Part shown: in pieces, positions 1 to 64,000 of the stretch
How positions within the stretch are numbered: position 1 is the first letter of the stretch
How the letters are laid out: each line of letters opens with the position of its first letter
DNA from: Antedon mediterranea
Lineage: Eukaryota; Animalia; Echinodermata
Assembly (NCBI RefSeq): GCF_964355755.1
Contig: NC_092672.1
Span: 7,136,441-7,200,440, forward strand
DNA: 64,000 nucleotides
Direction of reading: 5' to 3'
The notes under the pieces: model-generated
What the model saw: the letters and a program-made list of their open reading frames with translations, nothing else
What the model was told of the DNA's origin: nothing
Database searches by the model: none
Translations under genes and position numbers: made by a program

Positions 1-1041
1 TTCAGCCACGTTTGCTTCACATCAATAGTTAACTTTTTTAACGCTATCGCAATTTGTAACATTAGAAAGTGCGCGCGTAAATGGCGTTTGAAATTTTAAA
101 ATGCTTCAAATCAATTTCTGATTAAATTAGAGCACGATTCAGGTCATTTTAAGCGTTTAAAAAATTGCCACTGGTGCGCACATTTTTACGCGCGCACGGC
201 GCAGGGAACAGGTATGAGCATTTCTTTTACACGATTTGTGTTTTTAAATCTTCTGTTAACAATTTTACGTTATTTTATTCACTTTTCAACTTGAAATGGC
301 GTTCTACGAGCACGTTAAACATGACAGGTTGCGCACGAAAACGTCAACAAATTGTGAAAATGTTCCAAAATATGTCTACTTTTAAAAATGACACAGTTCA
401 TCAGAATGCAAGGTTACCCCCATTTTTTATTTTAATTTCTTGCAGTGTATGAATCATAGGTCTGATTTATTATAGTGTTGAATGCTAAAACGTGTTTGAT
501 GGCTACATTATTTGCATATTAAATATAATTTTTGAAATATTTATCATCAAACAAACATAAACTTATTCAAAGAGCAAAACAATAAACATAACATTTATCT
601 TTTTTCTTTACATGTTAATATATAAAACTTGAAAGTATGTACTTTCATAAAATATCAGCGTTTAAAATTTTTGAAGATTTCATCATAGTAAAATTTATGA
701 TTTAAGTTTGATATGTAATAATCAACTTGCATCGAGGGGGTTCACGACATACCGAATGAACGAGGACTCTTTCTTCGGATTTTCGTCAGCAGGTGGTCAT
801 ATGGCTCGATGTGTAATGCAACCGACTTTGGTATCAGAGGTACCGGGTTCGAGTCCCGTCACGGGAAAACAATTAATTAAAAGGGTTTAGTTGGTTATTA
901 CACTGAGAGGGCAGTTTTAATTTTGAATAGCCTACTTTTTTTGGAAAAGTCATAACTTGGAAGTACTTGAATACGCAAGATACGCTTTGTTGCTGGCGGA
1001 TAACCAAACTCGTCCTCAAGTGACGAGTTTAAGTTCTAGTT
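1..1041 (+). repeat. Unit U0 (partial, diverged R2-type; left edge truncated by window)
   Basis: Shares R2 core (aaattagagcacg...ttttaagcgtttaaaaaattgcca...gcgcacatttttacgcgcgcac) and ends in hairpin ggataaccaaactcgtcctcaagtgacgagtt + CTAGTT. Confidence 0.6.
793..878 (+). repeat. tRNA-derived segment (tRNA pseudogene/SINE head) inside U0
   Basis: ggctcgatgtgtaatgcaaccgactttggtatcagaggtaccgggttcgagtcccgtcacggg: near-canonical T-arm GGTTCGAGTCC (B box) but no intact acceptor stem. Confidence 0.4.
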
Positions 1042-2565
1042 CTTCTTCTTTCTTTCTGTATGATTTTTGTGTAACGCTTTTCTCCAAAACTCGCAAACAT
1101 AACATTTCGGTAACTATGTTAACATTTTGACATTTATGTAACGTCGTCAGGCGAAGCTTTTCATGATGTTTACAATTGCGCAACGTGACGTACGCGCGAT
1201 TTAACGATTTTCTCGTATTTAACATATGTCTACAACCAAATAACATTTCAACTTGAAACTTTGCAAAAGTTTAATTTATATCATGCGCTAACTTTCTGTT
1301 GAAAAAAAATTGCGTGTTTTACATAAAGTTACGCGCGCACGCGCATTTAAAATTTCAAAATGCGCAAAATTAATTTATAATCAACTTTCTACGCGTTTCA
1401 TGTCGTTTTAAGCATGTCAAAAATTCCCACGCTTGCGCACATTTTTACGTGTGCGGTGCGCACGTAGCATTGAAAACGTATTTTTTTCGCGTGATTTATG
1501 TTTTTCCAGCCTTTTCTAGTAATTTTACCAAATTTTAAACAATTTCGACTTAAAGATACGTCATACGAGCACGTCCAATTGGACAATTTGCGCGCGTTTT
1601 TTATGAAAAGGTTAAAAAATTCGTTTAAAATATGTCTTTTTTTAAACAGTCGTAATTTCTAAACTAGACGGTCAAATTTTTGTGGATGACATATTCTGGA
1701 AGTAGATGAGTTGTAGATATCGGATCAGGTATTAATATGGCTAACCGGACATTGTGACGTCATCGTATGGCCACACGAACATAAAATTTAGGATTTTTGT
1801 ATCTTTCGTCATAGCTCATCACATTGAATAGAGCGCATCTCGACTTATCCGTTTTCCATTTTCCCCCCGATTTTGATAATGTCTAGGTCAATCAACTGTC
1901 TTTCGCATGAGTTAAAAATAATTTAATTTTTTTGACGTCATCATGCCTAAAAATTTAAATCACGTGTGGCATCAATTTCATCTTTACAGACAATTTTAAT
2001 CTGTTATAGCTCGTAAGAATAAAATGTGATAATCACGATTAAAACTTTTTCTGTAAGCTATTGGATTGTAGATACGAAATTATGTAAAAATGTTGCCAAT
2101 CGGATGTTGTGACGTCATCATATGGCCAGTTAAATGAAAAAGGTCGTATTTTCATCTTTTGCGTCATAATTCATTACATTTAAAAGAGCGCGCATCAATA
2201 TTTCACGTATTCAAATTTCTTCTACACGCTAATACGTTGTTGCTGAGATAATTTCCTTTCGGAATTGCTACCTTCGCGTTTCATTTTAAAACCGTCAACA
2301 TGTTAAAAATTGCAATAAATAGCGGGTCCCGTAATTTCACCTATTCTACACTGTATGTGATATGGATACAGGTTATACTGTGTATACTATATATGAATAT
2401 AAATAATAAAATTCAGCAATAACAACATATCATATTCTTCAGTTCAGGTCATAATGCCATAGTGAACACTTCCTTTTGTCCTCAACCTATCCCCTTAAGT
2501 TAATGTTGCACCACTTGCGCTGCGGATAACCAAACTCGTCAAAGTGACGAGTTACATGTCTAGTT
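1042..2565 (+). repeat. Unit U1 (R1 family, 1524 bp)
   Basis: 3' palindrome gcggataaccaaactcgtcaaagtgacgagtt + acatgtCTAGTT; internal direct duplication of a ~180 bp segment (1690-1860 vs 2040-2230). Confidence 0.7.
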
Positions 2566-4136
2566 GGTTATCCGCAACGAAGTTGCAGGATAACCTCTTG
2601 TGATTGTACGAAATCATTCTGTATGATTTTTGTGTAACGCTTTTCTCTAAAACTCGCAAACATAACATTTCGGTAACTATCTTAACATATTGACATTTAC
2701 GTAACGTCGTCAAGCGAAGCTTTTCATGACGTTTACAATTGCGCAACGTGACTTACGCGCGATTTAACGATTTTGTCGTATTTAACATAGCTCGACAACC
2801 AAATAACATTTCAACTTGAAACTTTGCAAAAGTTTAATTTATATCATGCGCTAACTTTCTGTTGAAAAAAAATTCCGTGTTTTACACAAAGTTACGCGCG
2901 CACGCGCATTTAAAATTTCAAAATGCGCAAAATTAATTTCTAATCAACTTTCTACGCGTTTCATGTCGTTTTAAGCATGTCAAAAATTCCCACGCGTGCG
3001 CATATTTTTACGTGTGCGGTGCGCACGTAGCATTGAAAACGTATTTTTTTCACGTGATTTATGTTTTTCCAGCCTTTTCTAGTAATTTTACAAAATTTTA
3101 AACAATTTCGACTTAAAGATACGTCATACGAGCACGTCGAATTGGACAATTTGCGCGCGTTTTTTATGAAAAGGTTAAAAAATTTGTTTAAAATATGCCT
3201 TTTTTAAAACAGTCGTAATTTCTAAACTAGACGGTCAAATTTTTGTGGATGACATATTCTAGAAGTAGATGAGTTGTAGATGTCGGATCAGGTACTAATA
3301 TGGCTAACCGGACATTGTGACGTCATCGTATGGCCACGCGAATATAAAATTTAGGATTTTTGTATCTTTCGTCATAGCTCATCACATTGAATAGAGCGCA
3401 TCTCCACTTATCCGTTTTCCATTTTCACCCCGATTTTAATATTGTCTAGGTCAATCAAGTATCTTTCGCATGAGTTAAAAATATTTTAATTTTTTTGACG
3501 TCATCATGCCTAAAAATTTAAATCACGTGTGGCATTAATTTCATCTTTACAGTAAATTTTAATCTGTTATAGCTCGTAAGAATAAAATGTGATAATCACG
3601 ATTAAAACTTTTTCTGGAAGCTATTGGATTGTAGATACAAAATTATGTAAAAATGTTGCCAATCGGATGTTGTGACGTCATCATATGGCCAGTAAAATAA
3701 AAAAGGTCGTATTTTCATCTTTTGCGTCATAATTCATTACATTTAAACGAGCGCGCATCAATATTTCACGTATTCAAATTTCTTCTACACGCTAATACGT
3801 TGTTGCTGAGATAATTTCCTTTCGGAATTGCTACCTTCGCGTTTCATTTTAAAACCGTCAACATGTTAAAAATTGCAATAAATAACGGGTCCCGTAATTT
3901 CGCCTATTCTATGTATGTCACTGTATGTGATATGGATACAGATTATACTGTGTATACTATATATGAATTTAAATAATAAAATTCAGCAATAACAACATAT
4001 CATATTCTTCAGTTCAGGTCATAATGCCAACGTGAACACTTCCTTTTGTCCTCAACCTATCCCCTTAATGTTAATGTTGCACCACTTGCGCGGCGGATAA
4101 CCAAACTCGTCAAAGTGACGAGTTACATGTCTAGTT
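2566..4136 (+). repeat. Unit U2 (R1 family, 1571 bp) with 5' motif GGTTATCCGC and 3' GCGGATAACC (terminal inverted motifs)
   Basis: 5' ggttatccgcaacgaagttgcaggataacc palindrome; 3' gcggataaccaaactcgtcaaagtgacgagttacatgtCTAGTT. Confidence 0.7.
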
Positions 4137-5549
4137 TATTTATTCTTTCCTTAGCACTATTTTGTCCGTGCATTATCTTGGCATCAGTTTCATCTAGCTA
4201 AGTCAAGTTTTCAGAGTATATTCCTTATGGCCAGGAATCGATGTGGTTATATTTTCACGATGCGTAATCAAAAATTACGCGGTCTACGCGCGATTTTACG
4301 AAATCACGTTTGTAATCATATCTTCACAAGCATGAATCACAATTAAACAAAATTTGGTACTCATAAATTTCAGGTCATATTTCATCATATGGCAATTAAA
4401 TTACGTGCGTAGCGCATATAACGCTTGCGTACGCGCGCTTAAAATGTTCAAAATTGTCAAAATTTATTTTCGATGAAATTAGAGTACGTTTCAGGCAATT
4501 TTAAGCGTTTAAAAAATTGCCATGAGTGCGCAGATTTTTGCACGCGCACTGCGCGTTAAACGTTAATGCGCACTCTTTTTGCCCGATTTCTGTTTTACAA
4601 TCTTTCTTTAATAATATCATCATATTTGATTCAGGTTTCAACTCGAAATTGCGTTATACGAGCACGTCAAAAGTGACTGGCTACGCACGTATAAGTTAAC
4701 AAAATGGTGAAAATATGCTAAATTTTAAAATTAATATATATCGTCAGAATGCAGGGGAACACCTATTTTTTATTTCATTTTCTTGAAGTGTATGTATCAT
4801 ATGTATGATTTATTATCAAATTAAGAGAACAAAAGTTGATTAAGTCATCATTAATTGCATATTAAATTAAAAAAACATAATTTCGACAATCAAACAAATT
4901 ATGACATTTTCTTAGGCCAAAATAACAAACTTAACATTAACTTTCTTCCTTCAAAAATTCATATATTAAAGTTAAAAGTATGTAGTTTGACAGTGCATCA
5001 TTTGTATACATTTTAAAGATGTCATCATAGTAAAAAATTATAATTCATTTCAGTATGTAATAATCTATTTGCATCAAAGTGGTTACTGCATAGTAAATAC
5101 ACGGAGGAATTTTTCTACAACTTTTAGTCAGTTGTGTACGGCTCGGTGGTCTGTGCTCGTGTCTATGGCATTCAAGGTACCGAGATCGAGTCTCACCTTG
5201 GGAAACGAAATAAGATTTTTTTTTTATTATCCGTATTGTTTGTTCAAATTTATTTCTTAGTGTATAGATTATACACATGATTTATAATGAAATCTAGATA
5301 AAAATTTACTTATGTCTTTATTATTATGTAACAACAAATGTGGTTTATGACATTATACGCATATGGATCTTTGATCGGATTGTGATACCGGCTATGGTGT
5401 TCGCGTTAGCAAGGTCCTATCATATATTATAAATAATTAAAGATTCTGAGAAAATCAATCAATCAATATATCTTTTAAAAATCAATTATCTTTATTTAAA
5501 TCAATGCATATAACCTATAATTCGTCATAGTGACGAATTAAATCTAGTT
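4137..5549 (+). repeat. Unit U3 (R2 family, 1413 bp)
   Basis: Starts tatttattctttccttagcac, ends cataacctataattcgtcatagtgacgaattaaatCTAGTT. Confidence 0.7.
5122..5230 (+). repeat. tRNA-derived Pol III-like module with T-run in U3
   Basis: tagtcagttgtgtacggctcggtgg (A-box-like) ... ggtaccgagatcgagtctcacc (B-box-like) ... gggaaacgaaataagaTTTTTTTTTTT. Confidence 0.45.
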
Positions 5550-6971
5550 TATTTATTTATTCTTTCCTTAGCACTATTTTGTCCGTGAATTATCTTGATA
5601 TCAGTTTCATCTATCTAAGTCAATTTTTCAGAGTATATTCCTTATGGCCAGGAATCGATGTGGTTATATTTTCACGATGCGTAATCAAAAATTACGCGGT
5701 CTACGTGCGATTTTACGAAATCACGTTTGTAATCATATCTTCACAAGCATGAATCACAATTAAACAAAATTTGGTACTCATAAATTTCAGGTCATATTTC
5801 ATCATATGGCAATACAATTACGTGCGTAGCGCATATAACGCTTGCGTACGCGCGCTTAAAATGTTCAAAATTGTCAAAATTTATTTTCGATGAAATTAGA
5901 GTACGTTTCAGGCAATTTTAAGCGTTTAAAAAATTGCCATGAGTGCGCAGATTTTTGCACGCGCACTGCGCGTTATACGTTAATGCGCACTCTTTTTGTC
6001 CGATTTCGGTTGTACAACCTTTCTTTAATAATATCATCATATTTTATTCACTTTTCAACGCGTAATTGCCTTATACGAGCACGTCAAAAGTGACAGGCTA
6101 CGCACGTGTAAGTTAACAAAATGGTGAAAATATGCTAAATTTTAAAATTAATATAGATCGTCAGAATGCTCGGGAACACATATTTTTTATTTAATTTTCT
6201 TGAAGTGTATGTATCTTATGTATGATTTATTATTAAACTAAGGGAACAAAAGTTGATTAAGCCATAATTAATTGCATATTAAATTAAAAAAAATTCATTT
6301 CGACAATCAAACAAATTATGACATTTTCTTAGGCCAAAATAACAAACTTAACATTAACTTTCTTCCTTCAAAAGTTCATATATTAAAGTTAAAAGTATAT
6401 AGTTTGACAGTGCATCATTTTTGTACATTTTTAGAGATGTCATCATAGTAAAAAATTATAATTCATTGCGGTATGTAATAATCTATCTGCACCAAAGTGG
6501 TTACTGCATAGTAAATACACGGAGGAATTTTTCTACAATTTTTAGTCAGTTGTGTATAGCTCGGTGGTGTGTGCTCGTGTCTATGGCAATCAAGGTACCG
6601 AGATCGAGTCTCACCTTGGGAAACGAAATAAATTTTTTTTTTTATTATCCGTATTGTTTGTTCAAATTTATTTCTTAGTGTATATATTATACACATGATT
6701 TATAATGAAATCTAGATAAAAAATAACTTATGTCTTTATTATTATGTAACAGCAAATGTGGTTTATGACATTATACGCAGAGGGATCTTTGATCGGATTG
6801 TGATACCGGCTATTGTATTCGCGTTAGCAAGGTCCTATCATATATTATATATTATTTAAAGAATCTGAGAAAATCAATGAATCAAAATATCTTTTAAAAA
6901 TAAATTATCTTTATTTTAATTATCAATGCATATAACCTATAATTCGTCATAGTGACGAATTAAATCTAGTT
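5550..6971 (+). repeat. Unit U4 (R2 family, 1422 bp)
   Basis: Near-identical to U3/U5; same terminal palindrome aattcgtcatagtgacgaatt + CTAGTT. Confidence 0.7.
6541..6648 (+). repeat. tRNA-derived Pol III-like module with T-run in U4
   Basis: Same module as 5122-5230. Confidence 0.45.
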
Positions 6972-8392
6972 TCTTTATTTATTCTTTCCTTAGCACTATT
7001 TTGTCCGTGAATTATCTTGATATCAGTTTCATCTATCTAAGTCAATTTTTCAGAGTATATTCCTTATGGCCAGGAATCGATGTGGTTATGTTTTCAGGGT
7101 GCGCAATCAAACATTACGCGGTCTACGCGCGATTTAACGAAATCACGTTTGTAATCATATCTTCACAAGCATGAATCACTTTTAAACAAAATTTGGTACT
7201 CATAAATTTCAGGTCATATTTCATCATATGGCAATACAATTACGTGCGTAGCGCATATAATGCATGCGTACGCGCGCTTAGAATGTTGAAAATTGTCAGA
7301 ATTTATTTTCGATGAAATTAGAATACGTTTCAGGCAATTTTAAGCGTTTAAAAAATTGCCATGAGTGCGCAGATTTTTGCACGTGCACTGCGCGTCAAAC
7401 GTTAATGCGCACTGTTTTTGTCCGATTACTGTTGTATAACCTTTCTTTAATAATATCATCATATTTTATTCACTTTTCAATGCGAAACAGCGTTATACGA
7501 GCACGTCAAAAGTGACAGGCTACGCACGTGTAAGTTAACAAAATGGTGAAAATATGCTAAATTTTAAAATTAATATATATCGTTAGAATGCTCGGGAACA
7601 CCTATTTTTTATTTAATTTTCTTGAAGTGTATGTATCATATGTATGATTTCTTATCAAATAAAGAGAACAAAAGTTGATTAAGTCATCATTAATTGCATA
7701 TTAAATTAAAAAAAAATAATTTCGACAATCAAACAAATTATGACATTCTCTTAGGCCAAAATAACAAACTTAACATTAACTTTCTTCCTTCAAAAATTCA
7801 TATATTAAAGTTAAAAGTATGTAGTTTGACAGTCCATCATTTGTATACATTTTAAAGATGTCATCATAGTAAAAAATTATAATTCATTTCGGTATGTAAT
7901 AATCTATTTGCATCAAACTGGTTACTGCATAGTAAATACACGGAGGAATTTTTCTACAACTTTTAGTCAGTTGTGTACGGCTCGGTGGTCTGTGCTCGTG
8001 TCTATGGCATTCAAGGTACCGAGATCGAGTCTCACCTTGGGAAACGAAATACGAATTTTTTTTTTTATTATCCGTATTGTTTGTTCAAATTTATTTCTTA
8101 GTGTATAGATTATACACATGATTTATAATGAAATCTAGATAAAAATTAACTTATGTCTTTATTTTATTATGTAACAACAAATGTGGTTTATGACATTATA
8201 CGCATATGGATCTTTGATCGGATTGTGATACCGGCTATGGTGTTCGCGTTAGCAAGGTCCTATCATATATTATAAATAATTAAAGATTCTGAGAAAATCA
8301 ATCAATCAATATATCTTTTAAAAATCAATTATCTTTATTTAAATCAAGGCATATAACCTATAATTCGTCATAGTGACGAATTAAATCTAGTT
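6972..8392 (+). repeat. Unit U5 (R2 family, 1421 bp)
   Basis: Same structure, terminal palindrome + CTAGTT at 8387-8392. Confidence 0.7.
7962..8067 (+). repeat. tRNA-derived Pol III-like module with T-run in U5
   Basis: Same module. Confidence 0.45.
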
Positions 8393-10029
8393 AGGTTATA
8401 TGCATTATCATGCATATAACCTCTTGATTCTGTCAAAATCTTTATTAGTTATCCGCATTTAGCGGATAACTCCTTGTAACTGTCCTGTGTCTTTTTTTTT
8501 TTTTTCATTATTCTTCAGTCTTTCTCCCTCACTTTTTGTGCAGAGCGTATCTCTAAAATGGGTAAACATAACATTTCATAACTTTGTCAACATATGGGCA
8601 TTTACGTGAAGTTGTGCACCTCCTATTTTTGAATGACGTCATAGTTACGCAACGTGACTTACGCATGATTTTATGATTTTTTTAAATTGATCATAGATAT
8701 AAAACCAAGTGTAATTTTTTTTTGTACACTTTGTGAAAATTTAAGTCATATCAAGGGCAAACTTTTTGTGCACAAAAAATGGCATGTTTTACAAGAAGTT
8801 ACGCGCGCACGCGCGTTTAAAATTTTATAATGCGAAAAATCAATTTCTAATTAATTTTCTACGCGTTTCTTGTCATTTTGAGCATGTCAAAAATTCCCAC
8901 GCATGCGCAAATTTTTACGGGCGCGGTGCACACGTAGCGTTAAAAACATACTTTTTCCACGTGATTTATGTTTTTTCAGCCTTTTCTAGTAATTTTAACA
9001 ACTTTTAAACAATTTCGACTTAAAATTACGTCATACGAGCACGCCGAATTGGATAATTTGTGCGCGTTTTTGATGAAAAAGTTAACAAATTCGTCAAAAT
9101 AAAGCATTTTTTTAAACAGTCGTAGTTTCTAAACTAAACGGTAAAAATTATTTTTATTACATATTCTGGAAGTTGATGAGTTGTAGATATCGGATCATGC
9201 TTTAAAATGGCTAACCGGACATTGTAACGTCATCGTATGGCCACACGAATATAAAATATAGGATTTTTGTATCTTTCGTCATAGCTTATCAGATTTAATA
9301 GAGCGCATCTCCACTTATCCGTTTTTCATTTTCACTTTGATTTTTATATTGTCTAGGTCAATCAATTTTCTTTCGCATGAGTTAAAAATATTTTAATTTT
9401 TATGACGTCATAATGTCTAAAAATGTAAATATCCCGGGTCACATATTTTCATCTTTACAGTAAATTTTAATCTGTTATAGCTCGTCAGAATAAAAAGTGA
9501 TAATCATGATTACAACGTTTTCTGGAAGCTATTGGATTGTAGATACGAATTCATGTAAACATTTTGCCAATCGAATGTTTTGACGTCATCATATGGTCAG
9601 CTGAATAAAAAAAGTCATATTTTCATATTTTGCGTAATAGTTCATCACATTTAAAAGAGCGCGCATCTATATTTTACGTATTTAAATTTCTTCTACACAT
9701 TAATATGTGGTTGCTGATATAATTTCCTTCCGAATTTGCTATCTTAGTGTTTCATTTTGATACCGTCGCCATGTTAAAAATTGGAATAAAGAGCGGGTCC
9801 CGTAATTTCACCTATTCTTCACTGTATGTGATATGTATACAGATTATACTGTGTAACTATACTATGACACAAAATAACAGAATTCAACACTAACAACATA
9901 TCATATTCATCAGTTCAGGTCATAATGCCATAATCTTTTTCTGTGTGCAATATTCCAACGTATGACGTGCACGTGGCGTTTGTCGTGCGGATAACTAACT
10001 CGTCAAAGTGACGAGTTTCATGTCTAGTT
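8393..10029 (+). repeat. Unit U6 (R1 family variant, 1637 bp)
   Basis: 5' palindromes ggttatatgcattatcatgcatataacc and agttatccgcatttagcggataact; 3' gcggataactaactcgtcaaagtgacgagtttcatgtCTAGTT. Confidence 0.7.
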
Positions 10030-11609
10030 AGTTATCCGCTTAGTAGCGGATAACTCCTTGTAATCGTCCTGTTTCATCAAATTTTTTTTTTTCTGTATTA
10101 TACTTCTTTCTTTCTGTCATTTTTGTGCGTCGCGTTTCTCTAAAACGTGTAAACAGAACATATCGTAACTTTGTCAACATATCGACATTTACGTGAACTT
10201 GTGCACCTCCTATTTTTGAATGACGTCAGAGTTGCGCAACGTGACTTACGTGCGATTTTATGAATTTCAATGATTGATCATAGACTAAAAACCAAACATA
10301 ATTTTGTTTTGAAACTTTGTGAAAATTTAAGTCATATCAAGCGCAAACTTTCTATGGATTAAAAATAGCATGTTTCACAAAAAGTTACGCGCGCACGCGC
10401 GTTTAAAATTTTAACGTGCGAAATATTAACTTCTAATCAACTTTCTATGCGTTTCATGTCATTTTGAGCATGTCAAAAATTCCCACGCGCGCGAACATTT
10501 TTACGCACGCGGTGCACACGTAGCGTTAAAAACATATTTTTTTCGCGTGATTTATGTTTTTTCAGCCTTTTCTAGTAATGTTACCAAATTTTAAACAATT
10601 TCGACTTAAAATTACGTCATACGAGCACGTCGAATTAGATAATTTGCACGCGTATTTGGTGAAAAAGTTAAAAAATTCGTCAAAATTATGCCTATTTTTA
10701 AACAGTCATAGATTCTAAACTACATGGAGAACTTTTTTTTAATTACATATTCTGGAAGTTGATGAGTTGTAGATATCGGATCATGCATTAATAAGGCTAA
10801 CCGGACTTTGTGACGTCATCGTATGGCCACGCGAATATAAAATAGAGGATTTTTGTCTATTTCGTCATAGCTCATCACATTTAATAGAGCGCATCTCCAC
10901 TTATTCGTTGTCCATTTTCATTCCGATTTTAATATATTCTAGATCTATCAACAATCTTTTGCATGAATTAAAAATTTTTTAATTTTGTTAACGTCATCAT
11001 GCCTAAAAATTTAAATTACGTTGGTCATTAATTTCATCTTTACAGTAAATTTTAATCAGTTATGCCTCGTAAGAATAAAATGTGATAATCACAATTAAAA
11101 CGTTTTCAGGAAGCTATTGTATTGTAGATACAAAATCATGTGTAAATTGTGCCAATCGAATGTTGTGACGTCATCATATGGCCAGTTAAATAAAAAAAGT
11201 CGTATTTTCATCTTTTGCATTATATTTCATTACATTTAAAAGAGCGCGCATCAATATTTCACGTATTCAAATTTCTTCTACACGTTAATACGTTGTTGCT
11301 GAGATAATTTCATTCAGAAATTTCTACTTTTACATTTCATTTTGAAACCGTCAAGATGTTAAAAATTACAATAAAATACGGGTCCCGTAATTTCACCTAT
11401 TTTACACTGTTTGTGATATGTATACAGATTGTACTGTGTATACTATATGACACAAAATAACAGAATTCAGAAATAACATATCATATTCTTCAGTTCAGGT
11501 CATAATGCCTTAATATTTTTCTGTGTGCAATATTCTAACGTATGACGTGCACGTGGCGTTTGTCGAGCGGATAACTAACTCGTCAAAGTGACGAGTTTCA
11601 TGTCTAGTT
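10030..11609 (+). repeat. Unit U7 (R1 family variant, 1580 bp)
   Basis: 5' agttatccgcttagtagcggataact palindrome; 3' hairpin + CTAGTT at 11604-11609. Confidence 0.7.
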
Positions 11610-13028
11610 TATTTATTCTTTCCTTAGCACTATTTTGTCCGTGAATTATCTTGATATCAGTTTCATCTATCTAAGTCAATTTTTCAGAGTATATTCCTTA
11701 TGGCCAGGAATCGATGTGGTTATATTTTCACGATGCGTAATCAAAAATTACGCGGTCTACGCGCGATTTTACGAAATCACGTTTGTAATCATATCTTCAC
11801 AAGCATGAATCACAATTAAACAAAATTTGGTACTCATAAATTTCAGGTCATATTTCATCATATGGCAATACAATTACGTGCGTAGCGCATATAACGCTTG
11901 CGTACGCGCGCTTAAAATGTTCAAAATTGTCAAAATTTATTTTCGATGAAATTAGAGTACGTTTCAGGCAATTTTAAGCGTTTAAAAAATTGCCATGAGT
12001 GCGCAGATTTTTGCACGCGCACTGCGCGTTATACGTTAATGCGCACTCTTTTTGTCCGATTTCGGTTGTACAACCTTTCTTTAATAATATCATCATATTT
12101 TATTCACTTTTCAACGCGTAATTGCCTTATACGAGCACGTCAAAAGTGACAGGCTACGCACGTGTAAGTTAACAAAATGGTGAAAATATGCTAAATTTTA
12201 AAATTAATATAGATCGTCAGAATGCTCGGGAACCCATATTTTTTATTTAATTTTCTTGAAGTGTATGTATCTTATGTATGATTTATTATTAAACTAAGGG
12301 AACAAAAGTTGATTAAGCCATAATTAATTGCATATTAAATTTAAAAAAATTCATTTTGACAATCAAACAAATTATGACATTTTCTTAGGCCAAAATAACA
12401 AACTTAACATTAACTTTCTTCCTTCAAAAGTTCATATATTAAAGTTAAAAGTATATAGTTTGACAGTGCATCATTTTTGTACATTTTTAGAGATGTCATC
12501 ATAGTAAAAAATTATAATTCATTGCGGTATGTAATAATCTATCTGCACCAAAGTGGTTACTGCATAGTAAATACACGGAGGAATTTTTCTACAATTTTTA
12601 GTCAGTTGTGTATGGCTCGGTGGTGTGTGCTCGTGTCTATGGCACTCAAGGTACCGAGATCGAGTCTCACCTTGGGAAACGAAATAATTTTTTTTTTTTT
12701 ATTATCCGTATTGTTTGTTCAAATTTATTTCTTAGTGTATATATTATACACATGATTTATCATGAAATCTAGATAAAAAATAACTTATGTCTTTATTATT
12801 ATGTAACAGCAAATGTGGTTTATGACATTATACGCAGAGGGATCTTTGATCGGATTGTGATACCGGCTATTGTATTCGCGTTAGCAAGGTCCTATCATAT
12901 ATTATATATTATTTAAAGAATCTGAGAAAATCAATGAATCAAAATATCTTTTAAAAATAAATTATCTTTATTTTAATTATCAATGCATATAACCTATAAT
13001 TCGTCATAGTGACGAATTAAATCTAGTT
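11610..13028 (+). repeat. Unit U8 (R2 family, 1419 bp)
   Basis: Near-identical to U4; terminal palindrome + CTAGTT. Confidence 0.7.
12596..12701 (+). repeat. tRNA-derived Pol III-like module with T-run in U8
   Basis: Same module. Confidence 0.45.
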
Positions 13029-14432
13029 TATTTATTCTTTCCTTAGCACTATTTGTCCGTGAATTATCTTGGCATCAGTTTCATCTATCTAAGTCAATTT
13101 TTCAGAGTATATTCCTTATGGCCAGGAATCGAAGTGGTTATGTTTTCACGATGCGCAATCAAAAATTACGCGGTCTACGCGTGATTTAACGAAATCACGT
13201 TTGTAATCATATCTTCACAAGCATGAATCACAATTAAACAAAATTTGGTACTCATAAATTTCAGGTCATATTTCATCATATGGCAATACAATTACGTGCG
13301 TAGCGCATATAACGCATGCGTACGCGCGCTTAAAATGTTGAAAATTGTCAGAATTTATTTTCGATGAAATTAGAGTACGTTTCAGGCAATTTTAAGCGTT
13401 TAAAAAATTGCCATGAGTGCGCAGATTTTTGCACGTGCACTGCGCGTCAAACGTTAATGCGCACTGTTTTTGTCCGATTACTGTTGTATAACCTTTCTTT
13501 AATAATATTATCATATTTTATTCACTTTTCAACGCGAAACAGCGTTATACGAGCACGTCAAATGTGACAGGCTACGCACGTGTAAGTTAACAAAATGGTG
13601 AAAATTTTAAAATTAATATATATCGTTAGGATGCTCGGGAACACCTATTTTTTATTTAATTTTCTTGAAGTGTATGTATCATATGTATGATTTATTATGA
13701 AATTAGAAGAACAAAAGTTGATTAAGTCATCATTAATGGCATATTAAATTTAACAAAATTAATTTCGACAATCAAACAAATTATAACATTTTCTTAGGCC
13801 AAAATAACAAACTTAACATTAACTTTCTTCCTTAAGAAGTTCATATATTAAAGGTAAAAGTATATAGTTTGACAGTGCATCATTTTTTTTCAATTTTTAA
13901 AGATGTCATCATAGTAAAAAATTATAATTCATTGCGGTATGTAATAATCTATCTGCACCAAAGTGGTTACTGCATAGTAAATACACGGAGGAATTTTTCT
14001 CCAACTTTTAGTCAGTTGTGTATGGCTCAATGGTCTGTGCTCGTATCTATGGCATTCAAGGTACCGAGTTCGAGTCTCACCTTGGGAAACGAAATAAGAT
14101 TTTTTTTTTATTATCCGTATTGTTTGTTCAAATTTATTTCTTAGTGTATAGATTATACACATGATTTATAATGAAATCTAGATAAAAATTAACTTATGTC
14201 TTTATTATTATGTAACAACAAATGTGGTTTATGACATTATACGCATATGGATCTTTGATCGGATTGTGATACCGGCTATGGTGTTCGCGTTAGCAAGGTC
14301 CTATCATATATTATAAATAATTAAAGATTCTGACAAAATCAATCAATCAATATATCTTTCAAAAATCAATTATCTTTATTTAAATCAATGCATATAACCT
14401 ATAATTCGTCATAGTGACCAATTAAATCTAGT
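13029..14432 (+). repeat. Unit U9 (R2 family, 1404 bp; last unit, array ends at CTAGTT)
   Basis: Ends aattcgtcatagtgaccaattaaatCTAGTT followed by unrelated sequence ggatattgaaatac. Confidence 0.7.
14007..14110 (+). repeat. tRNA-derived Pol III-like module with T-run in U9
   Basis: Same module. Confidence 0.45.
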
Positions 14433-17117
14433 TGGATATTGAAATACTACTTTCGTTTCAAAATCTTAGTGGTCTTTCAAAGAATATTTATTGTATTTTT
14501 ATACTTTTATTTTCGAATAGAATATGTAGGCCTAGTACGCCACTAACTCGAGGAAGTAACTGCAGGTAATTATCTTTCATTTCAATATTCCCCCATATTA
14601 TTTTTCTACAAAAAAATGTTTCCAAAAATGTTGCTTAGTTTTTTTGAAGTCTTGGAAAGCAGTAGAACACCTGTAGATTGAGGAGAAACTTACAGCATGT
14701 AGCATTGGTACAAAGTCAGTGCCGTGGTACTCCAGATAATAATCCTATGGAGAGAGGTGCTGTGTGTGTGGTTTGAGGATTTGCCTTTCCCTCTTTTCAA
14801 ACTAGATTTCAGCAGTAAAAATGCATGACTCCTCATGACAAACCAACCATGTAAAACCCTACGGGCTTGGACTTAACAATCAGATTATTATAGGTGGGTC
14901 ATGGTTTGAGGGAGGGTATTTTTTTTTTAATTCAAATTTGCTTTAAAACATTTCAGGCACACGTGCACATGTTATGAATGTTGAAAGTAACTAAAACAGT
15001 CGCGCTTTTCAATCGTGAAACACGTCACGTTTGTGTTCACCTCATTTCGAAAGAAACCCCTTAAATAAAAATTACCAAATTGTTAATAAACATTCGGTCT
15101 AAACATGATGCAAAAAAATAAGTAAGTAAGCCGTAATCACATTTCTTAATAAATTGCAGCAATGAATCCCAAAAGCAGACCATATTAACTGAAAGCGGAA
15201 ATTTAACTGTATTTTACGTCGTTATTATAATATGCTGAATAACCATGGGTAAAAAGCATGTACAGTACATTATATAAGCATGTATGATGTTTAACAATTT
15301 ATACACAATCTCACATAATATCTTCCCTTCTATTGTCCCATAGGCATAACTCATATTGTACAAGATAAGTCTATTAAATCCAAAAGTATGTACATACAAT
15401 TTATACTCCATTATGAGTCACTCGATAATTACTTAATGAAATATTTACCGCGAAACCTATTACAATAGTGTTCAATATTTCTTTATTAGGAAGATATAAT
15501 GGACGATTTAAAAACGAAATGTAGGGTTTCATCGGCGGTAAAGTTAGTTCCGGGTTCACGGTGAGTCATCACCTTGCAACTTCACGTGTTCAACTAAGTT
15601 GGCCGTTGGTGGCGATAGCCATTATAGTTGTTTGTTTATTTTCGGACCGCGTTTGAAAGTACATTAGTTAGCAAAATAAAAATTATACTGCAAATTAATA
15701 AAGATCAAATTAAATATATTCATAAAGTATCGGACTATATTGTGGAGAATAATATAAAAAAATACAAAAACAAATTAAATCGGGAGTACTGATGATAAGA
15801 CTTTTTGTTTGAAATCGAGTGAAACCCACTGTTGAGTAAGCTGGCAGGACTGTATAACTATGCGCTACCTGTGTCCCGTTAGGACCCTCTGAAACGTCTC
15901 CCTTCTTAGGACAAATCGCCCCACTGTGTCGCTGAAGTTAGTTTCAAAAGATGTTTAAACTAAATAATGTATTAATTATACTAAGTGGATGGTATTTATT
16001 TGAATAAACTATACGTTAAATTGTTATTAATCTAAGACACTGTGAAACATTGACAACATCAAGCATTTCAATAATGGTAACCGACCGAAAACGTCCAAGC
16101 CAAGACTTCCTTCTAAAACCTTTTTACCCGAGTCATTATCAGTCCGAGAACCATCGTCTACACTTCCATCAAAGTTAAGTTATAGCATGAAGCAATGGTT
16201 ATTCATTCATTCACTATTATTGCCATAAATAAACGACAAGAAAAAAAAACAGATAACACCAACTTATAAAATGGCGATATGAGGTTATTGGGTTGATAAA
16301 ACTGATTCTGTGTCTTTATTATAGGCCTATGGTAATTTATTTTGGTTTGTTGTAATTTATCAAAATCTCTTCTTAATTCGGTTCCTAACCGATTAACAAC
16401 CAATAATGCTTGTAATAATTTATAATTATTAATCAGAAATTGATTACTGTGTACATGCATACGTTCAAAATTAATGAAATTAACACTTCACTGCATTATA
16501 TCACAACTTATGAAATAATGTTTACAATAGCATTTTTGTTTGCGGTGTGTCAAGACCGGAATTCAGGTTTTATTTTCTGTGTGTGCTGAGAATTGAAATC
16601 AGAGGGAGTAATGTCTACTCTGATCATCGATTCTGCAGCTGTCATTTGATAAGCTTAACTGACTATCGCAAGTCATCTAGTCACTAGTATGGTGTATTAC
16701 GTAATTTTAATACATGTTATATGTTTGATGGACGGCCATTGTCTTATAATATCCAAGCGCAAAGACCATATTATTCTAAAATAAACTTATTCTGAATAGC
16801 TACATATTACGATAAAGTTACTTGTTTCTCCACAGAACTGTAATGGCAGCTTACCGTCACGCTATAAAGTTGATTATGCTGTTTACAACTATAACCTCAA
16901 GTGCTAGCAATGGTTCGTGTGTTATTTCTATACCTTTTTCAAAAGAGATCCTATACATCATCATCATCATCAAGTAGCATAATTGTGAAACCTTGATGGA
17001 TTATTTGTAATATACCCTGCTTACTACATTCATTCTTTCTTTGAGATCCAAGAAACATTTATTATATATGGCCTTTGGCCCAAATAATATACAATGTAAT
17101 ACAATATTAAATAAATA

Positions 17118-17831
17118 TCAGTTGAGTGCGTTTAAAAATTCTGTTCTACGTTTAAATGAAAAAAATAAATATTTTCCAAGTTTAACAATAAGATCAGAAT
17201 TTGTGGCAGACATAAGATAAATATATTTTAATTTAGTTGGGTTGTTTGTATAAAAGGAAAACATATATTTAGTTCTAATATCTGAATAAAATGGACAAAC
17301 TAAAGTGAAATGATATTCATCTTCAATTGATTGTAAAGCACATAATTTGCATAATCTTTCATTTCTATTTATACAATTCCATCTTCCTTTTTCAATTTCT
17401 AATTCTAAAATTCCTAGTCGTATCTTAGTCATAATTTGTCTATGTTTGTAATTTGTTACTTTTGTTAGATATTCTTCAATTCCAAACTTATATTTAATGT
17501 GCTTGTAATATTGGAGCTTAGAGTGTAGCCTAGTATCTTCGTAGAATTTCTTTCGTTCAATGTCTGTAAGCCTTTGTTTAAAATTTGAAATAAAAGTATA
17601 TATATTATTAACCTGTTGTGAGTACCATATGTTACCAAATCCATTTATGCATAGTATTTGTTTTACGTCATTGGCCCAACATTGCTCATTTCTTTGAGCT
17701 TTTCTATATTGAAAATCATAACATTGTTTAATAAATTTGTCATTATCCATTTGGATTACTCTTAGCCAATAACGAATTATATTAATGATAATTTGAATTT
17801 GGATAGTGAATCTTCCACATTCTCCTCTCAC
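17118..17831 (-). pseudogene. LINE ORF2 C-terminal fragment with CCHC motif
   Basis: ...GILELEIEKGRW...CKLCALQSIEDEYHFTLVCPFY (CX2CX10HX5C). Confidence 0.55.
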
Positions 17832-17849
17832 TGCAACACTTGGTGCAGA

Positions 17850-18645
17850 ATTACCTATAATAATAATAATAATAAATGAAAACTTATATAGCGCCGGTAT
17901 CCTCCACCCATGTGGCGCTCATGGCGCTTTGTGCATTAACAACGTGCGAGAACATCAGCGAATAGCGACGTCTTTAGGTTGGTCTTGAAACTGTTTAGAC
18001 TAGTTGAGCATTTAACTGTTGCTGGTAAGCTGTTCCATACACTTGCGGCCGCAACGTAAAAAGATCTCTGACCCCACTGATTTTTCGCTCTACGCTCTTG
18101 AAGAAGGTTTTGTGACAATGATCGTAGGCCTCTGCGGGATGATTCGTAACGATCCACAAGGTCAGATAAATAAGCAGGAGCACTGTCATTTAGGATCTTG
18201 AATACAAACAACGCAAGTTTGTACTTAATACGTTGTTGAACAGGCAACCAATGCAAATCCATCAGGACAGGAGTTATGTGAGCGTTTGATTTTGTATAAG
18301 TTACAATTCTAGCTGCCATATTTTGCAAGCGCTGCAAACGTTGTATTTGAGATTTTGGTATGCCAAACAACAAGGCATTACCAATGTCAATTTTAGAAGT
18401 GACAAATGAGTGTACAATCAATTCAGCTGTTTTCTTGTTAAGATTACCGCGAATACGACCAAGGTTCCTAATCGATATGCATGCTGCTTTGGATACAGTT
18501 GTTATTTGTGCTTCCATAGTGAGATTACTATCCAGCATGATTCCCGGATTCCGGACCACCGATGAGGGAGCGATGTTAGAGTTTCCGATTCTGATATGTG
18601 TGATGTTGATTTTGGAGATGTTACATTTAGACCCGACGATAATAA
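17850..18645 (-). mobile_element. Nested 5'-truncated CR1/L2-clade LINE 3' fragment with (ATT)n tail, inserted inside the L1-like element
   Basis: ORF 17936..18559(-) carries the CR1/L2 C-terminal signature (...LQRLQNMAARIVT...HITPVLMDLHWLPV...RIKYKLALFVFK...APAYLSDL...RGLRS...RSFYVAAASVWNSLP...FKTNLKTSLF); plus strand shows (aat)n aaatgaaaacttatatagcgcc at 17855-17890, i.e. the element tail. Confidence 0.6.
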
Positions 18646-19334
18646 ATTCCTAGAATGTATTTACAGAATCTTAGATGAACTTTCTCTAATACTGATATAT
18701 CATTTAAACCCCATATTTCGCTACCATAAAGTAAGATTGGCATAATCTTAACATCAAATATATGGTTCCATATATTAACTTGGAGGTTACCAAAACGCCT
18801 ATGGGTCAATCCTTTTAATGTGAACAAAGCCTTATTAGCTTGTTGACAATTGTATTTTTTGGCTTTATTCCAATTACCATTTGAGTTGAAAACAACTCCT
18901 AAATATTTAAAGGATTTGACAATGTCAACTGTATTTCCATTGTAATTCCATTTTTCAAATTTGTTAAGATTACCACCATTCTTAAACACCATAATATTAC
19001 TCTTGTTAACATTGACAGTTACATCCCATCTTGTACAATAGGTAGATAACTTGTTTAAATAATATTGTAGACCATAAACGGTATCACCAAATAACATAAG
19101 GTCATCTGCATAGAGTAAATGATTAATTTTTAGATTTCCTATTTGGATTCTATGCTCGTCGCCTTCCTCATTTAATGTTTCACTCAAATCATTAATAAAA
19201 ACATTAAATAAAAAGGACAAGAGTGGCGAACCCTGTTGTATACCTATTAGACATTTGAAAGAATTACTAATGTTGCCGTCGACCTTAACATGTGCTGATA
19301 ACTTATTGTACATTGAATTAATAACGTTTAACAT
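18627..19334 (-). pseudogene. LINE ORF2 RT core fragment (domains 4-7, YADD)
   Basis: GIQQGSPLSFLFN ... LLYADDLMLFG ... KYLGVVF ... LLYGSEIWG. Confidence 0.65.
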
Positions 19335-19384
19335 TTTTCCTTTTACTCCTGAATTTTTTAGTTTTATGTGAAGATATTGATGTC

Positions 19385-21301
19385 CTACGGAGTCAAAGGC
19401 TCGTTTAAAATCAATGAAAGCAACAAATACTTTCCCACGTTTTTTCCTAGGTATTTATTAATGATTGTGTTAAGAATAAATACATTTTCCGATGTTCTGA
19501 ACCCCTTTCTAAAACCGGCTTGTTCCTGATGTAGAATGTTATTATCTTCTGCCCAAAATTGTAATCTTTTATTAATAATATGTAAGAAAATTTTAGCAAA
19601 AACAGGAATAAGTGATATTCCTCTATAATTCTCTGGTTGTTCTTTGTCACCTTTTTTAAATATTGGGACAATAAGACTGGTTGCCCATTGCTGTGGAAAC
19701 TGTCCTGTATTATAAATTATATTATATAATTTTGTTATTAGATTGATTACATTTTGAGATGAGTGTATAAAAAGTTCTGGTAATAATCCATCGATTCCAG
19801 GTGATTTACCTGTTTTTTGGGATTTAATGGCATGAATTACCTCATCTACTGTAATGTCATTATTTAGGTTAGGTTCGTTTTCATTTACAGCAGGTTCATC
19901 ATTAATGATACTTTCTACATTTTGATTATCTCTATTTTCATTATTATGAAATAAGGATTCGAAGTGAGTGCGCCATGTATTAATACATATGTTACTTGGA
20001 AAATTTGGTTTTGTTTGTTTTAGTTTAATCCAGAATGATTTGGAGTTTTTTTCTCCTAATGATCTAATCAATTCTGTACGTGATCTTTTAATATAGCTGT
20101 ATTTCTTATTTTTTATTAATGTTTTATATTCTTTTTTTATTTCCAGGTATGCATTAAGCAATGTTTGTGTACGATTGTGTCGGAATCTATTTAAACTTCT
20201 TCGAACTTTGTTTTTAAGTGCAAGACATTGATTGTCATACCACGTGTCTTTAGCTTTAGTTGTTTTATTGTTGGATTTCCTATGGATAATTCCTTTACAT
20301 GCATATTCATACAATCTACCTACAGTTGAAACAGCTTCATCAATTAGGTTATCATTAATCAAGTTAGTTATTTCATTTTTAAGTTCATCGATTTTATTAT
20401 GCTGTAATCTTAATTTAAATGTTTCAGTATATGTTTCTGACCAATTGAATTTAGTTTGTTTGGGACAATTTTCAATATTTAATTTTTTTATTTTTATATT
20501 ATCTTTAGTTAGTAGGCCTAATTGAAACGTAATTGGCATATGATCAGATTCTATTCTATTTTCTACTTTCAAATCTGCTATGTACCTGAAGTTATCAGCT
20601 TTTGTCAATATATAATCGACTACGCTTTTGCCTTGTTGTCCTATGAAAGTGTAGCTTTTACTATACATTGGGTTAATTCTGCCAGTAGCAATTCTTACAT
20701 TCGTTTCTTTACAAAAATTGAGAAGATCTATGCCATAATTATTCGTGACGTCATCTTCATTAATTCTAATTGTTACATTATCTTCATCATCTTCAATATA
20801 TAATTCGTTATCCCAATCTATTGGGCATACATCGTTGTTGACATAATCCAATAAATCTCCTGTTTTACCATTGAAGTCTCCAACAATGAATATTTGATTT
20901 TTATTATTATATTTATATAAATATTCAGCGTATTCGTTTGTAAGTATTTCATATAAATTGTTATTATTAGCATATGGGGAGTGTTGTGGTGGTCTGTAAA
21001 CTACAGCCATTATTATAGAATCGTTCTCCGTTTTGATTCGTAACCACATAATATACTTAGATAAGCTAGGTAATTCTTTAACTTTGATATTAGTTTTATA
21101 ATATATCATAATTCCACCTGTATTTCTACCACGGTGTTGTAACTTTTCTTGCATTTTACTTATACAATTATATCCCTTAATATAGTAGTCATCACTAAAA
21201 GTTGTCCAAGTTTCAACCAAACATATTACATCGAAATCACAAATAAATTTTATAAATTCACAATCACTAAAATTACTTTTTAAACCATTTATATTCCACA
21301 C
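19385..21301 (-). pseudogene. LINE ORF2 N-terminal part: APE-type endonuclease + RT fingers/palm
   Basis: MWNINGLKS... (APE EN), ...FIVGDFNGKTG..., RT motifs ...PGIDGL...; interrupted downstream. Confidence 0.65.
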
Positions 21302-21610
21302 AATAGTCTTTAAAGAGGTGGACGTGTAAATACTTTTACTTATATTTTTATTTGTAACATTGGTATATATATTGTTATTATTGACGTTGTTATTCCTATT
21401 ATTAACGTCGGCGTTTATGTTATCGTTATCTATACCATTAGTTTGACCATTATTAGTTGTATTGTCAATATTTTCTTTTTCATGATTTTCGTTATTATTC
21501 TCACCTTTATTATTATTATTATTGTCATTTACGTCATTATCAACAATTGTACCAATAATATTATTACATTTGTTGTTTATTTGATATGTGTTTGGGCCAT
21601 GGCCGGACCC

Positions 21611-22267
21611 CTATCTAGGTTTATATCTACTATACTTAACTACTTTATCATTATCTATATCATATGTAAAAGTTTCGTCATCAATAATGAGTTTATCGTA
21701 TCTTATTTTGAACGGTTTTCCGCTTTTAATAGCTTCATCTATTTTTGGTTGTAAATTTTTTCTGATCTTACGAACTCTTGCTGTGTAATCTTCGCTGATA
21801 GTAATTTGTTTCCTTCTTTCACCCCGGTCTTCATTTTTGTTCATTTTTCGACGTTGTGTTCTACTTGCTTTTAGAACATTTTCTTTAGTTTTGTAATCTT
21901 TGAATTTCACAATGATCGGTCTCGGTTTAAATCTTGCGTTGAGCCTATGTGCCCTCTCAATCTCAATATTCTCCCCACCAATACCGAGATCATTTGTAAA
22001 GTGTTCTTTTACTTTCTTCTCACTCTGATCCCAATTCTCATGTTCGCTATCTACCACTCCATATACTATTAAGTTGTTACGTCTGCTTTGACCTTCAATT
22101 TTGTCTATATGTTTGATTAATTGTAAGTTCATTGTTTTAAGTTGTTGATTTTCTTCTTCTATTATTGTCATTCTTTCGTTTAGTGAGTCCATGTTGCTAT
22201 TTAGTGTATCAATTTTTTCTTTTACGCTTTTAACATCTCCTGAAATGTCATCCATTTTCTTATTCAA
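21611..22267 (-). CDS. LINE ORF1 (coiled-coil + L1 ORF1/Transposase_22-like RRM region)
   Basis: ...RRNNLIVYGV...IEIERAHRL...RPIIVKFKDYKTKENVLKASR matches L1 ORF1p core pattern. Confidence 0.65.
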   Translation of the reverse strand: MNKKMDDISGDVKSVKEKIDTLNSNMDSLNERMTIIEEENQQLKTMNLQLIKHIDKIEGQSRRNNLIVYGVVDSEHENWDQSEKKVKEHFTNDLGIGGENIEIERAHRLNARFKPRPIIVKFKDYKTKENVLKASRTQRRKMNKNEDRGERRKQITISEDYTARVRKIRKNLQPKIDEAIKSGKPFKIRYDKLIIDDETFTYDIDNDKVVKYSRYKPR

Positions 22268-22409
22268 ATTTCGTGTTCATTGTTTGTAGTTGTATTAATA
22301 TATTTTGTATTGAAGGTTCATTTCCTCCCGCATTCAGCGCAACTTGTGTTGTTGCGTCTTCCGTTGTGGGTTTACCAGTAAGTTCATCCAATGTAGCTTG
22401 TCTAGTGTA

Positions 22410-22457
22410 AACTGGACCTGGATTGCTTTCGATATCGCCGGCCAAAAAAAGTAACAA
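22410..22457 (-). other. 2A-like ribosome-skipping peptide motif (LLFLAGDIESNPGP) at the N-terminus of the LINE ORF1 region
   Basis: ORF 22260..22457(-) begins MLLFLAGDIESNPGPV = D(V/I)ExNPGP 2A consensus; different frame from ORF1, so frameshifted in this copy. Confidence 0.55.
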
Positions 22458-23395
22458 GCATAACGCAGATAGTCGTAGTGTAGGCCTAGTTCTAATGACT
22501 GCACCTAAAGAACCATGACATTTTATGCGCTTTTGTTTATTTCGTTTTCCTCTCCAATATAGTCCTATTCTTAACCGGTAATTATCAATGTCAATCCTAT
22601 TGATGTAGGAGTTTAAGTGTGATTAGACGTGTAGTTATGTAAGCCAGTGCGTGCTATGTTGAGGTATTGTAGAACCAGAAGCAACTGGTTTCGGTAATGT
22701 GACGTGGCGTTTTTTGATCAAGTCCGGTCATGTGACTTGAAAATTCCGTTGAAGGGCGATATTTATACTGAAGTTATAGATTAAGTTAATGTAACGAAAA
22801 TTTATAAAGTGAAATTGATATAACTTGTGGTATTTACTATTGAGTTATTACAATAAACCAAACAAAAGCAACTTATCTTGGTTTGACAGGCCTATGTCGT
22901 GGGCCTGCCGCTTAACAGCTGCTCTGGAATGTCGCCATGAGTTATGTTAATCCAACAAGTAAAAAAATCAGTTCCAATCGGTGTTTAAAAATCCCGCCGC
23001 TTAATTGCGGCTTACACAGGTAGTTTACAGTAGCTGTATATAACGTTAAATGTAGTTTCCGATGAGAAGGCTGTATAAAAAACGGTTGTCGTAGGCCTAG
23101 CATATTGATACTAGTGTACAGCGGAAAACATCGGGGTGTCGTGTTGAGATAGTATGAATAGACCGGGCTAGGGAGCACCGAACAAACACGTCTTCACTCG
23201 ACCGCACTCACTCACGTAGCCTACTACGTTAATTGTTATAATTCAGTGAAAGTTAGACAGATTTATGTGATAGACCTAAGTTCTTCGTCTTCTTCTTCTT
23301 TTCTTCTTCATGATTTAACAGTCCACTACAGGATATCGCTCCTCCAAATCTCTCCATTTACTTTTCTCTTTTGCTATTCTGAACCAGTTGTTTTC

Positions 23396-23421
23396 TCATG
23401 TCATGTCATGTCATGTCATCT
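23396..23421. repeat. (ATGTC)5 microsatellite
   Basis: catgtcatgtcatgtcatgtcatc. Confidence 0.8.
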
Positions 23422-23725
23422 CCATCTCCCTTTGAGTTTGCTTCTTTTCCTTTTCGCTATCCTTGTCTGCCAAACTGTATAGTCCTGCTTGTCCACATGT
23501 TTTTGCTTGAAGTAGATCTCTGTTTATTATATCTTTCCTTTTGCATGGTACCTTGTTCATTATTGTTATGCCAAGTATTTTCCGTTCTATTGCATACTGG
23601 GTTGATCTTAACTTATCCTTCTTCTCAGTAAGTCTCAAAGTTGAAAAGAAGAGAAAGAAGAAGGTTATTACACACTTCATCTAAATTATAGTGAATGGAG
23701 TAATATTATAGAAAAATGTGATCTA

Positions 23726-24317
23726 ATGCAAGGCTCTTCGGTTTATTTCAGATTCAACCTTGTATCCCGATCCAACTTTGTACCCAGATTCAACCTCGTA
23801 TCCAGATACAACCTTATATCCAGTTTCAACTTCATATCCACATTCGACCTTTTATCCAGATACAACCTCATATCAAGATTCAATCTCATATCCAGATACA
23901 ACATCATATCCAGATACAACCTCGTATCCAGATACAACCTCAAATCAACATTCAACATCATATCTAGATACAACCTCGTATTCAAATTCAATCTCAAAGC
24001 CAGATTCAACCTCATATCTAGATTCAATCTCACATCTAGATACAACCTCGTATCCAGATTCAACCTCGTATCCAGATACAACCTTATATCCAGATACAAC
24101 CTCATATCAAGATCCAATATCATATCCAGATACAACATCATATCCAGATACAACCTCATATCCAGATACAACCTCAAATCCTCATACAACTTCATATCCA
24201 GATTCAATCTCATATCTAGATACAACTTGGTATCCAGATTCAAACTCATATCCAGATTCACCCTGGTATCTAGATCCAAGCTCATATTCAATATTTTCTT
24301 CAGAATATTATTACTCT
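23726..24317. repeat. 18-bp minisatellite (~33 copies, consensus tatccagatacaacctca)
   Basis: Direct reading; unit is a multiple of 3 and lacks stops, so all six frames appear open (ORFs 23726..24379, 23760..24398, 23743..24291 are repeat artefacts). Confidence 0.9.

Positions 24318-24361
<44 letters not shown>
24318..24361. repeat. (TAC)n microsatellite (~14 copies)
   Basis: tactactactac... directly after the minisatellite. Confidence 0.9.
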
Positions 24362-24362
<1 letters not shown>

Positions 24363-24563
24363 GAATATTTGTATTGTGAGTTTAACGAATATTATTGATT
24401 TTTTTTTCAGCTATTTGTTTAATAAGTATCAACAATTATGATTACAAGCAAATATACCTGTCCTGGGATGGGTTTCAAATAATATAGTTTTACATTCATT
24501 TTAGAAAAAATGTATAGATTATTTAGACCAGTTGTCATAATCACATTGTAATCTATTTTCCAG

Positions 24564-24869
24564 ATAACAATGAAGTTATAAATCTTGTTGGTGGCAATGT
24601 AAAACGAGAAGGTCGACTTGAACTGAAAGGTGATATTTCTGGTACTGTTTGTTCTGTTGGCTGGACCGAAGCAGATGCTGCATTAGTCTGTAAGAGTCTT
24701 GGTTATGAAGGTGTTGACGAATATTTGGTGTATAGCTTTGGAGAAGGGAATGGGACAATTTGGTCGAATATTAATGGTTGTATTGAACATCCTACGTGTA
24801 ATCCAACGGATTCAACGGAAGATCCACAATGCACTCATGCAAATGATGTCGGGATAGTATGTTCACCTT
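24564..24869 (+). CDS. Mosaic LGR-like receptor, exon (SRCR domain 1); phase 1/1; upstream signal-peptide exon not located
   Basis: Acceptor ttttccAG at 24562-63; ...INLVGGNVKREGRLELKGDISGTVCSVGWTEADAALVCKSLGYEG...CTHANDVGIVCSP; donor T|GTAAGT at 24870; frame anchored by ORF 24725..24910. Confidence 0.8.
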
Positions 24870-25118
24870 GTAAGTTAACAGGGAGCTTCGATTTGTTACG
24901 ACCAACCTAGGCCAGGTCAACCGATGTGTCGGCGGTCCCTCGCCTGAACACAGAAACCGTCAAATCTGTGTCGAGGTGGAGATCGCGGACACACGTCCAA
25001 ATAATTTCCTCATGGTCGCCGGTCGTTTAAAAGCGAAAGCTTCTAATATTAAATTGTAATTTCAAAAAATCATGCATGTACCACTTTGAAGCTCAACTTG
25101 TTTACCCCTTTTTTAAAG

Positions 25119-25409
25119 TGACAATTCGACTTGTTGGTGGTGATAATCTGAATGAAGGGCGTGTAGAGTTTAATTATTTTGGTGAGTTTTCAACAATAAG
25201 GGATCTACATATCAGCGAAGCCGACGTCATTTGTCGTTCGCTTCCCTTTCCTTCTGCTGAGTTCTCGGATTGCTGTGGAATATATGGTACTGCCTTTGAC
25301 CTGCCTTCTTATCAAGTCGAATGTAAAGGAAATGAGAAAGAATTATCTGACTGTTCGATATATACTACCTATGATATTGACCAACAATCTGGGATTAGAT
25401 GTTCAACTG
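25119..25409 (+). CDS. Mosaic receptor exon (SRCR domain 2); phase 1/1
   Basis: Acceptor ccccttttttaaAG; VTIRLVGGDNLNEGRVEFNYFGEF...GIRCSTG; donor G|GTAAGA; ORF 25076..25474. Confidence 0.8.
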
Positions 25410-25785
25410 GTAAGAATATGCAATGCAATATTGTTTGCCAAAAGGTATCTGATGAGTTTAGAATTTCTTTATAACATTTCTATCTATTTCTTTCTATATT
25501 AACATTTGTACTAAATTTAACCTGCACTGATTATGTCAATGATAATAAATGTATGACAATTATTATACATTAAATAGTATTTTCTTAAAACAATTTAGTG
25601 TACTTAAAAGTCTTATTTCACAATATATTATTATAACACCAGCTCCTCAATTTTAGATGTTTTCTTTTAAAGAAACATGTACTAGGCCTACATCTTGTAA
25701 ATGTATTAAAGGGCGGAGAGAAGATTCTGGGTGGGTATTTTAATTATTAATTTATCTTTTAATAGTGGTTATGATATTTCCTCAG

Positions 25786-26079
25786 ATGGCGTAAGATTAA
25801 CTGGACAGTTTGAATCAGATGGACCACTTGAAATCTTTACAAGCTCTGCTTGGCATAAAGTATGTTCGGTTGATTTTAACATTGAAGTTGGCGAAGTAAT
25901 CTGCAGTCAACTCAACTTTGATGGTGTTTTAAATGTCACTGACATTGACAGTGACAACGGAACAACAACCATACGAGAAATTAATTGCACAGGAATGGAG
26001 AGAAAATTTGAAGAATGCTCTTTCAATATTGTGCCTGAACAAATGTGCACAAGTTTTGTGAAGCTGTCATGCATTGGAA
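25786..26079 (+). CDS. Mosaic receptor exon (SRCR domain 3); phase 1/1
   Basis: Acceptor atttcctcAG; DGVRLTGQFESDGPLEIFTSSAWHKVCS...VKLSCIG; donor A|GTAAGC; ORF 25731..26114. Confidence 0.8.
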
Positions 26080-26679
26080 GTAAGCAAATACAGTACTTAA
26101 ATATACATTATTAAGCAGGGACAAATTCTTGATATACAAACATTAACTTTCCCTAAGTTGTTATATATTATCTTTTTATATTAATCCACACGTCGACGTT
26201 TCGAATTTGTCTGAAAAATTTCGAGCTCAGGTATTATAAGTATGAAACGCCATGTGTGCCAAAATATTTATGTTTTACCAATATTATATTCAGCCTATAA
26301 CCAAGACATTTGACATTAGAACGTCTTCTTTGGGACACTCTATTTAGATAAACACCTTTACAGAAAACATCCTTTTCAGAGGAAACCTCTTTTCATGGAC
26401 ATTTAGGCCTCCGGGTAAAACGAGGGGCAAACATTGTATATTAATACTGTTGACAGACTCTCAGTTGAATCTCTAAAGTTTCCCTTTAATATGTGTCCAT
26501 TGTTGTAAACATAAGATATTCTTCATCCAGCTACGAAATTTATAGTAAAAAATGACTGACCTTTAATCAACAAAATATTGTTTTCTTGACAGAAAAAAAT
26601 GTTTTAATAATGACATACTGCAGCTAATAATCGTAAGCCATTTGTCTATATTAATTTGTATTTATAATAATATTTACAG

Positions 26680-26958
26680 GTGGATCAAGATTTGCTGATG
26701 GGTATACTAGGAATTCAGGGTATGCGCAGGCATACATTAATAGCGAATGGAATTATATTTGCGACAGTGAAAGAAGAGTTACTGAATTTATCTGCTTACA
26801 AGAGCAATCAACTGGTGTTCACTTAGTACGAAACCAATACCCATTCTACATTTCTGACGAATACGCTGATTGTGACATCACACCCGAAAACAGTCTACAG
26901 TGTAGTCAAAGCTTGGTTGATTGTTTTCCTTATCTTATTTATACGGAATGCTCAACGG
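26680..26958 (+). CDS. Mosaic receptor exon (degenerate SRCR-like domain 4); phase 1/1
   Basis: Acceptor taatatttacAG; SGSRFADGYTRNSGYAQAYINSEWNYICDSERRVTEFICLQEQSTGVHLVRNQYPF...YTECSTG, no stops; donor G|GTATGT. Confidence 0.65.
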
Positions 26959-27505
26959 GTATGTAATTTTTGTTTTATATGCCATCCCTGAGTTCAAATC
27001 CTTCATCTAATTTAAGCCTAATTAACCCTTCATAAAATGCATGTTGAATTCAATAAATGGTAGGTCTATAGGTCTAAATCTGTGTTAAGTGTTAATTAAT
27101 CGCTTCTAAAAGAGTTGTTTCTGACGGTACTTAATGCTTGGATAAATATTTTGCAATAACTGCTTTAAAATCAGAACGTCCATCCATACTATTTGTCATG
27201 TCATCCGCATTATTACTATGATGTCCGTCAGTTATAAGCCTCTGATGACAAATGCAAATAACGATCGACAATCATCTAAATTCATCCATTCTTTATCTAC
27301 AACACATCTTCTTCACAATAGTATAACATACACTGGTCTCCAGTACCATGAACCCCGAATACCAATTCCACGTTCTTGGTATTTATGCCGTTTGTTCATT
27401 ACGTCATTCTATTAACTAGTCAAGCATAGCGGGGAGTAACTAGTGCCATCATTTTGTTTTAAAGATGAGCTTATGAGATAATACTGTACCGCAATTTATA
27501 TTTAG

Positions 27506-27799
27506 ATGTTGTACGAATCAAGGGAGGAGGTCATCGTGGATTTGTTCAAATCTTCAAAGATGGCAAATGGAATTATATTTGCAGTGAAAACTGGAATGTT
27601 CAGACTACTGAGCTTGCTTGTAAAGAACTCAACTTTCGCTCCACTTCTACAGTGACTGGTGTTGGTGTAAACACAACCGCCGTAGTACCCGATGCTCAGA
27701 TCATTATGTGTGATGGAAGTGAATCGAGTTTGCTGAATTGTCAATTTGATACCAACATGCAATGTAAACGTCATGCTGTACAAGTCACGTGTTCTGACG
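27506..27799 (+). CDS. Mosaic receptor exon (SRCR domain 5); phase 1/1
   Basis: Acceptor aatttatatttAG; DVVRIKGGGHRGFVQIFKDGKWNYICSENW...VQVTCSD; donor G|GTGATA; frame anchored by ORF 27652..27861. Confidence 0.75.
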
Positions 27800-28016
27800 G
27801 TGATAATTTGTGCTTTTTTGCTACACTACTATTGTCCTATTATTGTATTATTTTTGTATAAATTAATTAAATTTGTCTAGACCTATCTATACTTACTTTT
27901 TCACTGCCACATTCGTGATTTTATGATAGGAGTATTGGGTATTTAGCAAGAATAGGATTACCTGTAGTAACTAGTGCTGATAAGTAGCGACATCTTTCTT
28001 TTATCTTACTCTACAG

Positions 28017-28328
28017 TTGGTATACGTCTTAGAGGATCGCCAGTAAAGCATGCTGGTCGTGTGGAAATATACAACAACAACCAGTGGTGGACGGTTTGCG
28101 ATGATTATTGGGATACCAATGACGCGAACGTGGCATGCATTATGGCGGGTTATTCTGGAGCTACCAGAGGGTATCGTGAGGCAGCGTTTGGTGAAGGGGT
28201 TGGTCCTATTTTGCGCTATGATTTTTTTTGTGACGGTGATGAAGACGACTTATTTGATTGCCCATTTGGTACACATTCCGATGGATTCTGTTCACATTAC
28301 GAAGATGCAGGAGTGATTTGTTCTACAG
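28017..28328 (+). CDS. Mosaic receptor exon (SRCR domain 6); phase 1/1
   Basis: Acceptor ttttatcttactctacAG; VGIRLRGSPVKHAGRVEIYNNNQWWTVCDDYWDTNDANVAC...CSHYEDAGVICST; donor G|GTACGT; ORF 27974..28378. Confidence 0.85.
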
Positions 28329-28717
28329 GTACGTTTCAGATCTTTGTATATGTGTACCAAAATAATCCAAAGGCATAACACCATAAAGGAGTATAACTGG
28401 GTTTACATGCAAAATTCACACATTTTTATACTTTTTATACAATAAAAAAAACACTACAAGACCTTGAGATTTAGTGTTCAGATTCAAATTCATACACATT
28501 AATTAGGTTATTTGACAATAACTAGGGCCCGCACTAGAAGCAATAGCTTGTATCATGAGGGCCCCTACAAAATAAATATAAATATGCAAAATAAATAAAA
28601 AGAAACATCCCGTCTTAATGTCTGCCCTTTCATGTTATCGTCGCGTAATTGATGTTATTGTGCCGTGATTGTAATTTGTACGATTAATTAAAATGAATGT
28701 CTTGTTCCTTGTAACAG

Positions 28718-29020
28718 ATATAATTCGTCTTTCTGATGGAAGCCCATCTGCCGGTCGGGTTGAACTATTTATCAATGGCCAATGGGGAACGATTTGTGAC
28801 GATAACTGGGACATAAATGATGCCATTGTTATTTGCCGACAATTAGGGTTTGACAGAGCTGCTAACGCATACGACATGGCTAGATTTGGTCCTGGCAAAG
28901 GTCCAATACATTTTGATGAAGTTCAGTGTGCGGGAAGCGAAACCGATATCTTACTGTGTAACACTAAAAGTATTCATGATTGTGAACATTCTGAAGACGC
29001 AGCGGTGTCCTGTGTTTCTG
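28718..29020 (+). CDS. Mosaic receptor exon (SRCR domain 7); phase 1/1
   Basis: Acceptor cttgttccttgtaacAG; DIIRLSDGSPSAGRVELFINGQWGTICDDNWDINDAIVICRQLGF...CEHSEDAAVSCVS; donor G|GTAAAT; ORF 28693..29031. Confidence 0.85.
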
Positions 29021-29951
29021 GTAAATATTGAACAAAATATATAAGTTTGAGTTTTTTTTTCACAGTAGATTTTCCGTCAGATGTTACACACAGTTGTTTA
29101 TCTTTTTCATCTAGTCAGACGAATATGTGGTGAATATTAATTTACAACATTTTGTTGTTCCATATTTTTTTTTGGACCAATTAGTTTGTGGCGAGTTAAA
29201 CTGTGGCCGAGTTTACTTGGGGTCGAGTTATGTATGGTAGATAAGATAGATGATTAAATATCAAATACCTATCATCAATACGTTAGGCAATAAGGAGTAT
29301 CTAAACATTAAATTGAAGCTCCCTTAATAAATCAACATTATTTTCATTGTAAGCTGTACTCTTTTCCTATTTAGACTCATTTGTGACTCCGTCATGGTTG
29401 AAACCATTTAACAGTATTCTGACAAAGGGTAAGTTACCATAAGATCAGTAATAACAAAGTAAATGTTATATTAATGAACAATGGACAGAGAATAAGAAGT
29501 ATTATTCTCATCTGATATATACTATAATAAAAAAGAAACGAAAATGAATAAGAATGCAAGCAAAATCATAATTTATCGAATAAGATAGTAAGATTGAAAT
29601 GAAAAGATAATATCAAGAGTAATGAAACATAAAAGAGAGAAAATTATTACATTTGAGTTTTAATTTAACAAAATAAAAATAACCCTTTACTAGCAGTAAT
29701 GATAGCTTCGATAGAAGCTCTAAGATGATAGACAATACAATTGTTATTTCTAAGAGCTATAGTGTATAAACGGAGTATTTTTAATCGAACGTTTCGATCT
29801 TTATTTTATATCTTTATCAACTCACTGCTTGTTGAATCCAATAGATTCAGGATCGGTTAAAAAATAAAATTATTGTTAATTTAAATGAAGCGAATCAGCA
29901 AATCACCCGTCGTAAACATTGAATTTTCAACAAAGTGTTCAATTTTTGCAG

Positions 29952-30284
29952 GTTGTAAAGACTATTGGTTTCAAAACGATAATTCTTGTATAACAGTTAT
30001 ACATACAGAGCATAGTACTACGCTTTCCGAATTGTCTTGTCCAGAAGGATCGTCAGTTCTTTCAGTAGACACAGAAGTAGGCATGTTAGGAGAATATCTT
30101 CGAATAATATATTACTATTATGAAGAAATCACTCTTAAACTATTTCTTTGGCAAGATGGTAAATCAAAAACTTGCACTTTTTTTAATCGTACTGGTGATA
30201 ATGGAGACACATGGGATGTGATTAGTGTACCGGCAATACAGTGTAACGACGTCTATGCTTATGTTTGTAAAATGGATATTGAAG
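29952..30284 (+). CDS. Mosaic receptor exon (C-type lectin-like domain); phase 1/1
   Basis: Acceptor caatttttgcAG; GCKDYWFQNDNSCITV...LSCPEGSSVLSVDTEVGMLGEYL...WQDGKS...WDVISVPAIQCNDVYAYVCKMD; donor G|GTACAG; ORF 29885..30379. Confidence 0.65.
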
Positions 30285-30506
30285 GTACAGTATTTGTAAT
30301 GTCTCTATGCCATTGTACAATTGGTCTGTATTTAATCATCTACTCAATGATAACATTAATGAACGAGTCTTGTGTTTAATCACGTGTGAAACCAAATTTT
30401 ATAGAGAGTGGTTCAGTACAACATACAGTATTTGTTAAATATACATCATCACATACCTAACATTTTAAAGTATTTATTTGATTAACTCAAACAAATTAAA
30501 TTTTAG

Positions 30507-30635
30507 ATCAGTCTCAAACATGTTCAAACAATCAATTCAGATGTTTATCTGGCGCTTGTATTCTAAAATCATTACAATGTGACGGAAACTTCGATTGCCC
30601 TGACAAAAGCGATGAAGATGAACAATGTATTCAAG
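30507..30635 (+). CDS. Mosaic receptor exon (LDL-receptor class A repeat 1); phase 1/1
   Basis: Acceptor aaattttAG; [37 protein letters not shown]; donor G|GTAATA. Confidence 0.75.
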
Positions 30636-30948
30636 GTAATACAGTAGGCCTATATCAGTATTATTCTCGAGATATTCTCGTGTATTTCTGGTGGAATTTC
30701 TCTCGTTTTCACGACGTAGGCATTCGCGGTCTAAAGGGAATTCTTCTGCGCAGACAAAAAAGTACAGGCCGAATGAAGATAGTTACCACCGGTAAAGTAC
30801 TATAGGCCAGGAATGAGTAGTTCTTTTTTAAAAACCAAAAATTAGTGAAACTAACCTGCTTGACAGCTTCTTTAGAAGAATGGCTATAGGCTAGGCTTCG
30901 CATATTCCATATTATGTATCAATAATATTGCGGTTTTTCTTATTTTAG

Positions 30949-31188
30949 AGTGTTCCGATTCGTTGGACGGCCACGACTATCGGGGGACAAAGAACAATAC
31001 AACAAATGGAATACGTTGTATAAAATGGACAAGTAATTTTAAAGGAACTGATGCGATATATCCAGTAGATTACATTGGTAAAGGTATTGGTGATCACAAC
31101 TTTTGTCGGAATCCAAACGGAAGACAACAGCCATGGTGTTATACAGAGGATTTTTATGAAGTTGAAGATTGTGAAATTCCATTATGTG
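30949..31188 (+). CDS. Mosaic receptor exon (kringle domain); phase 1/1
   Basis: Acceptor tttttcttattttAG; ECSDSLDGHDYRGTKNNTTNGIRCIKW...NFCRNPNGRQQPWCYTEDFYEVEDCEIPLC; donor G|GTGAGG; ORF 30963..31301. Confidence 0.8.
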
Positions 31189-31479
31189 GTGAGGAAATGA
31201 ATATCAGAGTCTATTGTATGCTGTATTTGTTTCAAACAATCTCTTATGGCCAAATCAGCCAGCGTCGTATGACGAGGCGTGAAAACATTAAACATGTTTA
31301 AAGTTCTTGTGACGACCTAAAAACTGCACCTGAAGCTAGCTCAAGACGACTCGTCTCGTTGGGATTCAACTCAGACAGCACCGACGAGTCAAGACGTTTC
31401 GTTTCACTAAAACCTATTCCAAAGTTTTGGTAACAAGTTGTTATTATTTGGGTTATAACACTATATCATTTTTTTTTAG

Positions 31480-31614
31480 ATCAAGTTTCAGATGCAGATT
31501 TAAACAATTGTCCAATCACAAGCTTCCAGTGTTCATCAGGTCATTGTATTTCCTATTCATTCCGTTGTGACCATAAACCAGACTGCCCAGATAGCTCAGA
31601 TGAACAAGATTGTA
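31480..31614 (+). CDS. Mosaic receptor exon (LDLa repeat 2); phase 1/1
   Basis: Acceptor cattttttttttAG; [36 protein letters not shown]; donor A|GTAAGT. Confidence 0.75.
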
Positions 31615-31803
31615 GTAAGTTTATGTTCACATGACTGTTATATTGTTATTTTGGATAAAGATTTGTTTAAAAAAAAGAAAAATAAATAATTTATACGCTT
31701 TGTACTTGGTGCATAGCGCACCGCATAGTCACTTGTTAGACGAACTCACTGGGCCACTCAGTGCTTTAAAATGCGCATAATACATGTTTTTTTTTAATGG
31801 TAG

Positions 31804-31920
31804 TATTCAGGAATTGCACCGATGTCGAGTTTTCCTGTGATAATGGACGCTGTTTACAATCTTCATTGCAATGTAACAGAATTAAAGACTGTTTAGATGG
31901 AACAGACGAACTAAAATGTG
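31804..31920 (+). CDS. Mosaic receptor exon (LDLa repeat 3); phase 1/1
   Basis: Acceptor ttttttttttaatggtAG (the nearer cAG gives a stop-containing frame); NCTDVEFSCDNGRCLQSSLQCNRIKDCLDGTDELKC; donor G|GTAGGC. Confidence 0.7.
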
Positions 31921-32239
31921 GTAGGCGGTTTTTCTTGGATAACATGGCATAACATTAGCACAACATTTTATTGTAAGGGGAGTTTACAGTTGGAGAGATT
32001 TTTTGGATCTTACAGTGTATTATGCCTCATGTAATGTATAGAACAACAAAAGACTGATAGGTTGTAGATACAAAATGGGAAGATCTTTAATGTATGGAAA
32101 ATTAGAAGGTGAAGCCTAGAACGTGCCGCACTGCAACTGCAATTGTATTAAAATAATTTCGCTCGAGTAACAAAAGTGCTGTATATATCCATTTATTTTT
32201 TCCGGTGCAAGTGTCACTTAATACAGTTATCTTTACCAG

Positions 32240-32365
32240 GTGAATGCAGCTCTGGTTTTTTACGATGTAGTGATGGTAAATGTTTGCACCCAAAATTCAA
32301 ATGTGATCGAATAAGAGATTGTCCAACAGGAATTGATGAGCCCATGGATGAGCCAAATAATTGCC
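32240..32365 (+). CDS. Mosaic receptor exon (LDLa repeat 4); phase 1/1
   Basis: Acceptor tatctttaccAG; ECSSGFLRCSDGKCLHPKFKCDRIRDCPTGIDEPMDEPNNC; donor C|GTAAGT; ORF 32176..32373. Confidence 0.8.
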
Positions 32366-32541
32366 GTAAGTAGTAGCAATCAAATAATCACTAACATTTC
32401 ATATTTCATTGAGTTTAGACAGGTATTTGAAGCAAGTTTTTCTTAAGTGAACATATAAATGATGACAGTGACGAAACTAGACTAGCTTTATCATTTGGAG
32501 GCAAGTTATCGCTAATTCTTGTGTTGTCATTCCTATTATAG

Positions 32542-32697
32542 AATATACTGATACAAAATCGTTATGTAATCAAACAGAGATGGTATGCGCAAATGGCATT
32601 TGCATTGATCAGCGTCACCTGTGTCTATTAGACTACGATGTGTATTCAGACGACGTTATAACAGGTTGTCGAGATCGTAGTCACTTACAACATTGTG
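32542..32697 (+). CDS. Mosaic receptor exon (LDLa-like repeat 5); phase 1/1
   Basis: Acceptor tcattcctattatAG; SLCNQTEMVCANGICIDQRHLCLLDYDVYSDDVITGCRDRSHLQHC; donor G|GTGAGT. Confidence 0.7.
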
Positions 32698-33498
32698 GTG
32701 AGTTGTTTCATGTGTTGTGCAACGTTCGTATTTATTCAATATTATAATCATACAACGATCCTGTTTATTCAGGAACGATGGTACTTGACAAAAATGTATA
32801 ACATAAAGGTTTCAATTGCTTTGTTTATCGTGCATTTTCTACTTTTCACAAGTTATGACACGCCATATATGCCTTTTTTAAATATTAAGTCAAAACACCT
32901 GGACCCGAAGACTGGCATATTAAAGTACTTTTCGTGAATAAGTGCATTTTGTAGGATTGTAGATAATAAAAAAATCATTTTGTTTGAAAAATCCAGTAAA
33001 ATAATTACTCACATTCTTTAGCTTTCGCCATCTTGGCTGACGGCTTGATCACAAGTGATCCGGTCCACGGCTACTTCCTGGAAATCTGTTGTTATTGTTT
33101 CTAGGTGACGTCATACTTTTTCGTAGCAATGATGTGTATACGTGATCGAGAAATACAGCTCCTTCGTCGTGGTTGATTGCGTTATACCCCACCCCCCCCC
33201 CTCTTTCTGATTTGGATTGCTTTTACTTTGTAAATTATTTGTTTTATTTTTAAAGTGTGAATTATTTAAAGTACGATTGTTTTATTATTTATTACAAACA
33301 GTTTTCATTGGGGACCTACATGCAACATTATAATAACTCAGCATTTATTTATTATATTTTGATTTGAAGACCCTTACAGAAGACTCGGTTCTCGGGCAAA
33401 TTGTTCCATATATTGTTCCACTAACACAAGAACTTATGAGATAAATCTCCTCTTTTTGCAAAAGTTTCTAACTCTTTAAATCATACTTTATCGTGTAG

Positions 33499-33732
33499 CT
33501 TCATTCGAGTGTCCAGCAAACACATACAAGTGTCCGAGCTCGTACTGCATAACAATCAAAAGCCGATGTGATGGGCGAGATGATTGCGAAAATGGAGAAG
33601 ATGAACAGTATTGTGAGGATTATAACTGTCCAGGATACTTCAAATGTCAAGATGCGTCAAATTGTATTTCTCAAGGTCGTGTGTGTGACGGAATCAAAGA
33701 CTGTCTTCGTGGGGATGATGAACTTTTTTGCG
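33499..33732 (+). CDS. Mosaic receptor exon (LDLa repeats 6 and 7); phase 1/1
   Basis: Acceptor ctttatcgtgtAG; [75 protein letters not shown]; donor G|GTAAGA. Confidence 0.8.
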
Positions 33733-33924
33733 GTAAGATGTGATTCAAAATTCAAAAAATATTAATACTAAATAAATAGAGAATCAGTCATAAAATAAGT
33801 AACACAAAGTGTCATCTATGTGTTCTAGATTATTTGGATACGTTGATTTAGGAAAAAATGAAACCGTAACGAATTGATCTTTAAAATTGTTCAAACTACT
33901 TTTCATTGATAAATTGTGTCATAG

Positions 33925-34033
33925 ATATACAGTGTCCTAACGGGTGTTTCTGCCAGGACCTTTCATACAACTGTCATGGAGTAGAATGGACAGCGGAAAA
34001 AGCTGCCTTAATTTCGCCAGATGTACGATACTT
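33925..34033 (+). CDS. Mosaic receptor exon (LRR N-terminal cap); phase 1/2
   Basis: Acceptor aaattgtgtcatAG; DIQCPNGCFCQDLSYNCHGVEWTAEKAALISPDVRYL; donor TT|GTAAGT. Confidence 0.7.
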
Positions 34034-34246
34034 GTAAGTAAAATAATTTATATTTTTATATATGTATTGTTTATAAAAAGGTAACTAAACATTGTTTCCT
34101 TGCAAACAATTCCATACACAATTTGTCGCAGCCAATCATAAGATCAAAGGACTGTTAAAACTTGGTCCTATATTGGCAAGGCGAGCTCAACATCATGTTG
34201 TTAAATTACCTTGATATTAAATAAGTTCTTTTTTTTTTATTTTCAG

Positions 34247-34339
34247 AAATCTAAGCAAAGTATCTATAGTTCCTTCAGAAGACACAGGTGAAGATCTGCT
34301 ATTCTTAAATCCCAGTATTTTCAAATTAAATTTTGTTTT
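34247..34339 (+). CDS. Mosaic receptor exon (atypical 31-aa LRR); phase 2/2
   Basis: Acceptor ttttttttttattttcAG; NLSKVSIVPSEDTGEDLLFLNPSIFKLNFVL; donor TT|GTAAGT. Confidence 0.6.
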
Positions 34340-34510
34340 GTAAGTTATATTAAATAAAAATAATGTTTAAATAATATTTATGTATAGAGATGAATAACTA
34401 TGCGGCAGTAGTAGAGTATGTTCAAGTATTTTGTTTACACTTGTAGATGTAGTATAACTATTGTGCTTTTTTTTAAACATTACTTAATAATGAGCATTTT
34501 CTTTTTACAG

Positions 34511-34582
34511 AGATATCTCTGGAAACAATATCAAGAAACTAACAGGTGAAATGTTTTATCAGTTAGACCATCTGACAACTCT
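34511..34582 (+). CDS. Mosaic receptor exon (LRR, 24 aa); phase 2/2
   Basis: Acceptor cattttctttttacAG; DISGNNIKKLTGEMFYQLDHLTTL; donor CT|GTAAGT; 72-nt exon typical of LGR LRR exons. Confidence 0.7.
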
Positions 34583-34802
34583 GTAAGTCGTCATCACAAT
34601 TTAGTAAACAGTTTTTAAAAATGGTTTTTGCATTTGGACTTTTGTCAATAGACGTAATAGAGGCCGACGTCATTAGGTTCCTATCTAGAGATCATGTATA
34701 ACGTTATACAGTAATATGTATTCATCAAATGCACCAGAAAGCAGAATAGCAGGTTTATCGTAAATAGTAACGAATTTATAAACTTATATTTACCTATTCT
34801 AG

Positions 34803-34874
34803 ATACATGCAAGGCAACGATATATCATCATTAGAAGGCGATGTCTTCCAGGATTTAAAACAATTGAAATATCT
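34803..34874 (+). CDS. Mosaic receptor exon (LRR, 24 aa); phase 2/2
   Basis: Acceptor tatttacctattctAG; YMQGNDISSLEGDVFQDLKQLKYL; donor CT|GTAAGT. Confidence 0.7.
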
Positions 34875-35103
34875 GTAAGTAAACAATGTTAAACTTATAT
34901 AGAGTAGACTAGTTGTAGTTTTTGGTAAACCTTTGAGTTTATTTTTTTCTAAACCTAATCTGAAGCTCATTAAACATGTTTAGTTAAATTTCTTTATACC
35001 GCTACAATTATAGTAGACTATATATATAATACTTTTGCATAAAAAAACATAAAAAACATACATCAACATTTCGGAACTAATTGTTTATTTGTTTCATTAA
35101 CAG

Positions 35104-35175
35104 TAATATTCATGGCAATGGATTGAAATCCATCGGCAAAGGAACATTTTTCGGATTATCAAAACTCCAGTATTT
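35104..35175 (+). CDS. Mosaic receptor exon (LRR, 24 aa); phase 2/2
   Basis: Acceptor ttatttgtttcattaacAG; NIHGNGLKSIGKGTFFGLSKLQYL; donor TT|GTAAGT. Confidence 0.7.
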
Positions 35176-35367
35176 GTAAGTATAAAGTATTTTAAAGATG
35201 TACGTGAAATGTATCGGTTAATGGAGAAAACACCTTACAATTTAAATACAAAATAGCAAAAAAATATACACAAATATTAAATTACTAAGTAAAAGTTTCA
35301 GATAGTTATTTATCGTGTATATACATATAACAGAATGGTAACATTATTTATTTGTGCTCTATTTTAG

Positions 35368-35439
35368 AAATATGTCTGGAAATAACATTGGTAACGTTGA
35401 TAAATTGATATTCAAGGACTTGATGTCTCTTAAAACATT
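35368..35439 (+). CDS. Mosaic receptor exon (LRR, 24 aa); phase 2/2
   Basis: Acceptor tgctctattttAG; NMSGNNIGNVDKLIFKDLMSLKTL; donor TT|GTGAGT. Confidence 0.7.
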
Positions 35440-35563
35440 GTGAGTAATGCATCTTATGAAAGACAGACTCTTCTACAAAGTATATACAGCAGCTCTTGCT
35501 CTTATAGCGGTGTTGTGTCCATGTAGGAACCGCGAGCTTCATGAAGTAGTTTTTTCATTTCAG

Positions 35564-36632
35564 AATATCTGATGATTATTCATTTTGCTGTTTGTTGGAA
35601 GATGTTGGTTTTAACGACGTTGACTGTACGCCAGATGCAGACGTGTTTTCATCATGTGACAATCTTATGCAGAATGTGTACCTTAGAGCTTTCTTATGGT
35701 TGTTTGGACTGAGTGCACTTCTTGGAAACAGTTTTGTAATCTTATGGCGATGGATAAATTGGCCTGCAAAGAAAAGTCCATCTTACACACAATCGTTTCT
35801 AATTACTAATCTTGCAGTTGCCGATATGCTTATGGGGTTGTATATGTTGATCATTGCCAGTGCCGATTCCTACTATCGGGAAGATTACGTCACACATGAT
35901 AGCGAATGGAAGGCCAGTCGAATATGTACGCTTGCAGGAATCTTAGCCTTTCTATCCAGTGAATCGTCTGTGTACACTTTAACCGTCATTAGCTGCGACA
36001 GGTTTTTGCACATTGCATTTCCATTTCGCCGTTTTCATCTTACACAAGAAACAGTAAAATTTGCAGTGGCTGTAGGATGGTTTCTGACCCTCTTCACGAG
36101 TATTCTTCCAGCATTACCAATCCCGTACTTTAACAATGAGTATTACGGTGTCACCAGCGTGTGTCTTGCATTGCCATTAACGTCGGAAAAAGTGAGAGGT
36201 TGGGAATATACCGCTGCGATTTTTATAGGTTTTAATTCGTTATGCTTCTTGCTAATTTTTGTTTGTTATTCAGGTGTGTTCATTTTAATAAAGATATCGA
36301 GTAGTAAAGTAAATCAAGCAGGAAACATGAATTCTGACAAGAATAAGCACATTGCAATTGCTATACGAATGGCTGTTATTGTCGCTACTGACTTCTGCTG
36401 CTGGGTACCCATCATAATAATGGGTATTTTATCATTGACAACATCTGTTAACATACCCGCCACGGTATATGCCTGGGCTGCAGTCTTCATTTTGCCAATA
36501 AATTCAGCAATTAACCCATACTTATATACAATAGCATCTTTAAAGAAACTTCAAAGGCAACTAAAACCTTCTAAACATGTATCAGAAAGTATGCCAGCTA
36601 CGGAAAGAATAAATGTGAAAATTGGTACGTAA
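35564..36632 (+). CDS. Mosaic receptor large exon: LRR C-terminal cap + rhodopsin-type 7TM (LGR-like), to stop TAA (or alternative donor at 36624/36625)
   Basis: Acceptor agttttttcatttcAG; ISDDYSFCCLLEDVGFNDVDCTPDADVFSSCDNL then 7 hydrophobic helices; CDRFLHIAF (DRY-like) after TM3; NPYLY in TM7; ORF 35592..36632. Confidence 0.85.
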
Positions 36633-36985
36633 AGAAAATTGTCTATTTCTTTATGTAATTAGGATGATAAATCGCCGTTACTGTTACTACAGAGAGAACA
36701 AAAAGTGTTTTTATTCTATATAAATAGTTTGGTCTAAATTTAAACGAACATTTATTTTTAGTAAGTTTTCTAGCCCTCTAAGTAATAATAATGGAAACTG
36801 TTTTCCAAGGGTCCCTCCTACGTTAATTATTTTATAATTGATTGTTAAACTTTTGTTATGTATGTCACGGAAACTGAACGTCATACATCACGTCACATTG
36901 TCTCTCTCCACCTAGTTACAGTAAGAACAACAAGCAATTATTGTAGTCATACTTTTAACTCTTGTTTTTGTCATTGTTTACTCAG

Positions 36986-37155
36986 AAGGTGTAACCATCC
37001 CACAAAATCGAAAAGAGCAATCTACCGTTGAGAAAATCGAAGCTATGTTATCAACTGGAACAGACAGACATGGGAAAGAACTTGATGCAGACGTACGTAA
37101 ACACCTTTCAATGGCGTTGAGATTTGCTAAGCAGCAACAGGCTGGAATTGTACAA
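36986..37155 (+). CDS. Candidate additional C-terminal tail exon of the receptor (phase 1 in, 0 out); speculative
   Basis: Phase-compatible with potential donor ATT G|GTACGT at 36624/25; acceptor tcattgtttactcAG; open frame EGVTIPQNRKEQSTVEKIEAMLSTGTDRHGKELDADVRKHLSMALRFAKQQQAGIVQ; donor CAA|GTAAGA. Confidence 0.3.
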
Positions 37156-37184
37156 GTAAGAACGTTTATTTATATTGTTATGTA

Positions 37185-37330
37185 AGTACACATCACAAAA
37201 CAGAAAAATTTCTGAATAAAATGACAATGCGGTTCGTAGGCCTGTCAGTAGCTGGATCTCAATGGAGATTCAAATAAAATATGCAAAAATATAAATCTGA
37301 GCTTTCGCTAAACCGTGTAATCCTTCGTTA
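37185..37330. repeat. Partial copy of the MITE family seen at 56510-56945 (TIR-related sequence)
   Basis: aatgacaatgcggttcgtaggcctgtcagtagctggatctcaatggagat matches the TIR aatgacaatgctgtgggtatcagtggctggatctcaatggagat. Confidence 0.4.
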
Positions 37331-38244
37331 AACCGTGTAATCCGTCGTTAGGGCAAGTATATTATACTTATAAACTAGTGTTATGGGCAAGTTGCCTATC
37401 TTATCACCTATTGGCTTCAAATATGCTCCCCGCCGCAGTAATGATTTTGTGTGAAAAGTGTGAAGGATAACCATAATTCTGTTGTAGCCTTAAAATATAA
37501 AATATACAAATACATTACAAAAATATCATGTAGCAAATTAGGTTCAGTTATCTATATATAAATTATTACGTAAGAACAAAATTCGGTAAATCGCGTGTTA
37601 CTAGAATGTTTAGGCCTACTCGATGGTATGATAAAGTTGGTTCGTACTTTCGATACTGATTTTAACCACCTGATGTAACCCTGTTTACTGATTAAATTGA
37701 GTTAGATAATTAGTTATTGACAATTAAATTTAGGTTTAACGATTTGCCCCAAATAGGGTCAAATAGGATACACGGTCTAATGGATGTCTATCTAGAAAAA
37801 TACCCGCACACAATAATACGAGGATGCCTCGCATTTTCTCCTAATCTCCTCCTACGATAATTGTTTTTAATAGCTGAAAGCCGGTTGAACTTTTCCAGTA
37901 CAGCATTATAATGTTGAAGACCGGCTGATTTTCTTTAAAAAATACTATTTTGATAGATTTAATAGACGTTTATAGGCCTACAAAAGGATTGCTTGGCGAT
38001 GAATGGAACATTAGTATAAGATAATGCAAGTTGTTTCTATGTTGTATCTAAATGAACACATGTCGTGTAAAGCCGATTTTCCACCAGGCGAATTGTTTCA
38101 CGCGAATCAAAAGCGTCAGCTTTTACGCATGCGTAGATATGGATTTGGAAGACGCTTTCGAGTTGTACGAACAAATTTGCCTATTGGAAAATCAGGTTAA
38201 ATGACAATAAAGATGTATTTATTGTTTTCTTTGGTTTCTTGCAG

Positions 38245-38391
38245 GTTGAGGTTGAGGATTGTGTGGAATCCGAAGAAAATACACAAGAAGAATCTGAAGA
38301 CACTACACAAAATCAAACTCAAGACGAAACACAAGAACGAAGCGAATACTGTATAGGGGTATCTAATTCTGCTTGTGATAACGTTATATAA
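38245..38391 (+). CDS. Candidate terminal exon copy A (acidic Ser/Thr/Glu-rich tail; stop TAA 38389-38391)
   Basis: Acceptor ttctttggtttcttgcAG; VEVEDCVESEENTQEESEDTTQNQTQDETQERSEYCIGVSNSACDNVI*. Confidence 0.3.
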   Translation, partial: VEVEDCVESEENTQEESEDTTQNQTQDETQERSEYCIGVSNSACDNVI

Positions 38392-38488
38392 GATGACCCG
38401 AGTAGTTTCTCTGTTGCATCTAAATGAACAAATAATAAGTCGTGTAAATAACAATAAAAACGTATTGTTCTGTTTTGGTTTCTTCTAG

Positions 38489-38677
38489 GTTGAGGATTGT
38501 GTGGAATCCGAAGAAAACACACAAGAAGAATCTGAAGACACCTCACAAAATCGATCTCAAGACGAAACACAAGAACGAAGCAAATACTGTATAGGAGTGT
38601 CTAATCCTGCCTACGATAACGAATCATACGTCACTACAAGTCTCACCTATCAAGACGACACACTTTTTCAGCATTAA
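38489..38677 (+). CDS. Candidate terminal exon copy B (tandem duplicate of copy A with longer C-terminus; stop TAA 38675-38677)
   Basis: Acceptor tgttttggtttcttctAG; VEDCVESEENTQEESEDTSQNRSQDETQERSKYCIGVSNPAYDNESYVTTSLTYQDDTLFQH*. Confidence 0.3.
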   Translation, partial: VEDCVESEENTQEESEDTSQNRSQDETQERSKYCIGVSNPAYDNESYVTTSLTYQDDTLFQH

Positions 38678-41600
38678 ATGACAGTTCCAAAATAATATCG
38701 AACAATATCATAGTCTCTTTCATAAATTAATGCTAAACATTTTTTTCTCTGAACAAATATGTTTGTACAATATTTTGGTTGAATACGTCATATTAATGTC
38801 ACATAATAGTCACATTTGTAATATTTATCTGACAAAAACTGTTATTTAAAGTCTGATTTGAATATAATTATCAATCTTTATTTTTCATGTTCTTTTGGAA
38901 AAAACATGTTTATTGTAGTTTAAACCATAGTACATTGTTACTTATAATTGGCTAAAACTCATTGGTCAGTTCAGCAATTTCCATAGAATTTAAGGTAATC
39001 ATTTTGTAAATTTATAAATACTGTGCGATGTACGTTTCTCTTTTATTATTGTAAATACTTACTTAAAAAAAAAATTAGGGCAAAGTTCGATCCTTTTTTA
39101 ATTTTTTGATAAATAATCCTGTGTTCTGCGCATGTTACCTCAACATATTTTAGCCATTTTCCGAAAAATCCATGTACTATAGTACAGAAAAATTTTCGAA
39201 TTCCGATAATTTTAATTTAGTAAAACTACTATTTTCATAAATGACATGCGCAGAGTCACAAATGTTGAAAAACCTCAATACATACGGTATAATTGAAAAT
39301 TTTGCTATTTAGGCTATTTTTCGAGAAAAAAAAAATTCTTTCAATTTTTTCAAAAAATGGCCAAATTTTGAACCTTTTATAGTGTTATATTTGACATGCG
39401 CAGAATAATGCAATATAGTCTGCGCATGCTACCTCAATTGTGTTAAACAGTATATATTTAAACATTTTTCGAAACTGGGACCGCAATTTCGGAAAGCATA
39501 AGTTGATATATTATTAGCTAATTGTAGATGAGGATGACAATGATCTGTAAAAGAAAAAAAAATACGAAAAAACTACGTATTAATTCTAAACAATTTAATT
39601 GTCATTCAAAAATCTATTTCAAGAAAAGAACATTTCGACCTACTCATGATATTACAAATATAAATATTTACTAGGAGAATCCCTTATTAAAAGAGGAGCA
39701 ACTATCCCACAGTCGTACAGTAAAAATACATTAGTAGATTTCAAACCCAATACAAAAACAACCTCGATTAAACCATTACTTAGAATAACTATTCTATAAA
39801 ATAAAATAAATTATGTATTTAGTTGGATAATTAATAAGGATAATTAATGCAATAGAAACATTATATAAGACATAATGAATAAAATAACTTATGTACTGTA
39901 TACATTTTCGATATAAACTTCTTGATGAAATCAAGAATGCCGTGCCGTAATTGTATATATCTATTTTCATAAAATTTGCTAAAAAACAAAAATATATGAT
40001 TTGATTTTTTTTAAAATCATTATTTAAAAATAAGATTCTGGTAAAGAACCGTAATACATAATGCTAATAATAAAATAAAGCATTGCAATTTCAGGAGTGC
40101 AGGCTATAAAAATAAAACCAGGCGTACTTTAAAATATATATGAGTTTTCAAAAGATACTTTGGTTACGGCAATAATACAAATATGGAATGTAACTGGATG
40201 TGATGTGAATACATTAATCTAAAATAATCAGTAATCTAAATTTTTAAACAAAAAATAACAAAAAGTACATTAAAATTATTATTTATAAAATGAAATTAAT
40301 TTCTAGTAGTAAAATTATTAACAAATAATTATAAGGATGACGATGATCCAAGTAAAGTAAATTGGGTTCCTGCTAAACTTTTAGATCAAATTGATCTTGT
40401 TGAAATCTCTAATGTATGATAGGTAAATTCTGCATCATACATCATAAGCCCAACAGCTTAATACAGGTTCAACATATGATATATACAGTATGTGACACTG
40501 TACTATTACATAATTGCCTAATACTGTACAATTTATGCCATATATGTGAACACAAAGTACAGAAAACTGTGTGAAATAACACAAAATTACAGTTCGAAAG
40601 ACCAGTAAATTCAAATTGATAAAAGTGCTAAAAACGGCACCAAACTGTAATCAATTAAATGGCCGCTCTACATGTTTTAATTGCATGTCTACAGTCTTAC
40701 ATTTTAATAATAGTCCCATTTCTGATGGCGAAAAAATGGAGTCAAACATTCACACTATTAAATCAGTTTTTTTTTTACTTCAAGCAGTAACAAGACATAT
40801 GCAGATGTATTGAAACATACTCTTTATTTATTAATCAGCTTTTTTATTTCAAATACGAAAAAATTGATCGTAACATAACTTATAAATGTTAATTATTGTT
40901 TAAAATTTTAATTTTCTATCAATGTTCCATCTGATCAGTTTTCATCAAAAATATATTTGATAGAAATGAATATCGTTTTATTGCTTTTGGTTGTGCGTTA
41001 ATATTACTAGTTTATTGGAAGACAAGAGAATTAGAGCTACTAAGAACATTTTCTTAATATATTTCTGCTTGTTATTCAACTAAAATAATAAAAAAAAATA
41101 TTTTATTATAGCACATTAGCAAATATTTAATTTATTTTTTTCATTTAATATTACACTATCGGTGAAATGAATGAAATATACATCATATTTCTATTATTAA
41201 GACGACACATAATATATTATTGCCGCTAGAAATTAATTAATAAAGTTTAATTTATTTCCCCCTAGAAATGTGAATTGAAAAATCACCAAGTAGCCTAGTA
41301 ATTAGGTGGTTTAGAGGTATAGCATTAGTAAACTGGATCTGGTGGGTTCACACTTTGTGCATACATTTTTTGGAAGGAGTATAATATACTATACATTTTT
41401 GTGGTCATGTTAGAATGGACACAATTCACTACTTCCATACAAGATGACAGTGTAAAATGTATGTGTTATATTTTTATTCTATTCAGAGTCATTTAATATT
41501 TGATCTAAAAAAAATAGATAAAAACATGAAAATGAGTACTGCACAATGATCTCTAGCATGTCAGGAGCACACAGTATGAATACAGTGCAATAACTACAAG

Positions 41601-41761
41601 AAGTTCATAATTCATTAAAAAAATAATGTCATAGTTAAGTTTATAATAACATAAAATTACCTGAAGAAATGAATCATTTAAAGTTCATTACCCAAACATA
41701 CCATTATATCTAATCATATATATACACTATATTTTTGTTAATAATTAAACTCAACCAAAAA

Positions 41762-41876
41762 CTACTCTGTTTTCCAAACCTTATTTAGAACTTTAAGCAC
41801 TTCATCATAAATAACAAATACAATTGCTACATCTAGACAAACCCTTGATAACCTGGGTACAGTGCCCTTATAAAAT
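41762..41876 (-). CDS. SLC25A1: SLC25A1-like exon 6 (terminal, stop at 41762-41764)
   Basis: Acceptor ttgttgttatttcAG; [37 protein letters not shown]; ORF 41762..41953. Confidence 0.9.
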
Positions 41877-41988
41877 CTGAAATAACAACAAAAAAAAGAT
41901 AAATGTTTTACTTTCGATGAGAAATAAGGAAAACATAAAATGAACATTAACAACTATTTAATAATATTACTGAATAATTATGAGGTGG

Positions 41989-42215
41989 CCTTTAGCTAGT
42001 GAGTCGCAGTGCTTTGGGCAGTGAGTGGCTAAGTGGTTAAAAAAGTGGAATTGAAATATGACGTAGCCATAAAATCGGCAAGGGTTTAAGGCTCCCTTGC
42101 TCCATGGTTCTGGTTGTAGAACAAGTCTTCTCAGATAAGGACTATAAACTGTATGTGTACACATCTGAGTAGGGGGTTACCTCGGTGTACTCGTACCCAC
42201 ACAGCCACTGCCACA
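41989..42215 (+). repeat. SINE-like interspersed repeat, copy A (intron 4 of SLC25A1-like gene)
   Basis: Homologous in reverse complement to 43320-43560 (e.g. ggataaggactataaac, gtagggggttacc, ccatgg...gccataa blocks). Confidence 0.55.
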
Positions 42216-42459
42216 CTCATCATTAATGGGCCCTCTGGGAGATCAGTCTTTGACTGAAGAGGTCCCCCAGTATAAAAAATTAATAACAAAATAAAAATTA
42301 GAGGGGGAAAAGAACCATGAAGGCAAGTTCTTAAAGTTAAACTGTCTCAATAAAGTTCAGTATATACATAGTGAGTTTTAATACATCAACAATGCTCTGT
42401 GAGAAGTGTTATCATATATAAACATTTATAATTTATGAAATTAAATAGTTTTTACTTAC

Positions 42460-42533
42460 GCTCTAGGCCCTTCATTTTTCATAATTTGTGTTGCACAGTG
42501 CCATGTATTTTTATACTTGCTAGCTTCAAGGCC
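42460..42533 (-). CDS. SLC25A1: SLC25A1-like exon 5
   Basis: Acceptor tttttactatcatAG; GLEASKYKNTWHCATQIMKNEGPR(A); donor GC|GTAAGT. Confidence 0.8.
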
Positions 42534-42999
42534 CTATGATAGTAAAAATATATTTGCACTTCAATTTCAATACATATATTAAAAATCAGACCTTACAAAA
42601 CAGGGTACTGTAATGATGTAATTGTGCTGGTCGATTTGAGTGATTCGTTATTCTTATTCAATTAAAGAACAAGTGCAGGTATTTTTTACAAATCCTAATC
42701 AAATTAGCATTTTAGTTATACTATTCAAAAAAATATTGAGCATTATATGAAATTAAGTAAGATATTAAAATGTGTGAATGGTGGTCAAAATAAGTACCAT
42801 TACTTATTACTGACTTGACCAATTGAGAAATTGTTTGACACGACAGGATATATAAGACCTAATGAGAATAACACTTCTAAATCATACTGATTATTATACG
42901 ATTGAAATCAGCCACTGTGTCAAAATAAGTTGACATTTGTATCTAATTGGTGTTGTCTTTAAATGAACCGCAAAACTACAATAACCTGCAATAACTCAC

Positions 43000-43220
43000 C
43001 TGCATACGAGTCTTAATAACATCTAAGGGTGTGTTTCCAAACACACTACATGCTCCAGCAAAACCTCCGAATGCAGCTGTAATCAACGGATTAATGTTCT
43101 TATTTGGATCATCCCCTCTGTACCATTCACGCAGAGAGTCCATAACAAAGAATCGGATTGCTTGGTTAGATCCTTGCTTCATAATAGTGGCAGTAAGCCC
43201 TTGGTACGTGCCCCTAATAC
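43000..43220 (-). CDS. SLC25A1: SLC25A1-like exon 4
   Basis: Acceptor aattttgaAG; IRGTYQGLTATIMKQGSNQAIRFFVMDSLREWYRGDDPNKNINPLITAAFGGFAGACSVFGNTPLDVIKTRMQ; donor CAG|GTGAGT; ORF 42976..43182. Confidence 0.9.
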
Positions 43221-43319
43221 CTTCAAAATTTAAACCAATTATTAGTATTTATTATTTATACTGGGTAACCTCTTCAGTTAAAGACTGTTCTCCAGAGGTT
43301 CCAGTGTATATTACTAGAA

Positions 43320-43560
43320 TGAGTTTGTGACAGTGGCTGTGTGTAAACTAGTACACCAGGGTAACCCCCTACTTGTTTCGAAAGATGTACTAGGTTCTTT
43401 AAAGTGAACATGAACCAGATGTGTACATTGGACCTACTGTTTATAGTCCTTATCCGAGAAGACACGTTCCACCACCAAATCCATGGAGCGAGTGTGCCCT
43501 TGCTGATGTTATGGCTAAACGTATTATGGTGGTGCTGGATTATACCAGAGGATATACAGT
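43320..43560 (-). repeat. SINE-like interspersed repeat, copy B (intron 3 of SLC25A1-like gene, inverted relative to copy A)
   Basis: Reverse complement aligns with 41989-42215 with a ~50 bp indel. Confidence 0.55.
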
Positions 43561-43639
43561 ATTTCGTTTTCTATGACTTTTTAAATTGTTACATTACTTT
43601 AATTATAAAATATATACAAAACATATTTGTATTTGCCTT

Positions 43640-43668
43640 TTATATACAGTATATATATATATATATAA
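43640..43668. repeat. (TA)n microsatellite
   Basis: atatatatatatatataaatatata. Confidence 0.8.
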
Positions 43669-43729
43669 ATATATAGATTAAGATTATAAAGGTTTGTAAA
43701 AACAATGTCATTTGTGACACTGTATTTAC

Positions 43730-43956
43730 CTTGTTGTTTCACTATTTCCTTGACCCCATGTAGAAAGCCTCTGTACTTTGGTTTTGCCGATGTTTGATCG
43801 TTGATAAATTTTACTTTAACTGTTTCCATTGGTGTTACTGCAAGAATAGCTTCACTAACACCAGCACCTAGTCCACAGAACAAACTGCCAGTTTTACTCA
43901 AGCTTCCATCATGCCGAGTTCGCCACTGTGTTTTTAAAAATTCATTAGCTCCAAAC
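43730..43956 (-). CDS. SLC25A1: SLC25A1-like exon 3
   Basis: Acceptor ttgttttgaacacAG; [75 protein letters not shown]; donor G|GTAAAT; ORF 43599..43901. Confidence 0.9.
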
Positions 43957-45619
43957 CTGTGTTCAAAACAAATTTATATCAAAAGTTTAATATCTAAAAT
44001 AATAGTCTTGTCCCAAAGTGTTTTCGGATTCTTAAAAACGTTTAAACGTTGTATTTATTATTATGTTTCCGATTAGTTATTATACATGATGTTGGTGGTG
44101 GGCGGATTAATTTATCACAATCTTGAATATTTCATATTGAGTATGTATATTGTACATAGACATTAATGTTTATATTTTGTGTTTTTGTTAGCCATTGCCT
44201 GTAAAGCTCTATCTACACTATCAAAACTGAGAACAAAATGTGATGTGACCATAAATGGTCACAATGATGTCATATCACTACCATATTTGAGCACATCACT
44301 ACCAAGAGGGAGGGTAAATATTACTAAAAATGGTTTTGTTAATCGTTTGCCTAAGTTATACCACTCACTATGTAAAATTGATGGATCTGTTGATATTTTT
44401 TTTGATTCCCTTGCTTGTTTCCGTCACTAGGTTTTGTCTAATGTCAGTAATATTTAAATGTTGTCTTGTTATCTATTGATTTTTGCTTGTATATAATATG
44501 TTATATTTTACGACTTTCAACCCTGTTAATGGTGACGTTTGGTCACTGTAGGGTGATGATGAAATAAAATAAAAAATAAAAAAATTTTTGGGCATGTCAC
44601 ATTTTTTTTTATTAAACTAGTTTTATAGTAGACAAAGCTTGATTGGGAACTTTGTTCCTGTTAGAATGTTTTTGTGCAAATCATTTAGTGGAAAATTAGG
44701 TTTTTTAAAGCAGATATCCATGCACAGCTTTTTTATACTGGGTTTATAAGGGGCTATCGTAAGATTAACAAGTAAAAGCCAATTTATGAAGATTTTAACA
44801 AATGCTAATTTGGCTGTACAAATTGTTGAATAAATAAACATCACTTTACACAAAAGGGAACGAAATAAAAACAGAATACAATGCAATCAATTATGGTGCT
44901 GGTATGGCAGTAGTACTGTGTACAGTGCTGTACTACACTGAAATGTAGGACATTCACAAATAATGTGACCAGCCAGCCAATGGAAATCCAGATGTTAATT
45001 TGTATAAAATGTATGAGCACACAAATATTGCGATGTGTACAAAAAAGGCAATTAAAATAAATCACAGTCTAATAGCTAAATCCACTAAGACTTGATATAA
45101 AATAAATCACAGCATAATCCTATAAGACTTGAAATATCCAATTTAGAAGGCATCATTTATCACTGGACACACAGTGTTCAGCAATTAATGATGATACGTT
45201 TGTGCAGGTACATATAGGTACAATTCTGTGGAGTGTTCTTCGAATTGAAAGTAACTAAATGATGTGCAAACTCCTAATTGATATGATATCTAATCTACTG
45301 TAGGATAAACTTAACACAAAAGAGTGAAATATATTTTACTTTTTATCAACATTTTTTAGCTCTTGTGTGAAGTTTCAATAATAGAACTACAAACAAAAAT
45401 CCAGTGTTTTTTTTACTTTTTTTTTCCAAATTGGAACATTGTACTGTATATGTTTTAATATGTATTGTATTTTGCTATTTTATATGTGCACAGCCCCAGG
45501 GGAAAACAACCCTGTGTTCATCTGGGCCTCTGTGGATAAAATAAAGTTGAAATTGAAATTTAATAACTTAATAATATTTTAAATTAAGGAACTTGAAAAT
45601 ATTTGTTAGACTTGCTTAC

Positions 45620-45827
45620 CTAACAGCTGATTTTGGTACCGACCCATAGAGTAATGGACTTAGTCCTCGATAGAGGCCTCGAACACCATGGTTTTGGACG
45701 GTGTGTTTAGCACAGTGGATGGGGCCCTTGTACATGGGCTTTGAAGACCGCTCATCAAGCTGTAGTTGTGTTTTTACATATTCAGTAGGAAATGTGATAC
45801 AGATTTCAATACCACCTGCAATGCCAC
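45620..45827 (-). CDS. SLC25A1: SLC25A1-like exon 2
   Basis: Acceptor tttgtttacAG; [69 protein letters not shown]; donor AG|GTAAGC; ORF 45616..45837. Confidence 0.9.
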
Positions 45828-47388
45828 CTGTAAACAAAGTAAATTATATAATTAATATGCTAAATAATACCAAATTTGGTAAATCTACAAGTGCACATAA
45901 TGTTAATAGCATACATTACACATCGTTTTATTTGTACACAAATTTTACAATTTATCAAGTACACAATGTGTATGCAGTTTTTTTGTGATAGTGTTGTTAA
46001 CTGTAAATTCTTATCACACACTAATTACAATGAAAAAAGAAACAATGGATAGCTTATAGAGATAAAAAGGTCAAATGTCAATTTACATGTTAACAAAAAA
46101 TCAAACATAATACCTACTGTAAGTAGTACAAGATTAAATACTGTAGTTATAATTTATTTTTGCATCATCATCATCATTATGACAAATTTTAATTCTGTAA
46201 ATTATATTACAAAAGTATGTGGGGATAAAAAATAATTAATAAATAATAATTGACAGACATTGAAAAACTCTAAACTGCTCATAATAGTGACATACTGGAA
46301 ATTAATTATCTAAACGGTTCTTTATTTAAAATAAGAAAAGTGTGAGAATGAAAAAAAAAACCTAACAAGATTCAAACCCACAATCTTCTGTGTGATATGT
46401 AGACATCCAAAAATTAGACCACTTTCATGGTATGGTTCAAATTTGGCTGGATAGCAACTCTTTTAAAGATGTATTGTCCCCAAAAAAACATGAAAAATGA
46501 AGATTGATAAAATTAGACTTTAAATAGGTCATTTTGCAGTTTTGTTAAAAGTTCACTTCTGTAAAAAAAAAAAAAAAATAAATAAATAAAACAAAATAAT
46601 TATTTCACTTATAAAAAGACAAAAGAAATGCTTAATTGTAACCAAAAACCATTGTCTAGCAGACAATGTATTTTAAGTATGTTCATTGTTTTGCTTTAAA
46701 TTACAGTTTTTGAGGTAAATAATTTTTTTCCGATAAAATGGCATATTAAACAAAATTTTAAAAAAAAAATTTGTTAGGGGGACAATATATCTTCTTCTAA
46801 AACATGTGTGTAAGTGTACTGTATGGCCTGAATATCCATCATAAAGGTGTTTGTATAAAATATTCAATAAGTTTACACGTACGATAATGAAAAATGCTGG
46901 TATGGTATGCTGTAAGTTTATACTTTCAAAAATAAAATATAATACAGGACTTTTTAATTATAATTATAAAAAATAAAGTAATATTAAATTAAAACAAAAC
47001 GATTAAGCAGAGTTTTAAACATATTACATAGGCATATACTTTCTGGGTTTATATTTTTGTCTACTGAGTACAATGTTTTTTTTTATTTTTTATCAAACCT
47101 ACCAGGCTTTTTAGGCTACAGTAGTACCAGCATGACATAATACTAATAGCATACATGGTTGTCTTTAAAATTATACGACTGCATACCCTTACACAGAAAA
47201 ACAATCATGTTTATTAAAACAATAAAATAAAATCATTATACATGGGGAGGGTACGAAAGTGTAGTATTCTTCTAATGACTAGTGTACATAGTCACAGGTC
47301 ATGGTTTTAGCCTAACCGTGTCCTTCAGCCTATAGGTGTGATTGGTTTGGAGGAGGTGGGAAGGAGGTGTGTCAAAAACAAACTTTAC

Positions 47389-47470
47389 CTGCAAGAATAG
47401 CTTTGCCTGGGTGGGTTTTCTTTCCGCCGGTTCTTTGAGGTGCTGAAGCAGCCATTACCTGTCGTGGCAT
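47389..47470 (-). CDS. SLC25A1: SLC25A1-like mitochondrial citrate carrier, exon 1 (start ATG 47470; alternative in-frame ATG 47455)
   Basis: MPRQVMAASAPQRTGGKKTHPGKAILAG resembles the vertebrate N-terminus ...THPGKAILAG; donor G|GTAAAG at 47388; ORF 47372..47665. Confidence 0.8.
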
Positions 47471-48554
47471 TGTAAGTGGAATATTTAGATTTGATGGTTT
47501 TATTCTATCCATAATAAAATCGTTTTTAAAATGGATAAATTCAGGATATTTTTTTCTAGCAGCTAGGCCTAGCTGTTTAGAGCGGTGGTGGTGGTGCGAG
47601 ATACTGAGAGCTAGACGTCTGATCCAGGGTTGTTTTTGCCGGTGCGGTCGGATGATCAACGACATGCATGACTAATTACGCCTGTAGCGAAAGGCTAGGT
47701 AGCGACGTGTACTTAACTATGCGTCATAAAAACCCAACCAATCATCAATGCGAATCGTGTTTTTAGTAACTAACACCTAGACTTCAGCATTACATATGGA
47801 GGGGTATATATATGAAAAATACATTTAAAAACAATATAGAAACAAAAGCTATAAACTTAATCATTTTAAAGCAATAAAAACATTTTAAAAAATTTATAGA
47901 CGGCAATATTAATATTTACACTTAAAAAAATTGGCTCTCATGATTCAAATAACAACGGACATTGTGACTCAATGTAAATGGTATAGCCGACTTGGTTACC
48001 ATGTAAATATCCGATGCGTTTACACGCGTGGAGATAGACAACAAAAACAGTAGTCGGTCGTTGTGTTGTATCATCCACGTTAAGTTTATTAATCAGAGAT
48101 TTTCTTTTTCTGCAAGAACTGAATAATGTAAGTTTAGTTTAATAGTAATAATTACATTTTTATAAACTAAAGTATGAGTTGGTGACAGTATATAATACTT
48201 ATAGTTGTGATGTGTTAAAATAGGCCTAAAATATAATGATTGAGAGAGAGGACTGAGACTGAGTGAGTGGTCACCCATCATGATGTCATGAGCCTGACTG
48301 GTGGGAGAAAGTAGGAGGCCTAGCTAGTACGAATCAGGTGCCGATATAAGGCCCCATACACTAGCTAGGCCTAGCAAGACGAGCGAGTAGTAAGGTTAGG
48401 CCGCCAACCATTAATTTTTATATAGGCCTAGCTAGGCCTAATAATGTCATGAATTAATGATGGGGATTTTTTTACGTATTAAAAATTGTAAAAAAATGTT
48501 TTTATTTTAAAACATTTTTTATACAATCTTTCTTTCAGATATCAAATAATAAAA
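47471..48554. promoter_or_regulatory. Divergent (head-to-head) promoter region between SLC25A1-like (-) and tektin (+) start codons
   Basis: 1.08 kb between the two ATGs on opposite strands; CG-containing blocks at 47640-47720 and 48250-48420. Confidence 0.4.
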
Positions 48555-48744
48555 ATGGCAAAACTGATCCAAGCACCATCTGTATTCACTCATCCTGAAT
48601 GGACCCTAAATAATCATCTTGAGTATGACAGCGCAGAAAAGCAACGTGCAAGCGCTGAAAGACTAATTGCAGAGAGTGACAGGTTGATTGATGAAACCGA
48701 CAAGACAACGAAGAAGACACAAAGAGATGTTAATAAGAAATTTG
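48555..48744 (+). CDS. Tektin (TEKT1-like) exon 1 (ATG 48555)
   Basis: MAKLIQAPSVFTHPEWTLNNHLEYDSAEKQRASAERLIAESDRLIDETDKTTKKTQRDVNKKF; donor G|GTATGT; ORF 48555..48797. Confidence 0.85.
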
Positions 48745-49155
48745 GTATGTTTTTCACACTGTTTACAATAAATCCATTGTTTTATGATATCAATTAATAT
48801 TCAGCTAGCCTAGTAAGTAGTAAGGTACATGTGAAAAATAAAAGGTTACAGTATTTAGGCTAATTTATTTTATTTGACTAGGCCTAGACCTTAATTAAAA
48901 AGCATAGTACTGCATTATGTTGTGAAATAGTGATTTGATGTCATAAGCCTATTTTCCCAAGAATATTCAATAAAATGTGATGCGAGTTTATTCTTTCTAG
49001 GCCTATTTAAAATTTATTTTTGTTTTTTGTCAATTAGTATCTCCTTATTACCCACAGTAAATCCCCTACGTATAAATGGATTATCAATAATTAAGTTTTT
49101 AATTTTGTTTGAAAATGCAGCAGATTCAGTTTTAATGTTTATATTTTATTTCCAG

Positions 49156-49321
49156 ATCAAAGAATAGATAATGTTACATTTTGGAAAGATGAGTTAGATC
49201 GTAAACTAGATGACAGTAAACAGGAGATTGATATGCTTCTAGCTTACAAGACTAGATTGGAAAGTGCCTTTGAAGCCTGTAAAGAACCACTCGCAATTGT
49301 AACTCAGTGCCTAGCAAATAG
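49156..49321 (+). CDS. Tektin exon 2
   Basis: Acceptor atattttatttccAG; DQRIDNVTFWKDELDRKLDDSKQEIDMLLAYKTRLESAFEACKEPLAIVTQCLAN(R); donor AG|GTAAGA. Confidence 0.8.
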
Positions 49322-49670
49322 GTAAGACACATTGAGCCATAAGTCTCTTACTTAAAATATAGAATATGGTTATTTACATAAAACGTGGACCAACGGGCTG
49401 TTGTGCGGAAACACCAATCAGAAAAGTCTCATGGTAGTAGTATCAGCAAGTTATAGCGACATCATACTTGATTTGAAATGTAGTCAGGTTCAAATCTTGT
49501 GTGCATTCCAAAAAAGAAAATTGAAATAAAATTAAAGACATATATTTGCTTATTTCCTTCCTAACATTGTTAGCTGTGTCCTGCAACCATGAAATTTATG
49601 ATTTAATTCAAAATTATTTCCAGTTTTAATATATTTTTGTTACTAATTTTCAATTTTACTATTTATACAG

Positions 49671-49943
49671 AGAGAGTCGTGTTGCAATAGACTTAGTTCA
49701 CGATGACGTGCAGAAAAATCTGATTAAAGAGCGTGAAGTGATTCAAGGGGTGATGGCGCTGTTACAGCGTACACTGGAGCAGACAACAGAGCAAATAAGG
49801 GTCATGAGATCAAAGAAGTATTATCTTGAAAAAGACCTCAAAGACAAATTTCAAGCTCTGAGCATTGACGGAGATTGTCGTGAGTTAAGAGATGATCATT
49901 CGGGATTAAGATCAGCCCCCGGATCTGCAAAGATCGAAGCAAA
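49671..49943 (+). CDS. Tektin exon 3
   Basis: Acceptor tactatttatacAG; ESRVAIDLVHDDVQKNLIKEREVIQGVMALLQRTLEQTTEQIRVMRSKKYYLEKDLKDKF...GSAKIEA; donor AA|GTAAGT; ORF 49708..49947. Confidence 0.85.
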
Positions 49944-50534
49944 GTAAGTTCCCCTCAGAACACACTTCCTTAATATCCATATCCCAAGAATGTTTCAGAT
50001 TGCTAAAACTAAACTTTATTCATCATTTTAGTATTTCACGGTGTACAGTACTTTCAATTGAAAGGCACTATATCTGCAGTATTAGCCTTACTGGATCAGT
50101 ATTCAAGTTGTCATTATTTATCACCAGTACAACAGTTGAAAATGAACAATAACTTTTACCAAACGTCATTACAATAGCCACCATAATATTATTGCTTGTG
50201 ATGTATTAGTTTGCATCAGGGCATTAAGTAATTGGTTACAAACAATTACAATCCTGTTGGTGCAGTACCCGCTGCTTACTTGGTCTCGAATCTAACCCAT
50301 AGCCATCAGCGTAAGCTCGTATGAATGCCAGGTCTGGAGGTTGTGTGTTTGCATCCCACCAAAGAATGACTATTCTCAATGTACTTGGTATAATTTAATA
50401 AAGTATAAATTTCGTAATGTACTTGGTATAAAGTATAAATTTCGTCAGAGTAGGACAAACATCTGACCAATGAATAGCCATCATCATAACACTATGACAT
50501 AATATTAATATTTCTTATTACATTATAATTACAG

Positions 50535-50757
50535 CTCTGTAACACCAGAGAGTTGGCAAGACTTTTCAGATGAAAACATTACCAAAGCAGAAAAACAAAG
50601 GAAGTGTGCAGTGGATTTAAGAAGCATCATTGATAGTATCCTGACGACGACAGCTAATGACATGCAACAACAAGTTGATGACACAAACCTGGCGTTTAAT
50701 AAGAGAATTGAGGAGACGGCAACTGCTAAGAGCAAGCTAGAAGCTCACCTAGGCAGG
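50535..50757 (+). CDS. Tektin exon 4
   Basis: Acceptor cattataattacAG; SVTPESWQDFSDENITKAEKQRKCAVDLRSIIDSILTTTANDMQQQVDDTNLAFNKRIEETATAKSKLEAHLGR; donor AGG|GTAGGT; ORF 50611..50805. Confidence 0.85.
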
Positions 50758-51121
50758 GTAGGTCATGTTTGCAGTACAGTGCCTGTCAGTGGTCTCATGT
50801 GCTGAATGAGCATAGGATCCAAGGGTTCTCTCTCCCATAAGCCAAAAAAAACCACATATTTATAATATTTTCACTTTTTAGTGTATGATAGATGATTAGA
50901 TTGCATTAAAACAACTACCATGATTAGTACTTTAATAATAATTTGAATATGTATGTGGCGCTCTTTACCAAGAATAACAATCTAGTGGCAGAACCAGGAT
51001 TTTGAAAAATGAGGTGCTGAACTTAATGTCCTACTTTTTGAGTTTGATTAAGTGCTCCCAAAAATGTTATAAAAATGTTTATTAACATACATTCTAATAA
51101 AGTCTTGATTCTTTTTATTAG

Positions 51122-51478
51122 GTTCTTGGTCAAATACGAGACATGGAGGGAAACATTGAGAAATTACAGAAATCTATCGACGATAAAGTTGGACCAATGA
51201 AGTTATCCGAGACTAGGTTAAATGCACGTGCTACACGACCAAACGTTGAATTGTGCCGTGACCCAGTGCAGTACCGTCTTATCAATGAAGTGTCTGAAAT
51301 AGATACGAATGTGAAGCGCCTCCAAGAAACTCTAGCGCAAGCAGAAATGGAACTCAAAGGCCTGATACGTAACCAGCTTCGTTTGGAGGAAGATATCGAC
51401 GTGAAATCAAACACACTCAACATCGATGAAGCAAACTGCATGGGAATTCGAAAAAGCGTCTTTATAAAAAAATTCTAA
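51122..51478 (+). CDS. Tektin exon 5 (terminal; contains tektin signature RPNVELCRD)
   Basis: Acceptor ttctttttattAG; ...LNARATRPNVELCRDPVQYRLINEVSEIDTNVKRLQETLAQAEMELKGL...; ORF 51143..51478. Confidence 0.9.
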   Translation, partial: VLGQIRDMEGNIEKLQKSIDDKVGPMKLSETRLNARATRPNVELCRDPVQYRLINEVSEIDTNVKRLQETLAQAEMELKGLIRNQLRLEEDIDVKSNTLNIDEANCMGIRKSVFIKKF

Positions 51479-51689
51479 AGCAAAGCACTGTTGAAATAAA
51501 CTAAACTCTTTTTAGTTCTATGTAATTTTACTATACAGGTACAGTATTAATAAAGTATAATGTACTAAACTAACTATTTCTGTGATTTTTATCTGTAATA
51601 TTTATGTATGTATAATAGAATCATTCAATTTAAATATTAATCCGTCCAATACTATCTATATTGCAATTTATCCTATGTAATAATATACA

Positions 51690-51850
51690 AATAATGAATG
51701 TTTATGAGTGCAATGGTACAAATAATGGCACGAGGTGAATGATGAAAGGTTATATCAACGAGGCAAAGCCGAGTTGATATAACCTTTCATCATTCACCAA
51801 GTGCCATTATTTGTACCATTACACGAATACAAAAACATTCATTATTTGTT
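51690..51850. repeat. Long near-perfect palindrome/hairpin (~50-bp arms plus outer inverted flanks)
   Basis: ggtacaaataatggcacgaggtgaatgatgaaaggttatatcaacg ... cgagttgatataacctttcatcattcaccaagtgccattatttgtacc. Confidence 0.8.
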
Positions 51851-53189
51851 TTATATAACATCTAAATAACAAACAAAAATGTTTCAAAAAGTACTATTTA
51901 ACGATCGTTGAATAGTGCGTACTATTGCACGCCATGTGACCCACATTCGTCAAATCAAATGACAGGAATTTATATAGGTGTTATATAATATCATCATTTT
52001 AATGTATTTTAGAGAATATTGTAAATAAAGTATGAAATACAATGTAGCAAGTCATACTTGTATGTATAAAGAGAGCATAACAAATAAAAAAATCAGATTA
52101 AATATATTTGTATTTTCATTTATTTCTTCTTATTTTATAGCATAAATTTTGTGTAAACACCCTTGACAATAAAACTGACTAAACATAGAAATGTGTTTGA
52201 AAATAGTAAGTAGTCTATAGACTGACTCTCGTGTATTTGACCTTTGACACAGCAATATTTATAATATAATCTTATATACATTTAGTTTCATAGTTTTAAA
52301 ATATTCAGTAATATGGTACTGGAGCCTGGAGGGATATTTTAAGATATTTACATATCTTTGTTTTTGTTCTATGAGCTGTTAGATTAAGATTTTTTTTTCT
52401 CTCTTTTGCTATGGATATAATAATATGTCACCATGATATTCTGAAATAAAAAGATAAATGAAATGAAATATTTATAAATCAACTAATTGTCAAATTCCAT
52501 CTTGATACATATCACCACAAAAAGTAAATACAACAATTTGTATTAAAACCAACATTTAGTTAAAAATTAAGATCGATGGAAATAGTACAAAGCATACAAT
52601 GGAAATGGTACGACTAACTTGGAAGCGACCAATCTCATAGACAGAATATTATTTTACTATTAATAATAATAATAATATTAATATTTATTCGGCAAAAGTT
52701 CATAAAGTACATTTTACAATTCATCTTGCCAGGAGCAAGTAATAGGCATGAGCCCAAACAGAAAACTGCTCTTACTCCATCATTACTTATAAAATACAAA
52801 AATAACAAAACTAAGTAGCACAAATTAAGTCAAAATAAAACAAAACAAAACAAAGTTATAATGAGATACACCAATTAAAAATAAGCTGCATTGAATAAAC
52901 AATATAAACAATTCCAGTACAACTTAATATTTTGAGATCAAATGTTTGATGAGTTGGGCTTTAAAGTCTGAAATTGTTTAGAATGGTATGATCCTACAGG
53001 AAGCAACAAACAGAATATTATTATTATTTGGCCATGCTTTTATGTCTGTAAATGTCTTTTTTTGGCTCCTCATAATGTTCACGGTGTAGATTGGTTTGGT
53101 CTACTTGTTCCTGTACATACATCTTGATATAATGCACAAATTCAAAGATAACCTAGCAGAAATAGAAATAAAATGTATAAAACTCTATC

Positions 53190-53300
53190 TACAATATCAA
53201 ACTTTATGTGACAAAAAAATGTGATATGCCCAAATATGGAAGTGATATGACATCATCATGTCACATCACATTTTTTGTCATATAAAGTTTGATAGTGTAG
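53190..53300. repeat. Perfect palindrome (~45-bp arms)
   Basis: ctacaatatcaaactttatgtgacaaaaaaatgtgatatg ... catatcacattttttgtcatataaagtttgatagtgtag. Confidence 0.8.
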
Positions 53301-53804
53301 GCAGAGCTTTACAATGAAAATACAGTATAAACCACTGTAAAACAACCTAGTTGCAGTATTTGTTAACAAATGTTGAAAAAACAGTTGCCCAAAACTCAAG
53401 TGGGCATGGAACATTAAACTTAAACTTTCAACAATTTCCACCTCCCTATGTACACCAATAGTGAGATTGTTACACTGTGCTGTAGTTGTTTACTTTCTGT
53501 TTTACAACCAGTGCCAATGTAGTATATACTTATCAGGGAAATGCAATTAAAAATGTTATTTATCAATGAATTTTCTGTATTTGTTACAATTAAAATGACA
53601 ACATCCATTCTAATACGAAGCTTTCTATGCGCTTCAACCTACACGATGTGTCAGTAGTGGTCTAACCTAGAAATCACCAAAACTGAGTTGGCGGAATAGA
53701 TCATGGTAGCATGTCCAAACTTCCTTGGGCACAATAGATTAACATCTTAGGTCATCGAAAGCCTCTTATTAAAAACCCTTGGAAGATCTGGGTTGGCTAG
53801 GCAG

Positions 53805-53933
53805 TTAATACCTTACCTCAACAGTAATCAGTGCAATTATCATCCACTCCAACCTAAATGAATGCTGTTCATTCAAGTGTGTCCGCATTAGTTCTACAAG
53901 CTCTGAACAATGATTTAGTTTCTCATTTAACAC
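53805..53933 (-). CDS. RMND1: RMND1-like terminal exon (stop TAA 53805-53807; alternative donor GAG|GTAAGG at 53817 possible)
   Basis: Acceptor cttttttAG; [42 protein letters not shown] resembles human [40 protein letters not shown]. Confidence 0.7.
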
Positions 53934-53999
53934 CTAAAAAAGATAAATATAGAAGAAGACAATGTAACATATGTTTTTGAAAAAAACCATGCATTTTAT

Positions 54000-54375
54000 T
54001 CTTTTATGTGTACATGTGAAATGTATATACTGTATAAAAATGCAGGCGTAAAGTTTTATACTTTATATAAGTTTCTTTCCACACATACTATTATCGTACG
54101 TGTTAATATAATTAATATTTTATGTATTTTTAATATATGTGTGGAGAATATTATTGAATACTTAAGGAATGCATTTTATTTTTTTTATGTGTAAATTTGA
54201 AATGTATATACTGTATAAAATTGCAGGCGTAAAGTTTTATACTTTATATAAGTTTCCTTCCACACATACTATGTTTTTATTAACTATTATCGTACGTGTT
54301 AATATTATAATTATTATTTTATGTATTTTTAATATATGTGTGGAGAATATTTATTGTATATTGAATGAATGAATG
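54000..54375 (+). repeat. Tandem duplication (2 x ~188 bp) inside RMND1-like intron
   Basis: tttattcttttatgtgtacatgtgaaatgtatatactgtataaaaatgcaggcgtaaagttttatac... repeated at 54188. Confidence 0.8.
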
Positions 54376-54451
54376 GATGATATACTGGGAAATAATTTAT
54401 AAACTTTGAAGATTATGGAATATAACAATAGTATTTCTGGCTTGTTCCTAC

Positions 54452-54649
54452 TTTAGTTCTTCTTGATATGCTAAGAAAGTTACACGTCTTGGTGAACATC
54501 AGCTCCAAATCATCATGGTTCCAGTAAAAATCGGGAGAGATAAGCAGGTCAGAGGTCAAGTTGATTCGATGACGTAAACTAAACAGCTCTCCCAGCTTTT
54601 TTAATACTTGCTCTTTGCTCATTTTCAGTTTTTTTCCAGCTTTCAAATT
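54452..54649 (-). CDS. RMND1: RMND1-like exon
   Basis: Acceptor ttgttctatcAG; [66 protein letters not shown]; donor AAA|GTAGGA; ORF 54413..54661. Confidence 0.85.
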
Positions 54650-54889
54650 CTGATAGAACAATGGTTTCCAGTTAGTATGAAAACATATGAATAGAAGTTA
54701 GATAATTAAAAATCTTTGGTCACAGGATGTGGTCATTTCACCATCATCTATACTAAGCAACCATAATTGTTTGGGCAACAAAACAATCACAATCATGTCT
54801 CTAAATACTGGACAAACAATTAACGTTCACAAACAAATACAATTTACTTTAATTTCATGGATGAAAAGTACAACAACCTTTATACTTAC

Positions 54890-54954
54890 ATCTGGGACCC
54901 ATTCTATAGAAGTCACAAACTTATCCAGAGACCACTCCCAAATAGCTAATTTCA
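54890..54954 (-). CDS. RMND1: RMND1-like exon
   Basis: Acceptor ttttttaaAG; (V)KLAIWEWSLDKFVTSIEWVPD resembles human [22 protein letters not shown]; donor GAT|GTAAGT. Confidence 0.75.
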
Positions 54955-55329
54955 CTTTAAAAAATAAAGAAATAAATATTATATGACAAACAAAAATATG
55001 CAAGAAAATGAGAAATAGGAATGCAAATGGAAAATATGAGTTGCATTCAGTTCAGTTAAACCATTCAATAAGAAATTAATTTTAACATACATGCCTTTAT
55101 GAAAACGTGGTTGGTAAATAGGTACAGCAGCAAAATACAAATTAGCAGTGGCGGATCCAGGATTTTGAAATAGGGGGGGGGGGGGGGCCAGGGCCTAAAA
55201 GTAGTGATGGAATGAAGTGCAGAAATTTAGAGAGGGTCTGGGTTGGCTGGGCCTCCACCATTGAATCTGCCCTGATTAGTAATTGAATTCCATTTATTTT
55301 CAGCACACATTGAATAGAGAGACACTTAC

Positions 55330-55439
55330 CAGATAGTGCAAGGGCATTTGAAAAGGCAAATTTTTCTAAAACTGTTCTTTCTGGACTGTTGTTTTCATGT
55401 ATAATAATGGTATCAGCATCTGCAATTCTAGTGGCCTCA
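55330..55439 (-). CDS. RMND1: RMND1-like exon
   Basis: Acceptor ctcttatAG; EATRIADADTIIIHENNSPERTVLEKFAFSNALALS resembles human ILEKFAFSNALCLS; donor G|GTAAGT. Confidence 0.75.
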
Positions 55440-55923
55440 CTATAAGAGAAACATAATACAAGTTTTTAAATTATTATTCGTAAAAATGTGTAAGATATAT
55501 TGTCCCCTGAAAAATATTGTTTGTAAATTGTTTTTGAATATTTTTTTCAGTATCAAATAATATTTATTCACAAAATTGAATTGAAAAAAAAAATGTAATT
55601 GTAATTTTAAAAATAATTATTCAAATTGGCTGCCAATTTAGTTGGATTTAGCCATTTATTTTGTCATTTTATAAGTGAAAACATTGTTTTTTGTGTTTTT
55701 TTTTTGCAGAAGTAATTCATTTTGATTACTGTAAACTATAAAATTTCCTATTCAAATTCTTTTATTAATCTTCATTCATGTTTTTTGAAGACAGCACATC
55801 TTTAATCCTGATTGGTTAGTTAGATAGAAGAACTCTTTTAATCACGCAGGCAGAATGTGTACTTTATTATGCAGTTTAAGGTATGGTAAATGGTATTTGA
55901 AGAACAGTAGTGGCATTTCTTAC

Positions 55924-56024
55924 CTATCATATGTGTAACTCATTTGTTCATTTTCCCAAGTCACTAGGGCAATCTCATACGCCTGTGATTCATGTTTTGT
56001 TATCGTCCTTATTACACCTTTAAT
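55924..56024 (-). CDS. RMND1: RMND1-like exon
   Basis: Acceptor tttttttttgtAG; IKGVIRTITKHESQAYEIALVTWENEQMSYTYD resembles human [20 protein letters not shown]; donor AG|GTAAGA. Confidence 0.75.
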
Positions 56025-56191
56025 CTACAAAAAAAAATATTTACTAACAAAACAACAAATAAAAAACAGAATCACAAGTAACCATACCACCCTCTTTAAA
56101 GAAATTTATAAATAAGAATTTTGGTATAGAAATCAACGTACAGGCTTGATATTGTGATAGAGTGACCACTGTTTTTATTTAAATTACGTAC

Positions 56192-56313
56192 CACTAGCTC
56201 AGGTACGTTCCAGAAGACAACAGAGCCCTCTCTAAATAGGAAGATCTCTCTTGGTTCTTCATCTCTTTCACCAGATATATTAAGGAATTGCATATGAAGG
56301 ACATCTTGGGAAT
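56192..56313 (-). CDS. RMND1: RMND1-like exon (DUF155 core, FLFREGSVVFWNV)
   Basis: Acceptor ttctgtttcttAG; SQDVLHMQFLNISGERDEEPREIFLFREGSVVFWNVPELV; donor GTG|GTACGT; ORF 56096..56293. Confidence 0.8.
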
Positions 56314-56509
56314 CTAAGAAACAGAAGAGTCAACTATTATTTTCAAGTTAAAAATAAATATCCATATAAAAAAAATGAAGAAATTGAAAATTGCACACTA
56401 GTATGAGGATTCGAAATATCAGGAAAATGATTTTTATTATTTGATTGATTATTAGAAGATTTGAGAGGTCACTGTCTGCTTTTGAGTACAATTGACTTGC
56501 ACCCATGTG

Positions 56510-56945
56510 TTTATTTCAATCATATATATGTAAATCCAAACGCAAATTACTGAAAAAAATGACAATGCTGTGGGTATCAGTGGCTGGATCTCAATGGAGA
56601 TACAAAAATAAAAAGCGAAAAGCTAAATCAAAACGATAAAGTAAACAGCCAGAAAAGTTAGCAGAGCTTTCGGGCAACACTAGCCCTTCATCAGTGCAAG
56701 TGAAGGAATTTGGATAACGTCATAGTATAAAGCTGGCAAGTGCTGCCTGGGTGGACAGGAATAAAAGAAATATAACAAAGGGAGCCAGGGTGGAGTCTGA
56801 ATAAGAGTAGAAAACAAAGAAGGTAGCTTGGTAGAGATATAAACAATAAACAAAATCATATATATAAATCCAAAGATCCAGCCACTGATACCCACAGCAT
56901 TGTCATTTTTTTCAGTAATTTGCCTTTGGATTTATATATATTCAA
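56510..56945. mobile_element. MITE (~435 bp) with ~75-bp terminal inverted repeats, in RMND1-like intron
   Basis: Left taaatccaaacgcaaattactgaaaaaaatgacaatgctgtgggtatcagtggctggatctcaatggag; right end is its reverse complement (tccaaagatccagccactgatacccacagcattgtcatttttttcagtaatttgcctttggattta); TA-rich flanks. Confidence 0.7.
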
Positions 56946-57145
56946 AAATATATAAAAGAGAATTATGTACAGTATACAGTACAACAATACTAGAAAGACT
57001 TTTATTTATTGTTTATGTAAAGCATCTTGTGCATATGTTTGTTTTGTGAACAGGATTGCCACCTTTAAGAAGGATAGTGAATGAATACTCTTATGGTTAT
57101 ACAGGAATTTGGCTAAATTATATAAGAAAAAAATACTAGATTAAC

Positions 57146-57254
57146 CTGGAGGCATGTAAGCTTCTCTGAACAAACCCTGCGCTTGTAGATCTAGGCTTAG
57201 GTGTTCCAGGTTGTACTCTTCAGCTGTAGAATAAGCAGTCACTACTCCAAGGCC
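57146..57254 (-). CDS. RMND1: RMND1-like exon (DUF155 N-terminal part)
   Basis: Acceptor tttttttttctAG (overlaps stop of upstream ORF); GLGVVTAYSTAEEYNLEHLSLDLQAQGLFREAYMPP resembles RMND1 ...CTAYCTAE.YDLE.L...; donor G|GTTAAT. Confidence 0.6.
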
Positions 57255-57380
57255 CTAGAAAAAAAAACCATAAGTTTTGCAAATGCTAAAAATCAATAAT
57301 AAAAGTGCTTTGAAAAAAAAATTCTGAGAAAGAATAAAGCAGCTTCCCTGCCTTTTTGTTAATAAGTAATAATGTCCTAC

Positions 57381-57851
57381 CAAGGCTGGAAATTTATTCA
57401 TCTTTCTATATCTATTAAATACCTGTGTATCCAAGGCCAATCTAGCTGGTTTCTTTGTCCTGTGTTTTGCACCCTTTAGTTTCTGTCCTTTTTGATTAGT
57501 TCGGTTACTTTTGCCTTTTTTAACAGTCATCGCAAACACTATTGGCCTGTTTTTATCATCTGGCCCATCTTCGTTCCCCTTTCTTGTTATAGACTTGGAG
57601 GAAAGGTGATGAGTTTGTGAGTTAAGATTCTTGATTGAAATGTATTTTAATGTTGTTCTATGCCTATATTTTGCACAATGTGATTGGTATGCACTTAAAT
57701 TTTTGAATAATCTTTGTTGGTGGTAGTATAAACCAACAGGATCATAATGCTTCCATGATGACTTTGAACATACTATTCTGTTATATTTACTTATAGGAAA
57801 CAAATGTGTGTTCCTTGAAAACATGGAAGTTAACAGTTTCAGTGAACACAT
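57381..57851 (-). CDS. RMND1: RMND1-like candidate first coding exon (start Met uncertain; basic N-terminal region)
   Basis: Within ORF 57255..57986(-); ends ...NRYRKMNKFPAL with donor TTG|GTAGGA (phase 0) compatible with next exon; ATG at 57851 (MCSLKLLTSMFSRN..., basic residue-rich) chosen tentatively. Confidence 0.3.
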
Positions 57852-58229
57852 GTTGTTGGCATTCAAATCAGTACTCAATATCTGTAAAAATAAACAAATT
57901 TTGATGAGTTTATGGTCATGTTTCTGCAGATAAAAATTAACGATAAACTGCCTGTTTACAGGGTTTAACTGATTCCATTCAAGCAAAATTAACCGATAAT
58001 TATATCTTTAAAATCAGATTATCGGATAAATGCAATAATTTTTAACCTTTGACCTGAAGGACAAATTGTTGCATTTTTTGATTGGGTATCTGGTTGTTTG
58101 ATTTGATGCACGTTATTTTTTAATTAATTAAAATATTATTTTTTGTTTTGGCTTTGCTCTAGCTAGGCCTACCTATTATAATGATGGGTAGTACTATGTC
58201 TAGTAGGCCTAACTTTATCTAGTAAGTAG

Positions 58230-58340
58230 GGCCTAGGCTACGCCTACTAGGCTAGGCATCATGCTAGCTAGGCAGGGAGGGGGTGAACCAGGCAGGGCAG
58301 AGTCCGGCGGGCGGGGACAAGCTACCCTCTCATCCCCTAT
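58230..58340. promoter_or_regulatory. GC-rich island between RMND1-like (-) and stathmin-like (+) gene starts; candidate bidirectional promoter
   Basis: gctagctaggcagggagggggtgaaccaggcagggcagagtccggcgggcggggacaagc is sharply GC-rich in an AT-rich window. Confidence 0.35.
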
Positions 58341-58854
58341 CCCCTAAATTTAGGATTTCCAAAAACTAACAGCATTACGGATAAATTATGTTTAGATACG
58401 GAGAGATTTATATTAACCTGCAACGTAATGTAACCTAGGCCTACTAGGCCTTGCACACATTTCTGAAGAATATAAACTGATTTTCATTTTTTCACGTGTC
58501 GATTGTTTTTAAGTAGCGCGCCACCAATGTCTCATATATTGTATGATGCAACGCCATGATTGTCAAAAGAATACTTCTGAAAAGTAATAACGGTAACACA
58601 ACGGAATCATGCCAGTACTACGTGTTATTTAGACAGAATAATTGAGTTATTTTTCATAAATTGATTGGTTTGGTTTGCTCCTTATGATTAATTTTAATTA
58701 AGTGTTGCATGATCAATGCAGTTCGGTTATTTTTGGCGTTACCCAACTGTGTTGTTACCATAGTTTGTTCATCGACCAATCACTGGTCAGCTCCTGTCAC
58801 GATGTACTTCCTTGTTTACTTTTTGTGCAATTTAAAATACAAAAACAGACAGCG

Positions 58855-59028
58855 ATGTCAACAACACATAGCAACAAAGTTCAGAACGTGTCATTCGACG
58901 TTCTTTTAGATGATTCTTGTAAAAATGACAAAACAAGAGTTCCCAAAAGACTCTTAGCAAACAACGGCTACAAATTGAGTGCAGACCAATTACAAATAAA
59001 GCAACAGGAGGCCGAGAAAAGGCGCCAG
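58855..59028 (+). CDS. Stathmin-like small coiled-coil protein, exon 1 (ATG 58855)
   Basis: MSTTHSNKVQNVSFDVLLDDSCKNDKTRVPKRLLANNGYKLSADQLQIKQQEAEKRRQ (cf. stathmin ...AFELIL...LSLEEIQKKLEAAEERRK); donor CAG|GTTTGT; frame of ORF 58702..59133. Confidence 0.55.
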
Positions 59029-59282
59029 GTTTGTTGGAATTGTGATGTATTTGTTTGTGCAAAAGCCATGGCAAACGTAGTCTGCTGCCGGAAAAAGAAC
59101 GGAACGAGAGCGTCGGGATGTACTGTAGAATAATATAATGATTCCTAGGCCTACAAAACTAACACTTTAAAAAAATTAGGCCTACCTACCTACCTACTAC
59201 TGTTTTGTTCTTTTCATATAAATGTCTTTTAATTCCAGGTTCCAGTGTTTTGTTTTATATTAATTTTTATATATTTCAACAG

Positions 59283-59519
59283 GCATGTAAAGATTATAAA
59301 TTGGCACAAATAAAACAAAGACAAGAACAGTGTAGAGTAATTGCAGCAAAGATGAAGGCGTTATTAGATTTAGATGCTAAACGCAAAGGATTGCCAGGAA
59401 CTGAATCAGTACCATCTGTATCAAGACGACATGCAGGGGACATGATAAAAAGTGTCGCAGATGACTTCAAAGGAATTGGAATCACATTAACAAATGATGT
59501 TACTATTACAGATAGCTGA
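59283..59519 (+). CDS. Stathmin-like protein, exon 2 (terminal)
   Basis: Acceptor tatatttcaacAG; ACKDYKLAQIKQRQEQCRVIAAKMKALLDLDAKRKGL...TDS*; ORF 59205..59519. Confidence 0.55.
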   Translation, partial: ACKDYKLAQIKQRQEQCRVIAAKMKALLDLDAKRKGLPGTESVPSVSRRHAGDMIKSVADDFKGIGITLTNDVTITDS

Positions 59520-59884
59520 AACAGAAGCTACTACAGTGTACTACTAGGCCTATTTGTTGAATGTAAGGATACTACTGGAACTCTCTGAAATTAAAATAGG
59601 ACATTCTATATAAGTAAACACAAGGAAAATCATAATAAACAAAACCTTTTTTATTAATAAGAAATAAGGAGGAATAAATAGGATAGATAAAAGGATAAAT
59701 AATAGCTTCTGTACAGTAGTAGCCGCCATGTTTCATAGGTGCGAGGACACGTGTATGAATAGATAAGAAAAACCGGACATAGAGACAATGCAGTTTAATA
59801 CATATTTTTAGTATATTGTTTATTGATATGTGGTTCAACAAGCACATGGAAATAGAAAGTCTGATCTGTGTATTATACGAATAA

Positions 59885-60070
59885 AGGGCCTTTCACACCT
59901 GTTCCGGCACGGTTCCGGTCCGGCGAATCGAACGCCAATGTTTCGTTTTCACGACGCTCCACGCGGCCAAGCACCAATTGATATGCGCGTAGCCGCGTAA
60001 AAACAAAACATTGACGTTCGATTGGATTTGCCGTCGCCGGACCGGAACCGTACCGGAACAGGTGTGAAAG
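59885..60070. mobile_element. GC-rich MITE-like element with ~35-bp TIRs
   Basis: tttcacacctgttccggcacggttccggtccggcg ... cgccggaccggaaccgtaccggaacaggtgtgaaag. Confidence 0.6.
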
Positions 60071-60979
60071 ATCCTTAACGCTGTTCTCCGTGTAATAAAA
60101 CGATAATAAACACATAAATAATGTAGTTTTGAGAGATTTAATACGTATAGTTTTACTAGTTACTGTCCAACAGTACAAAAATGTACATCCGGGAAACAAA
60201 CAATAACTGAGAGTCAAATATCTCAAAAGCAAACGTTTTGTTAAAGAATTAGTAAGTTAAGACTAAAATAAAGTTGTTCAAATTCCAGTCACCAGTGGCA
60301 AAATTAGATAGATTATTGAGTATAATGAAGGTATTCAAAGCGTTTTAATGTAAATGTTTTTAATACTTTAATTCGTATTATATAGTTGTTTGGTAATTAT
60401 TATAACAACATGTGTGAATATTTCAATAATACAATTATGAATGATACTGCAGAATTATGTCCCAGCTACTTAACTTCACATTATTGTGCTTTGAGGAAGC
60501 GACAGACCTTTCCTACCTTCCCTATATTTTTTGAAAGATCAACCGTTTCTGGACGATAGAGACGAAGAAGGCGGTAATTTCAACAGACCGTGACGAATCG
60601 AATGTGTACACATATTATGAAATTACTGGAAATTTATTTACGGAGAAGAATGATAAAAAGCCGTCCCACCAACCGCCGAGATATAGGCAATTGTTTGAAT
60701 TTGTTGAAAACACGCTGTTATTCCATGAAATAGAACTGTGTTATAACATACAATAACATTTGTTTCTTTTAAGTACAGTGTAATCAGGGAAGATACCTAA
60801 TGATTAAATGCAATGCAGTCAAATAAGCATCTCTCAGAACAGCAGTGCAGTCACAAATAAGCGAGACGTGTCAAAACTAAGCGGGTAATAAATACATTTT
60901 ATATATTACTGATAATATGCTTAAACACGTTAAATTCAGTTTACAATTTAGTTCAAATGTTGATCATGTACGGTGGTAG

Positions 60980-61275
60980 CTACATTGCTGATGCATTCCT
61001 CTGCATTCTCTCCGCAACTTCTACAAGTCCCTGTTCTTTCAAAGCAATGTACATAACCCCGACTTGATTTGTCACTTCGGTCTGCCGTTTCCTCCAAGAA
61101 CTTAACATATCCATAATCCTTCCAGAAACTGTTTTGTTATCACATTCAAAGTTTTGTACTTCTGTCCATGTAAATCCCAGTTCGATTGCCAATGGTTGCC
61201 AATAAGTTGAACCTATTTGCTTAGCCAAATTGTACAAGTGTTTATCGTCTAAATAACCACTACATCTACCAGTAT
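60980..61275 (-). CDS. Death-domain protein gene, terminal exon encoding the death domain (stop 60980-60982)
   Basis: Acceptor atacttacAG; DTGRCSGYLDDKHLYNLAKQIGSTYWQPLAIELGFTWTEVQNFECDNKTVSGRIMDMLSSWRKRQTEVTNQVGVMYIALKEQGLVEVAERMQ... fits the six-helix DD pattern; ORF 60980..61237. Confidence 0.65.
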
Positions 61276-61437
61276 CTGTAAGTATCGTAAACCAATGTCA
61301 AAACATACAAATCTTGATTTACCAAAATTGTTAGTTTTATTGTAATGAACCTAATATAATATTATCAACTAACATTATAATTTGTCTTTCTACGTAACCC
61401 AAATACGAAAATGAACAAACGTGGAATGGACAAACTA

Positions 61438-61479
61438 ACCTGATTTTATCAACGTTGCAGGTTTGCCTTGACTTTCTGA
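61438..61479 (-). CDS. Death-domain protein gene, 42-nt micro-exon (phase 1/1)
   Basis: Acceptor ttaatttctAG; (D)SESQGKPATLIKS; donor G|GTTAGT; links exon 3 to the DD exon in frame. Confidence 0.4.
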
Positions 61480-61657
61480 ATCTAGAAATTAAAAATACAA
61501 CGCATTATAGAATCTCACAATTTTAACTAATTAATTTTTCTTCAAATAAAAGTATAACACTGCCACTTGACCACCAACGATATCATATATATCAAAACAG
61601 ATAAAATAGTATACAGTATAACTAAAGTCATCAAAACATTTATTCGAATTATAATAC

Positions 61658-61868
61658 CTGGTGTCCTATTGTTAAACAATCGTTGCAGCTTGCTTGTTTT
61701 TATCGATTTGCCTCCGCATCGAACATTACCAAATTTTAAACAGTTTCCCAACTTGTAAAAGTGGTTTTTTTGGCAACCAATTCTCCAGCACAACACAAGG
61801 AACTCATAACCAGTTCTCTTCATTCCAGAGGTTATTACCTTAAGTTCTTGCTTAAGGAACTCTAACGC
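61658..61868 (-). CDS. Death-domain protein gene, exon 3 (Cys-rich segment; phase 0/1)
   Basis: Acceptor tatttatttttAG; ALEFLKQELKVITSGMKRTGYEFLVLCWRIGCQKNHFYKLGNCLKFGNVRCGGKSIKTSKLQRLFNNRTP; donor G|GTATTA; ORF 61542..61823. Confidence 0.5.
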
Positions 61869-62750
61869 CTAAAATAAATATGACGGCACTCTTTATAACT
61901 GTGTTTGTTGTTCGTGAACAGAGTTATTTTCCCAGAGAAATCTGAGAGAACTTTTGTCCAAATGGTCCAGAAAACACATGCCCCTAATCACGCGACAGGT
62001 TACCTTTGGGAATGGAGACCGACATTTTCTGAAGAAACGTATTGTTTTGATTTACTAATTCTGTTTTTTTTAAACATGCTTATAATTCTAGACGGTTGTT
62101 ATATATTTTATAAAACAATTACCTGCATACAGATCACTGGGCACGGCTGACCAGTTGTCATCTCAGTACCATCCTCACTCACTTCTGGCACACGTGATAT
62201 CGCCAGCTATAGTATTTTTCAAAGAAAAAAAAATGTTTCCACAAAAATCAGTATTAACTAACCGTCATTATTGGCCGACCGATGTACATATATACTGAAA
62301 CTATATATAACAAAATACAGATATAATGGTATACCATACCATAGGCCTACGGTACACAATTTACATAAGTATGCCTACTTAATTAGTATTGTTCAAAGTA
62401 GCCCAACATTGTCTTGGAAGCACAGTGTCAATAACAAGTTAAAGAATGATGCTTTGGGAAGTGACTTTCCAATTGAATCTTAAGTTGGGAAAAAGTCCAC
62501 ATCGTTCCGACCCATATACACTGCTTTTGCAACATCATTTCTATATAGAGCCTAGGCACGTGTGCGGATGGTTGTAATGATGATCTGCTATTAGTTGCCT
62601 CGTCTTTAGTTATCGTGAGGGGGTCATAGTGTAAGTATATCTTGCTTTTCCCTAGTCGTTTAAATTACAACAAGTGGTCGTCGAGAAATTCTATCAGTAG
62701 GCCTACAGGGAAAGGAAAAATATGAATGAAGTATTATAGGCCTACGGTAC

Positions 62751-63047
62751 CTTCAAAGCATACTTGTTACTTATAGTGACCTGACCAAGGCTAAGATCGT
62801 GATCATGTTCTAAGCAAACGGTAATCTTGTTGCTAAACAGTGTAGGCGCATGTGTAGTACATTCTTTCTCTTGTGTCATTTCAATTAAACTGACGACCAG
62901 GAGATGGAAGATGCTGTCAGGAAGAAAGTCATTCGATGCAATGTAGACAGATACCACATGATCTGGGTCACGTTCAATTGACATGCACCTTTCCATGTAC
63001 TTTAACCGACATGGTACAAAAAAAGATCGACTTGTCTCATGATTTTT
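62751..63047 (-). CDS. Death-domain protein gene, exon 2 (phase 0/0)
   Basis: Acceptor tattttctgatAG; KNHETSRSFFVPCRLKYMERCMSIERDPDHVVSVYIASNDFLPDSIFHLLVVSLIEM...NKYALK; donor AAG|GTACCG; ORF 62742..62996. Confidence 0.5.
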
Positions 63048-63445
63048 CTATCAGAAAATATAATAATTATAATAATGAATACATCATTTAAACAGTAATC
63101 AAGATTATAACATTTATTTCTTAATATTATCATTTTTTTTTAAATTATTGTTTAAATAATTATAGGCCTAATTTGTGAAGAGATCTGCTTAACAATGATT
63201 TTTTTTATAAACGATATTCATTATATAGTATTCATTACATTCATTTATATGCCTGAGGATGACTGTATGAAATAAGTAGGATTACAAAAGTGTGGGATTG
63301 GAATTAAACATATTTCATGAATGAATGTGCATCAACAATAGAAGAACACAATGATTAATAAGCAAATATTTCATACTAGTCATTAATCAAAGACTCGTCT
63401 TATATTCTTTAAGTAGAGCATCTTTGTTTGTCTTGTGAACATTAC

Positions 63446-63673
63446 ATTGCCATATAGTACTTCTACAAGGACAGAGAAAACTCCCTTTTCTGGAAATGTT
63501 CCTAAATTATACCGTACCTTAACTTGCTCACACAATAGGCCGAACTGTTTCATAAGCTCTAGAAACACTTCAAAGTTTGAGTCGTCTGATTCCAGTTCTT
63601 CTTGCCATACATGTCGGGCCAACTCCTCATGTAGAATACCTTCATTTTCAAGTTTACGCCATAGTTTAACCAT
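63446..63673 (-). CDS. Death-domain protein gene, candidate first coding exon (ATG 63673)
   Basis: MVKLWRKLENEGILHEELARHVWQEELESDDSNFEVFLELMKQFGLLCEQVKVRYNLGTFPEKGVFSVLVEVLYGN; donor AAT|GTAATG (phase 0); ORF 63383..63673. Confidence 0.45.
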
Positions 63674-63902
63674 AGTAGGCAGCTAAATGAAAGAAAACAA
63701 ATCTAATTTTGTGAACTACACCATCTACTAAAACGAAATCAATTAAGATTGTACTCAATGATGAATGATAATAATCTCAACAAACCATAGACCTGCTTCA
63801 TCTAAACATATCCTCTGTTAAAACGTGTAATAAGCGCTTGCCGGGTACCGAAGACTATAATAACATAAATATTGAAGGTATAATTTGAAAGTTTATGTTC
63901 TG

Positions 63903-64000
63903 GATCATGGCGTATATTAATAATAATAATAATAATAATATCCTAGATTTATATAGCGCCTAATGTTGTGAAACCTCTAAGCGCTGAACAGTATACCCTA
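63903..64000 (-). mobile_element. 3' tail of another copy of the same CR1/L2-like LINE family (body beyond window end)
   Basis: (taa)n tatcctagatttatatagcgcctaatg... parallels 17855-17890. Confidence 0.4.

Follow-up and report, generated by a model that had tools for sequence, protein, structure and literature searches.

Head-to-tail units with Helitron2/Helentron-like ends in a crinoid genome: a probable nest of non-autonomous elements

The first 14.4 kb of the DNA analysed here (64,000 nucleotides in all, hereafter the window) consist of related units that follow one another on a single strand, which raises the question of what kind of element these units represent and how they came to lie head to tail. 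We found that the array occupies window positions 1-14433 and comprises ten non-coding units, all on the plus strand. The first 16 kb contain the hexamer CTAGTT exactly ten times, and every occurrence marks a unit boundary (last bases 1041, 2565, 4136, 5549, 6971, 8392, 10029, 11609, 13028 and 14433). The initial annotation had placed all ten boundaries behind a palindrome and CTAGTT, and this holds throughout: a perfect hairpin with a 9-10-bp stem lies 3-6 nt upstream of the hexamer in nine units, and the tenth, at 14402-14424, has one stem mismatch (GTGACCAATT). Self-similarity ceases at 14433, where the final CTAGTT (14428-14433) gives way to unrelated GGATATTG; this is one base beyond the array end first given, 14432. 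When the whole window was searched for perfect hairpins of 7 bp or more with CTAGT behind them, only one further site emerged, a weak one at 16687 on the minus strand; shuffled windows contained 1.26 such matches on average and at most 4. A stricter terminal pattern matched eight times in the window and never in 100 shuffles. Self-BLAST revealed no copies of the array in the remainder of the window (14.4-64 kb). The host is a crinoid (feather-star-like), and the neighbours of the array are ordinary genes (an SRCR/kringle gene, a GPCR and a tektin), with no obvious centromere.

Self-BLAST also reproduced the interleaved head-to-tail order described earlier, a partial first unit followed by R1,R1,R2,R2,R2,R1,R1,R2,R2. 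Instead of the two families proposed, however, we distinguished at least three: A, with subfamilies Aa and Ab, B, and a third represented by the unit that is cut at the window edge. This first unit (U0, 1-1041) is the 3′ part of an element truncated by the window start. Its body is B-like (84-789 resembles 4435-5131 at 71% identity) and its 3′ end is of the A type, with the subterminal repeat GCGGATAACCAA at 996-1007, a hairpin at 1006-1030 and CTAGTT at 1036-1041. The palindrome core attributed to all units does not apply to U0, which has a 7-nt loop, CTCAAGT (CGTC-CTCAAGT-GACG), instead of cgtcaNNNtgacg. A tRNA T-arm-like motif lies at 844-858 of U0, and such a module is also found in the B units.

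Unit A1 (1042-2565), an Aa copy, starts in a CTT/CTTT tract immediately after the CTAGTT of U0; about 75 nt are missing from it, among them the 5′ repeat and hairpin, and its 3′ end (2522-2565) is intact. A2 (2566-4136) is a complete Aa element with a 5′ repeat TTGGTTATCCGC at 2564-2575, an inverted repeat GCAGGATAACC at 2585-2595 (hairpin dG -11.7, z -6.4), a 3′ subterminal repeat at 4093-4104, a hairpin at 4104-4124 and CTAGTT at 4131-4136. It is followed by three units without a 5′ terminus, B1 (4137-5549), B2 (5550-6971) and B3 (6972-8392), each of which starts in a (TATT)2-3 or TCTT-TATT tract directly after the preceding CTAGTT and ends in GCATATAACCTA, the 10-bp hairpin TAATTCGTCA-TAG-TGACGAATTA and then AAATCTAGTT. 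Next comes a 54-nt stub, a B-type 5′ terminus (8393-8446), which has the repeat (T)AGGTTATATGC at 8392-8403 and the inverted repeat TGCATATAACCT at 8411-8422 (hairpin dG -12.0, z -8.1) and ends in TCTTTATT. [quoted passage not shown] A4 (10030-11609) is likewise a complete Ab element (5′ repeat 10028-10039, inverted repeat 10045-10055, 3′ repeat 11567-11578, hairpin 11577-11597, CTAGTT 11604-11609), and two further B units without a 5′ end, B4 (11610-13028) and B5 (13029-14433), complete the array. Ten 3′ ends are therefore accompanied by four intact 5′ ends (2566, 8393, 8447 and 10030), and six units lack the 5′ end and start within their own T-rich tract. The suggestion that R1 units begin with GGTTATCCGC applies to one of the four, A2: A4 starts with AGTTATCCGC, A3 has the B-type 5′ end before AGTTATCCGC at 8447, and A1 has no 5′ repeat.

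The termini share a defined architecture. Each intact 5′ terminus consists of TT followed by a 12-bp inverted repeat, which folds with the adjacent inverted repeat into a hairpin, and TT precedes all four such ends, including the internal one (8445-8446). The 5′ hairpins measure 10-13 bp at all four (dG -10.7 to -12.0, z -6.4 to -8.1). At the other end, the 3′ copy of the repeat starts 44-46 nt from the terminus, just before a hairpin whose 9-10-bp stem ends 9-12 nt from the terminus in all ten units (dG about -8.5, z -3.1 to -5.7). The inverted repeats are asymmetric, since 32-34 nt separate the 3′ copy from the end. Moreover, the 12-bp pairs of the three lineages (TTGGTTATCCGC/GCGGATAACCAA in Aa, TTAGTTATCCGC/GCGGATAACTAA in Ab and TAGGTTATATGC/GCATATAACCTA in B) diverge by compensating changes, which argues that the ends were used and not merely carried along. 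The 3′ hairpin stem also contains a compensated pair, AACTCG/CGAGTT in A versus AATTCG/CGAATT in B. When A2 is aligned with A4, identity is 95% over the final 41 columns and 46% over the 60 columns before them; together with the A-type end on the B-like body of U0, this is evidence that the element ends behave as modules.

The core common to families A and B was confirmed; it spans about 245 bp, with 68-70% identity between the two. It occurs in all families (2898-3141 in A2, 4427-4671 in B1 and 84-337 in U0, plus strand) and contains the invariant motif ATACGAGCACGT. An 8-9-bp inverted repeat, two pairs of which are compensated between A and B, closes it. The units have no coding capacity: the longest stop-free frames in the array reach about 100 aa, no array ORF matched Pfam, and an alignment of the shared-core peptide, the sole array frame searched, had no homologue among 5.8 billion proteins. 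Pfam scans of 30 stop-free frames, 27 of them outside the array, detected no Rep/helicase in the window; the domains found outside the array were LINE, SRCR, kringle, mitochondrial carrier, tektin and death. No match to the array emerged from metagenome, prokaryote-genome or viral collections, which omit the source genome.

These features support, at the level of sequence, a classification of the units as putative relics of non-autonomous Helitron2/Helentron-type elements (HINE/DINE-1-like). The earlier reading as head-to-tail non-autonomous Helitron/Helentron elements is supported, on firmer evidence than it first had, by the asymmetric 12-bp repeats, the hairpins at both ends, the TT and the lack of coding sequence. 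The right end reads CTAG and then TT, with the hairpin ending 3-6 nt before CTAG, and conforms to the CTRR terminus of Helitron1, which has a hairpin about 10-12 nt upstream; as CTAG plus hairpin is common to Helitron1 and Helitron2-type elements, it does not discriminate between them. The left end does: the units are not canonical Helitrons (Helitron1), which begin with TC and insert between A and T, because the 5′ TC is absent and the ends read TT(A/G)GTTATCCGC or TTAGGTTATATGC, preceded by T and not by A. HINEs are defined by subterminal inverted repeats of 12-15 bp that lie within about 0-4 nt of the 5′ terminus and about 38-60 bp from the 3′ terminus. In the array, the 12-bp pairs of three lineages have the 5′ copy at the TT and the 3′ copy 44-46 nt in, the 5′ terminus forms a hairpin and a stem-loop follows right after the 3′ repeat. 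A classical satellite, in which a single monomer type is homogenised along a long array and unit boundaries are arbitrary, does not fit at least three families plus two subfamilies at 82% to 99.4% identity whose boundaries always fall at a structured terminus. Local homogenisation is present among the B units.

Distances and parts match the published termini of HINEs, DINE-1 and Helitron2 (PMC4067079, PMC7492417, PMC5148889). With HINEs/DINE-1-like elements (Thomas, Vadnagara & Pritham 2014, PMC4067079), the units share the 12-bp subterminal repeats with an adjacent inverted repeat at the 5′ end, a 3′ copy that lies about 38-60 bp from the terminus and precedes a short stem-loop at 8-35 bp, boundary T residues, a T-rich or microsatellite left flank, internal repeats and the absence of coding sequence. 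They differ in their new terminal sequences, their large size (1.4-1.6 kb), the lack of a long central satellite and an explicit CTAG+TT at the 3′ end, and the likeness is drawn from the sequence of one locus. Echinoderm DINE-1-like elements in that study come from a sea urchin (Tsp) only, whereas the present host is a crinoid. The Pacific oyster Cg_HINE (PMC7492417; PMC12628747) likewise combines a left flank of repeat, inverted repeat and microsatellite with a right flank of repeat and palindrome, and modules are swapped between its families; “shuffled” Helitron/satellite loci of the oyster also mix truncated, tandemised and nested elements. What is tandem there, however, is a satellite of about 165 bp within the element, whereas here whole elements repeat and every unit keeps its right end. 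The Helitron2-type FoHeli elements of Fusarium (PMC5148889) share asymmetric terminal inverted repeats, hairpins at both termini and the combination of several short (<200 bp) 5′ termini with one 3′ terminus, which has been explained by self-insertion. In contrast to the array, they are fungal, mostly autonomous and of low copy number, and neither a ten-unit run nor a 5′-less, 3′-retaining run was described. Arrays in plant centromeres, as reported in PMC12628747 and PMC7492417 after Xiong, Dooner & Du (2016), also consist of head-to-tail non-autonomous rolling-circle transposons and were ascribed to the replication mechanism. According to these accounts they are canonical Helitron1 of the opposite polarity, with many 5′ ends, one 3′ end and 3′-truncated inner copies, whereas ten 3′ and four 5′ ends adjoin ordinary genes here.

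The divergence of the units bears directly on their origin. Overall identities range from 82 to 99.4%: A1 and A2 are 96.2% identical, A3 and A4 86.4%, and A1/A2 versus A3/A4 82-83%. The initial annotation had proposed a higher-order repeat or duplication of a three-unit block, with 4137-8392 and 11610-14432 near-identical. This description fits only B2 versus B4 (99.4%), while all other B pairs lie at 94.6-96.4%; moreover, the A parts of the two supposed blocks are 83% and their B parts 95-99% identical, and A3 and A4 (86%) resemble each other more than they resemble A1/A2. The widely unequal ages of the units fit neither a single concatemer nor a simple three-unit block duplication. Variants are shared among the B units in a mosaic pattern, which together with the near-identity of B2 and B4 shows that recombination acts at the array.

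The best explanation, in our view, is that the array is probably a nest of Helitron2/Helentron-type non-autonomous elements that were joined stepwise and then modified by host recombination. We infer a transposase, a single-stranded DNA mechanism, targeting of TT and the following order of events. By analogy with Helraiser and Helitron2, the process would begin when a Rep/helicase, encoded elsewhere, nicks the left end and unwinds one strand; the enzyme would terminate and cleave at the hairpin-CTAG signal, and the strand would be re-inserted at a T-rich (TT) site without target duplication. New copies may have been joined repeatedly, in constant orientation, at two kinds of resident T-rich site. 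Insertion at the TT of a resident 3′ end would yield the precise junctions between a 3′ and a 5′ end (2565/2566, 8392/8393 and 10029/10030), and insertion abutting the end of another Helitron has been described (PMC4778049). Insertion into the T-rich tract that lies about 50-75 nt within the left flank of a resident copy would join a 3′ end to a truncated unit and displace a 5′ stub, such as 8393-8446. The truncated units start in T-rich tracts, and the internal insertion sits in a TATT microsatellite. Host recombination would later have duplicated or converted whole units, as suggested by B2 and B4 and the B mosaic. The absence of further copies from the other 50 kb of the window, and of a Rep/helicase from the window, counts against this explanation. 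Against the nested route, one displaced stub is expected per truncated unit and a single one is seen, for B4 and B5; those of A1 and B1-B3 would then lie beyond the window start or have been lost. The sequences on either side of the internal insertion (TCTTTATT and TATTTATT) could represent an 8-bp target duplication instead of a microsatellite, and the junctions of B with truncated B units might stem from slippage between similar hairpin-bearing ends.

Alternatively, read-through or multi-round replication of circular intermediates could have produced rolling-circle concatemers whose head-to-tail products integrated as blocks, in line with the concatemer or higher-order-repeat idea of the initial annotation; in a stronger form, replication would run from one 3′ end to the next and generate units without 5′ ends. 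The three precise junctions are as expected of a circle or concatemer (PMC4778049, PMC5876387), like units adjoin (A-A, B-B-B, A-A, B-B), and tandem Helitron arrays have been ascribed to rolling-circle replication (PMC12001565, and PMC12628747 citing Xiong 2016). Nevertheless, we consider this origin unlikely: units born together should diverge equally, whereas neighbouring pairs are 86.4% to 96.2% identical and a non-adjacent pair reaches 99.4%, the distance between A3 and A4 is almost as large as that to A1/A2, and families are mixed within the array. Furthermore, the published model predicts numerous 5′ ends with just one 3′ end, in contrast to the ten 3′ and four 5′ ends of this array, and units without a left end are not expected to start replication, since Helraiser requires it (PMC4778049).

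It is rather improbable that the array was made by the host, with two or three old insertions forming a composite and all later copies arising by unequal crossing-over, slippage and gene conversion without renewed transposase activity, as in a satellite or segmental duplication. The mosaic B variants and the 99.4% identity of B2 and B4 agree with such a process, as do the missing copies in the rest of the window and in the searched collections, which omit the source genome, and the hairpin-bearing ends of A and B resemble each other (TCGTCAnAGTGACGAnTT...TCTAGTT) closely enough to favour template switching. However, at least five different types of junction coincide exactly with CTAGTT and share no more than 7 nt at the breakpoint, there are no hybrid A/B ends, and the (TATT)n flank expected from a crossover between flanks is missing at A|A junctions. 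Termini conserved beside unalignable sequence and compensating changes in the terminal repeats of three lineages likewise argue against a host-made array. MITE or foldback cut-and-paste elements, or a SINE-derived repeat with chance palindromes, are highly improbable: short inverted repeats, a possible 8-bp direct repeat around the internal insertion and the T-arm-like module point that way, and DINE-1-like elements were once mistaken for MITEs (PMC4067079), but MITEs have symmetric repeats at both extreme ends and a target duplication of fixed length, whereas the 3′ repeat here lies inside the end and is followed by hairpin and CTAG, no consistent target duplication is demonstrable, the “direct repeat” belongs to a TATT microsatellite whose copy number varies between units, and neither ARAGORN nor Rfam detected a tRNA.

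On the reading preferred here, the array is an ordinary kind of selfish DNA in a less usual arrangement. There is also a slim chance that the transposase itself made the 5′-less runs, by starting at one hairpin-CTAG right end and stopping at the next. If so, the right end would serve as both origin and terminator, as does the nick site of a rolling-circle plasmid, and circles without a left end would be amplified into tandem arrays, in a mirror image of the plant centromere model with its many 5′ ends and one 3′ end.

The first 14.4 kb of the window consists of ten units, which self-BLAST of the window places head-to-tail. Within the first 16 kb there are exactly ten CTAGTT sites, each 3–6 nt 3′ of a hairpin with a 9–10-bp stem, which bears out the hairpin-CTAGTT unit ends proposed in the initial annotation. 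When the whole window was scanned for CTAGT preceded by a perfect hairpin of 7 bp or more, the nine array sites with perfect hairpins and one weak site outside the array matched, compared with a mean of 1.26 matches in shuffled windows, and a strict terminus pattern matched eight times in the window and never in 100 shuffles. A unit of a third family, U0 (1–1041, cut by the window start), is followed by the A units of subfamily Aa, A1 (1042–2565) and A2 (2566–4136), by B1 (4137–5549), B2 (5550–6971) and B3 (6972–8392), by the A units of subfamily Ab, A3 (8393–10029) and A4 (10030–11609), and finally by B4 (11610–13028) and B5 (13029–14433). The array does stop at the last CTAGTT, as had been claimed, but at 14433 instead of 14432; unrelated sequence follows, and self-BLAST detected no unit copies past 14.4 kb within the 64-kb window. 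Because U0 continues past the window edge, 14.4 kb is only a lower bound on the array length.

Intact 5′ ends are present at four positions (2566, 8393, 8447 and 10030), each directly preceded by TT. Every one carries a 12-bp repeat (counting the TT), the exact complement of which lies 44–46 nt from the 3′ end, immediately 5′ of the 3′ hairpin. The terminal repeats of Aa (5′ TTGGTTATCCGC, 3′ GCGGATAACCAA), Ab (5′ TTAGTTATCCGC, 3′ GCGGATAACTAA) and B (5′ TAGGTTATATGC, 3′ GCATATAACCTA) are separated by compensating changes on both sides, as would be predicted for two repeats that have to base-pair or be recognized jointly. In addition, the 5′ repeat folds onto an inverted repeat 4–9 nt downstream, giving hairpins of 10–13 bp (dG −10.7 to −12.0 kcal/mol, z −6.4 to −8.1). 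The 3′ hairpins (dG about −8.5 kcal/mol, z −3.1 to −5.7) have the core CGTCA...TGACG in all three families despite their differing terminal repeats, and one compensated pair distinguishes A from B. The 3′ hairpin of the initial annotation was thereby retained, whereas its 10-bp terminal motif proved incomplete, the actual structure being 12-bp repeats with additional 5′ hairpins.

At three junctions (2565/2566, 8392/8393 and 10029/10030) a precise 3′ end abuts a complete 5′ end, and at six a 3′ end is joined to a unit without a 5′ end. B1–B5 all start in a TATT/TCTT tract, and A1 starts in a CTT/CTTT tract that is present in A4 about 75 nt inside the left flank. Ahead of the complete A3 5′ end lies a B-type 5′ stub of 54 nt (8393–8446), which terminates in TCTTTATT, so the unit at 8393–10029 carries a pair of stacked 5′ termini but a single 3′ terminus. 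Exactly this arrangement is known from Helitron2 elements of Fusarium, where copies with multiple short 5′ termini but a single 3′ terminus were attributed to self-insertion (PMC5148889). Since CTAGTT marks the exact position of every junction type, breakpoints share 7 nt at most and hybrid ends are absent, the junction sequences argue that the ends were set by transposition machinery and not by random host breakpoints.

Pairwise identity is 96.2% for A1–A2, 86.4% for A3–A4 and 82–83% between A1/2 and A3/4; among the B units it is 99.4% for B2–B4 and 94.6–96.4% for the other pairs. All units differ from each other, which rules out an assembly artefact, and their unequal ages rule out a single concatemer. 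A higher-order repeat, in which a 3-unit block had been duplicated, was rejected as well: between the supposed blocks the A parts are 83% identical and the B parts 95–99%, and A3 and A4 resemble one another more than they do A1 or A2. The mosaic sharing of derived variants by B3 and B5 (alignment positions 119–613), B2 and B4 (427–1378) and B1 and B3 (745–1009) shows recombination or gene conversion among B units.

We consider a stepwise, orientation-specific build-up, followed by local duplication and conversion, to be the most likely history of the array. Joining would have taken place at the TT with which resident 3′ ends finish and also in T-rich tracts of resident left flanks, and whole units would afterwards have been duplicated locally and converted. 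By analogy with Helraiser and Helitron2 work (PMC4778049, PMC5876387), the left end would be nicked and a strand displaced, the process would terminate at the hairpin-CTAG signal, and the element would insert at TT with no target duplication. Target duplication at the internal insertion is possible, because its flanks are microsatellite-like. Nested insertion has a weak point in that it predicts one 5′ stub per truncated unit, of which only one is visible in the window; the rival accounts are repeated concatemer formation, against which the unequal unit ages speak, and purely host-driven satellite growth, against which the exact junctions speak.

The published termini of HINE/DINE-1 elements (non-autonomous Helentron elements) and of Helitron2 comprise 12–15-bp subterminal repeats, of which the 5′ copy adjoins an inverted repeat and the 3′ copy lies 38–60 bp from the end, together with a stem-loop 8–35 bp from the end and boundary T residues (PMC4067079, PMC7492417, PMC5148889). 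The array elements share this architecture and displayed every structural feature of HINE/Helitron2-type termini that was tested. They lacked the defining features of MITEs and of classical satellites, and an origin from a non-Helitron element is the weakest rival. Canonical Helitrons were ruled out because the 5′ TC is absent. Pfam scans of 30 stop-free frames found no Rep/helicase within the 64-kb window.

A core of about 245 bp is common to A, B and U0 at 68–70% identity and occupies the same region in every unit (for example 2898–3141, 4427–4671 and 84–337). It contains the invariant 12-mer ATACGAGCACGT and is closed by an 8–9-bp inverted repeat, in which A and B differ by two compensated pairs. 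The core may be a self-contained structured module, with thin covariation drawn from only about three independent lineages. U0 is B-like over about 700 bp, yet has an A-type 3′ terminus, and A2 and A4 are 95% identical in the last 41 alignment columns versus 46% in the 60 before. Because of these two observations we regard the unit ends, from sequence comparison, as conserved, exchangeable modules, as the ends of HINE families have also been described. ORFs in the array reach about 100 aa and had no Pfam matches, and a search of a 5.8-billion-protein collection, with an alignment of the stop-free frame spanning the core as query, gave no significant homologue among 23 candidates. The A units contain an internal direct duplication (3274–3399 and 3629–3754 in A2, also in other A units; spacing about 355 bp, 71% identity over 126 bp), which includes the motif GTGACGTCATC(G/A)TATGGCCA and recalls the HINE “central repeats”. 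In U0, a tRNA T-arm-like motif, CGGGTTCGAGTCCCG (844–858), lies inside a tRNA-like stretch with degenerate homologues in each B unit (for example about 5140–5210). Neither ARAGORN nor Rfam (gathering threshold) reported a tRNA in this U0/B module, the 15-nt T-arm match being the only one, and the module looks captured or SINE-derived.

Exact-pattern scans of JGI metagenome contigs gave no match to the 3′ terminus pattern or to a 24-nt motif common to B and U0, and the terminus pattern was likewise unmatched in GTDB genome contigs and IMG/VR viral contigs. The window, animal DNA of about 33% G+C, has host-gene exons downstream of the array, which therefore sits in ordinary gene-bearing DNA. The first SRCR-domain exon lies about 10 kb downstream of the array, and kringle and GPCR exons occur in the same stretch. 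On the plus strand, 24527–31298 and 33504–36632 are occupied by consecutive SRCR-domain exons and one kringle exon, followed by exons of an LRR-GPCR (GRL101-like) that are conserved in Anneissia japonica; these exons may form one large mosaic receptor gene or two adjacent genes. The last LRR-GPCR exon (35592–36629) is 72% identical to an Anneissia japonica protein, 71% to an Antedon mediterranea protein and about 50% to other echinoderm proteins. At the Anneissia japonica GPCR locus (23 kb) no element-related sequence was found, although the exons are conserved at 73–85% nucleotide identity. These GPCR matches place the source DNA among crinoids or their near relatives, against a mollusc origin that base composition had at first suggested. 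Further exons encode a mitochondrial carrier (43602–43973, minus strand), a tektin (three matched exons, 48492–51475, plus strand) and a death-domain protein (60983–61297, minus strand). In a decayed LINE (17118–22276, minus strand), the endonuclease and reverse-transcriptase domains are spread across several frames; the 5′ end of the LINE, at the higher window coordinates, carries a weak L1 ORF1-like domain. A minisatellite at 23749–24287, with about 30 copies of the 18-bp unit CAGATWCAACCTYRTATC and higher periods of 36 and 54 bp, is followed by (TAC)14 (24318–24360), and this stretch gives long spurious ORFs in three frames. Two local direct duplications of about 180–200 bp and about 85% identity (38198–38383/38445–38621 and 53989–54171/54169–54371) are unrelated to the array.

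Tandem and nested Helitron-derived arrays are known from plants, bats, Drosophila, oysters, frogs and cnidarians (PMC12628747, PMC12001565, PMC11934779, PMC5148889), and what is unusual here is the polarity. In plant arrays, as summarized from Xiong 2016 in PMC12628747 and PMC7492417, numerous 5′ ends accompany a single 3′ end; the Antedon array, by contrast, has a 3′ end on every unit, while the 5′ end is missing from most. In a literature search on Helitrons and crinoids together, the one paper returned was a sea-star genome report. For a crinoid, our analysis cleanly annotates the structure of non-autonomous Helitron2/Helentron-type elements, and it cautions that a 14-kb “satellite” here is really a transposon nest. 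With a polarity opposite to that of the best-known Helitron arrays, this array could, together with genome-wide data, separate growth by insertion beside resident ends from aberrant rolling-circle replication.

Follow-up and report, generated by a model that had tools for sequence, protein, structure and literature searches.

The analysis presented here suggests that repeat units at the start of a 64,000-nt stretch of Antedon mediterranea DNA (GCF_964355755.1 NC_092672.1:7136441-7200440, hereafter the window) carry the relic of a decayed tRNA gene, which probably lay on the 3′ margin of an ancestral HINE segment and was multiplied passively together with the unit. The relic is a module of ~73 nt (tRNA positions 1-73) that is present on the + strand of five out of five units of the R2 type, with a diverged homologue in the unit U0. 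According to the reading that we favour, a piece of a decayed nuclear tRNA gene, running from position 1 to 73 and into a short trailer, would have joined a Helentron-type HINE prior to the divergence of U0 and R2, either by capture or by a flanking insertion, and its later copies would have arisen passively, together with those of the 1.4-kb unit, during the head-to-tail growth of the array. The oligo-T terminator of the tRNA gene would have offered a natural Helentron target. The A and B box remnants would still be recognisable because they are the slowest-decaying and best-recognisable parts of a tRNA, with no upkeep as a gene.

The array occupies positions 1-14432 of the window and consists of ten head-to-tail repeat units, all on the + strand: U0 (1-1040, its 5′ side cut off by the window start), R1a (1041-2564), R1b (2565-4135), R2a (4136-5548), R2b (5549-6970), R2c (6971-8391), R1c (8392-10028), R1d (10029-11608), R2d (11609-13027) and R2e (13028-14432). 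Every unit has a subterminal repeat, a hairpin and then CTAGT as its 3′ end, and all junctions between units are T-rich (CTAGT followed by T). No copies of the family were found in the 64-kb window outside 1-14432. Since the five R2 units are 94.6-99.4% identical to each other, their modules are best counted as one ancestral event plus U0, not as six independent occurrences. The closest pair, R2b (5549-6970) and R2d (11609-13027), reached 99.4% identity against 94.6-96.4% for the other R2 pairs, which suggests that a block was recently duplicated or converted inside the array. The sole segment common to the R1, R2 and U0 families is a GC-rich core of ~245 bp with GCGCGC-type inverted repeats (84-337 in U0, 1335-1578 in R1a, 2898-3141, 4427-4671 in R2a, 8805-9043 and 10391-10634). 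This core shows 67-71% identity across the families, includes the best-conserved U0-R2 blocks (up to 88%) and may be the conserved ‘core’ of DINE-1-type elements. Each R1 unit also has an internal direct duplication of ~126-143 bp with ~71% identity (1711-1836 versus 2066-2191 in R1a, and the same in R1b-d).

In HINEs, the 5′ subTIR lies beside the end and a short complementary IR comes after it; on the 3′ side, the distance to the end is 38-60 nt for the subTIR and 8-35 nt for the palindrome (PMC4067079). On sequence grounds, we assign the array units to the non-autonomous Helentrons (HINEs) because their complementary subTIRs, IR, hairpin and CTAGT ends match this published anatomy. The R1 units show GGTTATCCGC or AGTTATCCGC as 5′ subTIR, GCGGATAACC or GCGGATAACT as 3′ subTIR, and the palindrome ACTCGTCAAAGTGACGAGT ahead of the terminal CTAGT. 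The R2 units end with the 3′ subTIR GCATATAACCT and the palindrome AATTCGTCATAGTGACGAATT, then AAATCTAGT, and the R2 5′ subTIR AGGTTATATGC occurs once, at 8394. In R1b, GGTTATCCGC at 2566 pairs with GCGGATAACC at 4094; similarly, AGGTTATATGC at 8394 pairs with GCATATAACCT at 5506 and in the other R2 units, where the subTIRs are complementary at 11 of 11 positions and the 3′ subTIR begins ~43 nt from the end. The complementary IR was found as GCAGGATAACC (2586), GCATATAACCT (8412) and GCGGATAACT (8462 and 10046), and the palindromes ACTCGTCAAAGTGACGAGT and AATTCGTCATAGTGACGAATT lie 9-12 nt before the end. The sole R2-type left end of the array, T-AGGTTATATGC-ATTATCAT-GCATATAACCT, is located at 8392..8445 on the + strand, and the other, inner R2 copies lack it. 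R1c and R1d appear to have been inserted at a T-rich site between this left end and the body of R2d, so that R2d would be the sole full-length R2 copy. Two consecutive HINE left ends are found at 8392-8480, AGGTTATATGC with its IR GCATATAACCT and then AGTTATCCGC with its IR GCGGATAACT. With 1.4-1.6 kb (~1.4 kb for R2), the array units are long for HINEs.

No autonomous Helentron ORF (Rep/helicase/endonuclease) was found in the window, the only transposon ORFs being those of an L1-type LINE. This element (17118-22267, minus strand), which comprises an ORF1-like RBD, an endonuclease and a reverse transcriptase, has been fragmented into five ORFs and encodes proteins with a best database identity of ~30%; a GC-richer, unrelated segment lies within its region at ~17880-18650. 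The window also contains a single long exon (35592-36632) for the 7TM part of a GRL101-like (LGR-type) GPCR, with best matches to proteins of the crinoids Antedon mediterranea (71%) and Anneissia japonica (64%), and an array of an 18-nt unit at 23749-24287 (~29.5 copies with higher-order periods of 36 and 54, then (TAC)14), across which long ORFs are open on both strands.

The tRNA-like module was located at 795..867 in U0, 5132..5204 in R2a, 6550..6622 in R2b, 7971..8043 in R2c, 12606..12678 in R2d and 14016..14088 in R2e, always on the + strand, and no such module was found in the R1 units. An earlier note on this DNA had described the module with its T run in five R2 units and a homologue in U0, and all six of its + strand sites exist. 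The whole module can be aligned among the five R2 units and, at lower identity, with U0 793-878. Within it, the 22-mer GGTACCGAGATCGAGTCTCACC is exact at 5176, 6594, 8015 and 12650 and has one mismatch at 14060, for a chance expectation of none. We searched for the promoter boxes with the consensus TRGCNNARTGG for the A box and GGTTCGANNCC for the B box, placed 30-60 nt apart. The A-to-B spacing was 44 nt in the six copies, which corresponds to the distance from tRNA position 8 to 52, and the A box in this register reads YRGCTCRRTGG (5139-5149 in R2a). The element TAGTCAGTTG (5125-5134), found in five out of five R2 units and previously taken for the A box, lies upstream of the tRNA register. 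U0 carries the A box TGGCTCGATGT at 802 (two mismatches) and the B box GGTTCGAGTCC at 846-856 (none), R2a carries CGGCTCGGTGG at 5139 (two) and AGATCGAGTCT at 5183 (three), and R2e, the best-preserved R2 module, carries TGGCTCAATGG (none) and AGTTCGAGTCT (two); the A box has one mismatch in R2b and R2d and two in R2c, and the B box has three in each of these units. The B-box invariants G53, T55, C56, A58 and C61 were kept in 6/6 copies. The changes T54A and A14G are present together in four of the five R2 copies, and a perfect A box together with T54 has been retained in R2e only.

In order to establish the origin of the module, we compared it with tRNA models built from 22 annotated E. coli class-I tRNAs and with seven published human sequences, no echinoderm tRNAs being used. 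An nhmmer search with the profile of the 22 tRNAs matched U0 812-863 without gaps to tRNA positions 18-69 (17 bits, E 2.4e-4), and this was the sole significant match of the profile in the window, the next one having an E of 20. The U0 stretch 835-861, which comprises the variable loop and T arm, shared 25 of 27 bases with human tRNA-Arg-UCU, a match that is largely generic T arm, and R2e could be aligned to the same tRNA almost end to end. The U0 22-mer AGGTNCCGGGTTCGAGTCCCGK, again variable loop plus T arm, occurs at no fewer than 120 prokaryotic loci (at least), and 106 out of its 125 occurrences in prokaryotic genomes fell within tRNA genes called by ARAGORN. An ungapped PSSM of tRNA positions 8-43, from which the T arm was excluded and whose register was set by the B box, ranked U0 first among 127,930 window positions, with the R2 copies between ranks 39 and 1133. 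A and B boxes with two or fewer mismatches in total were found in the window in U0 and R2e only, both with a spacing of 44, and the simulated expectation of such pairs was 0.007-0.03 per window (0.007 at a spacing of 42-46). A custom covariance model, run unfiltered on both strands, placed U0 first (12.6 bits, E 0.21) and R2e second (10.5 bits, E 0.83); the R2 copies scored up to 10.5 bits, level with a chance match at 59.9 kb (10.4 bits). The source of this chance match is a palindromic MITE-like element at 59884-60076, whose 56-nt arms are 84% complementary and stand 81 nt apart. The R2 copies were weakly tRNA-like by themselves. We regard the module as tRNA-derived because of the nhmmer E value, the first rank in the PSSM, the match to Arg-UCU and the at least 106 tRNA-gene loci that share the 22-mer, as the earlier note had proposed. 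Its view that U0 is better preserved agrees with the top nhmmer, PSSM and covariance-model matches of this unit and with the GGTTCGAGTCC T-loop at 846-856. Since the Arg-UCU match is largely generic T arm, it would not name the parent isoacceptor; Gln and Pro tRNAs were also considered as parents and rejected, their published sequences giving a resemblance no better than that of Arg-UCU.

As a gene, the module has decayed. ARAGORN called no tRNA genes, and when its thresholds were relaxed, U0 appeared among 9 noise matches at 85% and R2d and R2e among 100 at 75%. At the Rfam gathering thresholds, no tRNA or SINE match was obtained in the whole window, and the custom model gave 10-13 bits only, so the covariance-model check put forward in the earlier note came out negative. 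A search of four short stretches against Rfam with E values up to 10 gave no tRNA match and recovered only the 15-nt T arm of U0, via tmRNA, mascRNA and YrlA. The cloverleaf cells were paired in 59% of cases versus 29-52% in slid controls, with the acceptor and anticodon stems essentially lost. Predicted folds showed no extra stability over shuffles (z between -0.1 and +0.5), and RNAalifold returned no cloverleaf, only one compensatory pair in a small hairpin at positions 60-72. Among the R2 units, 8 out of 73 sites were variable in the module versus 9.3% of those elsewhere in the unit (p 0.55), a test of low power with five near-identical R2 copies and one outgroup. Only one variable site fell in the 3′ 40 nt of the module, and the identity between U0 and R2 was 60% in the module versus 69% in the rest of the shared segment. 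The module shows no sequence constraint and changes at the same rate as the unit around it. The missing Rfam and ARAGORN calls, the 59% cloverleaf pairing, the fold z values near zero and the unit-like rate of evolution speak for a sequence that is no longer a tRNA gene. From this we infer that the module has no function at present.

The module of each R2 unit is followed by a T run on the + strand, of 10 T in R2a (5216..5225), 11 T in R2b (6633-6643) and R2c (8056-8066), 13 T in R2d (12688-12700) and 10 T in R2e (14100-14109), which begins 9-12 nt past tRNA position 73. The earlier note had described a trailer, GGGAAACGAAATAAGA, ahead of 10-13 T; this trailer is exact in R2a and R2e only and the other three R2 units differ from it, with trailers that end in AAATAAAT, AAATACGAA and AAATAAT. 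These runs raise the question of Pol III transcription, which would be possible in principle and best in R2e. Under this explanation, each R2 unit would be transcribed by Pol III from its A and B boxes into an RNA of ~85-90 nt ending in the T run, and the array would be a battery of Pol III genes or of TFIIIC-bound sites. The A boxes with 0-2 mismatches, the 44-nt spacing and the B-box core intact in all copies are consistent with it, as are the oligo-T at 9-12 nt after position 73 and the combination, in R2e, of a perfect A box, T54 and a terminator-like T run. However, we consider it unlikely, given that the module is unconstrained and four copies have T54A fixed, that neither a stable nor a conserved fold was detected and that U0, which has the best boxes, lacks a nearby terminator, no T run being found within 47 nt of its module. 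Runs of nine or more T or A are also common in the window (36 in 64 kb), and the R2 T run appears to lie at an element boundary. Straight after it comes TTATCCG, the core of the HINE 5′ subTIR (5227..5233, 6645, 8068, 12702 and 14111), and because of this 5′-subTIR-like motif the run need not be a Pol III terminator. According to published Helentron biology, poly-T targets are preferred and variable T strings occur at element ends. The most plausible reading of the R2 T run is that of a poly-T string, of the kind that Helentrons seek as a target and bear at their termini; this boundary reading makes use of two short motifs, one 7-mer and one 11-mer, that were recognised post hoc. In this respect, the Pol III-like character attributed to the module in the earlier note held for the A and B boxes at tRNA spacing and for the oligo-T, but the T run itself can be explained by a Helentron boundary, without Pol III. 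The run may have originated as the oligo-T terminator that belonged to the tRNA gene and that attracted the downstream element.

In a related proposal, an animal Helentron lineage would have taken up an entire tRNA gene including its terminator, and this piece would have become functional for the element, either as a T-arm/acceptor hairpin plus T string acting as a rolling-circle stop and poly-T landing pad that favours head-to-tail array growth, or as a Pol III promoter from which each unit is transcribed separately. We hold this to be distinctly unlikely. If true, such a functional capture would provide the first clear example of a Helentron that took up a non-coding RNA gene and put it to use.

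The position of the module within the units also bears on its history. The homology between U0 and R2 runs from U0 84 to ~878 with 69-71% identity and ends right after the module; downstream, the similarity was not significant, since 48% of shuffles scored as high. At 888..898 on the + strand, 20 nt past the module, U0 carries TAGT/TGGTTAT, an 11-mer with only two occurrences in the window, the other one being the junction between R1a and R1b at 2561. The site has the appearance of a HINE 5′ end joined directly to a CTAGT-type end and would mark a relic element boundary. The adjoining 149 bp of U0 (892-1040) resemble a separate miniature R1-type HINE, whose 5′ end carries TGGTTAT and whose 3′ end carries GCGGATAACC followed by a palindrome and CTAGT. 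The module is located at the 3′ edge of the segment common to U0 and R2, and in both lineages the start of another HINE-like piece comes next.

This arrangement lends itself to another explanation, in which the tRNA-derived hairpin was the 3′-terminal palindrome or stop of an ancestral HINE (U0a type) that was bypassed in R2 and fused to the downstream HINE piece. Indeed, the U0 hairpin TCCCGTCACGGGA ends 25 nt before TTTAGT/TGGTTAT, within the 8-35 nt published for HINE palindromes (PMC4067079), it is kept in R2 as TCTCACCTTGGGA with one compensatory pair, and the U0-R2 homology ends just past it; the same idea has been raised for the Arabidopsis tRNA-Cys Helitron-like tandem units (PMC10701932). 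However, with only 5 bp the stem is shorter than those of the R1 and R2 termini (8-9 bp), a single compensatory change separating two lineages carries little weight, and the U0 5′ end falls outside the window. Just upstream of the module no palindrome of a canonical HINE 3′ end was found, nor was a matching 3′ subTIR upstream of the hairpin. Altogether, we judge this origin of the hairpin to be quite improbable.

The earlier note had also suggested a SINE captured by the rolling-circle element, and a tRNA-derived SINE head, inserted into the element or captured by it, would account for promoter boxes that are better kept than the stems and for acceptor and anticodon stems that are almost gone, as in SINE heads. 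Nevertheless, neither a body nor a tail was detected, and repeat and nhmmer comparisons revealed no other copy of the module in the 64-kb window. The oligo-T on the sense strand would end a SINE transcript, and no Rfam SINE or tRNA-like family matched beyond the T arm. A SINE is not supported by these results and we regard this origin as very unlikely. Searches for a second module copy in the R2 tail yielded no significant similarity, and a minus-strand retroposon with the T run as its poly-A was rejected for the same reason. An exact-pattern scan for the R2 module in viral and metagenome contigs gave 0 matches, and no related element was present in one 26-kb locus of Anneissia japonica. Finally, a chance likeness of AT-rich repeat DNA to tRNA motifs, which would fit the lack of matches at Rfam gathering thresholds and the detection of the modules by ARAGORN only at noise levels, is scarcely credible in view of the nhmmer E of 2.4e-4, the 25/27 identity to a real tRNA, the independent 5′ half ranking 1 of 127,930 and the A/B pair expectation of 0.007 per window.

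The reading as a passively multiplied tRNA-gene relic can be placed among known systems. Rolling-circle transposons (Helitrons/Helentrons) capture host gene fragments and, to our knowledge, their reported cargo is almost always protein-coding, the single tRNA case under discussion being one from Arabidopsis in which the Helitron ends are doubtful. The module is a new example of this known type of event, capture, in an under-studied animal group, and as such a modest finding. Like a eukaryotic tRNA gene or pseudogene, it has A and B boxes with 44-nt spacing, a variable loop, a T arm and oligo-T ~10 nt downstream, but it differs from a tRNA gene in that it gives no cloverleaf or covariance-model call and has lost the acceptor and anticodon stems. 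Its position 48 is A, which was never found in the 106 real tRNAs that share AGGTNCCGGGTTCGAGTCCCGK. With tRNA-derived SINEs it shares a degenerate tRNA-like head with promoter boxes, but no body, tail or dispersed copies were seen in the window and a T run follows the head. In repeat annotation, such relics are open to being mistaken for SINE heads or tRNA pseudogene clusters. Pol III oligo-T terminators, for their part, may be natural landing sites for poly-T-seeking Helentrons.

The closest structural relatives of the array units are the HINE/DINE-1-like elements, a group to which the Tsp elements of sea urchins have been referred (Thomas et al. 2014, PMC4067079) and which includes Cg_HINE of the Pacific oyster (PMC7492417). 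The units resemble them in having a 5′ subTIR at a distance of 1-2 nt from the end with a short complementary IR behind it, a 3′ subTIR at ~43 nt and a palindrome ~10-12 nt from the end, T-rich boundaries, no coding capacity and a tandem or nested arrangement. In contrast, they differ in their length of 1.4-1.6 kb, in the inner R2 copies without a left end and in the tRNA-derived segment of R2 and U0; the term ‘tRNA’ occurs 0 times in PMC4067079 and PMC7492417. A tRNA-Cys cluster with Helitron-annotated 0.4-kb tandem units has been described on chromosome 5 of Arabidopsis thaliana (PMC10701932). Both systems have a tRNA sequence near the 3′ end of each head-to-tail rolling-circle-type unit, together with a CTAG motif in each unit. 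The authors of that study consider the tRNA either as cargo or as a terminator, disturbed or alternative, and point out that a tRNA carried by a Helitron would be without precedent as non-coding RNA cargo (PMC10701932). The Arabidopsis tRNA-Cys genes are intact and mostly expressed, and the Helitron identity of their units is doubtful, since prediction tools found none (PMC10701932). In contrast, the units of Antedon mediterranea have canonical Helentron/HINE ends, and their tRNA is decayed and fails all gene tests. This combination of canonical HINE ends with tRNA-derived cargo shows that, in an echinoderm, such elements can harbour Pol III-type sequences and increase their number.

Follow-up and report, generated by a model that had tools for sequence, protein, structure and literature searches.

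The 64,000-nucleotide stretch of Antedon mediterranea DNA analysed here (the window) probably contains, with a likelihood we put at roughly three in four, one feather-star protein-coding gene of at least 25 coding exons that runs on the + strand from 24564 to about 38677, is predicted to encode an orphan type-C LGR, and is a member of a crinoid-specific subfamily. The gene is real and apparently intact; its predicted product is a relaxin-receptor-like GPCR that measures at least about 1,830 aa and whose extracellular part is very large. From the outside inward, the predicted protein begins distally with seven SRCR domains, six of them good and one degenerate, followed by a short linker, a compact domain of C-type-lectin-like fold, one LDLa module, and a kringle; continues toward the membrane with six further LDLa modules (one degenerate), an LRR cap, about six LRRs, and a short Cys-rich hinge; and ends in a rhodopsin-class 7TM domain with intact micro-switch motifs and a cytoplasmic tail some 120 aa long. 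Public databases contain predicted proteins that are related or nearly identical to this one, and we know of none that has been studied so far.

A preliminary description of the locus proposed 22 mutually phase-compatible + strand exons, all of which were borne out: they lie at the coordinates proposed, between AG acceptors and GT donors, and spliced together (5,108 nt) they give a 1,701-codon frame without interruption that ends in TAA at 36630–36632. Since the window is about 33% G+C, an open frame of this length is not attributable to chance. The exons for the SRCR, lectin-like, LDLa, and kringle modules are in phase 1/1, the LRRNT exon passes from phase 1 to phase 2, and the LRR exons are in phase 2/2. 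The set was not complete, however, as it omitted a 54-nt linker exon and the exons 3′ of the 7TM exon. The linker (29375–29428, phase 1/1, acceptor tatttag, donor gtaagt; …DSFVTPSWLKPFNSILTK…) matches the Anneissia linker of P0001, P0003, and P0005, and is also found in the Antedon model XP_071944555.

Pfam analysis of the product recognized SRCR (1.2e-103), Ldl_recept_a (5.1e-52), Kringle (4.8e-17), LRR_8 (5.8e-22), and 7tm_1 (1.4e-28), and the proposed order of modules (SRCR array, lectin-like, LDLa, kringle, LDLa array, LRRs, rhodopsin-type 7TM) holds; no additional copies of the SRCR, LDLa, kringle, LRR, or 7TM modules were found elsewhere in the window. Six of the seven proposed SRCR modules are good by Pfam, i.e. 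module 1, the first recognizable coding exon (24564–24869, acceptor ttttccag, donor gtaagt, 8.7e-14; 67% identical to the exon of the Anneissia paralogue L002), module 2 (25119–25409, 9.5e-11), module 3 (25786–26079, 2.3e-14), module 5 (27506–27799, 1.9e-13), module 6 (28017–28328, 2.9e-24), the C-terminal 62 residues of which match the beginning of Antedon XP_071944555 without a difference, and module 7 (28718–29020, 3.7e-29), which is 100/100 identical to the same model. Module 4 (26680–26958) is degenerate: it has no Pfam match, its AlphaFold model is unusable (pLDDT 46), and it aligns with a profile of the six good modules over its N-terminal 48 residues only (hhalign probability 89.5%, E 2e-6). 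It is kept at the same position in Anneissia.

The C-type lectin assigned to exon 29952–30284 held at the level of the fold but not of the family. Pfam did not recognize Lectin_C in this exon, giving UL45 C-type lectin-like alone (E 0.02), and none of EPN, QPD, and WND, the sugar-binding motifs of C-type lectins, is visible in the module sequence. The AlphaFold model (pLDDT 77.7), compared with the PDB using Foldseek, nevertheless returned C-type lectin-like domains for all of its best 30 matches (TM 0.47–0.65, best E 1.1e-3), which suggests a compact C-type-lectin-like fold, seen at fold level only.

The modules between the lectin-like exon and the membrane are mostly canonical. LDLa 1 (30507–30635) and the kringle (30949–31188, Pfam Kringle 4.8e-17) are 83% and 65% identical, respectively, to their Anneissia exons, and LDLa 2 (31480–31614), LDLa 3 (31804–31920), and LDLa 4 (32240–32365) were identified by Pfam and by comparison with Anneissia exons. 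LDLa 6 and LDLa 7 share an exon (33499–33732) that is 77/77 identical to P0067. Six LDLa modules thus stand as canonical; the remaining one, LDLa-like module 5 (32542–32697), is degenerate, with an Ldl_recept_a match under threshold (E 0.022), and is kept in both Anneissia and Antedon. The LRR N-terminal cap (33925–34033) is followed by LRR 1 (34247–34339) and by LRRs 2 to 5 (34511–34582, 34803–34874, 35104–35175, and 35368–35439), which are recognized by Pfam (LRR_8 for LRR 2). The phase proposed for the LRR exons is right throughout, and their proposed size of 72 nt applies to the last four, the first being 93 nt.

The Cys-rich hinge and 7TM domain are encoded by a single exon (35564–36624, 7tm_1 1.4e-28). 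The CDRF and NPYLY motifs noted previously both lie in the stretch 35564–36632, and the 7TM motifs comprise the D in TM2 (LAVAD), DRF, CWVP, and NPYLY. In a comparison with solved structures, RXFP1 was by far the best match (2.1e-70, 241 bits; LGR4 and TSHR reached about 142 and about 139 bits, respectively), in an alignment that spans the LRRs, the hinge, all TMs, and ECL2, with NPxxY conserved; the assignment of the LDLa-LRR-7TM core to the type-C LGRs is thereby supported. A GYF motif present in the RXFP1 LDLa is also found in LDLa 7 of the Antedon protein. In contrast, the ECL2 sequence C-F-P-L of RXFP1 is C-L-A-L in the Antedon protein, such that the critical RXFP1 Phe is replaced by Leu.

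By analogy with the autoinhibition model of RXFP1 (bioRxiv 10.1101/2022.01.22.477343) and with the part that the LDLa module plays in type-C LGRs (PMC4561518), the LRR-hinge-ECL2-7TM unit probably acts in an RXFP1-like manner: the ectodomain would keep ECL2 and the hinge inactive until ligand binding, after which the receptor may signal through a G protein, Gs being the likeliest. The SRCR/lectin-like/kringle/LDLa array may act as a multivalent arm that captures a large or polyvalent ligand outside the cell, candidates being a protein, a lipoprotein, or a microbial surface. A link of the receptor to innate immunity is speculation.

The 7TM exon had been taken as the final exon, of 1.07 kb, but the gene continues beyond it. 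The stop at 36630–36632 lies 6 nt past a donor (G|gtacgt, 36624), is bypassed by splicing from that donor, and comes into use only when the donor is skipped. The resulting junction, …NVKI|EGVT…, is found in Antedon XP_071944551 and XP_071944555, and the 3′ splices agree residue for residue with XP_071944551. The first tail exon (36986–37155, phase 1 in and 0 out, acceptor actcag, donor gtaaga) is 55/56 identical to P0067 and matches the Anneissia tail (E 0.02). It is followed by two candidate terminal coding exons in tandem, copy A (38245–38391, VEVEDC…DNVI, stop TAA at 38389–38391) and copy B (38489–38677, VEDC…LFQH, stop TAA at 38675–38677), which are 91% identical to each other and differ in their C-termini, that of copy B matching Antedon proteins.

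Very probably, to judge from predicted proteins of other crinoid loci, a single gene joins the SRCR block to the LGR block, as the preliminary description held. The introns from 24564 to 37155 are all below 1.1 kb and the last is about 1.1–1.3 kb, so there is no obvious space for an intergenic region; a start codon with its own signal peptide is absent from the LGR half, as is a terminal exon from the SRCR half. Anneissia XP_033099551 (L002) unites a signal peptide, 7 SRCR domains, the 7TM, and the tail in one model, the alignment with P0003 is unbroken from SRCR1 to LRR5 (47% identity), and Antedon XP_071944555 carries SRCR6-7, at 162/162 identity with the window, followed by the linker, the lectin-like module, and LDLa1, in one model with LDLa, LRR, 7TM, and tail exons. 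This cross-species support consists of automated gene models only, which may have served as evidence for one another and several of which show obvious flaws (starts at an internal Met, skipped exons, and in XP_071944555 a deletion in TM5).

It is possible, if somewhat unlikely, that this one gene gives several products (the complete mosaic receptor along with shorter LGR versions and, possibly, soluble SRCR ones) through alternative promoters, phase-symmetric exon skipping, alternative terminal exons, or read-through to 36632. Because every ectodomain exon is phase-symmetric, skipping keeps the frame; XP_071944555 lacks the kringle, LDLa2-3, LRRNT, and LRR1, XP_071944551 lacks LRRNT and LRR1-2, and the lectin-like, LDLa1, kringle, and LDLa2 exons are missing from the L002 DNA itself. 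The tandem pair of terminal exons, each with its own C-terminus, and the stop 6 nt past the 36624 donor point the same way. However, the exons missing from the Antedon models may reflect errors of modelling, and a receptor modelled without LRRNT, or without part of TM5, would probably not function.

An improbable reading is that of two adjacent same-strand genes, separately transcribed, the first for a secreted SRCR-lectin-like-LDLa-kringle protein and the second for a GRL101-like LGR (LDLa-LRR-7TM); the uninterrupted frame would then follow from phase-1/1 compatibility. RefSeq annotates Anneissia L001, with the same exon order as the window, in this way (XP_033110166, ‘SRCR superfamily protein-like’, then XP_033110165, ‘GRL101-like’), two of the three Anneissia loci are annotated without the SRCR part, Antedon XP_071944551 covers the LDLa-LRR-7TM-tail part only, and phase-1/1 compatibility alone is weak evidence for joining, since all such modules fit one another. 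Yet the split point varies, falling after the kringle in L001 (a 420-bp gap to LDLa2, no larger than neighbouring introns) and after the last LRR exon, before the 7TM exon, in L003, where the 3′ model begins at an internal Met just ahead of TM1; both gaps (420 bp and about 1.5 kb) are intron-sized. The downstream models begin at internal or intron-derived Met residues, without a signal peptide despite a large ectodomain, and the end of the upstream model (…RCCKFITLH) resembles intron read-through. The supposed boundary is bridged in XP_033099551, XP_033110388, and XP_071944555, and the arrangement is kept across two crinoid families and paralogues 47–66% identical.

As in the preliminary description, no signal-peptide exon was found, here in 24.5 kb of upstream sequence; this flank consists of a minisatellite (23749–24287), a LINE (about 17.1–22.3 kb), and macrosatellites (1–14.5 kb), so the 5′ end may be truncated or the first exon may lie outside the window. 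That the copy is a 5′-truncated or otherwise non-functional duplicate with exons not yet decayed, in which LINE and satellite DNA stand in place of promoter and signal-peptide exon, is hardly likely, even with at least two relatives 96–97% identical in the Antedon reference, given that 25/25 exons are open with canonical splice sites, that neither the cysteine patterns nor the GPCR micro-switches are disrupted, that signal-peptide-only first exons are short, poorly conserved, and easily overlooked, and that a LINE within a first intron is common.

The gene has relatives in echinoderms and hemichordates alike, and sequence databases hold precedents for its architecture, which the preliminary description did not know from characterised receptors. 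The A. mediterranea RefSeq models nearest to it, two in number, are 96–97% identical, the same or similar predicted proteins occur in two crinoids, and the locus is part of a type-C (GRL101-like) LGR subfamily of crinoids. The closest other 7TMs (49–53% identity) are those of 2,000–2,900-aa LGRs of Acanthaster, Anneissia, Antedon, Saccoglossus, and Glandiceps, which carry kringle, F5/8C, EGF, CUB, Lectin_C, and LDLa modules. The mosaic principle is widespread in starfish, crinoid, and acorn-worm LGRs, with the SRCR array as the crinoid variant, and the subfamily probably arose from ambulacrarian giant mosaic LGRs via shuffling of phase-1/1 exons. In an NJ tree, the crinoid SRCR clade adjoins the echinoderm members of the giant mosaic LGR group.

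The preliminary description placed 22 plus-strand exons of a mosaic receptor gene between 24564 and 36632, and the architecture it gave is essentially correct, although the borders of the gene needed correcting. Stop-to-stop translation places cysteine-rich modules along the plus strand from 24.5 to 36.7 kb, in a window of ~33% G+C. Spliced together, the 22 exons total 5,108 nt and give 1,701 codons, open up to a TAA at 36630–36632. The splice borders and phases of each module hold: each is flanked by an AG acceptor with its pyrimidine tract and by a GT donor, in most cases GTAAGT-like. The LRR exons, described as 72 nt each, have this length except for the first, which is 93 nt. Two further plus-strand exons that had been missed were located by tblastn with crinoid homologues: a 54 nt linker exon (29375–29428, phase 1/1, acceptor tatttag, donor gtaagt), encoding …VTPSWLKPFNSILTK…, and a tail exon (36986–37155). 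The latter is spliced from a donor (G/GTACGT at 36624/36625) lying 6 nt before the stop that had been taken as the end of the last exon, and the gene runs on beyond it. From 37155 the frame is joined in phase 0 to a terminal coding exon present in two tandem copies on the same strand (copy A, 38245–38391; copy B, 38489–38677), with 91% identity and 238-bp spacing (repeat spans 38249–38383 and 38487–38621), giving alternative C-termini. Both 3′ junctions (…NVKI/EGVT… and …GIVQ/VEVEDC…) are matched residue for residue by the Antedon mediterranea RefSeq protein XP_071944551; this brings the gene to at least 25 coding exons and moves its end from 36632 to near 38.7 kb, with a predicted product of ~1,822–1,836 residues, N-terminus not included. 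Only a single terminal exon is present in either A. mediterranea RefSeq protein (XP_071944551 and XP_071944555). Another copy of the 3′ flank of the terminal exon lies at 38015–38061, forming a repeat pair with 38387–38433. The AATAAA poly-A signals, of which the AT-rich window contains 279, are uninformative.

That these exons arose by chance or are pseudo-exons is ruled out by their Pfam E-values and by conservation in two crinoid genera; the gene is real and probably functional. Gene structure and comparison with homologues lead us to place the probability that the SRCR and 7TM exons form a single transcription unit at roughly 85%. Two separate genes, an upstream SRCR half and a downstream LGR half, are what the RefSeq annotation gives at the Anneissia japonica locus L001 (XP_033110166 and XP_033110165), as an ‘SRCR superfamily protein-like’ model followed by a ‘GRL101-like’ model. 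In the window, the introns within 24564–37155 are all <1.1 kb and the last is ~1.1–1.3 kb, the LGR half has no initiator methionine with a signal peptide despite its large ectodomain, and the SRCR half has no terminal exon, all of which count for one gene; the phase-1/1 compatibility of the modules is by itself uninformative on this point. The exon order at L001 is identical to that in the window, and the kringle and LDLa2 exons, where the annotation breaks, are 420 bp apart. There the upstream model seems to read through into an intron, and the sequence with which the downstream model opens likewise looks intronic. At a second A. japonica locus, L003 (XP_033110388 and XP_033110409), it is the last LRR exon and the 7TM exon that are separated; the 3′ model there begins at an internal methionine just before TM1, and this split cannot be biological. 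The RefSeq splits of the two loci, which are at different junctions (9580/10001 in L001 and 8450/10001 in L003), are probably annotation errors.

XP_033099551 (locus L002 of A. japonica) is one model from signal peptide through seven SRCR modules to the 7TM and tail, XP_033110388 is unbroken from SRCR1 to the last LRR, and the A. mediterranea protein XP_071944555 runs from SRCR6–7 (162 of 162 residues as in the window) through linker, lectin-like module and LDLa1 into LDLa, LRR, 7TM and tail. Together the homologous models bridge each junction of the window model at least once. Look-ups of transcript and genomic records encoding XP_071944551, XP_071944555 or the 7TM ORF of the window returned nothing. 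What counts against a single gene is that the bridging models come from automated prediction, may not be mutually independent and are in several cases imperfect. There is a realistic chance of exon skipping or alternative ends.

Pfam recovered the module families expected of the product from the preliminary description (SRCR, 1.2e-103; Ldl_recept_a, 5.1e-52; Kringle, 4.8e-17; LRR_8, 5.8e-22; 7tm_1, 1.4e-28), and extra copies of these modules were not found elsewhere in the 64-kb window. Six of the seven SRCR modules that had been counted (1, 2, 3, 5, 6 and 7) were detected in an exon-by-exon scan, with Pfam E-values from 9.5e-11 to 3.7e-29, whereas module 4 (26680–26958) has no Pfam match. Its N-terminal 48 residues match the profile of the other six (hhalign 89.5%, E 2e-6), and its AlphaFold structure prediction is too poor to use (pLDDT 46); on the sequence comparison, module 4 is a degenerate SRCR-like module kept at the same position in Anneissia. 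The exon at 29952–30284, initially read as a C-type lectin, can be assigned as such at the level of fold only, since it has neither the Lectin_C profile nor the sugar motifs. In Pfam there was no Lectin_C match even at E <= 10, the only hit being a sub-threshold one to UL45 (E 0.02), and a PDB sequence-profile search with the module returned no match. An AlphaFold model of moderate quality, built from a three-sequence alignment (pLDDT 77.7, pTM 0.72), was compared with the PDB using Foldseek; the best 30 matches are all CTLDs (TM 0.47–0.65, best E 1.1e-3), which supports a CTLD fold with moderate confidence. The module is 110 residues long, compared with the usual ~125–135 for a CTLD, and neither EPN/QPD nor WND Ca2+/carbohydrate-binding motifs could be read from its sequence. 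It is best regarded as a compact CTLD-like fold and is probably not a sugar-binding lectin.

The kringle, at 62.5 bits, passes the gathering cut-off of its profile, which is 34.3 (E 4.8e-17). Of seven LDLa modules six are canonical, Ldl_recept_a covering six stretches, and the exon at 32542–32697 encodes a degenerate one (Pfam E 0.022); LDLa7 ends directly 5′ of the LRRNT exon. The LRRNT exon is followed by five LRR exons, giving ~six LRRs in the predicted protein, and then by a hinge (CCLL…C…C) in or just before the 7TM exon. Within the 7TM, the class-A micro-switches read from the sequence are kept (the TM2 Asp in LAVAD, DRF, CWVP and NPYLY), as are the TM3–ECL2 cysteines, so that it looks like a signalling-competent GPCR. 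Assignment to the adhesion (class B2) GPCRs can be rejected, since the C-terminal 519 residues match only 7tm_1 and LRR families and contain no GPS site.

The type-C LGR core proposed earlier is borne out by a PDB sequence search, in which RXFP1 is the best match among solved structures (2.1e-70, 241 bits, versus ~142 for LGR4 and ~139 for TSHR), with an alignment extending through the LRRs and hinge. The receptor resembles the type C1 LGRs RXFP1 and RXFP2 in its rhodopsin-class 7TM, an LDLa N-terminal to the LRR domain, NPxxY, a short Cys-containing hinge and a similar ECL2 layout, and its LRR-adjacent LDLa carries the GYF motif found around RXFP1 Tyr9. In contrast to the 10 LRRs and one LDLa of RXFP1/RXFP2, there are ~six LRRs and seven LDLa modules here, together with >900 extra N-terminal residues (seven SRCR modules, the lectin-like module and the kringle) and a long acidic C-terminal tail. 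Motif-level comparison with RXFP1 gives C-L-A-L for C-F-P-L in ECL2, with Leu in place of Phe564, DNLM for ENLL in the hinge, and DRF for EKY.

Many LDLa modules with ~six LRRs characterize the type C2, or GRL101-type, LGRs (PMC4561518; PMC8286064; PMC11863921), a description that the predicted receptor, with its seven LDLa modules and ~six LRRs, fits. In the orphan Lymnaea stagnalis GRL101, too, ~six LRRs and a type-C 7TM come after numerous LDLa modules, but the SRCR, lectin-like and kringle modules of the receptor described here are missing. Veenstra reported a single true GRL101 per crinoid, with LRRs at residues 576–717 (PMC8286064). The predicted receptor is probably not the one-to-one GRL101 orthologue. 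A neighbor-joining tree without support values, in which GRL101 was represented by a scallop (mollusc) sequence, places the window in a crinoid-only clade that neighbours the giant mosaic LGRs of echinoderms and is remote from the scallop sequence.

Within this clade, the LRR–7TM part is 97% identical to XP_071944551 and the shared exons are 96% identical to XP_071944555, the next relatives being several A. japonica proteins at 47–66% identity, the shorter of which NCBI calls ‘GRL101-like’. All of these crinoid relatives (XP_033099551, XP_033110388 with XP_033110409, XP_033110166 with XP_033110165, XP_071944551 and XP_071944555; 47–66% identity for Anneissia, 96–97% for Antedon) have family and exon order in common with the window gene. 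Differences lie in the split or truncated state of several models and in the duplicated terminal exon of the window, and XP_033099551 has five extra N-terminal LDLa modules and is without the lectin-like, LDLa1, kringle and LDLa2 exons. When the linker-to-LDLa5 region was used as a homology query, nothing beyond XP_071944551 and remote LDLa proteins came up; the known Anneissia homologues were missed as well, so this negative outcome carries little weight. XP_071944551 and XP_071944555 are distinct models in the same 90% cluster and on the same 38.96-Mb contig. XP_071944555 is 100% identical to the window in SRCR6–7 but only 87–93% in the LRR and tail exons, a pattern that could reflect recent duplication, gene conversion or a chimeric model.

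An exhaustive HMMER search with the contiguous 7TM exon gave 6,183 matches, and the modules of the large relatives were taken from Pfam and cluster look-ups. The closest 7TMs outside the crinoid SRCR clade (49–53% identity) lie at the C terminus of very large RefSeq ‘uncharacterized’ proteins. In Acanthaster planci, LOC110983669 (2,767 aa) combines a kringle, F5/8C x3, EGF_CA, CUB x3, Lectin_C x2, LDLa x4, LRR and 7tm_1, and LOC110983144 (2,565 aa) a kringle, F5/8C x3, CUB x2, Lectin_C x2, LDLa x2, LRR and 7tm_1. Among crinoids, A. japonica LOC117120284 (2,895 aa) has F5/8C x3, EGF_CA, CUB x2, LDLa x4, LRR and 7tm_1, and A. mediterranea XP_071964993 (2,026 aa) has CUB x2, LDLa x4, LRR and 7tm_1. 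CUB x5, EGF_CA, Lectin_C, LDLa x4, LRR and 7tm_1 make up Saccoglossus kowalevskii LOC102803992 (2,799 aa), and two Glandiceps talaboti proteins (1,761 and 1,348 aa) contain CUB, Lectin_C, LDLa x4, LRR and 7tm_1. Smaller relatives combine SRCR, LRR and 7TM (S. purpuratus XP_030847651), CUB, Lectin_C, LRR and 7TM (Amphiura), or CUB, LDLa, LRR and 7TM (Patiria). Mosaic ectodomains are thus the rule on this LGR lineage in ambulacrarians. The giant ambulacrarian proteins share with the window receptor a C-terminal core of lectin, LDLa array, short LRR and 7TM, and in some cases a kringle; they lack SRCR, carry F5/8 type C, EGF_CA and CUB modules as well as four canonical LDLa modules, and have their kringle, if any, at the N terminus. 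The seven-SRCR array is most simply explained as the crinoid version of this mosaic, produced by phase-1/1 exon shuffling.

SRCR repeats also occur in the ectodomains of seven-transmembrane receptors in the sponge Amphimedon (PMC4302439); these adhesion GPCRs are, however, of class B2, with 7tm_2 and GPS/GAIN, in contrast to the class A 7tm_1 and the lack of a GPS here, and they were the only GPCRs with SRCR repeats found in the literature searched. A survey of SRCR partner domains includes 7tm_2, with 7tm_1 absent (PMC10855680). DMBT1, CD163/M130 and the sea-urchin SRCR families resemble the N-terminal region in their tandem SRCR modules, one exon per domain, but are secreted or single-pass proteins with no GPCR moiety; multi-SRCR proteins are the best non-crinoid matches to the N-terminal 40%, at only 26–32% identity. 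Crinoid RefSeq annotations already contain the receptor without a name, and it belongs to a broader set of ambulacrarian mosaic-ectodomain LGRs (1,300–2,900 aa) for which, as SRCR-, kringle- or CUB-bearing LGRs, we found no description in the literature searched and to which it draws attention.

In RXFP1, the LRRs and hinge restrain ECL2, which fills the orthosteric pocket, and release it on ligand binding (bioRxiv 10.1101/2022.01.22.477343), and the LDLa module is also required for activation in type-C LGRs (PMC4561518). By analogy with RXFP1, the LRR–hinge–ECL2 unit would be the switch, the proximal LDLa with its GYF motif would take part in activation, and the distal array of SRCR, lectin-like, kringle and LDLa modules would capture a large or polyvalent ligand; coupling is perhaps to Gs. 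One extension of this scheme, which we consider improbable and put forward purely as a hypothesis, is that crinoids have a small family of class-A GPCRs with scavenger-receptor-array ectodomains that act as true pattern-recognition GPCRs, in which the arm binds microbial or damaged-self polyanionic surfaces, relieves LRR–hinge autoinhibition and directly triggers a G-protein response in immune or epithelial cells. If true, innate recognition would be linked to G-protein signalling by a route for which no animal precedent has been described. Should the full-length product be made, it would show that exon shuffling put a scavenger-receptor array on a relaxin-receptor-type GPCR. More generally, the mosaic LGRs are candidate sensors of large ligands outside the cell (matrix, lipoprotein or microbial surfaces, for example). 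They are relevant to type-C LGR activation, because the proposed ligand-capture part here is far from the LRR–hinge switch, and to annotation, because automated pipelines repeatedly split or truncate such genes.

The preliminary description had no signal-peptide exon, and none that is convincing was found upstream of 24564, either by homology (tblastn with Anneissia N termini revealed neither an upstream LDLa nor a signal-peptide exon) or in two heuristic scans that combined an ATG with a hydrophobic core and a donor in compatible phase, which gave only weak candidates. The most plausible of these, MSCHLHLPLSLLLFLFAILVCQT at 23408–23476, was rejected; it has a poor donor (GTATAG) and is in phase 0, which is wrong for 24564 and fits only an alternative acceptor at 24527. 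This ORF comes after an (ATGTC)4 run and is probably a chance product of a pyrimidine-rich tract. A minisatellite at 23749–24287 (18-bp period with higher-order 36 and 54 bp periods, ~30 copies, ~80% match) precedes the first SRCR exon by ~280 bp; it is followed by a (TTA/T)n-like run and contains long spurious ORFs in several frames. Further upstream, a non-LTR retrotransposon (LINE) with endonuclease and reverse-transcriptase domains occupies the minus strand at 17118–22267, its reading frame broken into several ORFs: an ORF1-like ORF (21611–22267), the endonuclease with the start of the reverse transcriptase (19385–21301), and more of the reverse transcriptase (18627–19334). Positions 1–14500 consist of two interleaved macrosatellite arrays with a higher-order duplication of ~7.5 kb (copies 81–100% identical), one with a ~1.42 kb unit (~4.1–8.4 kb and 11.6–14.4 kb) and one with a ~1.56 kb unit (~1.0–4.1 kb and 8.6–11.5 kb). 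On the other, downstream side of the receptor gene, the next gene is a tektin gene in the same orientation, as indicated by a plus-strand exon at 51143–51478 for the C-terminal third of the protein (Pfam Tektin 9.9e-43, covering profile positions 277–381 of 383).

Follow-up and report, generated by a model that had tools for sequence, protein, structure and literature searches.

Type C LGRs, which include Lymnaea GRL101 (type C2; Tensen 1994, as cited in PMC8286064) and the relaxin receptors RXFP1/2 (type C1; PMC4079206, PMC4561518), carry a rhodopsin-type 7TM domain after LRRs and LDLa modules. Veenstra describes a single true GRL101 orthologue in crinoids (PMC8286064), and the cytoplasmic tail is stated as left out of the analysis in one of the LGR studies (PMC4079206). 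The window analyzed here, a 64,000-nucleotide stretch of Antedon mediterranea contig NC_092672.1, contains a single, intact gene of 15 exons (28142-38677, + strand) for a crinoid (Antedon-type), "GRL101-like" receptor of 1078 aa, in which SRCR, LDLa, and LRR modules likewise precede a rhodopsin-type 7TM domain. It differs from the type C LGRs in having only ∼4 LRR exons, four LDLa modules, and additional N-terminal SRCR domains, and it belongs to a multi-copy echinoderm expansion, unlike the single GRL101 orthologue. The spliced reconstruction has GT-AG introns throughout and one uninterrupted 1078-aa ORF across the 15 exons, whose product matches Pfam SRCR (2.7e-34), Ldl_recept_a (1.4e-26), LRR_8 (6.8e-21), and 7tm_1 (5.7e-28, residues 661-927). 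The 12 upstream exons were located by tblastn with two A. mediterranea homologues as queries, the RefSeq models XP_071944551.1 (P0001, 670 aa) and XP_071944555.1 (P0121, 1046 aa), both named "uncharacterized protein". An exact look-up of the window gene's own protein in the protein collection found none, the best match being 96% identical. The features are as follows.

28142..35439, + strand: 12 upstream coding exons (two SRCR domains, a lectin-like region, four LDLa modules, LRRs)
35564..36624, + strand: 7TM exon, 1061 nt (hinge cysteines, TM1-TM7, helix 8, and a 32-residue linker; end ...AAA ATT G)
36625..36985, + strand: tail intron 1, 361 nt, phase 1 (donor TTG/GTACGT, acceptor tttactcag)
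36986..37155, + strand: tail exon 2, 170 nt, phase 1 in and phase 0 out (peptide EGVTIPQNRKEQSTVEKIEAMLSTGTDRHGKELDADVRKHLSMALRFAKQQQAGIVQ)
37156..38488, + strand: tail intron 2, phase 0, donor CAA/GTAAGA (1333 nt with acceptor B; 1089 nt, to 38244, with acceptor A)
38013..38384, + strand: duplication unit A (intronic part, acceptor, first 138 nt of terminal-exon coding sequence, and an extra GTTGAG), from pairwise alignment and repeats
38071..38197, no strand assigned: MITE-like insertion of ∼127 bp, in the intronic part of unit A only
38245..38391, + strand: terminal-exon copy A, 48 codons plus TAA, a 3'-truncated duplicate
38385..38621, + strand: duplication unit B, second copy of the ∼240-bp unit, from pairwise alignment and repeats
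38453..38458, + strand: AATAAA, 62 nt past the copy-A stop and 31 nt before acceptor B
38489..38677, + strand: terminal-exon copy B, 62 codons plus TAA, the full-length terminal coding exon
39686..39810, + strand: first canonical poly(A) signals 3' of the copy-B stop (ATTAAA at 39686 and 39767, AATAAA at 39800 and 39805), from a motif scan

The positions of these last motifs imply a 3' UTR of ∼1.0-1.1 kb after the copy-B stop.

The 7TM exon ends AAA ATT G/GTACGTAA, a phase-1 donor at 36625 followed by an in-frame TAA at 36630-36632. A sequence-only reading of the window had singled out this overlap of stop and donor and had proposed that the receptor continues through 36624>36986 and from 37155 into a terminal exon; the donor, the stop, exon 2, and both terminal copies are all present at the coordinates it gave. 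The overlap itself turns out to be unremarkable. The TAA is what the intron's first bases spell in the exon's frame, and an in-frame stop lies within 5 codons past the donor at 9 of the gene's 14 donors (within 3 codons at 7 of 14). We therefore attach no special meaning to it: in AT-rich introns, the donor consensus brings such stops with it. Scored with a rough donor matrix, the 7TM donor reaches 6.2 and that of exon 2 reaches 6.9, both inside the range of the gene's other donors (3.9-10.6), and the GTACGT hexamer also occurs at the gene's first donor.

Exon 2 opens at 36986 with the acceptor ...ttactcag/AAGGTG and, with the carried-over G, reads KI-E-GVTIPQ..., stop-free to CAA/GTAAGA (37155/37156). 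P0001 and P0121 contain ...NVKI/EGVTIP... and ...AGIVQ/VEVEDCVE...NPAYDNESYVTRSLAYQDDTFFQH, which are exactly the predicted tail junctions, and they share the window's domain order. The spliced query aligns to P0001 with 100% coverage and 96% identity, and the P0121 tail matches too. By exon (tblastn), identity to P0001 is 97.7% for the 7TM exon (residues 197-549), 98.3% for exon 2 (residues 550-607), 87% for copy B (residues 609-670, full length), and 84% for copy A. The exon-2 peptide is identical to P0001 at 56 of 57 residues and recurs in P0121, whose terminal exon, like that of P0001, ends ...CIGVSNPAYDNESYVT.SL.Y.DDT.FQH, as in the window. At sites where the two models agree, the window has IPQN against IPRN and VESEEN against VEFEES, suggesting that the window gene is another lineage or locus. 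Exon-2 homologues were also found in the crinoid paralogues P0002-P0005 and P0122, with an invariant L..xL within hLSxALxLAK, and AlphaFold2 places helices at tail residues 46-56 and 67-84 (pLDDT 76-92), so that the exon is predicted to encode a small helix-loop-helix.

The same architecture recurs in relatives. A phase-1 intron lies 29-32 residues past NPxxY in Anneissia P0003 and P0041 and in S. purpuratus P0020, a phase-0 intron follows at the equivalent place in P0041 and P0020, and the three-exon tail with phases 1 then 0 is common to the Anneissia genes L001 and L002 and S. purpuratus L003. In the Anneissia homologue L001 (62% identical), the phase-1 donor falls at the same residue, NM G/GTAAGTGGTAA, where read-through would give GKW and a stop; its exon 2 is homologous, and C.YNPVYDANS is the end of its terminal exon. 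RefSeq XP_ entries are predicted models. For the paralogue P0122/P0123, a 10-aa difference between isoforms X1 and X2 falls exactly at the first tail junction, which suggests transcript-based modeling there. Because the A. mediterranea models use the predicted junctions and the Anneissia and sea urchin relatives share the three-exon tail, we take the extended tail to be real and ordinary. The 7TM exon would be spliced at G/GTACGT (36624/36625, phase 1) to the 170-nt exon 36986-37155, and that exon, in phase 0, to a last one whose product is a ∼60-residue disordered, strongly acidic tail with NPxY near its end; splicing of the tail exons in this animal is read from genomic comparison. We put at roughly 85% the probability that this is an ordinary 3' end, that of a crinoid LDLa/LRR rhodopsin-type receptor gene with an extended tail and a truncated duplicate of its last exon. 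Two other readings are, taken together, very improbable: that the gene mainly yields a short receptor closing with ...KIGT at 36632, because intron 1 is retained or holds the polyadenylation site, and that the exons farther 3' are part of a different gene. The ORF does close there, and low-level intron retention is always possible. However, no AATAAA or ATTAAA was found in the 361-nt intron (36625-36985), early in-frame stops are the rule in this gene's introns, and exon 2 opens in phase 1 and lacks a start codon. Neither strand of 36600-39000 showed a competing ORF or gene, and in three genera the tail exons are joined to the receptor in homologous proteins and genes.

The tandem duplication of the terminal exon, also part of the sequence-only reading, is borne out by repeats far above chance: 135 nt at 91% identity (38249-38383 vs 38487-38621) and, in the intron upstream, a further 47 nt at 83% (38015-38061 vs 38387-38433). 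As alternative exons, the two copies are not equals. Copy A has the acceptor ttcttgcag/G and reads VEVEDCVESEENTQ...SNSACDNVI, with NSAC where orthologues have NPAY; it is cut by the breakpoint, and its last two codons and stop (GTT ATA TAA) derive from the duplication junction and intron sequence. Copy B has the acceptor ttcttctag/G, reads VEDCVESEENTQ...SNPAYDNESYVTTSLTYQDDTLFQH before its stop, and retains NPAY; NPxY is common to copy B, P0001, P0121, and Anneissia P0003. Copy B (38489-38677) is orthologous to the final exon of the A. mediterranea models. In each of these, one full-length terminal exon begins VEVEDC; in the window, it is the truncated copy that begins VEVEDC, and the full copy begins VEDC. 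We read copy B as the ancestral full-length terminal exon and copy A (38245-38391) as its truncated duplicate, produced in this lineage by a ∼240-bp tandem duplication that took in the intron end, the acceptor, and 138 nt from the start of the terminal exon's coding sequence, with its left edge at TATAAGAT and its right breakpoint after GATAACG, within coding sequence. The MITE-like element (48-nt imperfect inverted arms, 73% complementary, TAAA on either flank; single copy in the window) is an alignment gap in unit B and was inserted into the upstream unit later than the duplication.

Copies A and B may give alternative C-termini. That copy A is a silent pseudo-exon, skipped within the intron so that only the B tail is made, is a serious contender, if short of an even chance. 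Its truncation, junction-derived stop, and lost NPxY fit this, as do the single full-length tails of P0001 and P0121 and a MITE-like element 47 nt upstream of acceptor A that could disturb recognition. Yet the acceptor, pyrimidine tract, and frame of copy A are all intact, and a nearer good acceptor is hard to ignore wholly. Slightly less probable, in our view, is use of copy A as a true terminal exon, alternatively or even mainly, since its acceptor comes before that of B. Such a receptor would lack NPxY and the distal 16 residues and terminate in ...SNSACDNVI, with copy B either transcribed as part of the 3' UTR or left out through cleavage of the mRNA at the AATAAA at 38453. Besides the long pyrimidine tract, acceptor A has a plausible branch point 3' of the MITE insertion, and the copy-A stop would sit in the last exon, so nonsense-mediated decay would not be expected. 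The AATAAA 62 nt beyond that stop is a possible but unproven poly(A) signal for such an mRNA; against this, it has a duplicate at 38206 in unit A and is thus ancestral intron sequence. Because each copy shows three derived amino acid changes in the shared part (tallied by eye, with P0001 and P0121 as outgroups), copy A is not obviously decaying faster than B. Those of copy A, however, include P>S and Y>C in NPAY, the sole motif that is conserved from one genus to the other, and in copy B the frame is still open and the motif retained, which would be unexpected had this copy become UTR long ago. The copies differ at 12 of 138 shared coding nt, and the 5 synonymous and 7 non-synonymous differences, classed by eye from the alignment, are too few to show constraint.

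The Anneissia L001 terminal exon is likewise tandemly duplicated, and independently so, with a unit of ∼450 bp and copies that resemble each other, not the Antedon exon; the duplicate is annotated as expressed, which lends copy A some credit. There, the upstream copy acquired a strong donor, GCA/GTAAGT, within a 9-nt indel; the annotation makes this copy an internal exon, and the tail is repeated. An equivalent event here, with A spliced in series to B through a weak phase-0 donor GGG/GTATCT at 38359, would yield a tail with an internal repeat, ...ERSEYCIG-VEDCVESEEN..., like that homologue. The A-specific change GGA GTG > GGG GTA does create the phase-0 G/GTAT, which scores 3.5 against 3.9 for the gene's weakest accepted donor. 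We nonetheless consider this quite unlikely, as the donor fits the consensus poorly at +4 and +5 and would leave an intron of just 130 nt, and the homologues of the window gene give no evidence of it.

The sequence-only reading had called the tail typical of arrestin-binding phospho-acceptor clusters, a description that fits poorly. Copy B has 15 S/T and 16 D/E in 62 residues and is mainly acidic. Three CK2-like [ST]xx[DE] sites, one overlapping PxxPxxP/PxPxxP-type pair (TSLTYQD) in the distal part of B, one such motif in copy A (SNSACD), and predicted disorder (AlphaFold2 pLDDT ∼42-44 for copy B), as is usual for such tails, agree with a phosphorylation code. But the TSLTYQD pair is the sole one in B, most S/T are isolated amid Glu, Gln, and Asp, and the acidic stretch is poorly conserved even in Antedon (87%), with an Anneissia counterpart that is unrelated in sequence and not acidic in the same manner. 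The conserved element is Cys...NPxY, without an S/T cluster, and an arrestin-binding tail is doubtful.

Echinoderm and mollusc GRL101-like relatives (P0041, P0020, P0039, P0096, P0127) carry a kinase-like (C-lobe fragment) tail. It occupies the same protein position within the same phase-1/phase-0 three-exon architecture, and kinase-like-tail receptors bracket the window clade in a rough neighbor-joining tree. A short motif, I/V-xx-h-L-xx-A-L-xx-h, lies in the same register in the window tail and the kinase-like module. The tail gave no significant match to the kinase-like profile (hhalign E 0.14-0.17, HMM <5 bits) and no Pfam kinase match; it lacks the HG catalytic-loop remnant, beta hairpin, and alphaF-like helix of that module, and the acidic disordered terminal exon is unrelated to it. 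Exon 2 may be a vestige of a kinase-like tail, with a profile match that is non-significant.

NPxY is the internalization signal of the LDL-receptor family (FDNPVY). As in that family, the motif here lies in the cytoplasmic tail of a receptor with LDLa modules, and it has been kept in both Antedon (NPAY) and Anneissia (NPVY), though the paralogues P0002, P0004, and P0005 lack it. Unlike FDNPVY, the window's VSNPAY has no aromatic residue at -2, and its host is a GPCR tail. The tail may act in trafficking or regulation of the receptor via the acidic S/T stretch and the NPxY.

The window is AT-rich eukaryotic DNA (GC ~0.33), and reconstruction of its receptor gene under the guidance of P0121, a RefSeq protein of A. 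mediterranea (XP_071944555.1), gave a single unbroken frame of 1078 amino acids from 15 GT-AG exons (28142-38677, + strand). Pfam finds in the product two SRCR domains, four stretches matching LDLa modules in the ectodomain (Ldl_recept_a, 1.4e-26), leucine-rich repeats directly N-terminal of the membrane domain (LRR_8, 6.8e-21; LRR_4, 5.1e-11) and a rhodopsin-type 7TM domain (7tm_1, E 5.7e-28, residues 661-927); the last 151 residues have no Pfam match. With its 7TM domain, LRRs and LDLa modules, the product is an LDLa/LRR rhodopsin-type GPCR (type C LGR-like, 'GRL101-like'). The spliced product proposed from sequence alone, used as a search query, has P0001 (XP_071944551.1, Antedon mediterranea) as its best protein match, at 96% identity over 100% of the query, followed by Antedon and Anneissia japonica paralogues and many echinoderm and mollusc "GRL101-like" receptors. 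An exact look-up of the 7TM open reading frame product in the protein collection returned no record, and the window protein departs from both P0001 and P0121 at sites where those two agree; it probably stems from a different Antedon genome or locus. The label 'GRL101-like' is the NCBI name of the relatives of this gene. The true GRL101 orthologue (Lymnaea GRL101 / arthropod LGR5 / type C2) has ~12 LDLa repeats and is single copy in crinoids (PMC8286064); the four LDLa modules and several close paralogues found here (P0001-P0005, P0121) argue against such an assignment.

Within the gene, an LDLa-like open stretch at 31509-31622, in the intron between exons 30507-30635 and 32240-32365, is 39-50% identical to LDLa modules of P0001 and P0121 and ends in a donor-like GTA^GTAAGT (^ marks splice boundaries); it may be an LDLa exon that is unannotated or has decayed. 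P0121 is devoid of 34 residues (VRGWEY...FILIK, TM5) that are present in P0001 and in the window (36190-36290), so either the model contains a wrong internal splice or the paralogue is defective. Upstream of the reconstructed start codon at 28142, several further SRCR-like tblastn matches occupy 24566-27771, with 25-31% identity to the P0121 SRCR region; they may represent either additional 5' exons of the receptor gene or a neighbouring SRCR gene. Farther upstream, long ORFs of 638, 235, 207, 237 and 218 aa on the - strand (17118-22267) resemble, by eye, a non-LTR retrotransposon endonuclease/reverse transcriptase and ORF1. Between these lies 23726-24400, where multiple frames are open on both strands because the sequence is a short-period tandem repeat with RYNLIS- or YPDTTS-type periodic translations; it ends in a poly-Leu or poly-Tyr run.

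The sequence-only reading had proposed that the receptor frame is spliced beyond its apparent stop into a downstream exon and then into one of two terminal exons. Its coordinates all proved correct when checked in the sequence.

Exons of the receptor gene (window coordinates)
34511-35439, + strand: four LRR exons of 72 nt each, phase 2, from the gene reconstruction
35564-36624, + strand: 7TM exon, ending AAA ATT G^GTACGTAA
36986-37155, + strand: exon 2 of the tail; acceptor ttactcag^AA, entered in phase 1; donor CAA^GTAAGA, left in phase 0
38245-38391, + strand: terminal exon copy A, phase 0, good pyrimidine-rich acceptor
38489-38677, + strand: terminal exon copy B, phase 0, good pyrimidine-rich acceptor

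The proposed splicing is supported by P0001 and P0121, which have the same junctions: ...ERTNVKI^EGV(T/N)IPRN... at the first, and ...QQQAGIVQ^VEVEDCVEFEES...CIGVSNPAYDNESYVTRSLAY(Q/E)DDTFFQH at the second and through to the end. Exon by exon, identity to P0001 reaches 97.7% (7TM exon), 98.3% (exon 2), 87% (copy B) and 84% (copy A). The exon 2 peptide is seen in all crinoid paralogues as (V/L)VExIE...(I/V)xxxLSxALxLAK, with two leucines invariant. P0003, the Anneissia homologue, has a phase-1 donor closing its 7TM exon at the homologous residue, with an exon 2 homologue and terminal exons after it; a phase-1 intron 29-32 aa past the NPxxY of TM7, and a phase-0 intron after exon 2, are common to the window, P0003 and two more distant receptors, P0041 of Anneissia and P0020 of S. 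purpuratus, in which the spacing is 29-30 residues. On a rough matrix the donors of the 7TM exon and exon 2 score 6.2 and 6.9, within the 3.9-10.6 of the other donors of the gene, the first of which likewise reads GTACGT. A motif scan of the 361-nt intron after the 7TM exon found neither AATAAA nor ATTAAA. We rejected an independent or antisense gene in this region: on both strands of 36600-39000 there is no second gene or sizeable ORF, only short chance ORFs. Thus, as far as comparative evidence reaches, the extended tail appears to be real. This core finding is ordinary, since the same gene structure is already annotated in the A. mediterranea homologues. In practice, the 7TM open reading frame alone understates the receptor by 119 residues, and an ORF-based gene call ending at 36632 would miss the regulatory tail entirely; probably many ~350-aa 'proteins' from metagenomes or assemblies that turned up as matches have been cut off in the same way. 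In the paralogue P0004, two annotated A. mediterranea isoforms (X1/X2, P0122/P0123) differ by 10 residues (TGMKTGEREY) exactly at the 7TM-exon/exon 2 junction, which indicates alternative splice-site use there. A 20-nt unit, TTCGCTAAACCGTGTAATCC, stands in two tandem copies of 95% identity at 37304-37343, in the intron between exon 2 and the terminal exons.

The overlap of a stop codon with the 7TM donor, singled out earlier as a special feature, turned out to be commonplace. An in-frame stop lies within five codons of 9 of the gene's 14 donors and within three codons of 7. Its phase-2 introns read xxG TAA or TGA directly, and in its phase-1 introns the early stop arises because the T at donor position +6 opens the third codon in AT-rich sequence. 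Early stops also occur in Anneissia (GKW* in P0003, GW* in P0041), which is why we considered a conserved short-isoform device; we rejected it because such stops are usual for the introns of this gene and the S. purpuratus gene (P0020) has no early in-frame stop after its 7TM donor.

The terminal exon had also been read as tandemly duplicated. The duplication stands, and each copy has an acceptor, a frame and a stop; copy A, however, is truncated by the breakpoint and takes its stop from the duplication junction. A repeat search aligned the copies over 135 nt at 91% identity, with 47 nt of upstream intron at 83%, and pairwise alignment defines a tandem duplication with a unit of ~240 bp. Its left edge, TATAAGAT, recurs at 38013 and 38385. 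The right breakpoint follows GATAACG within the coding sequence of the terminal exon, so that unit A (38013-38384) holds the intron end, the acceptor and just the first 138 coding nt; the frame of copy A then enters the junction as GTT ATA TAA (VI*). Copy B continues for 16 codons beyond copy A (ESYVTTSLTYQDDTLFQH*) and matches the terminal exon of P0001 over its full length. Unit A also carries an extra GTTGAG, giving VEVEDC as in the A. mediterranea proteins, and a ~127-bp insertion of its own (38071-38197), which lies 47 nt before acceptor A. The insertion is MITE-like: its terminal inverted repeats are 48 nt long and imperfect (73% complementary), TAAA stands at both sides, and the window holds no other copy.

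By eye, the pairwise alignment of the shared 138 nt shows 12 differences, 5 synonymous and 7 non-synonymous, and polarisation of six amino-acid differences on P0001 and P0121 makes three derived in A and three in B. Two of the three derived changes of copy A break NPAY (P>S, Y>C). These counts are too small to decide whether copy A is under constraint. A and B share VESEEN, whereas P0001 and P0121 both read VEFEES, so the duplication is probably younger than the split from the genes of those two proteins; alternatively, the copies were homogenised. What is new locally is a small tandem duplicate of the last coding exon, truncated at the breakpoint.

Which product is made depends on the use of acceptor A, which is intact and is reached before acceptor B. 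With copy A in use, the encoded end would be 48 residues long and devoid of NPxY; the stop of copy A would lie in the last exon, and either copy B would become 3' UTR or the mRNA might terminate at the AATAAA of 38453. If copy A were skipped, the product should be the same as the A. mediterranea type. Copy A could in principle also be joined in frame to copy B through a weak phase-0 donor at 38359 (GGG^GTATCT, score 3.5), which was made by A-specific substitutions. Such joining has a precedent in Anneissia P0003, where an independent tandem duplication of the terminal exon, with a ~450-bp unit, gave the following copies.

Terminal-exon copies of P0003 (Anneissia japonica, VUNX01065560.1)
L001:12665-12748: upstream copy
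L001:13118-13222: downstream copy

The upstream copy gained a GCA^GTAAGT donor within a 9-nt indel and is annotated as an internal exon, so that the protein contains the tail segment twice.

An AlphaFold2 model of the tail, built from an alignment of six crinoid sequences, has helix 8 at residues 2-11 of the tail followed by a disordered linker, then a confidently predicted helix-loop-helix wholly inside exon 2 (TVEKIEAMLST + ADVRKHLSMALRFAKQQQ, pLDDT 76-92), and a disordered terminal exon (pLDDT ~42-44). The acidic terminal exons had been called typical arrestin-binding phospho-acceptor clusters. Copy B is indeed rich in S/T and acidic residues (16 D/E, 3 K/R and 15 S/T in 62 residues) and has three CK2-like sites, but S/T residues with PxPxxP/PxxPxxP-type spacing occur as one overlapping pair near its end (TSLTYQD / SLTYQD) and once in copy A (SNSACD), with none in exon 2 or the linker. 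Given this single pair and the composition of copy B, an arrestin role for the tail is possible but not typical. Antedon and Anneissia share a single element in their terminal exons, Cys-x(2-4)-NPxY-D; its tetrapeptide is NPAY in P0001, P0121 and copy B, NPVY in Anneissia P0003 and NSAC in copy A; the crinoid paralogues P0002, P0004 and P0005 have no NPxY. The residue at -2 is not the aromatic of [FY]xNPxY (VSNPAY in Antedon, VYNPVY in Anneissia). In tails of the LDL-receptor family, NPxY is the classical signal for PTB adaptors and endocytosis, and for this reason we favour control of trafficking as the putative role of the NPxY tail.

Many related receptors of sea urchins, brittle stars, bivalves and gastropods, together with Anneissia P0041, have tails of 140-200 residues that share a conserved module.

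Relatives with a kinase-like tail
L002:11764-12488: P0041, Anneissia
L003:9968-11174: P0020, S. purpuratus
P0039, P0096, P0127 and others: further GRL101-like receptors

In three relatives the tail gives sub-threshold Pfam matches to Pkinase / PK_Tyr_Ser-Thr at the same profile positions (~85-138). A module profile built from 16 sequences matched 915 PDB chains at E<=10, and all 60 of those listed are protein kinases or pseudokinases; the best match is GCN2 residues 394-492 (E 8.5e-8), which we take to be the GCN2 pseudokinase region, and the next are MNK1, STK33, VRK3, BRAF, FGFR1 and KSR. Against 1.84 billion proteins the profile had 709 matches at E<=1e-3. The top matches include both receptor tails and bona fide kinases (of seven scanned, four are non-receptor proteins with Pfam Pkinase), and one matched receptor carries a giant Kringle/F5-8C/CUB/lectin/LDLa/LRR ectodomain. 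For the P0041 module, AlphaFold2 gives a confident model of a helix, beta-hairpin and helix (62 residues with pLDDT >=90, pTM 0.72), and the best 50 Foldseek matches in the PDB are all kinase domains, among them ULK1 (TM 0.57, 2.8 Å, 107 columns). The module spans roughly hinge/alphaD to alphaF with the N-lobe missing, and its alignment shows HRD down to H-G and DFG down to A-F-L; judged from its sequence, it cannot be catalytic. The C-tails of these relatives are thus predicted to be a protein-kinase-fold fragment (~alphaD/alphaE to alphaF), without an N-lobe and with degenerate catalytic motifs. In the searchable literature we found no GRL101-type receptor whose tail is characterised, as kinase-like or otherwise, nor a GPCR-pseudokinase-fragment fusion; a paper on LGR evolution says of the tail that it "was not considered in detail" (PMC4079206).

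It is circumstantially plausible that exon 2 is a vestige of this module. Its tail exon architecture and intron phases are the same as in the long-tail receptors P0041 and P0020; a rough neighbour-joining tree, which carries no support values, places the crinoid clade of the window among the long-tail receptors; and VRKHLSMALRFAK aligns in register with the alphaE-like I-xx-D-L-xx-A-L-xx-L-H. Against the module profile, the similarity of exon 2 from the window and other crinoids is not significant (hhalign E 0.14-0.17; hmmsearch 0-4 bits), and the other crinoid paralogues align to it inconsistently, so we do not file the window tail as a member of the module. Pfam kinase domains have no match in the window tail, which on its own returns just a chance-level Ig_NUP210_6th (E 0.03). 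We tentatively propose, with a probability of roughly 0.3, that a large clade of LDLa/LRR GPCRs from echinoderms and molluscs had a C-lobe-only pseudokinase module ancestrally, and that exon 2 is what is left of it, an alphaD-alphaE-like hairpin. The distal half of the module would have been replaced in the crinoid subfamily by a disordered acidic NPxY tail, evolving repeatedly by terminal-exon tandem duplication (independently in Antedon and Anneissia) and here giving isoforms with and without the endocytic motif.

The truncated duplicate is a natural experiment: with acceptor A in use, the receptor would be made without NPxY, the only tail motif conserved between the crinoid genera. The family-level kinase-like tail, which lies outside the window's own sequence, is the more interesting lead and could outweigh the main finding: a kinase-fold tail fragment suggests that this large family of orphan GPCRs carries an unstudied module for intracellular interactions.
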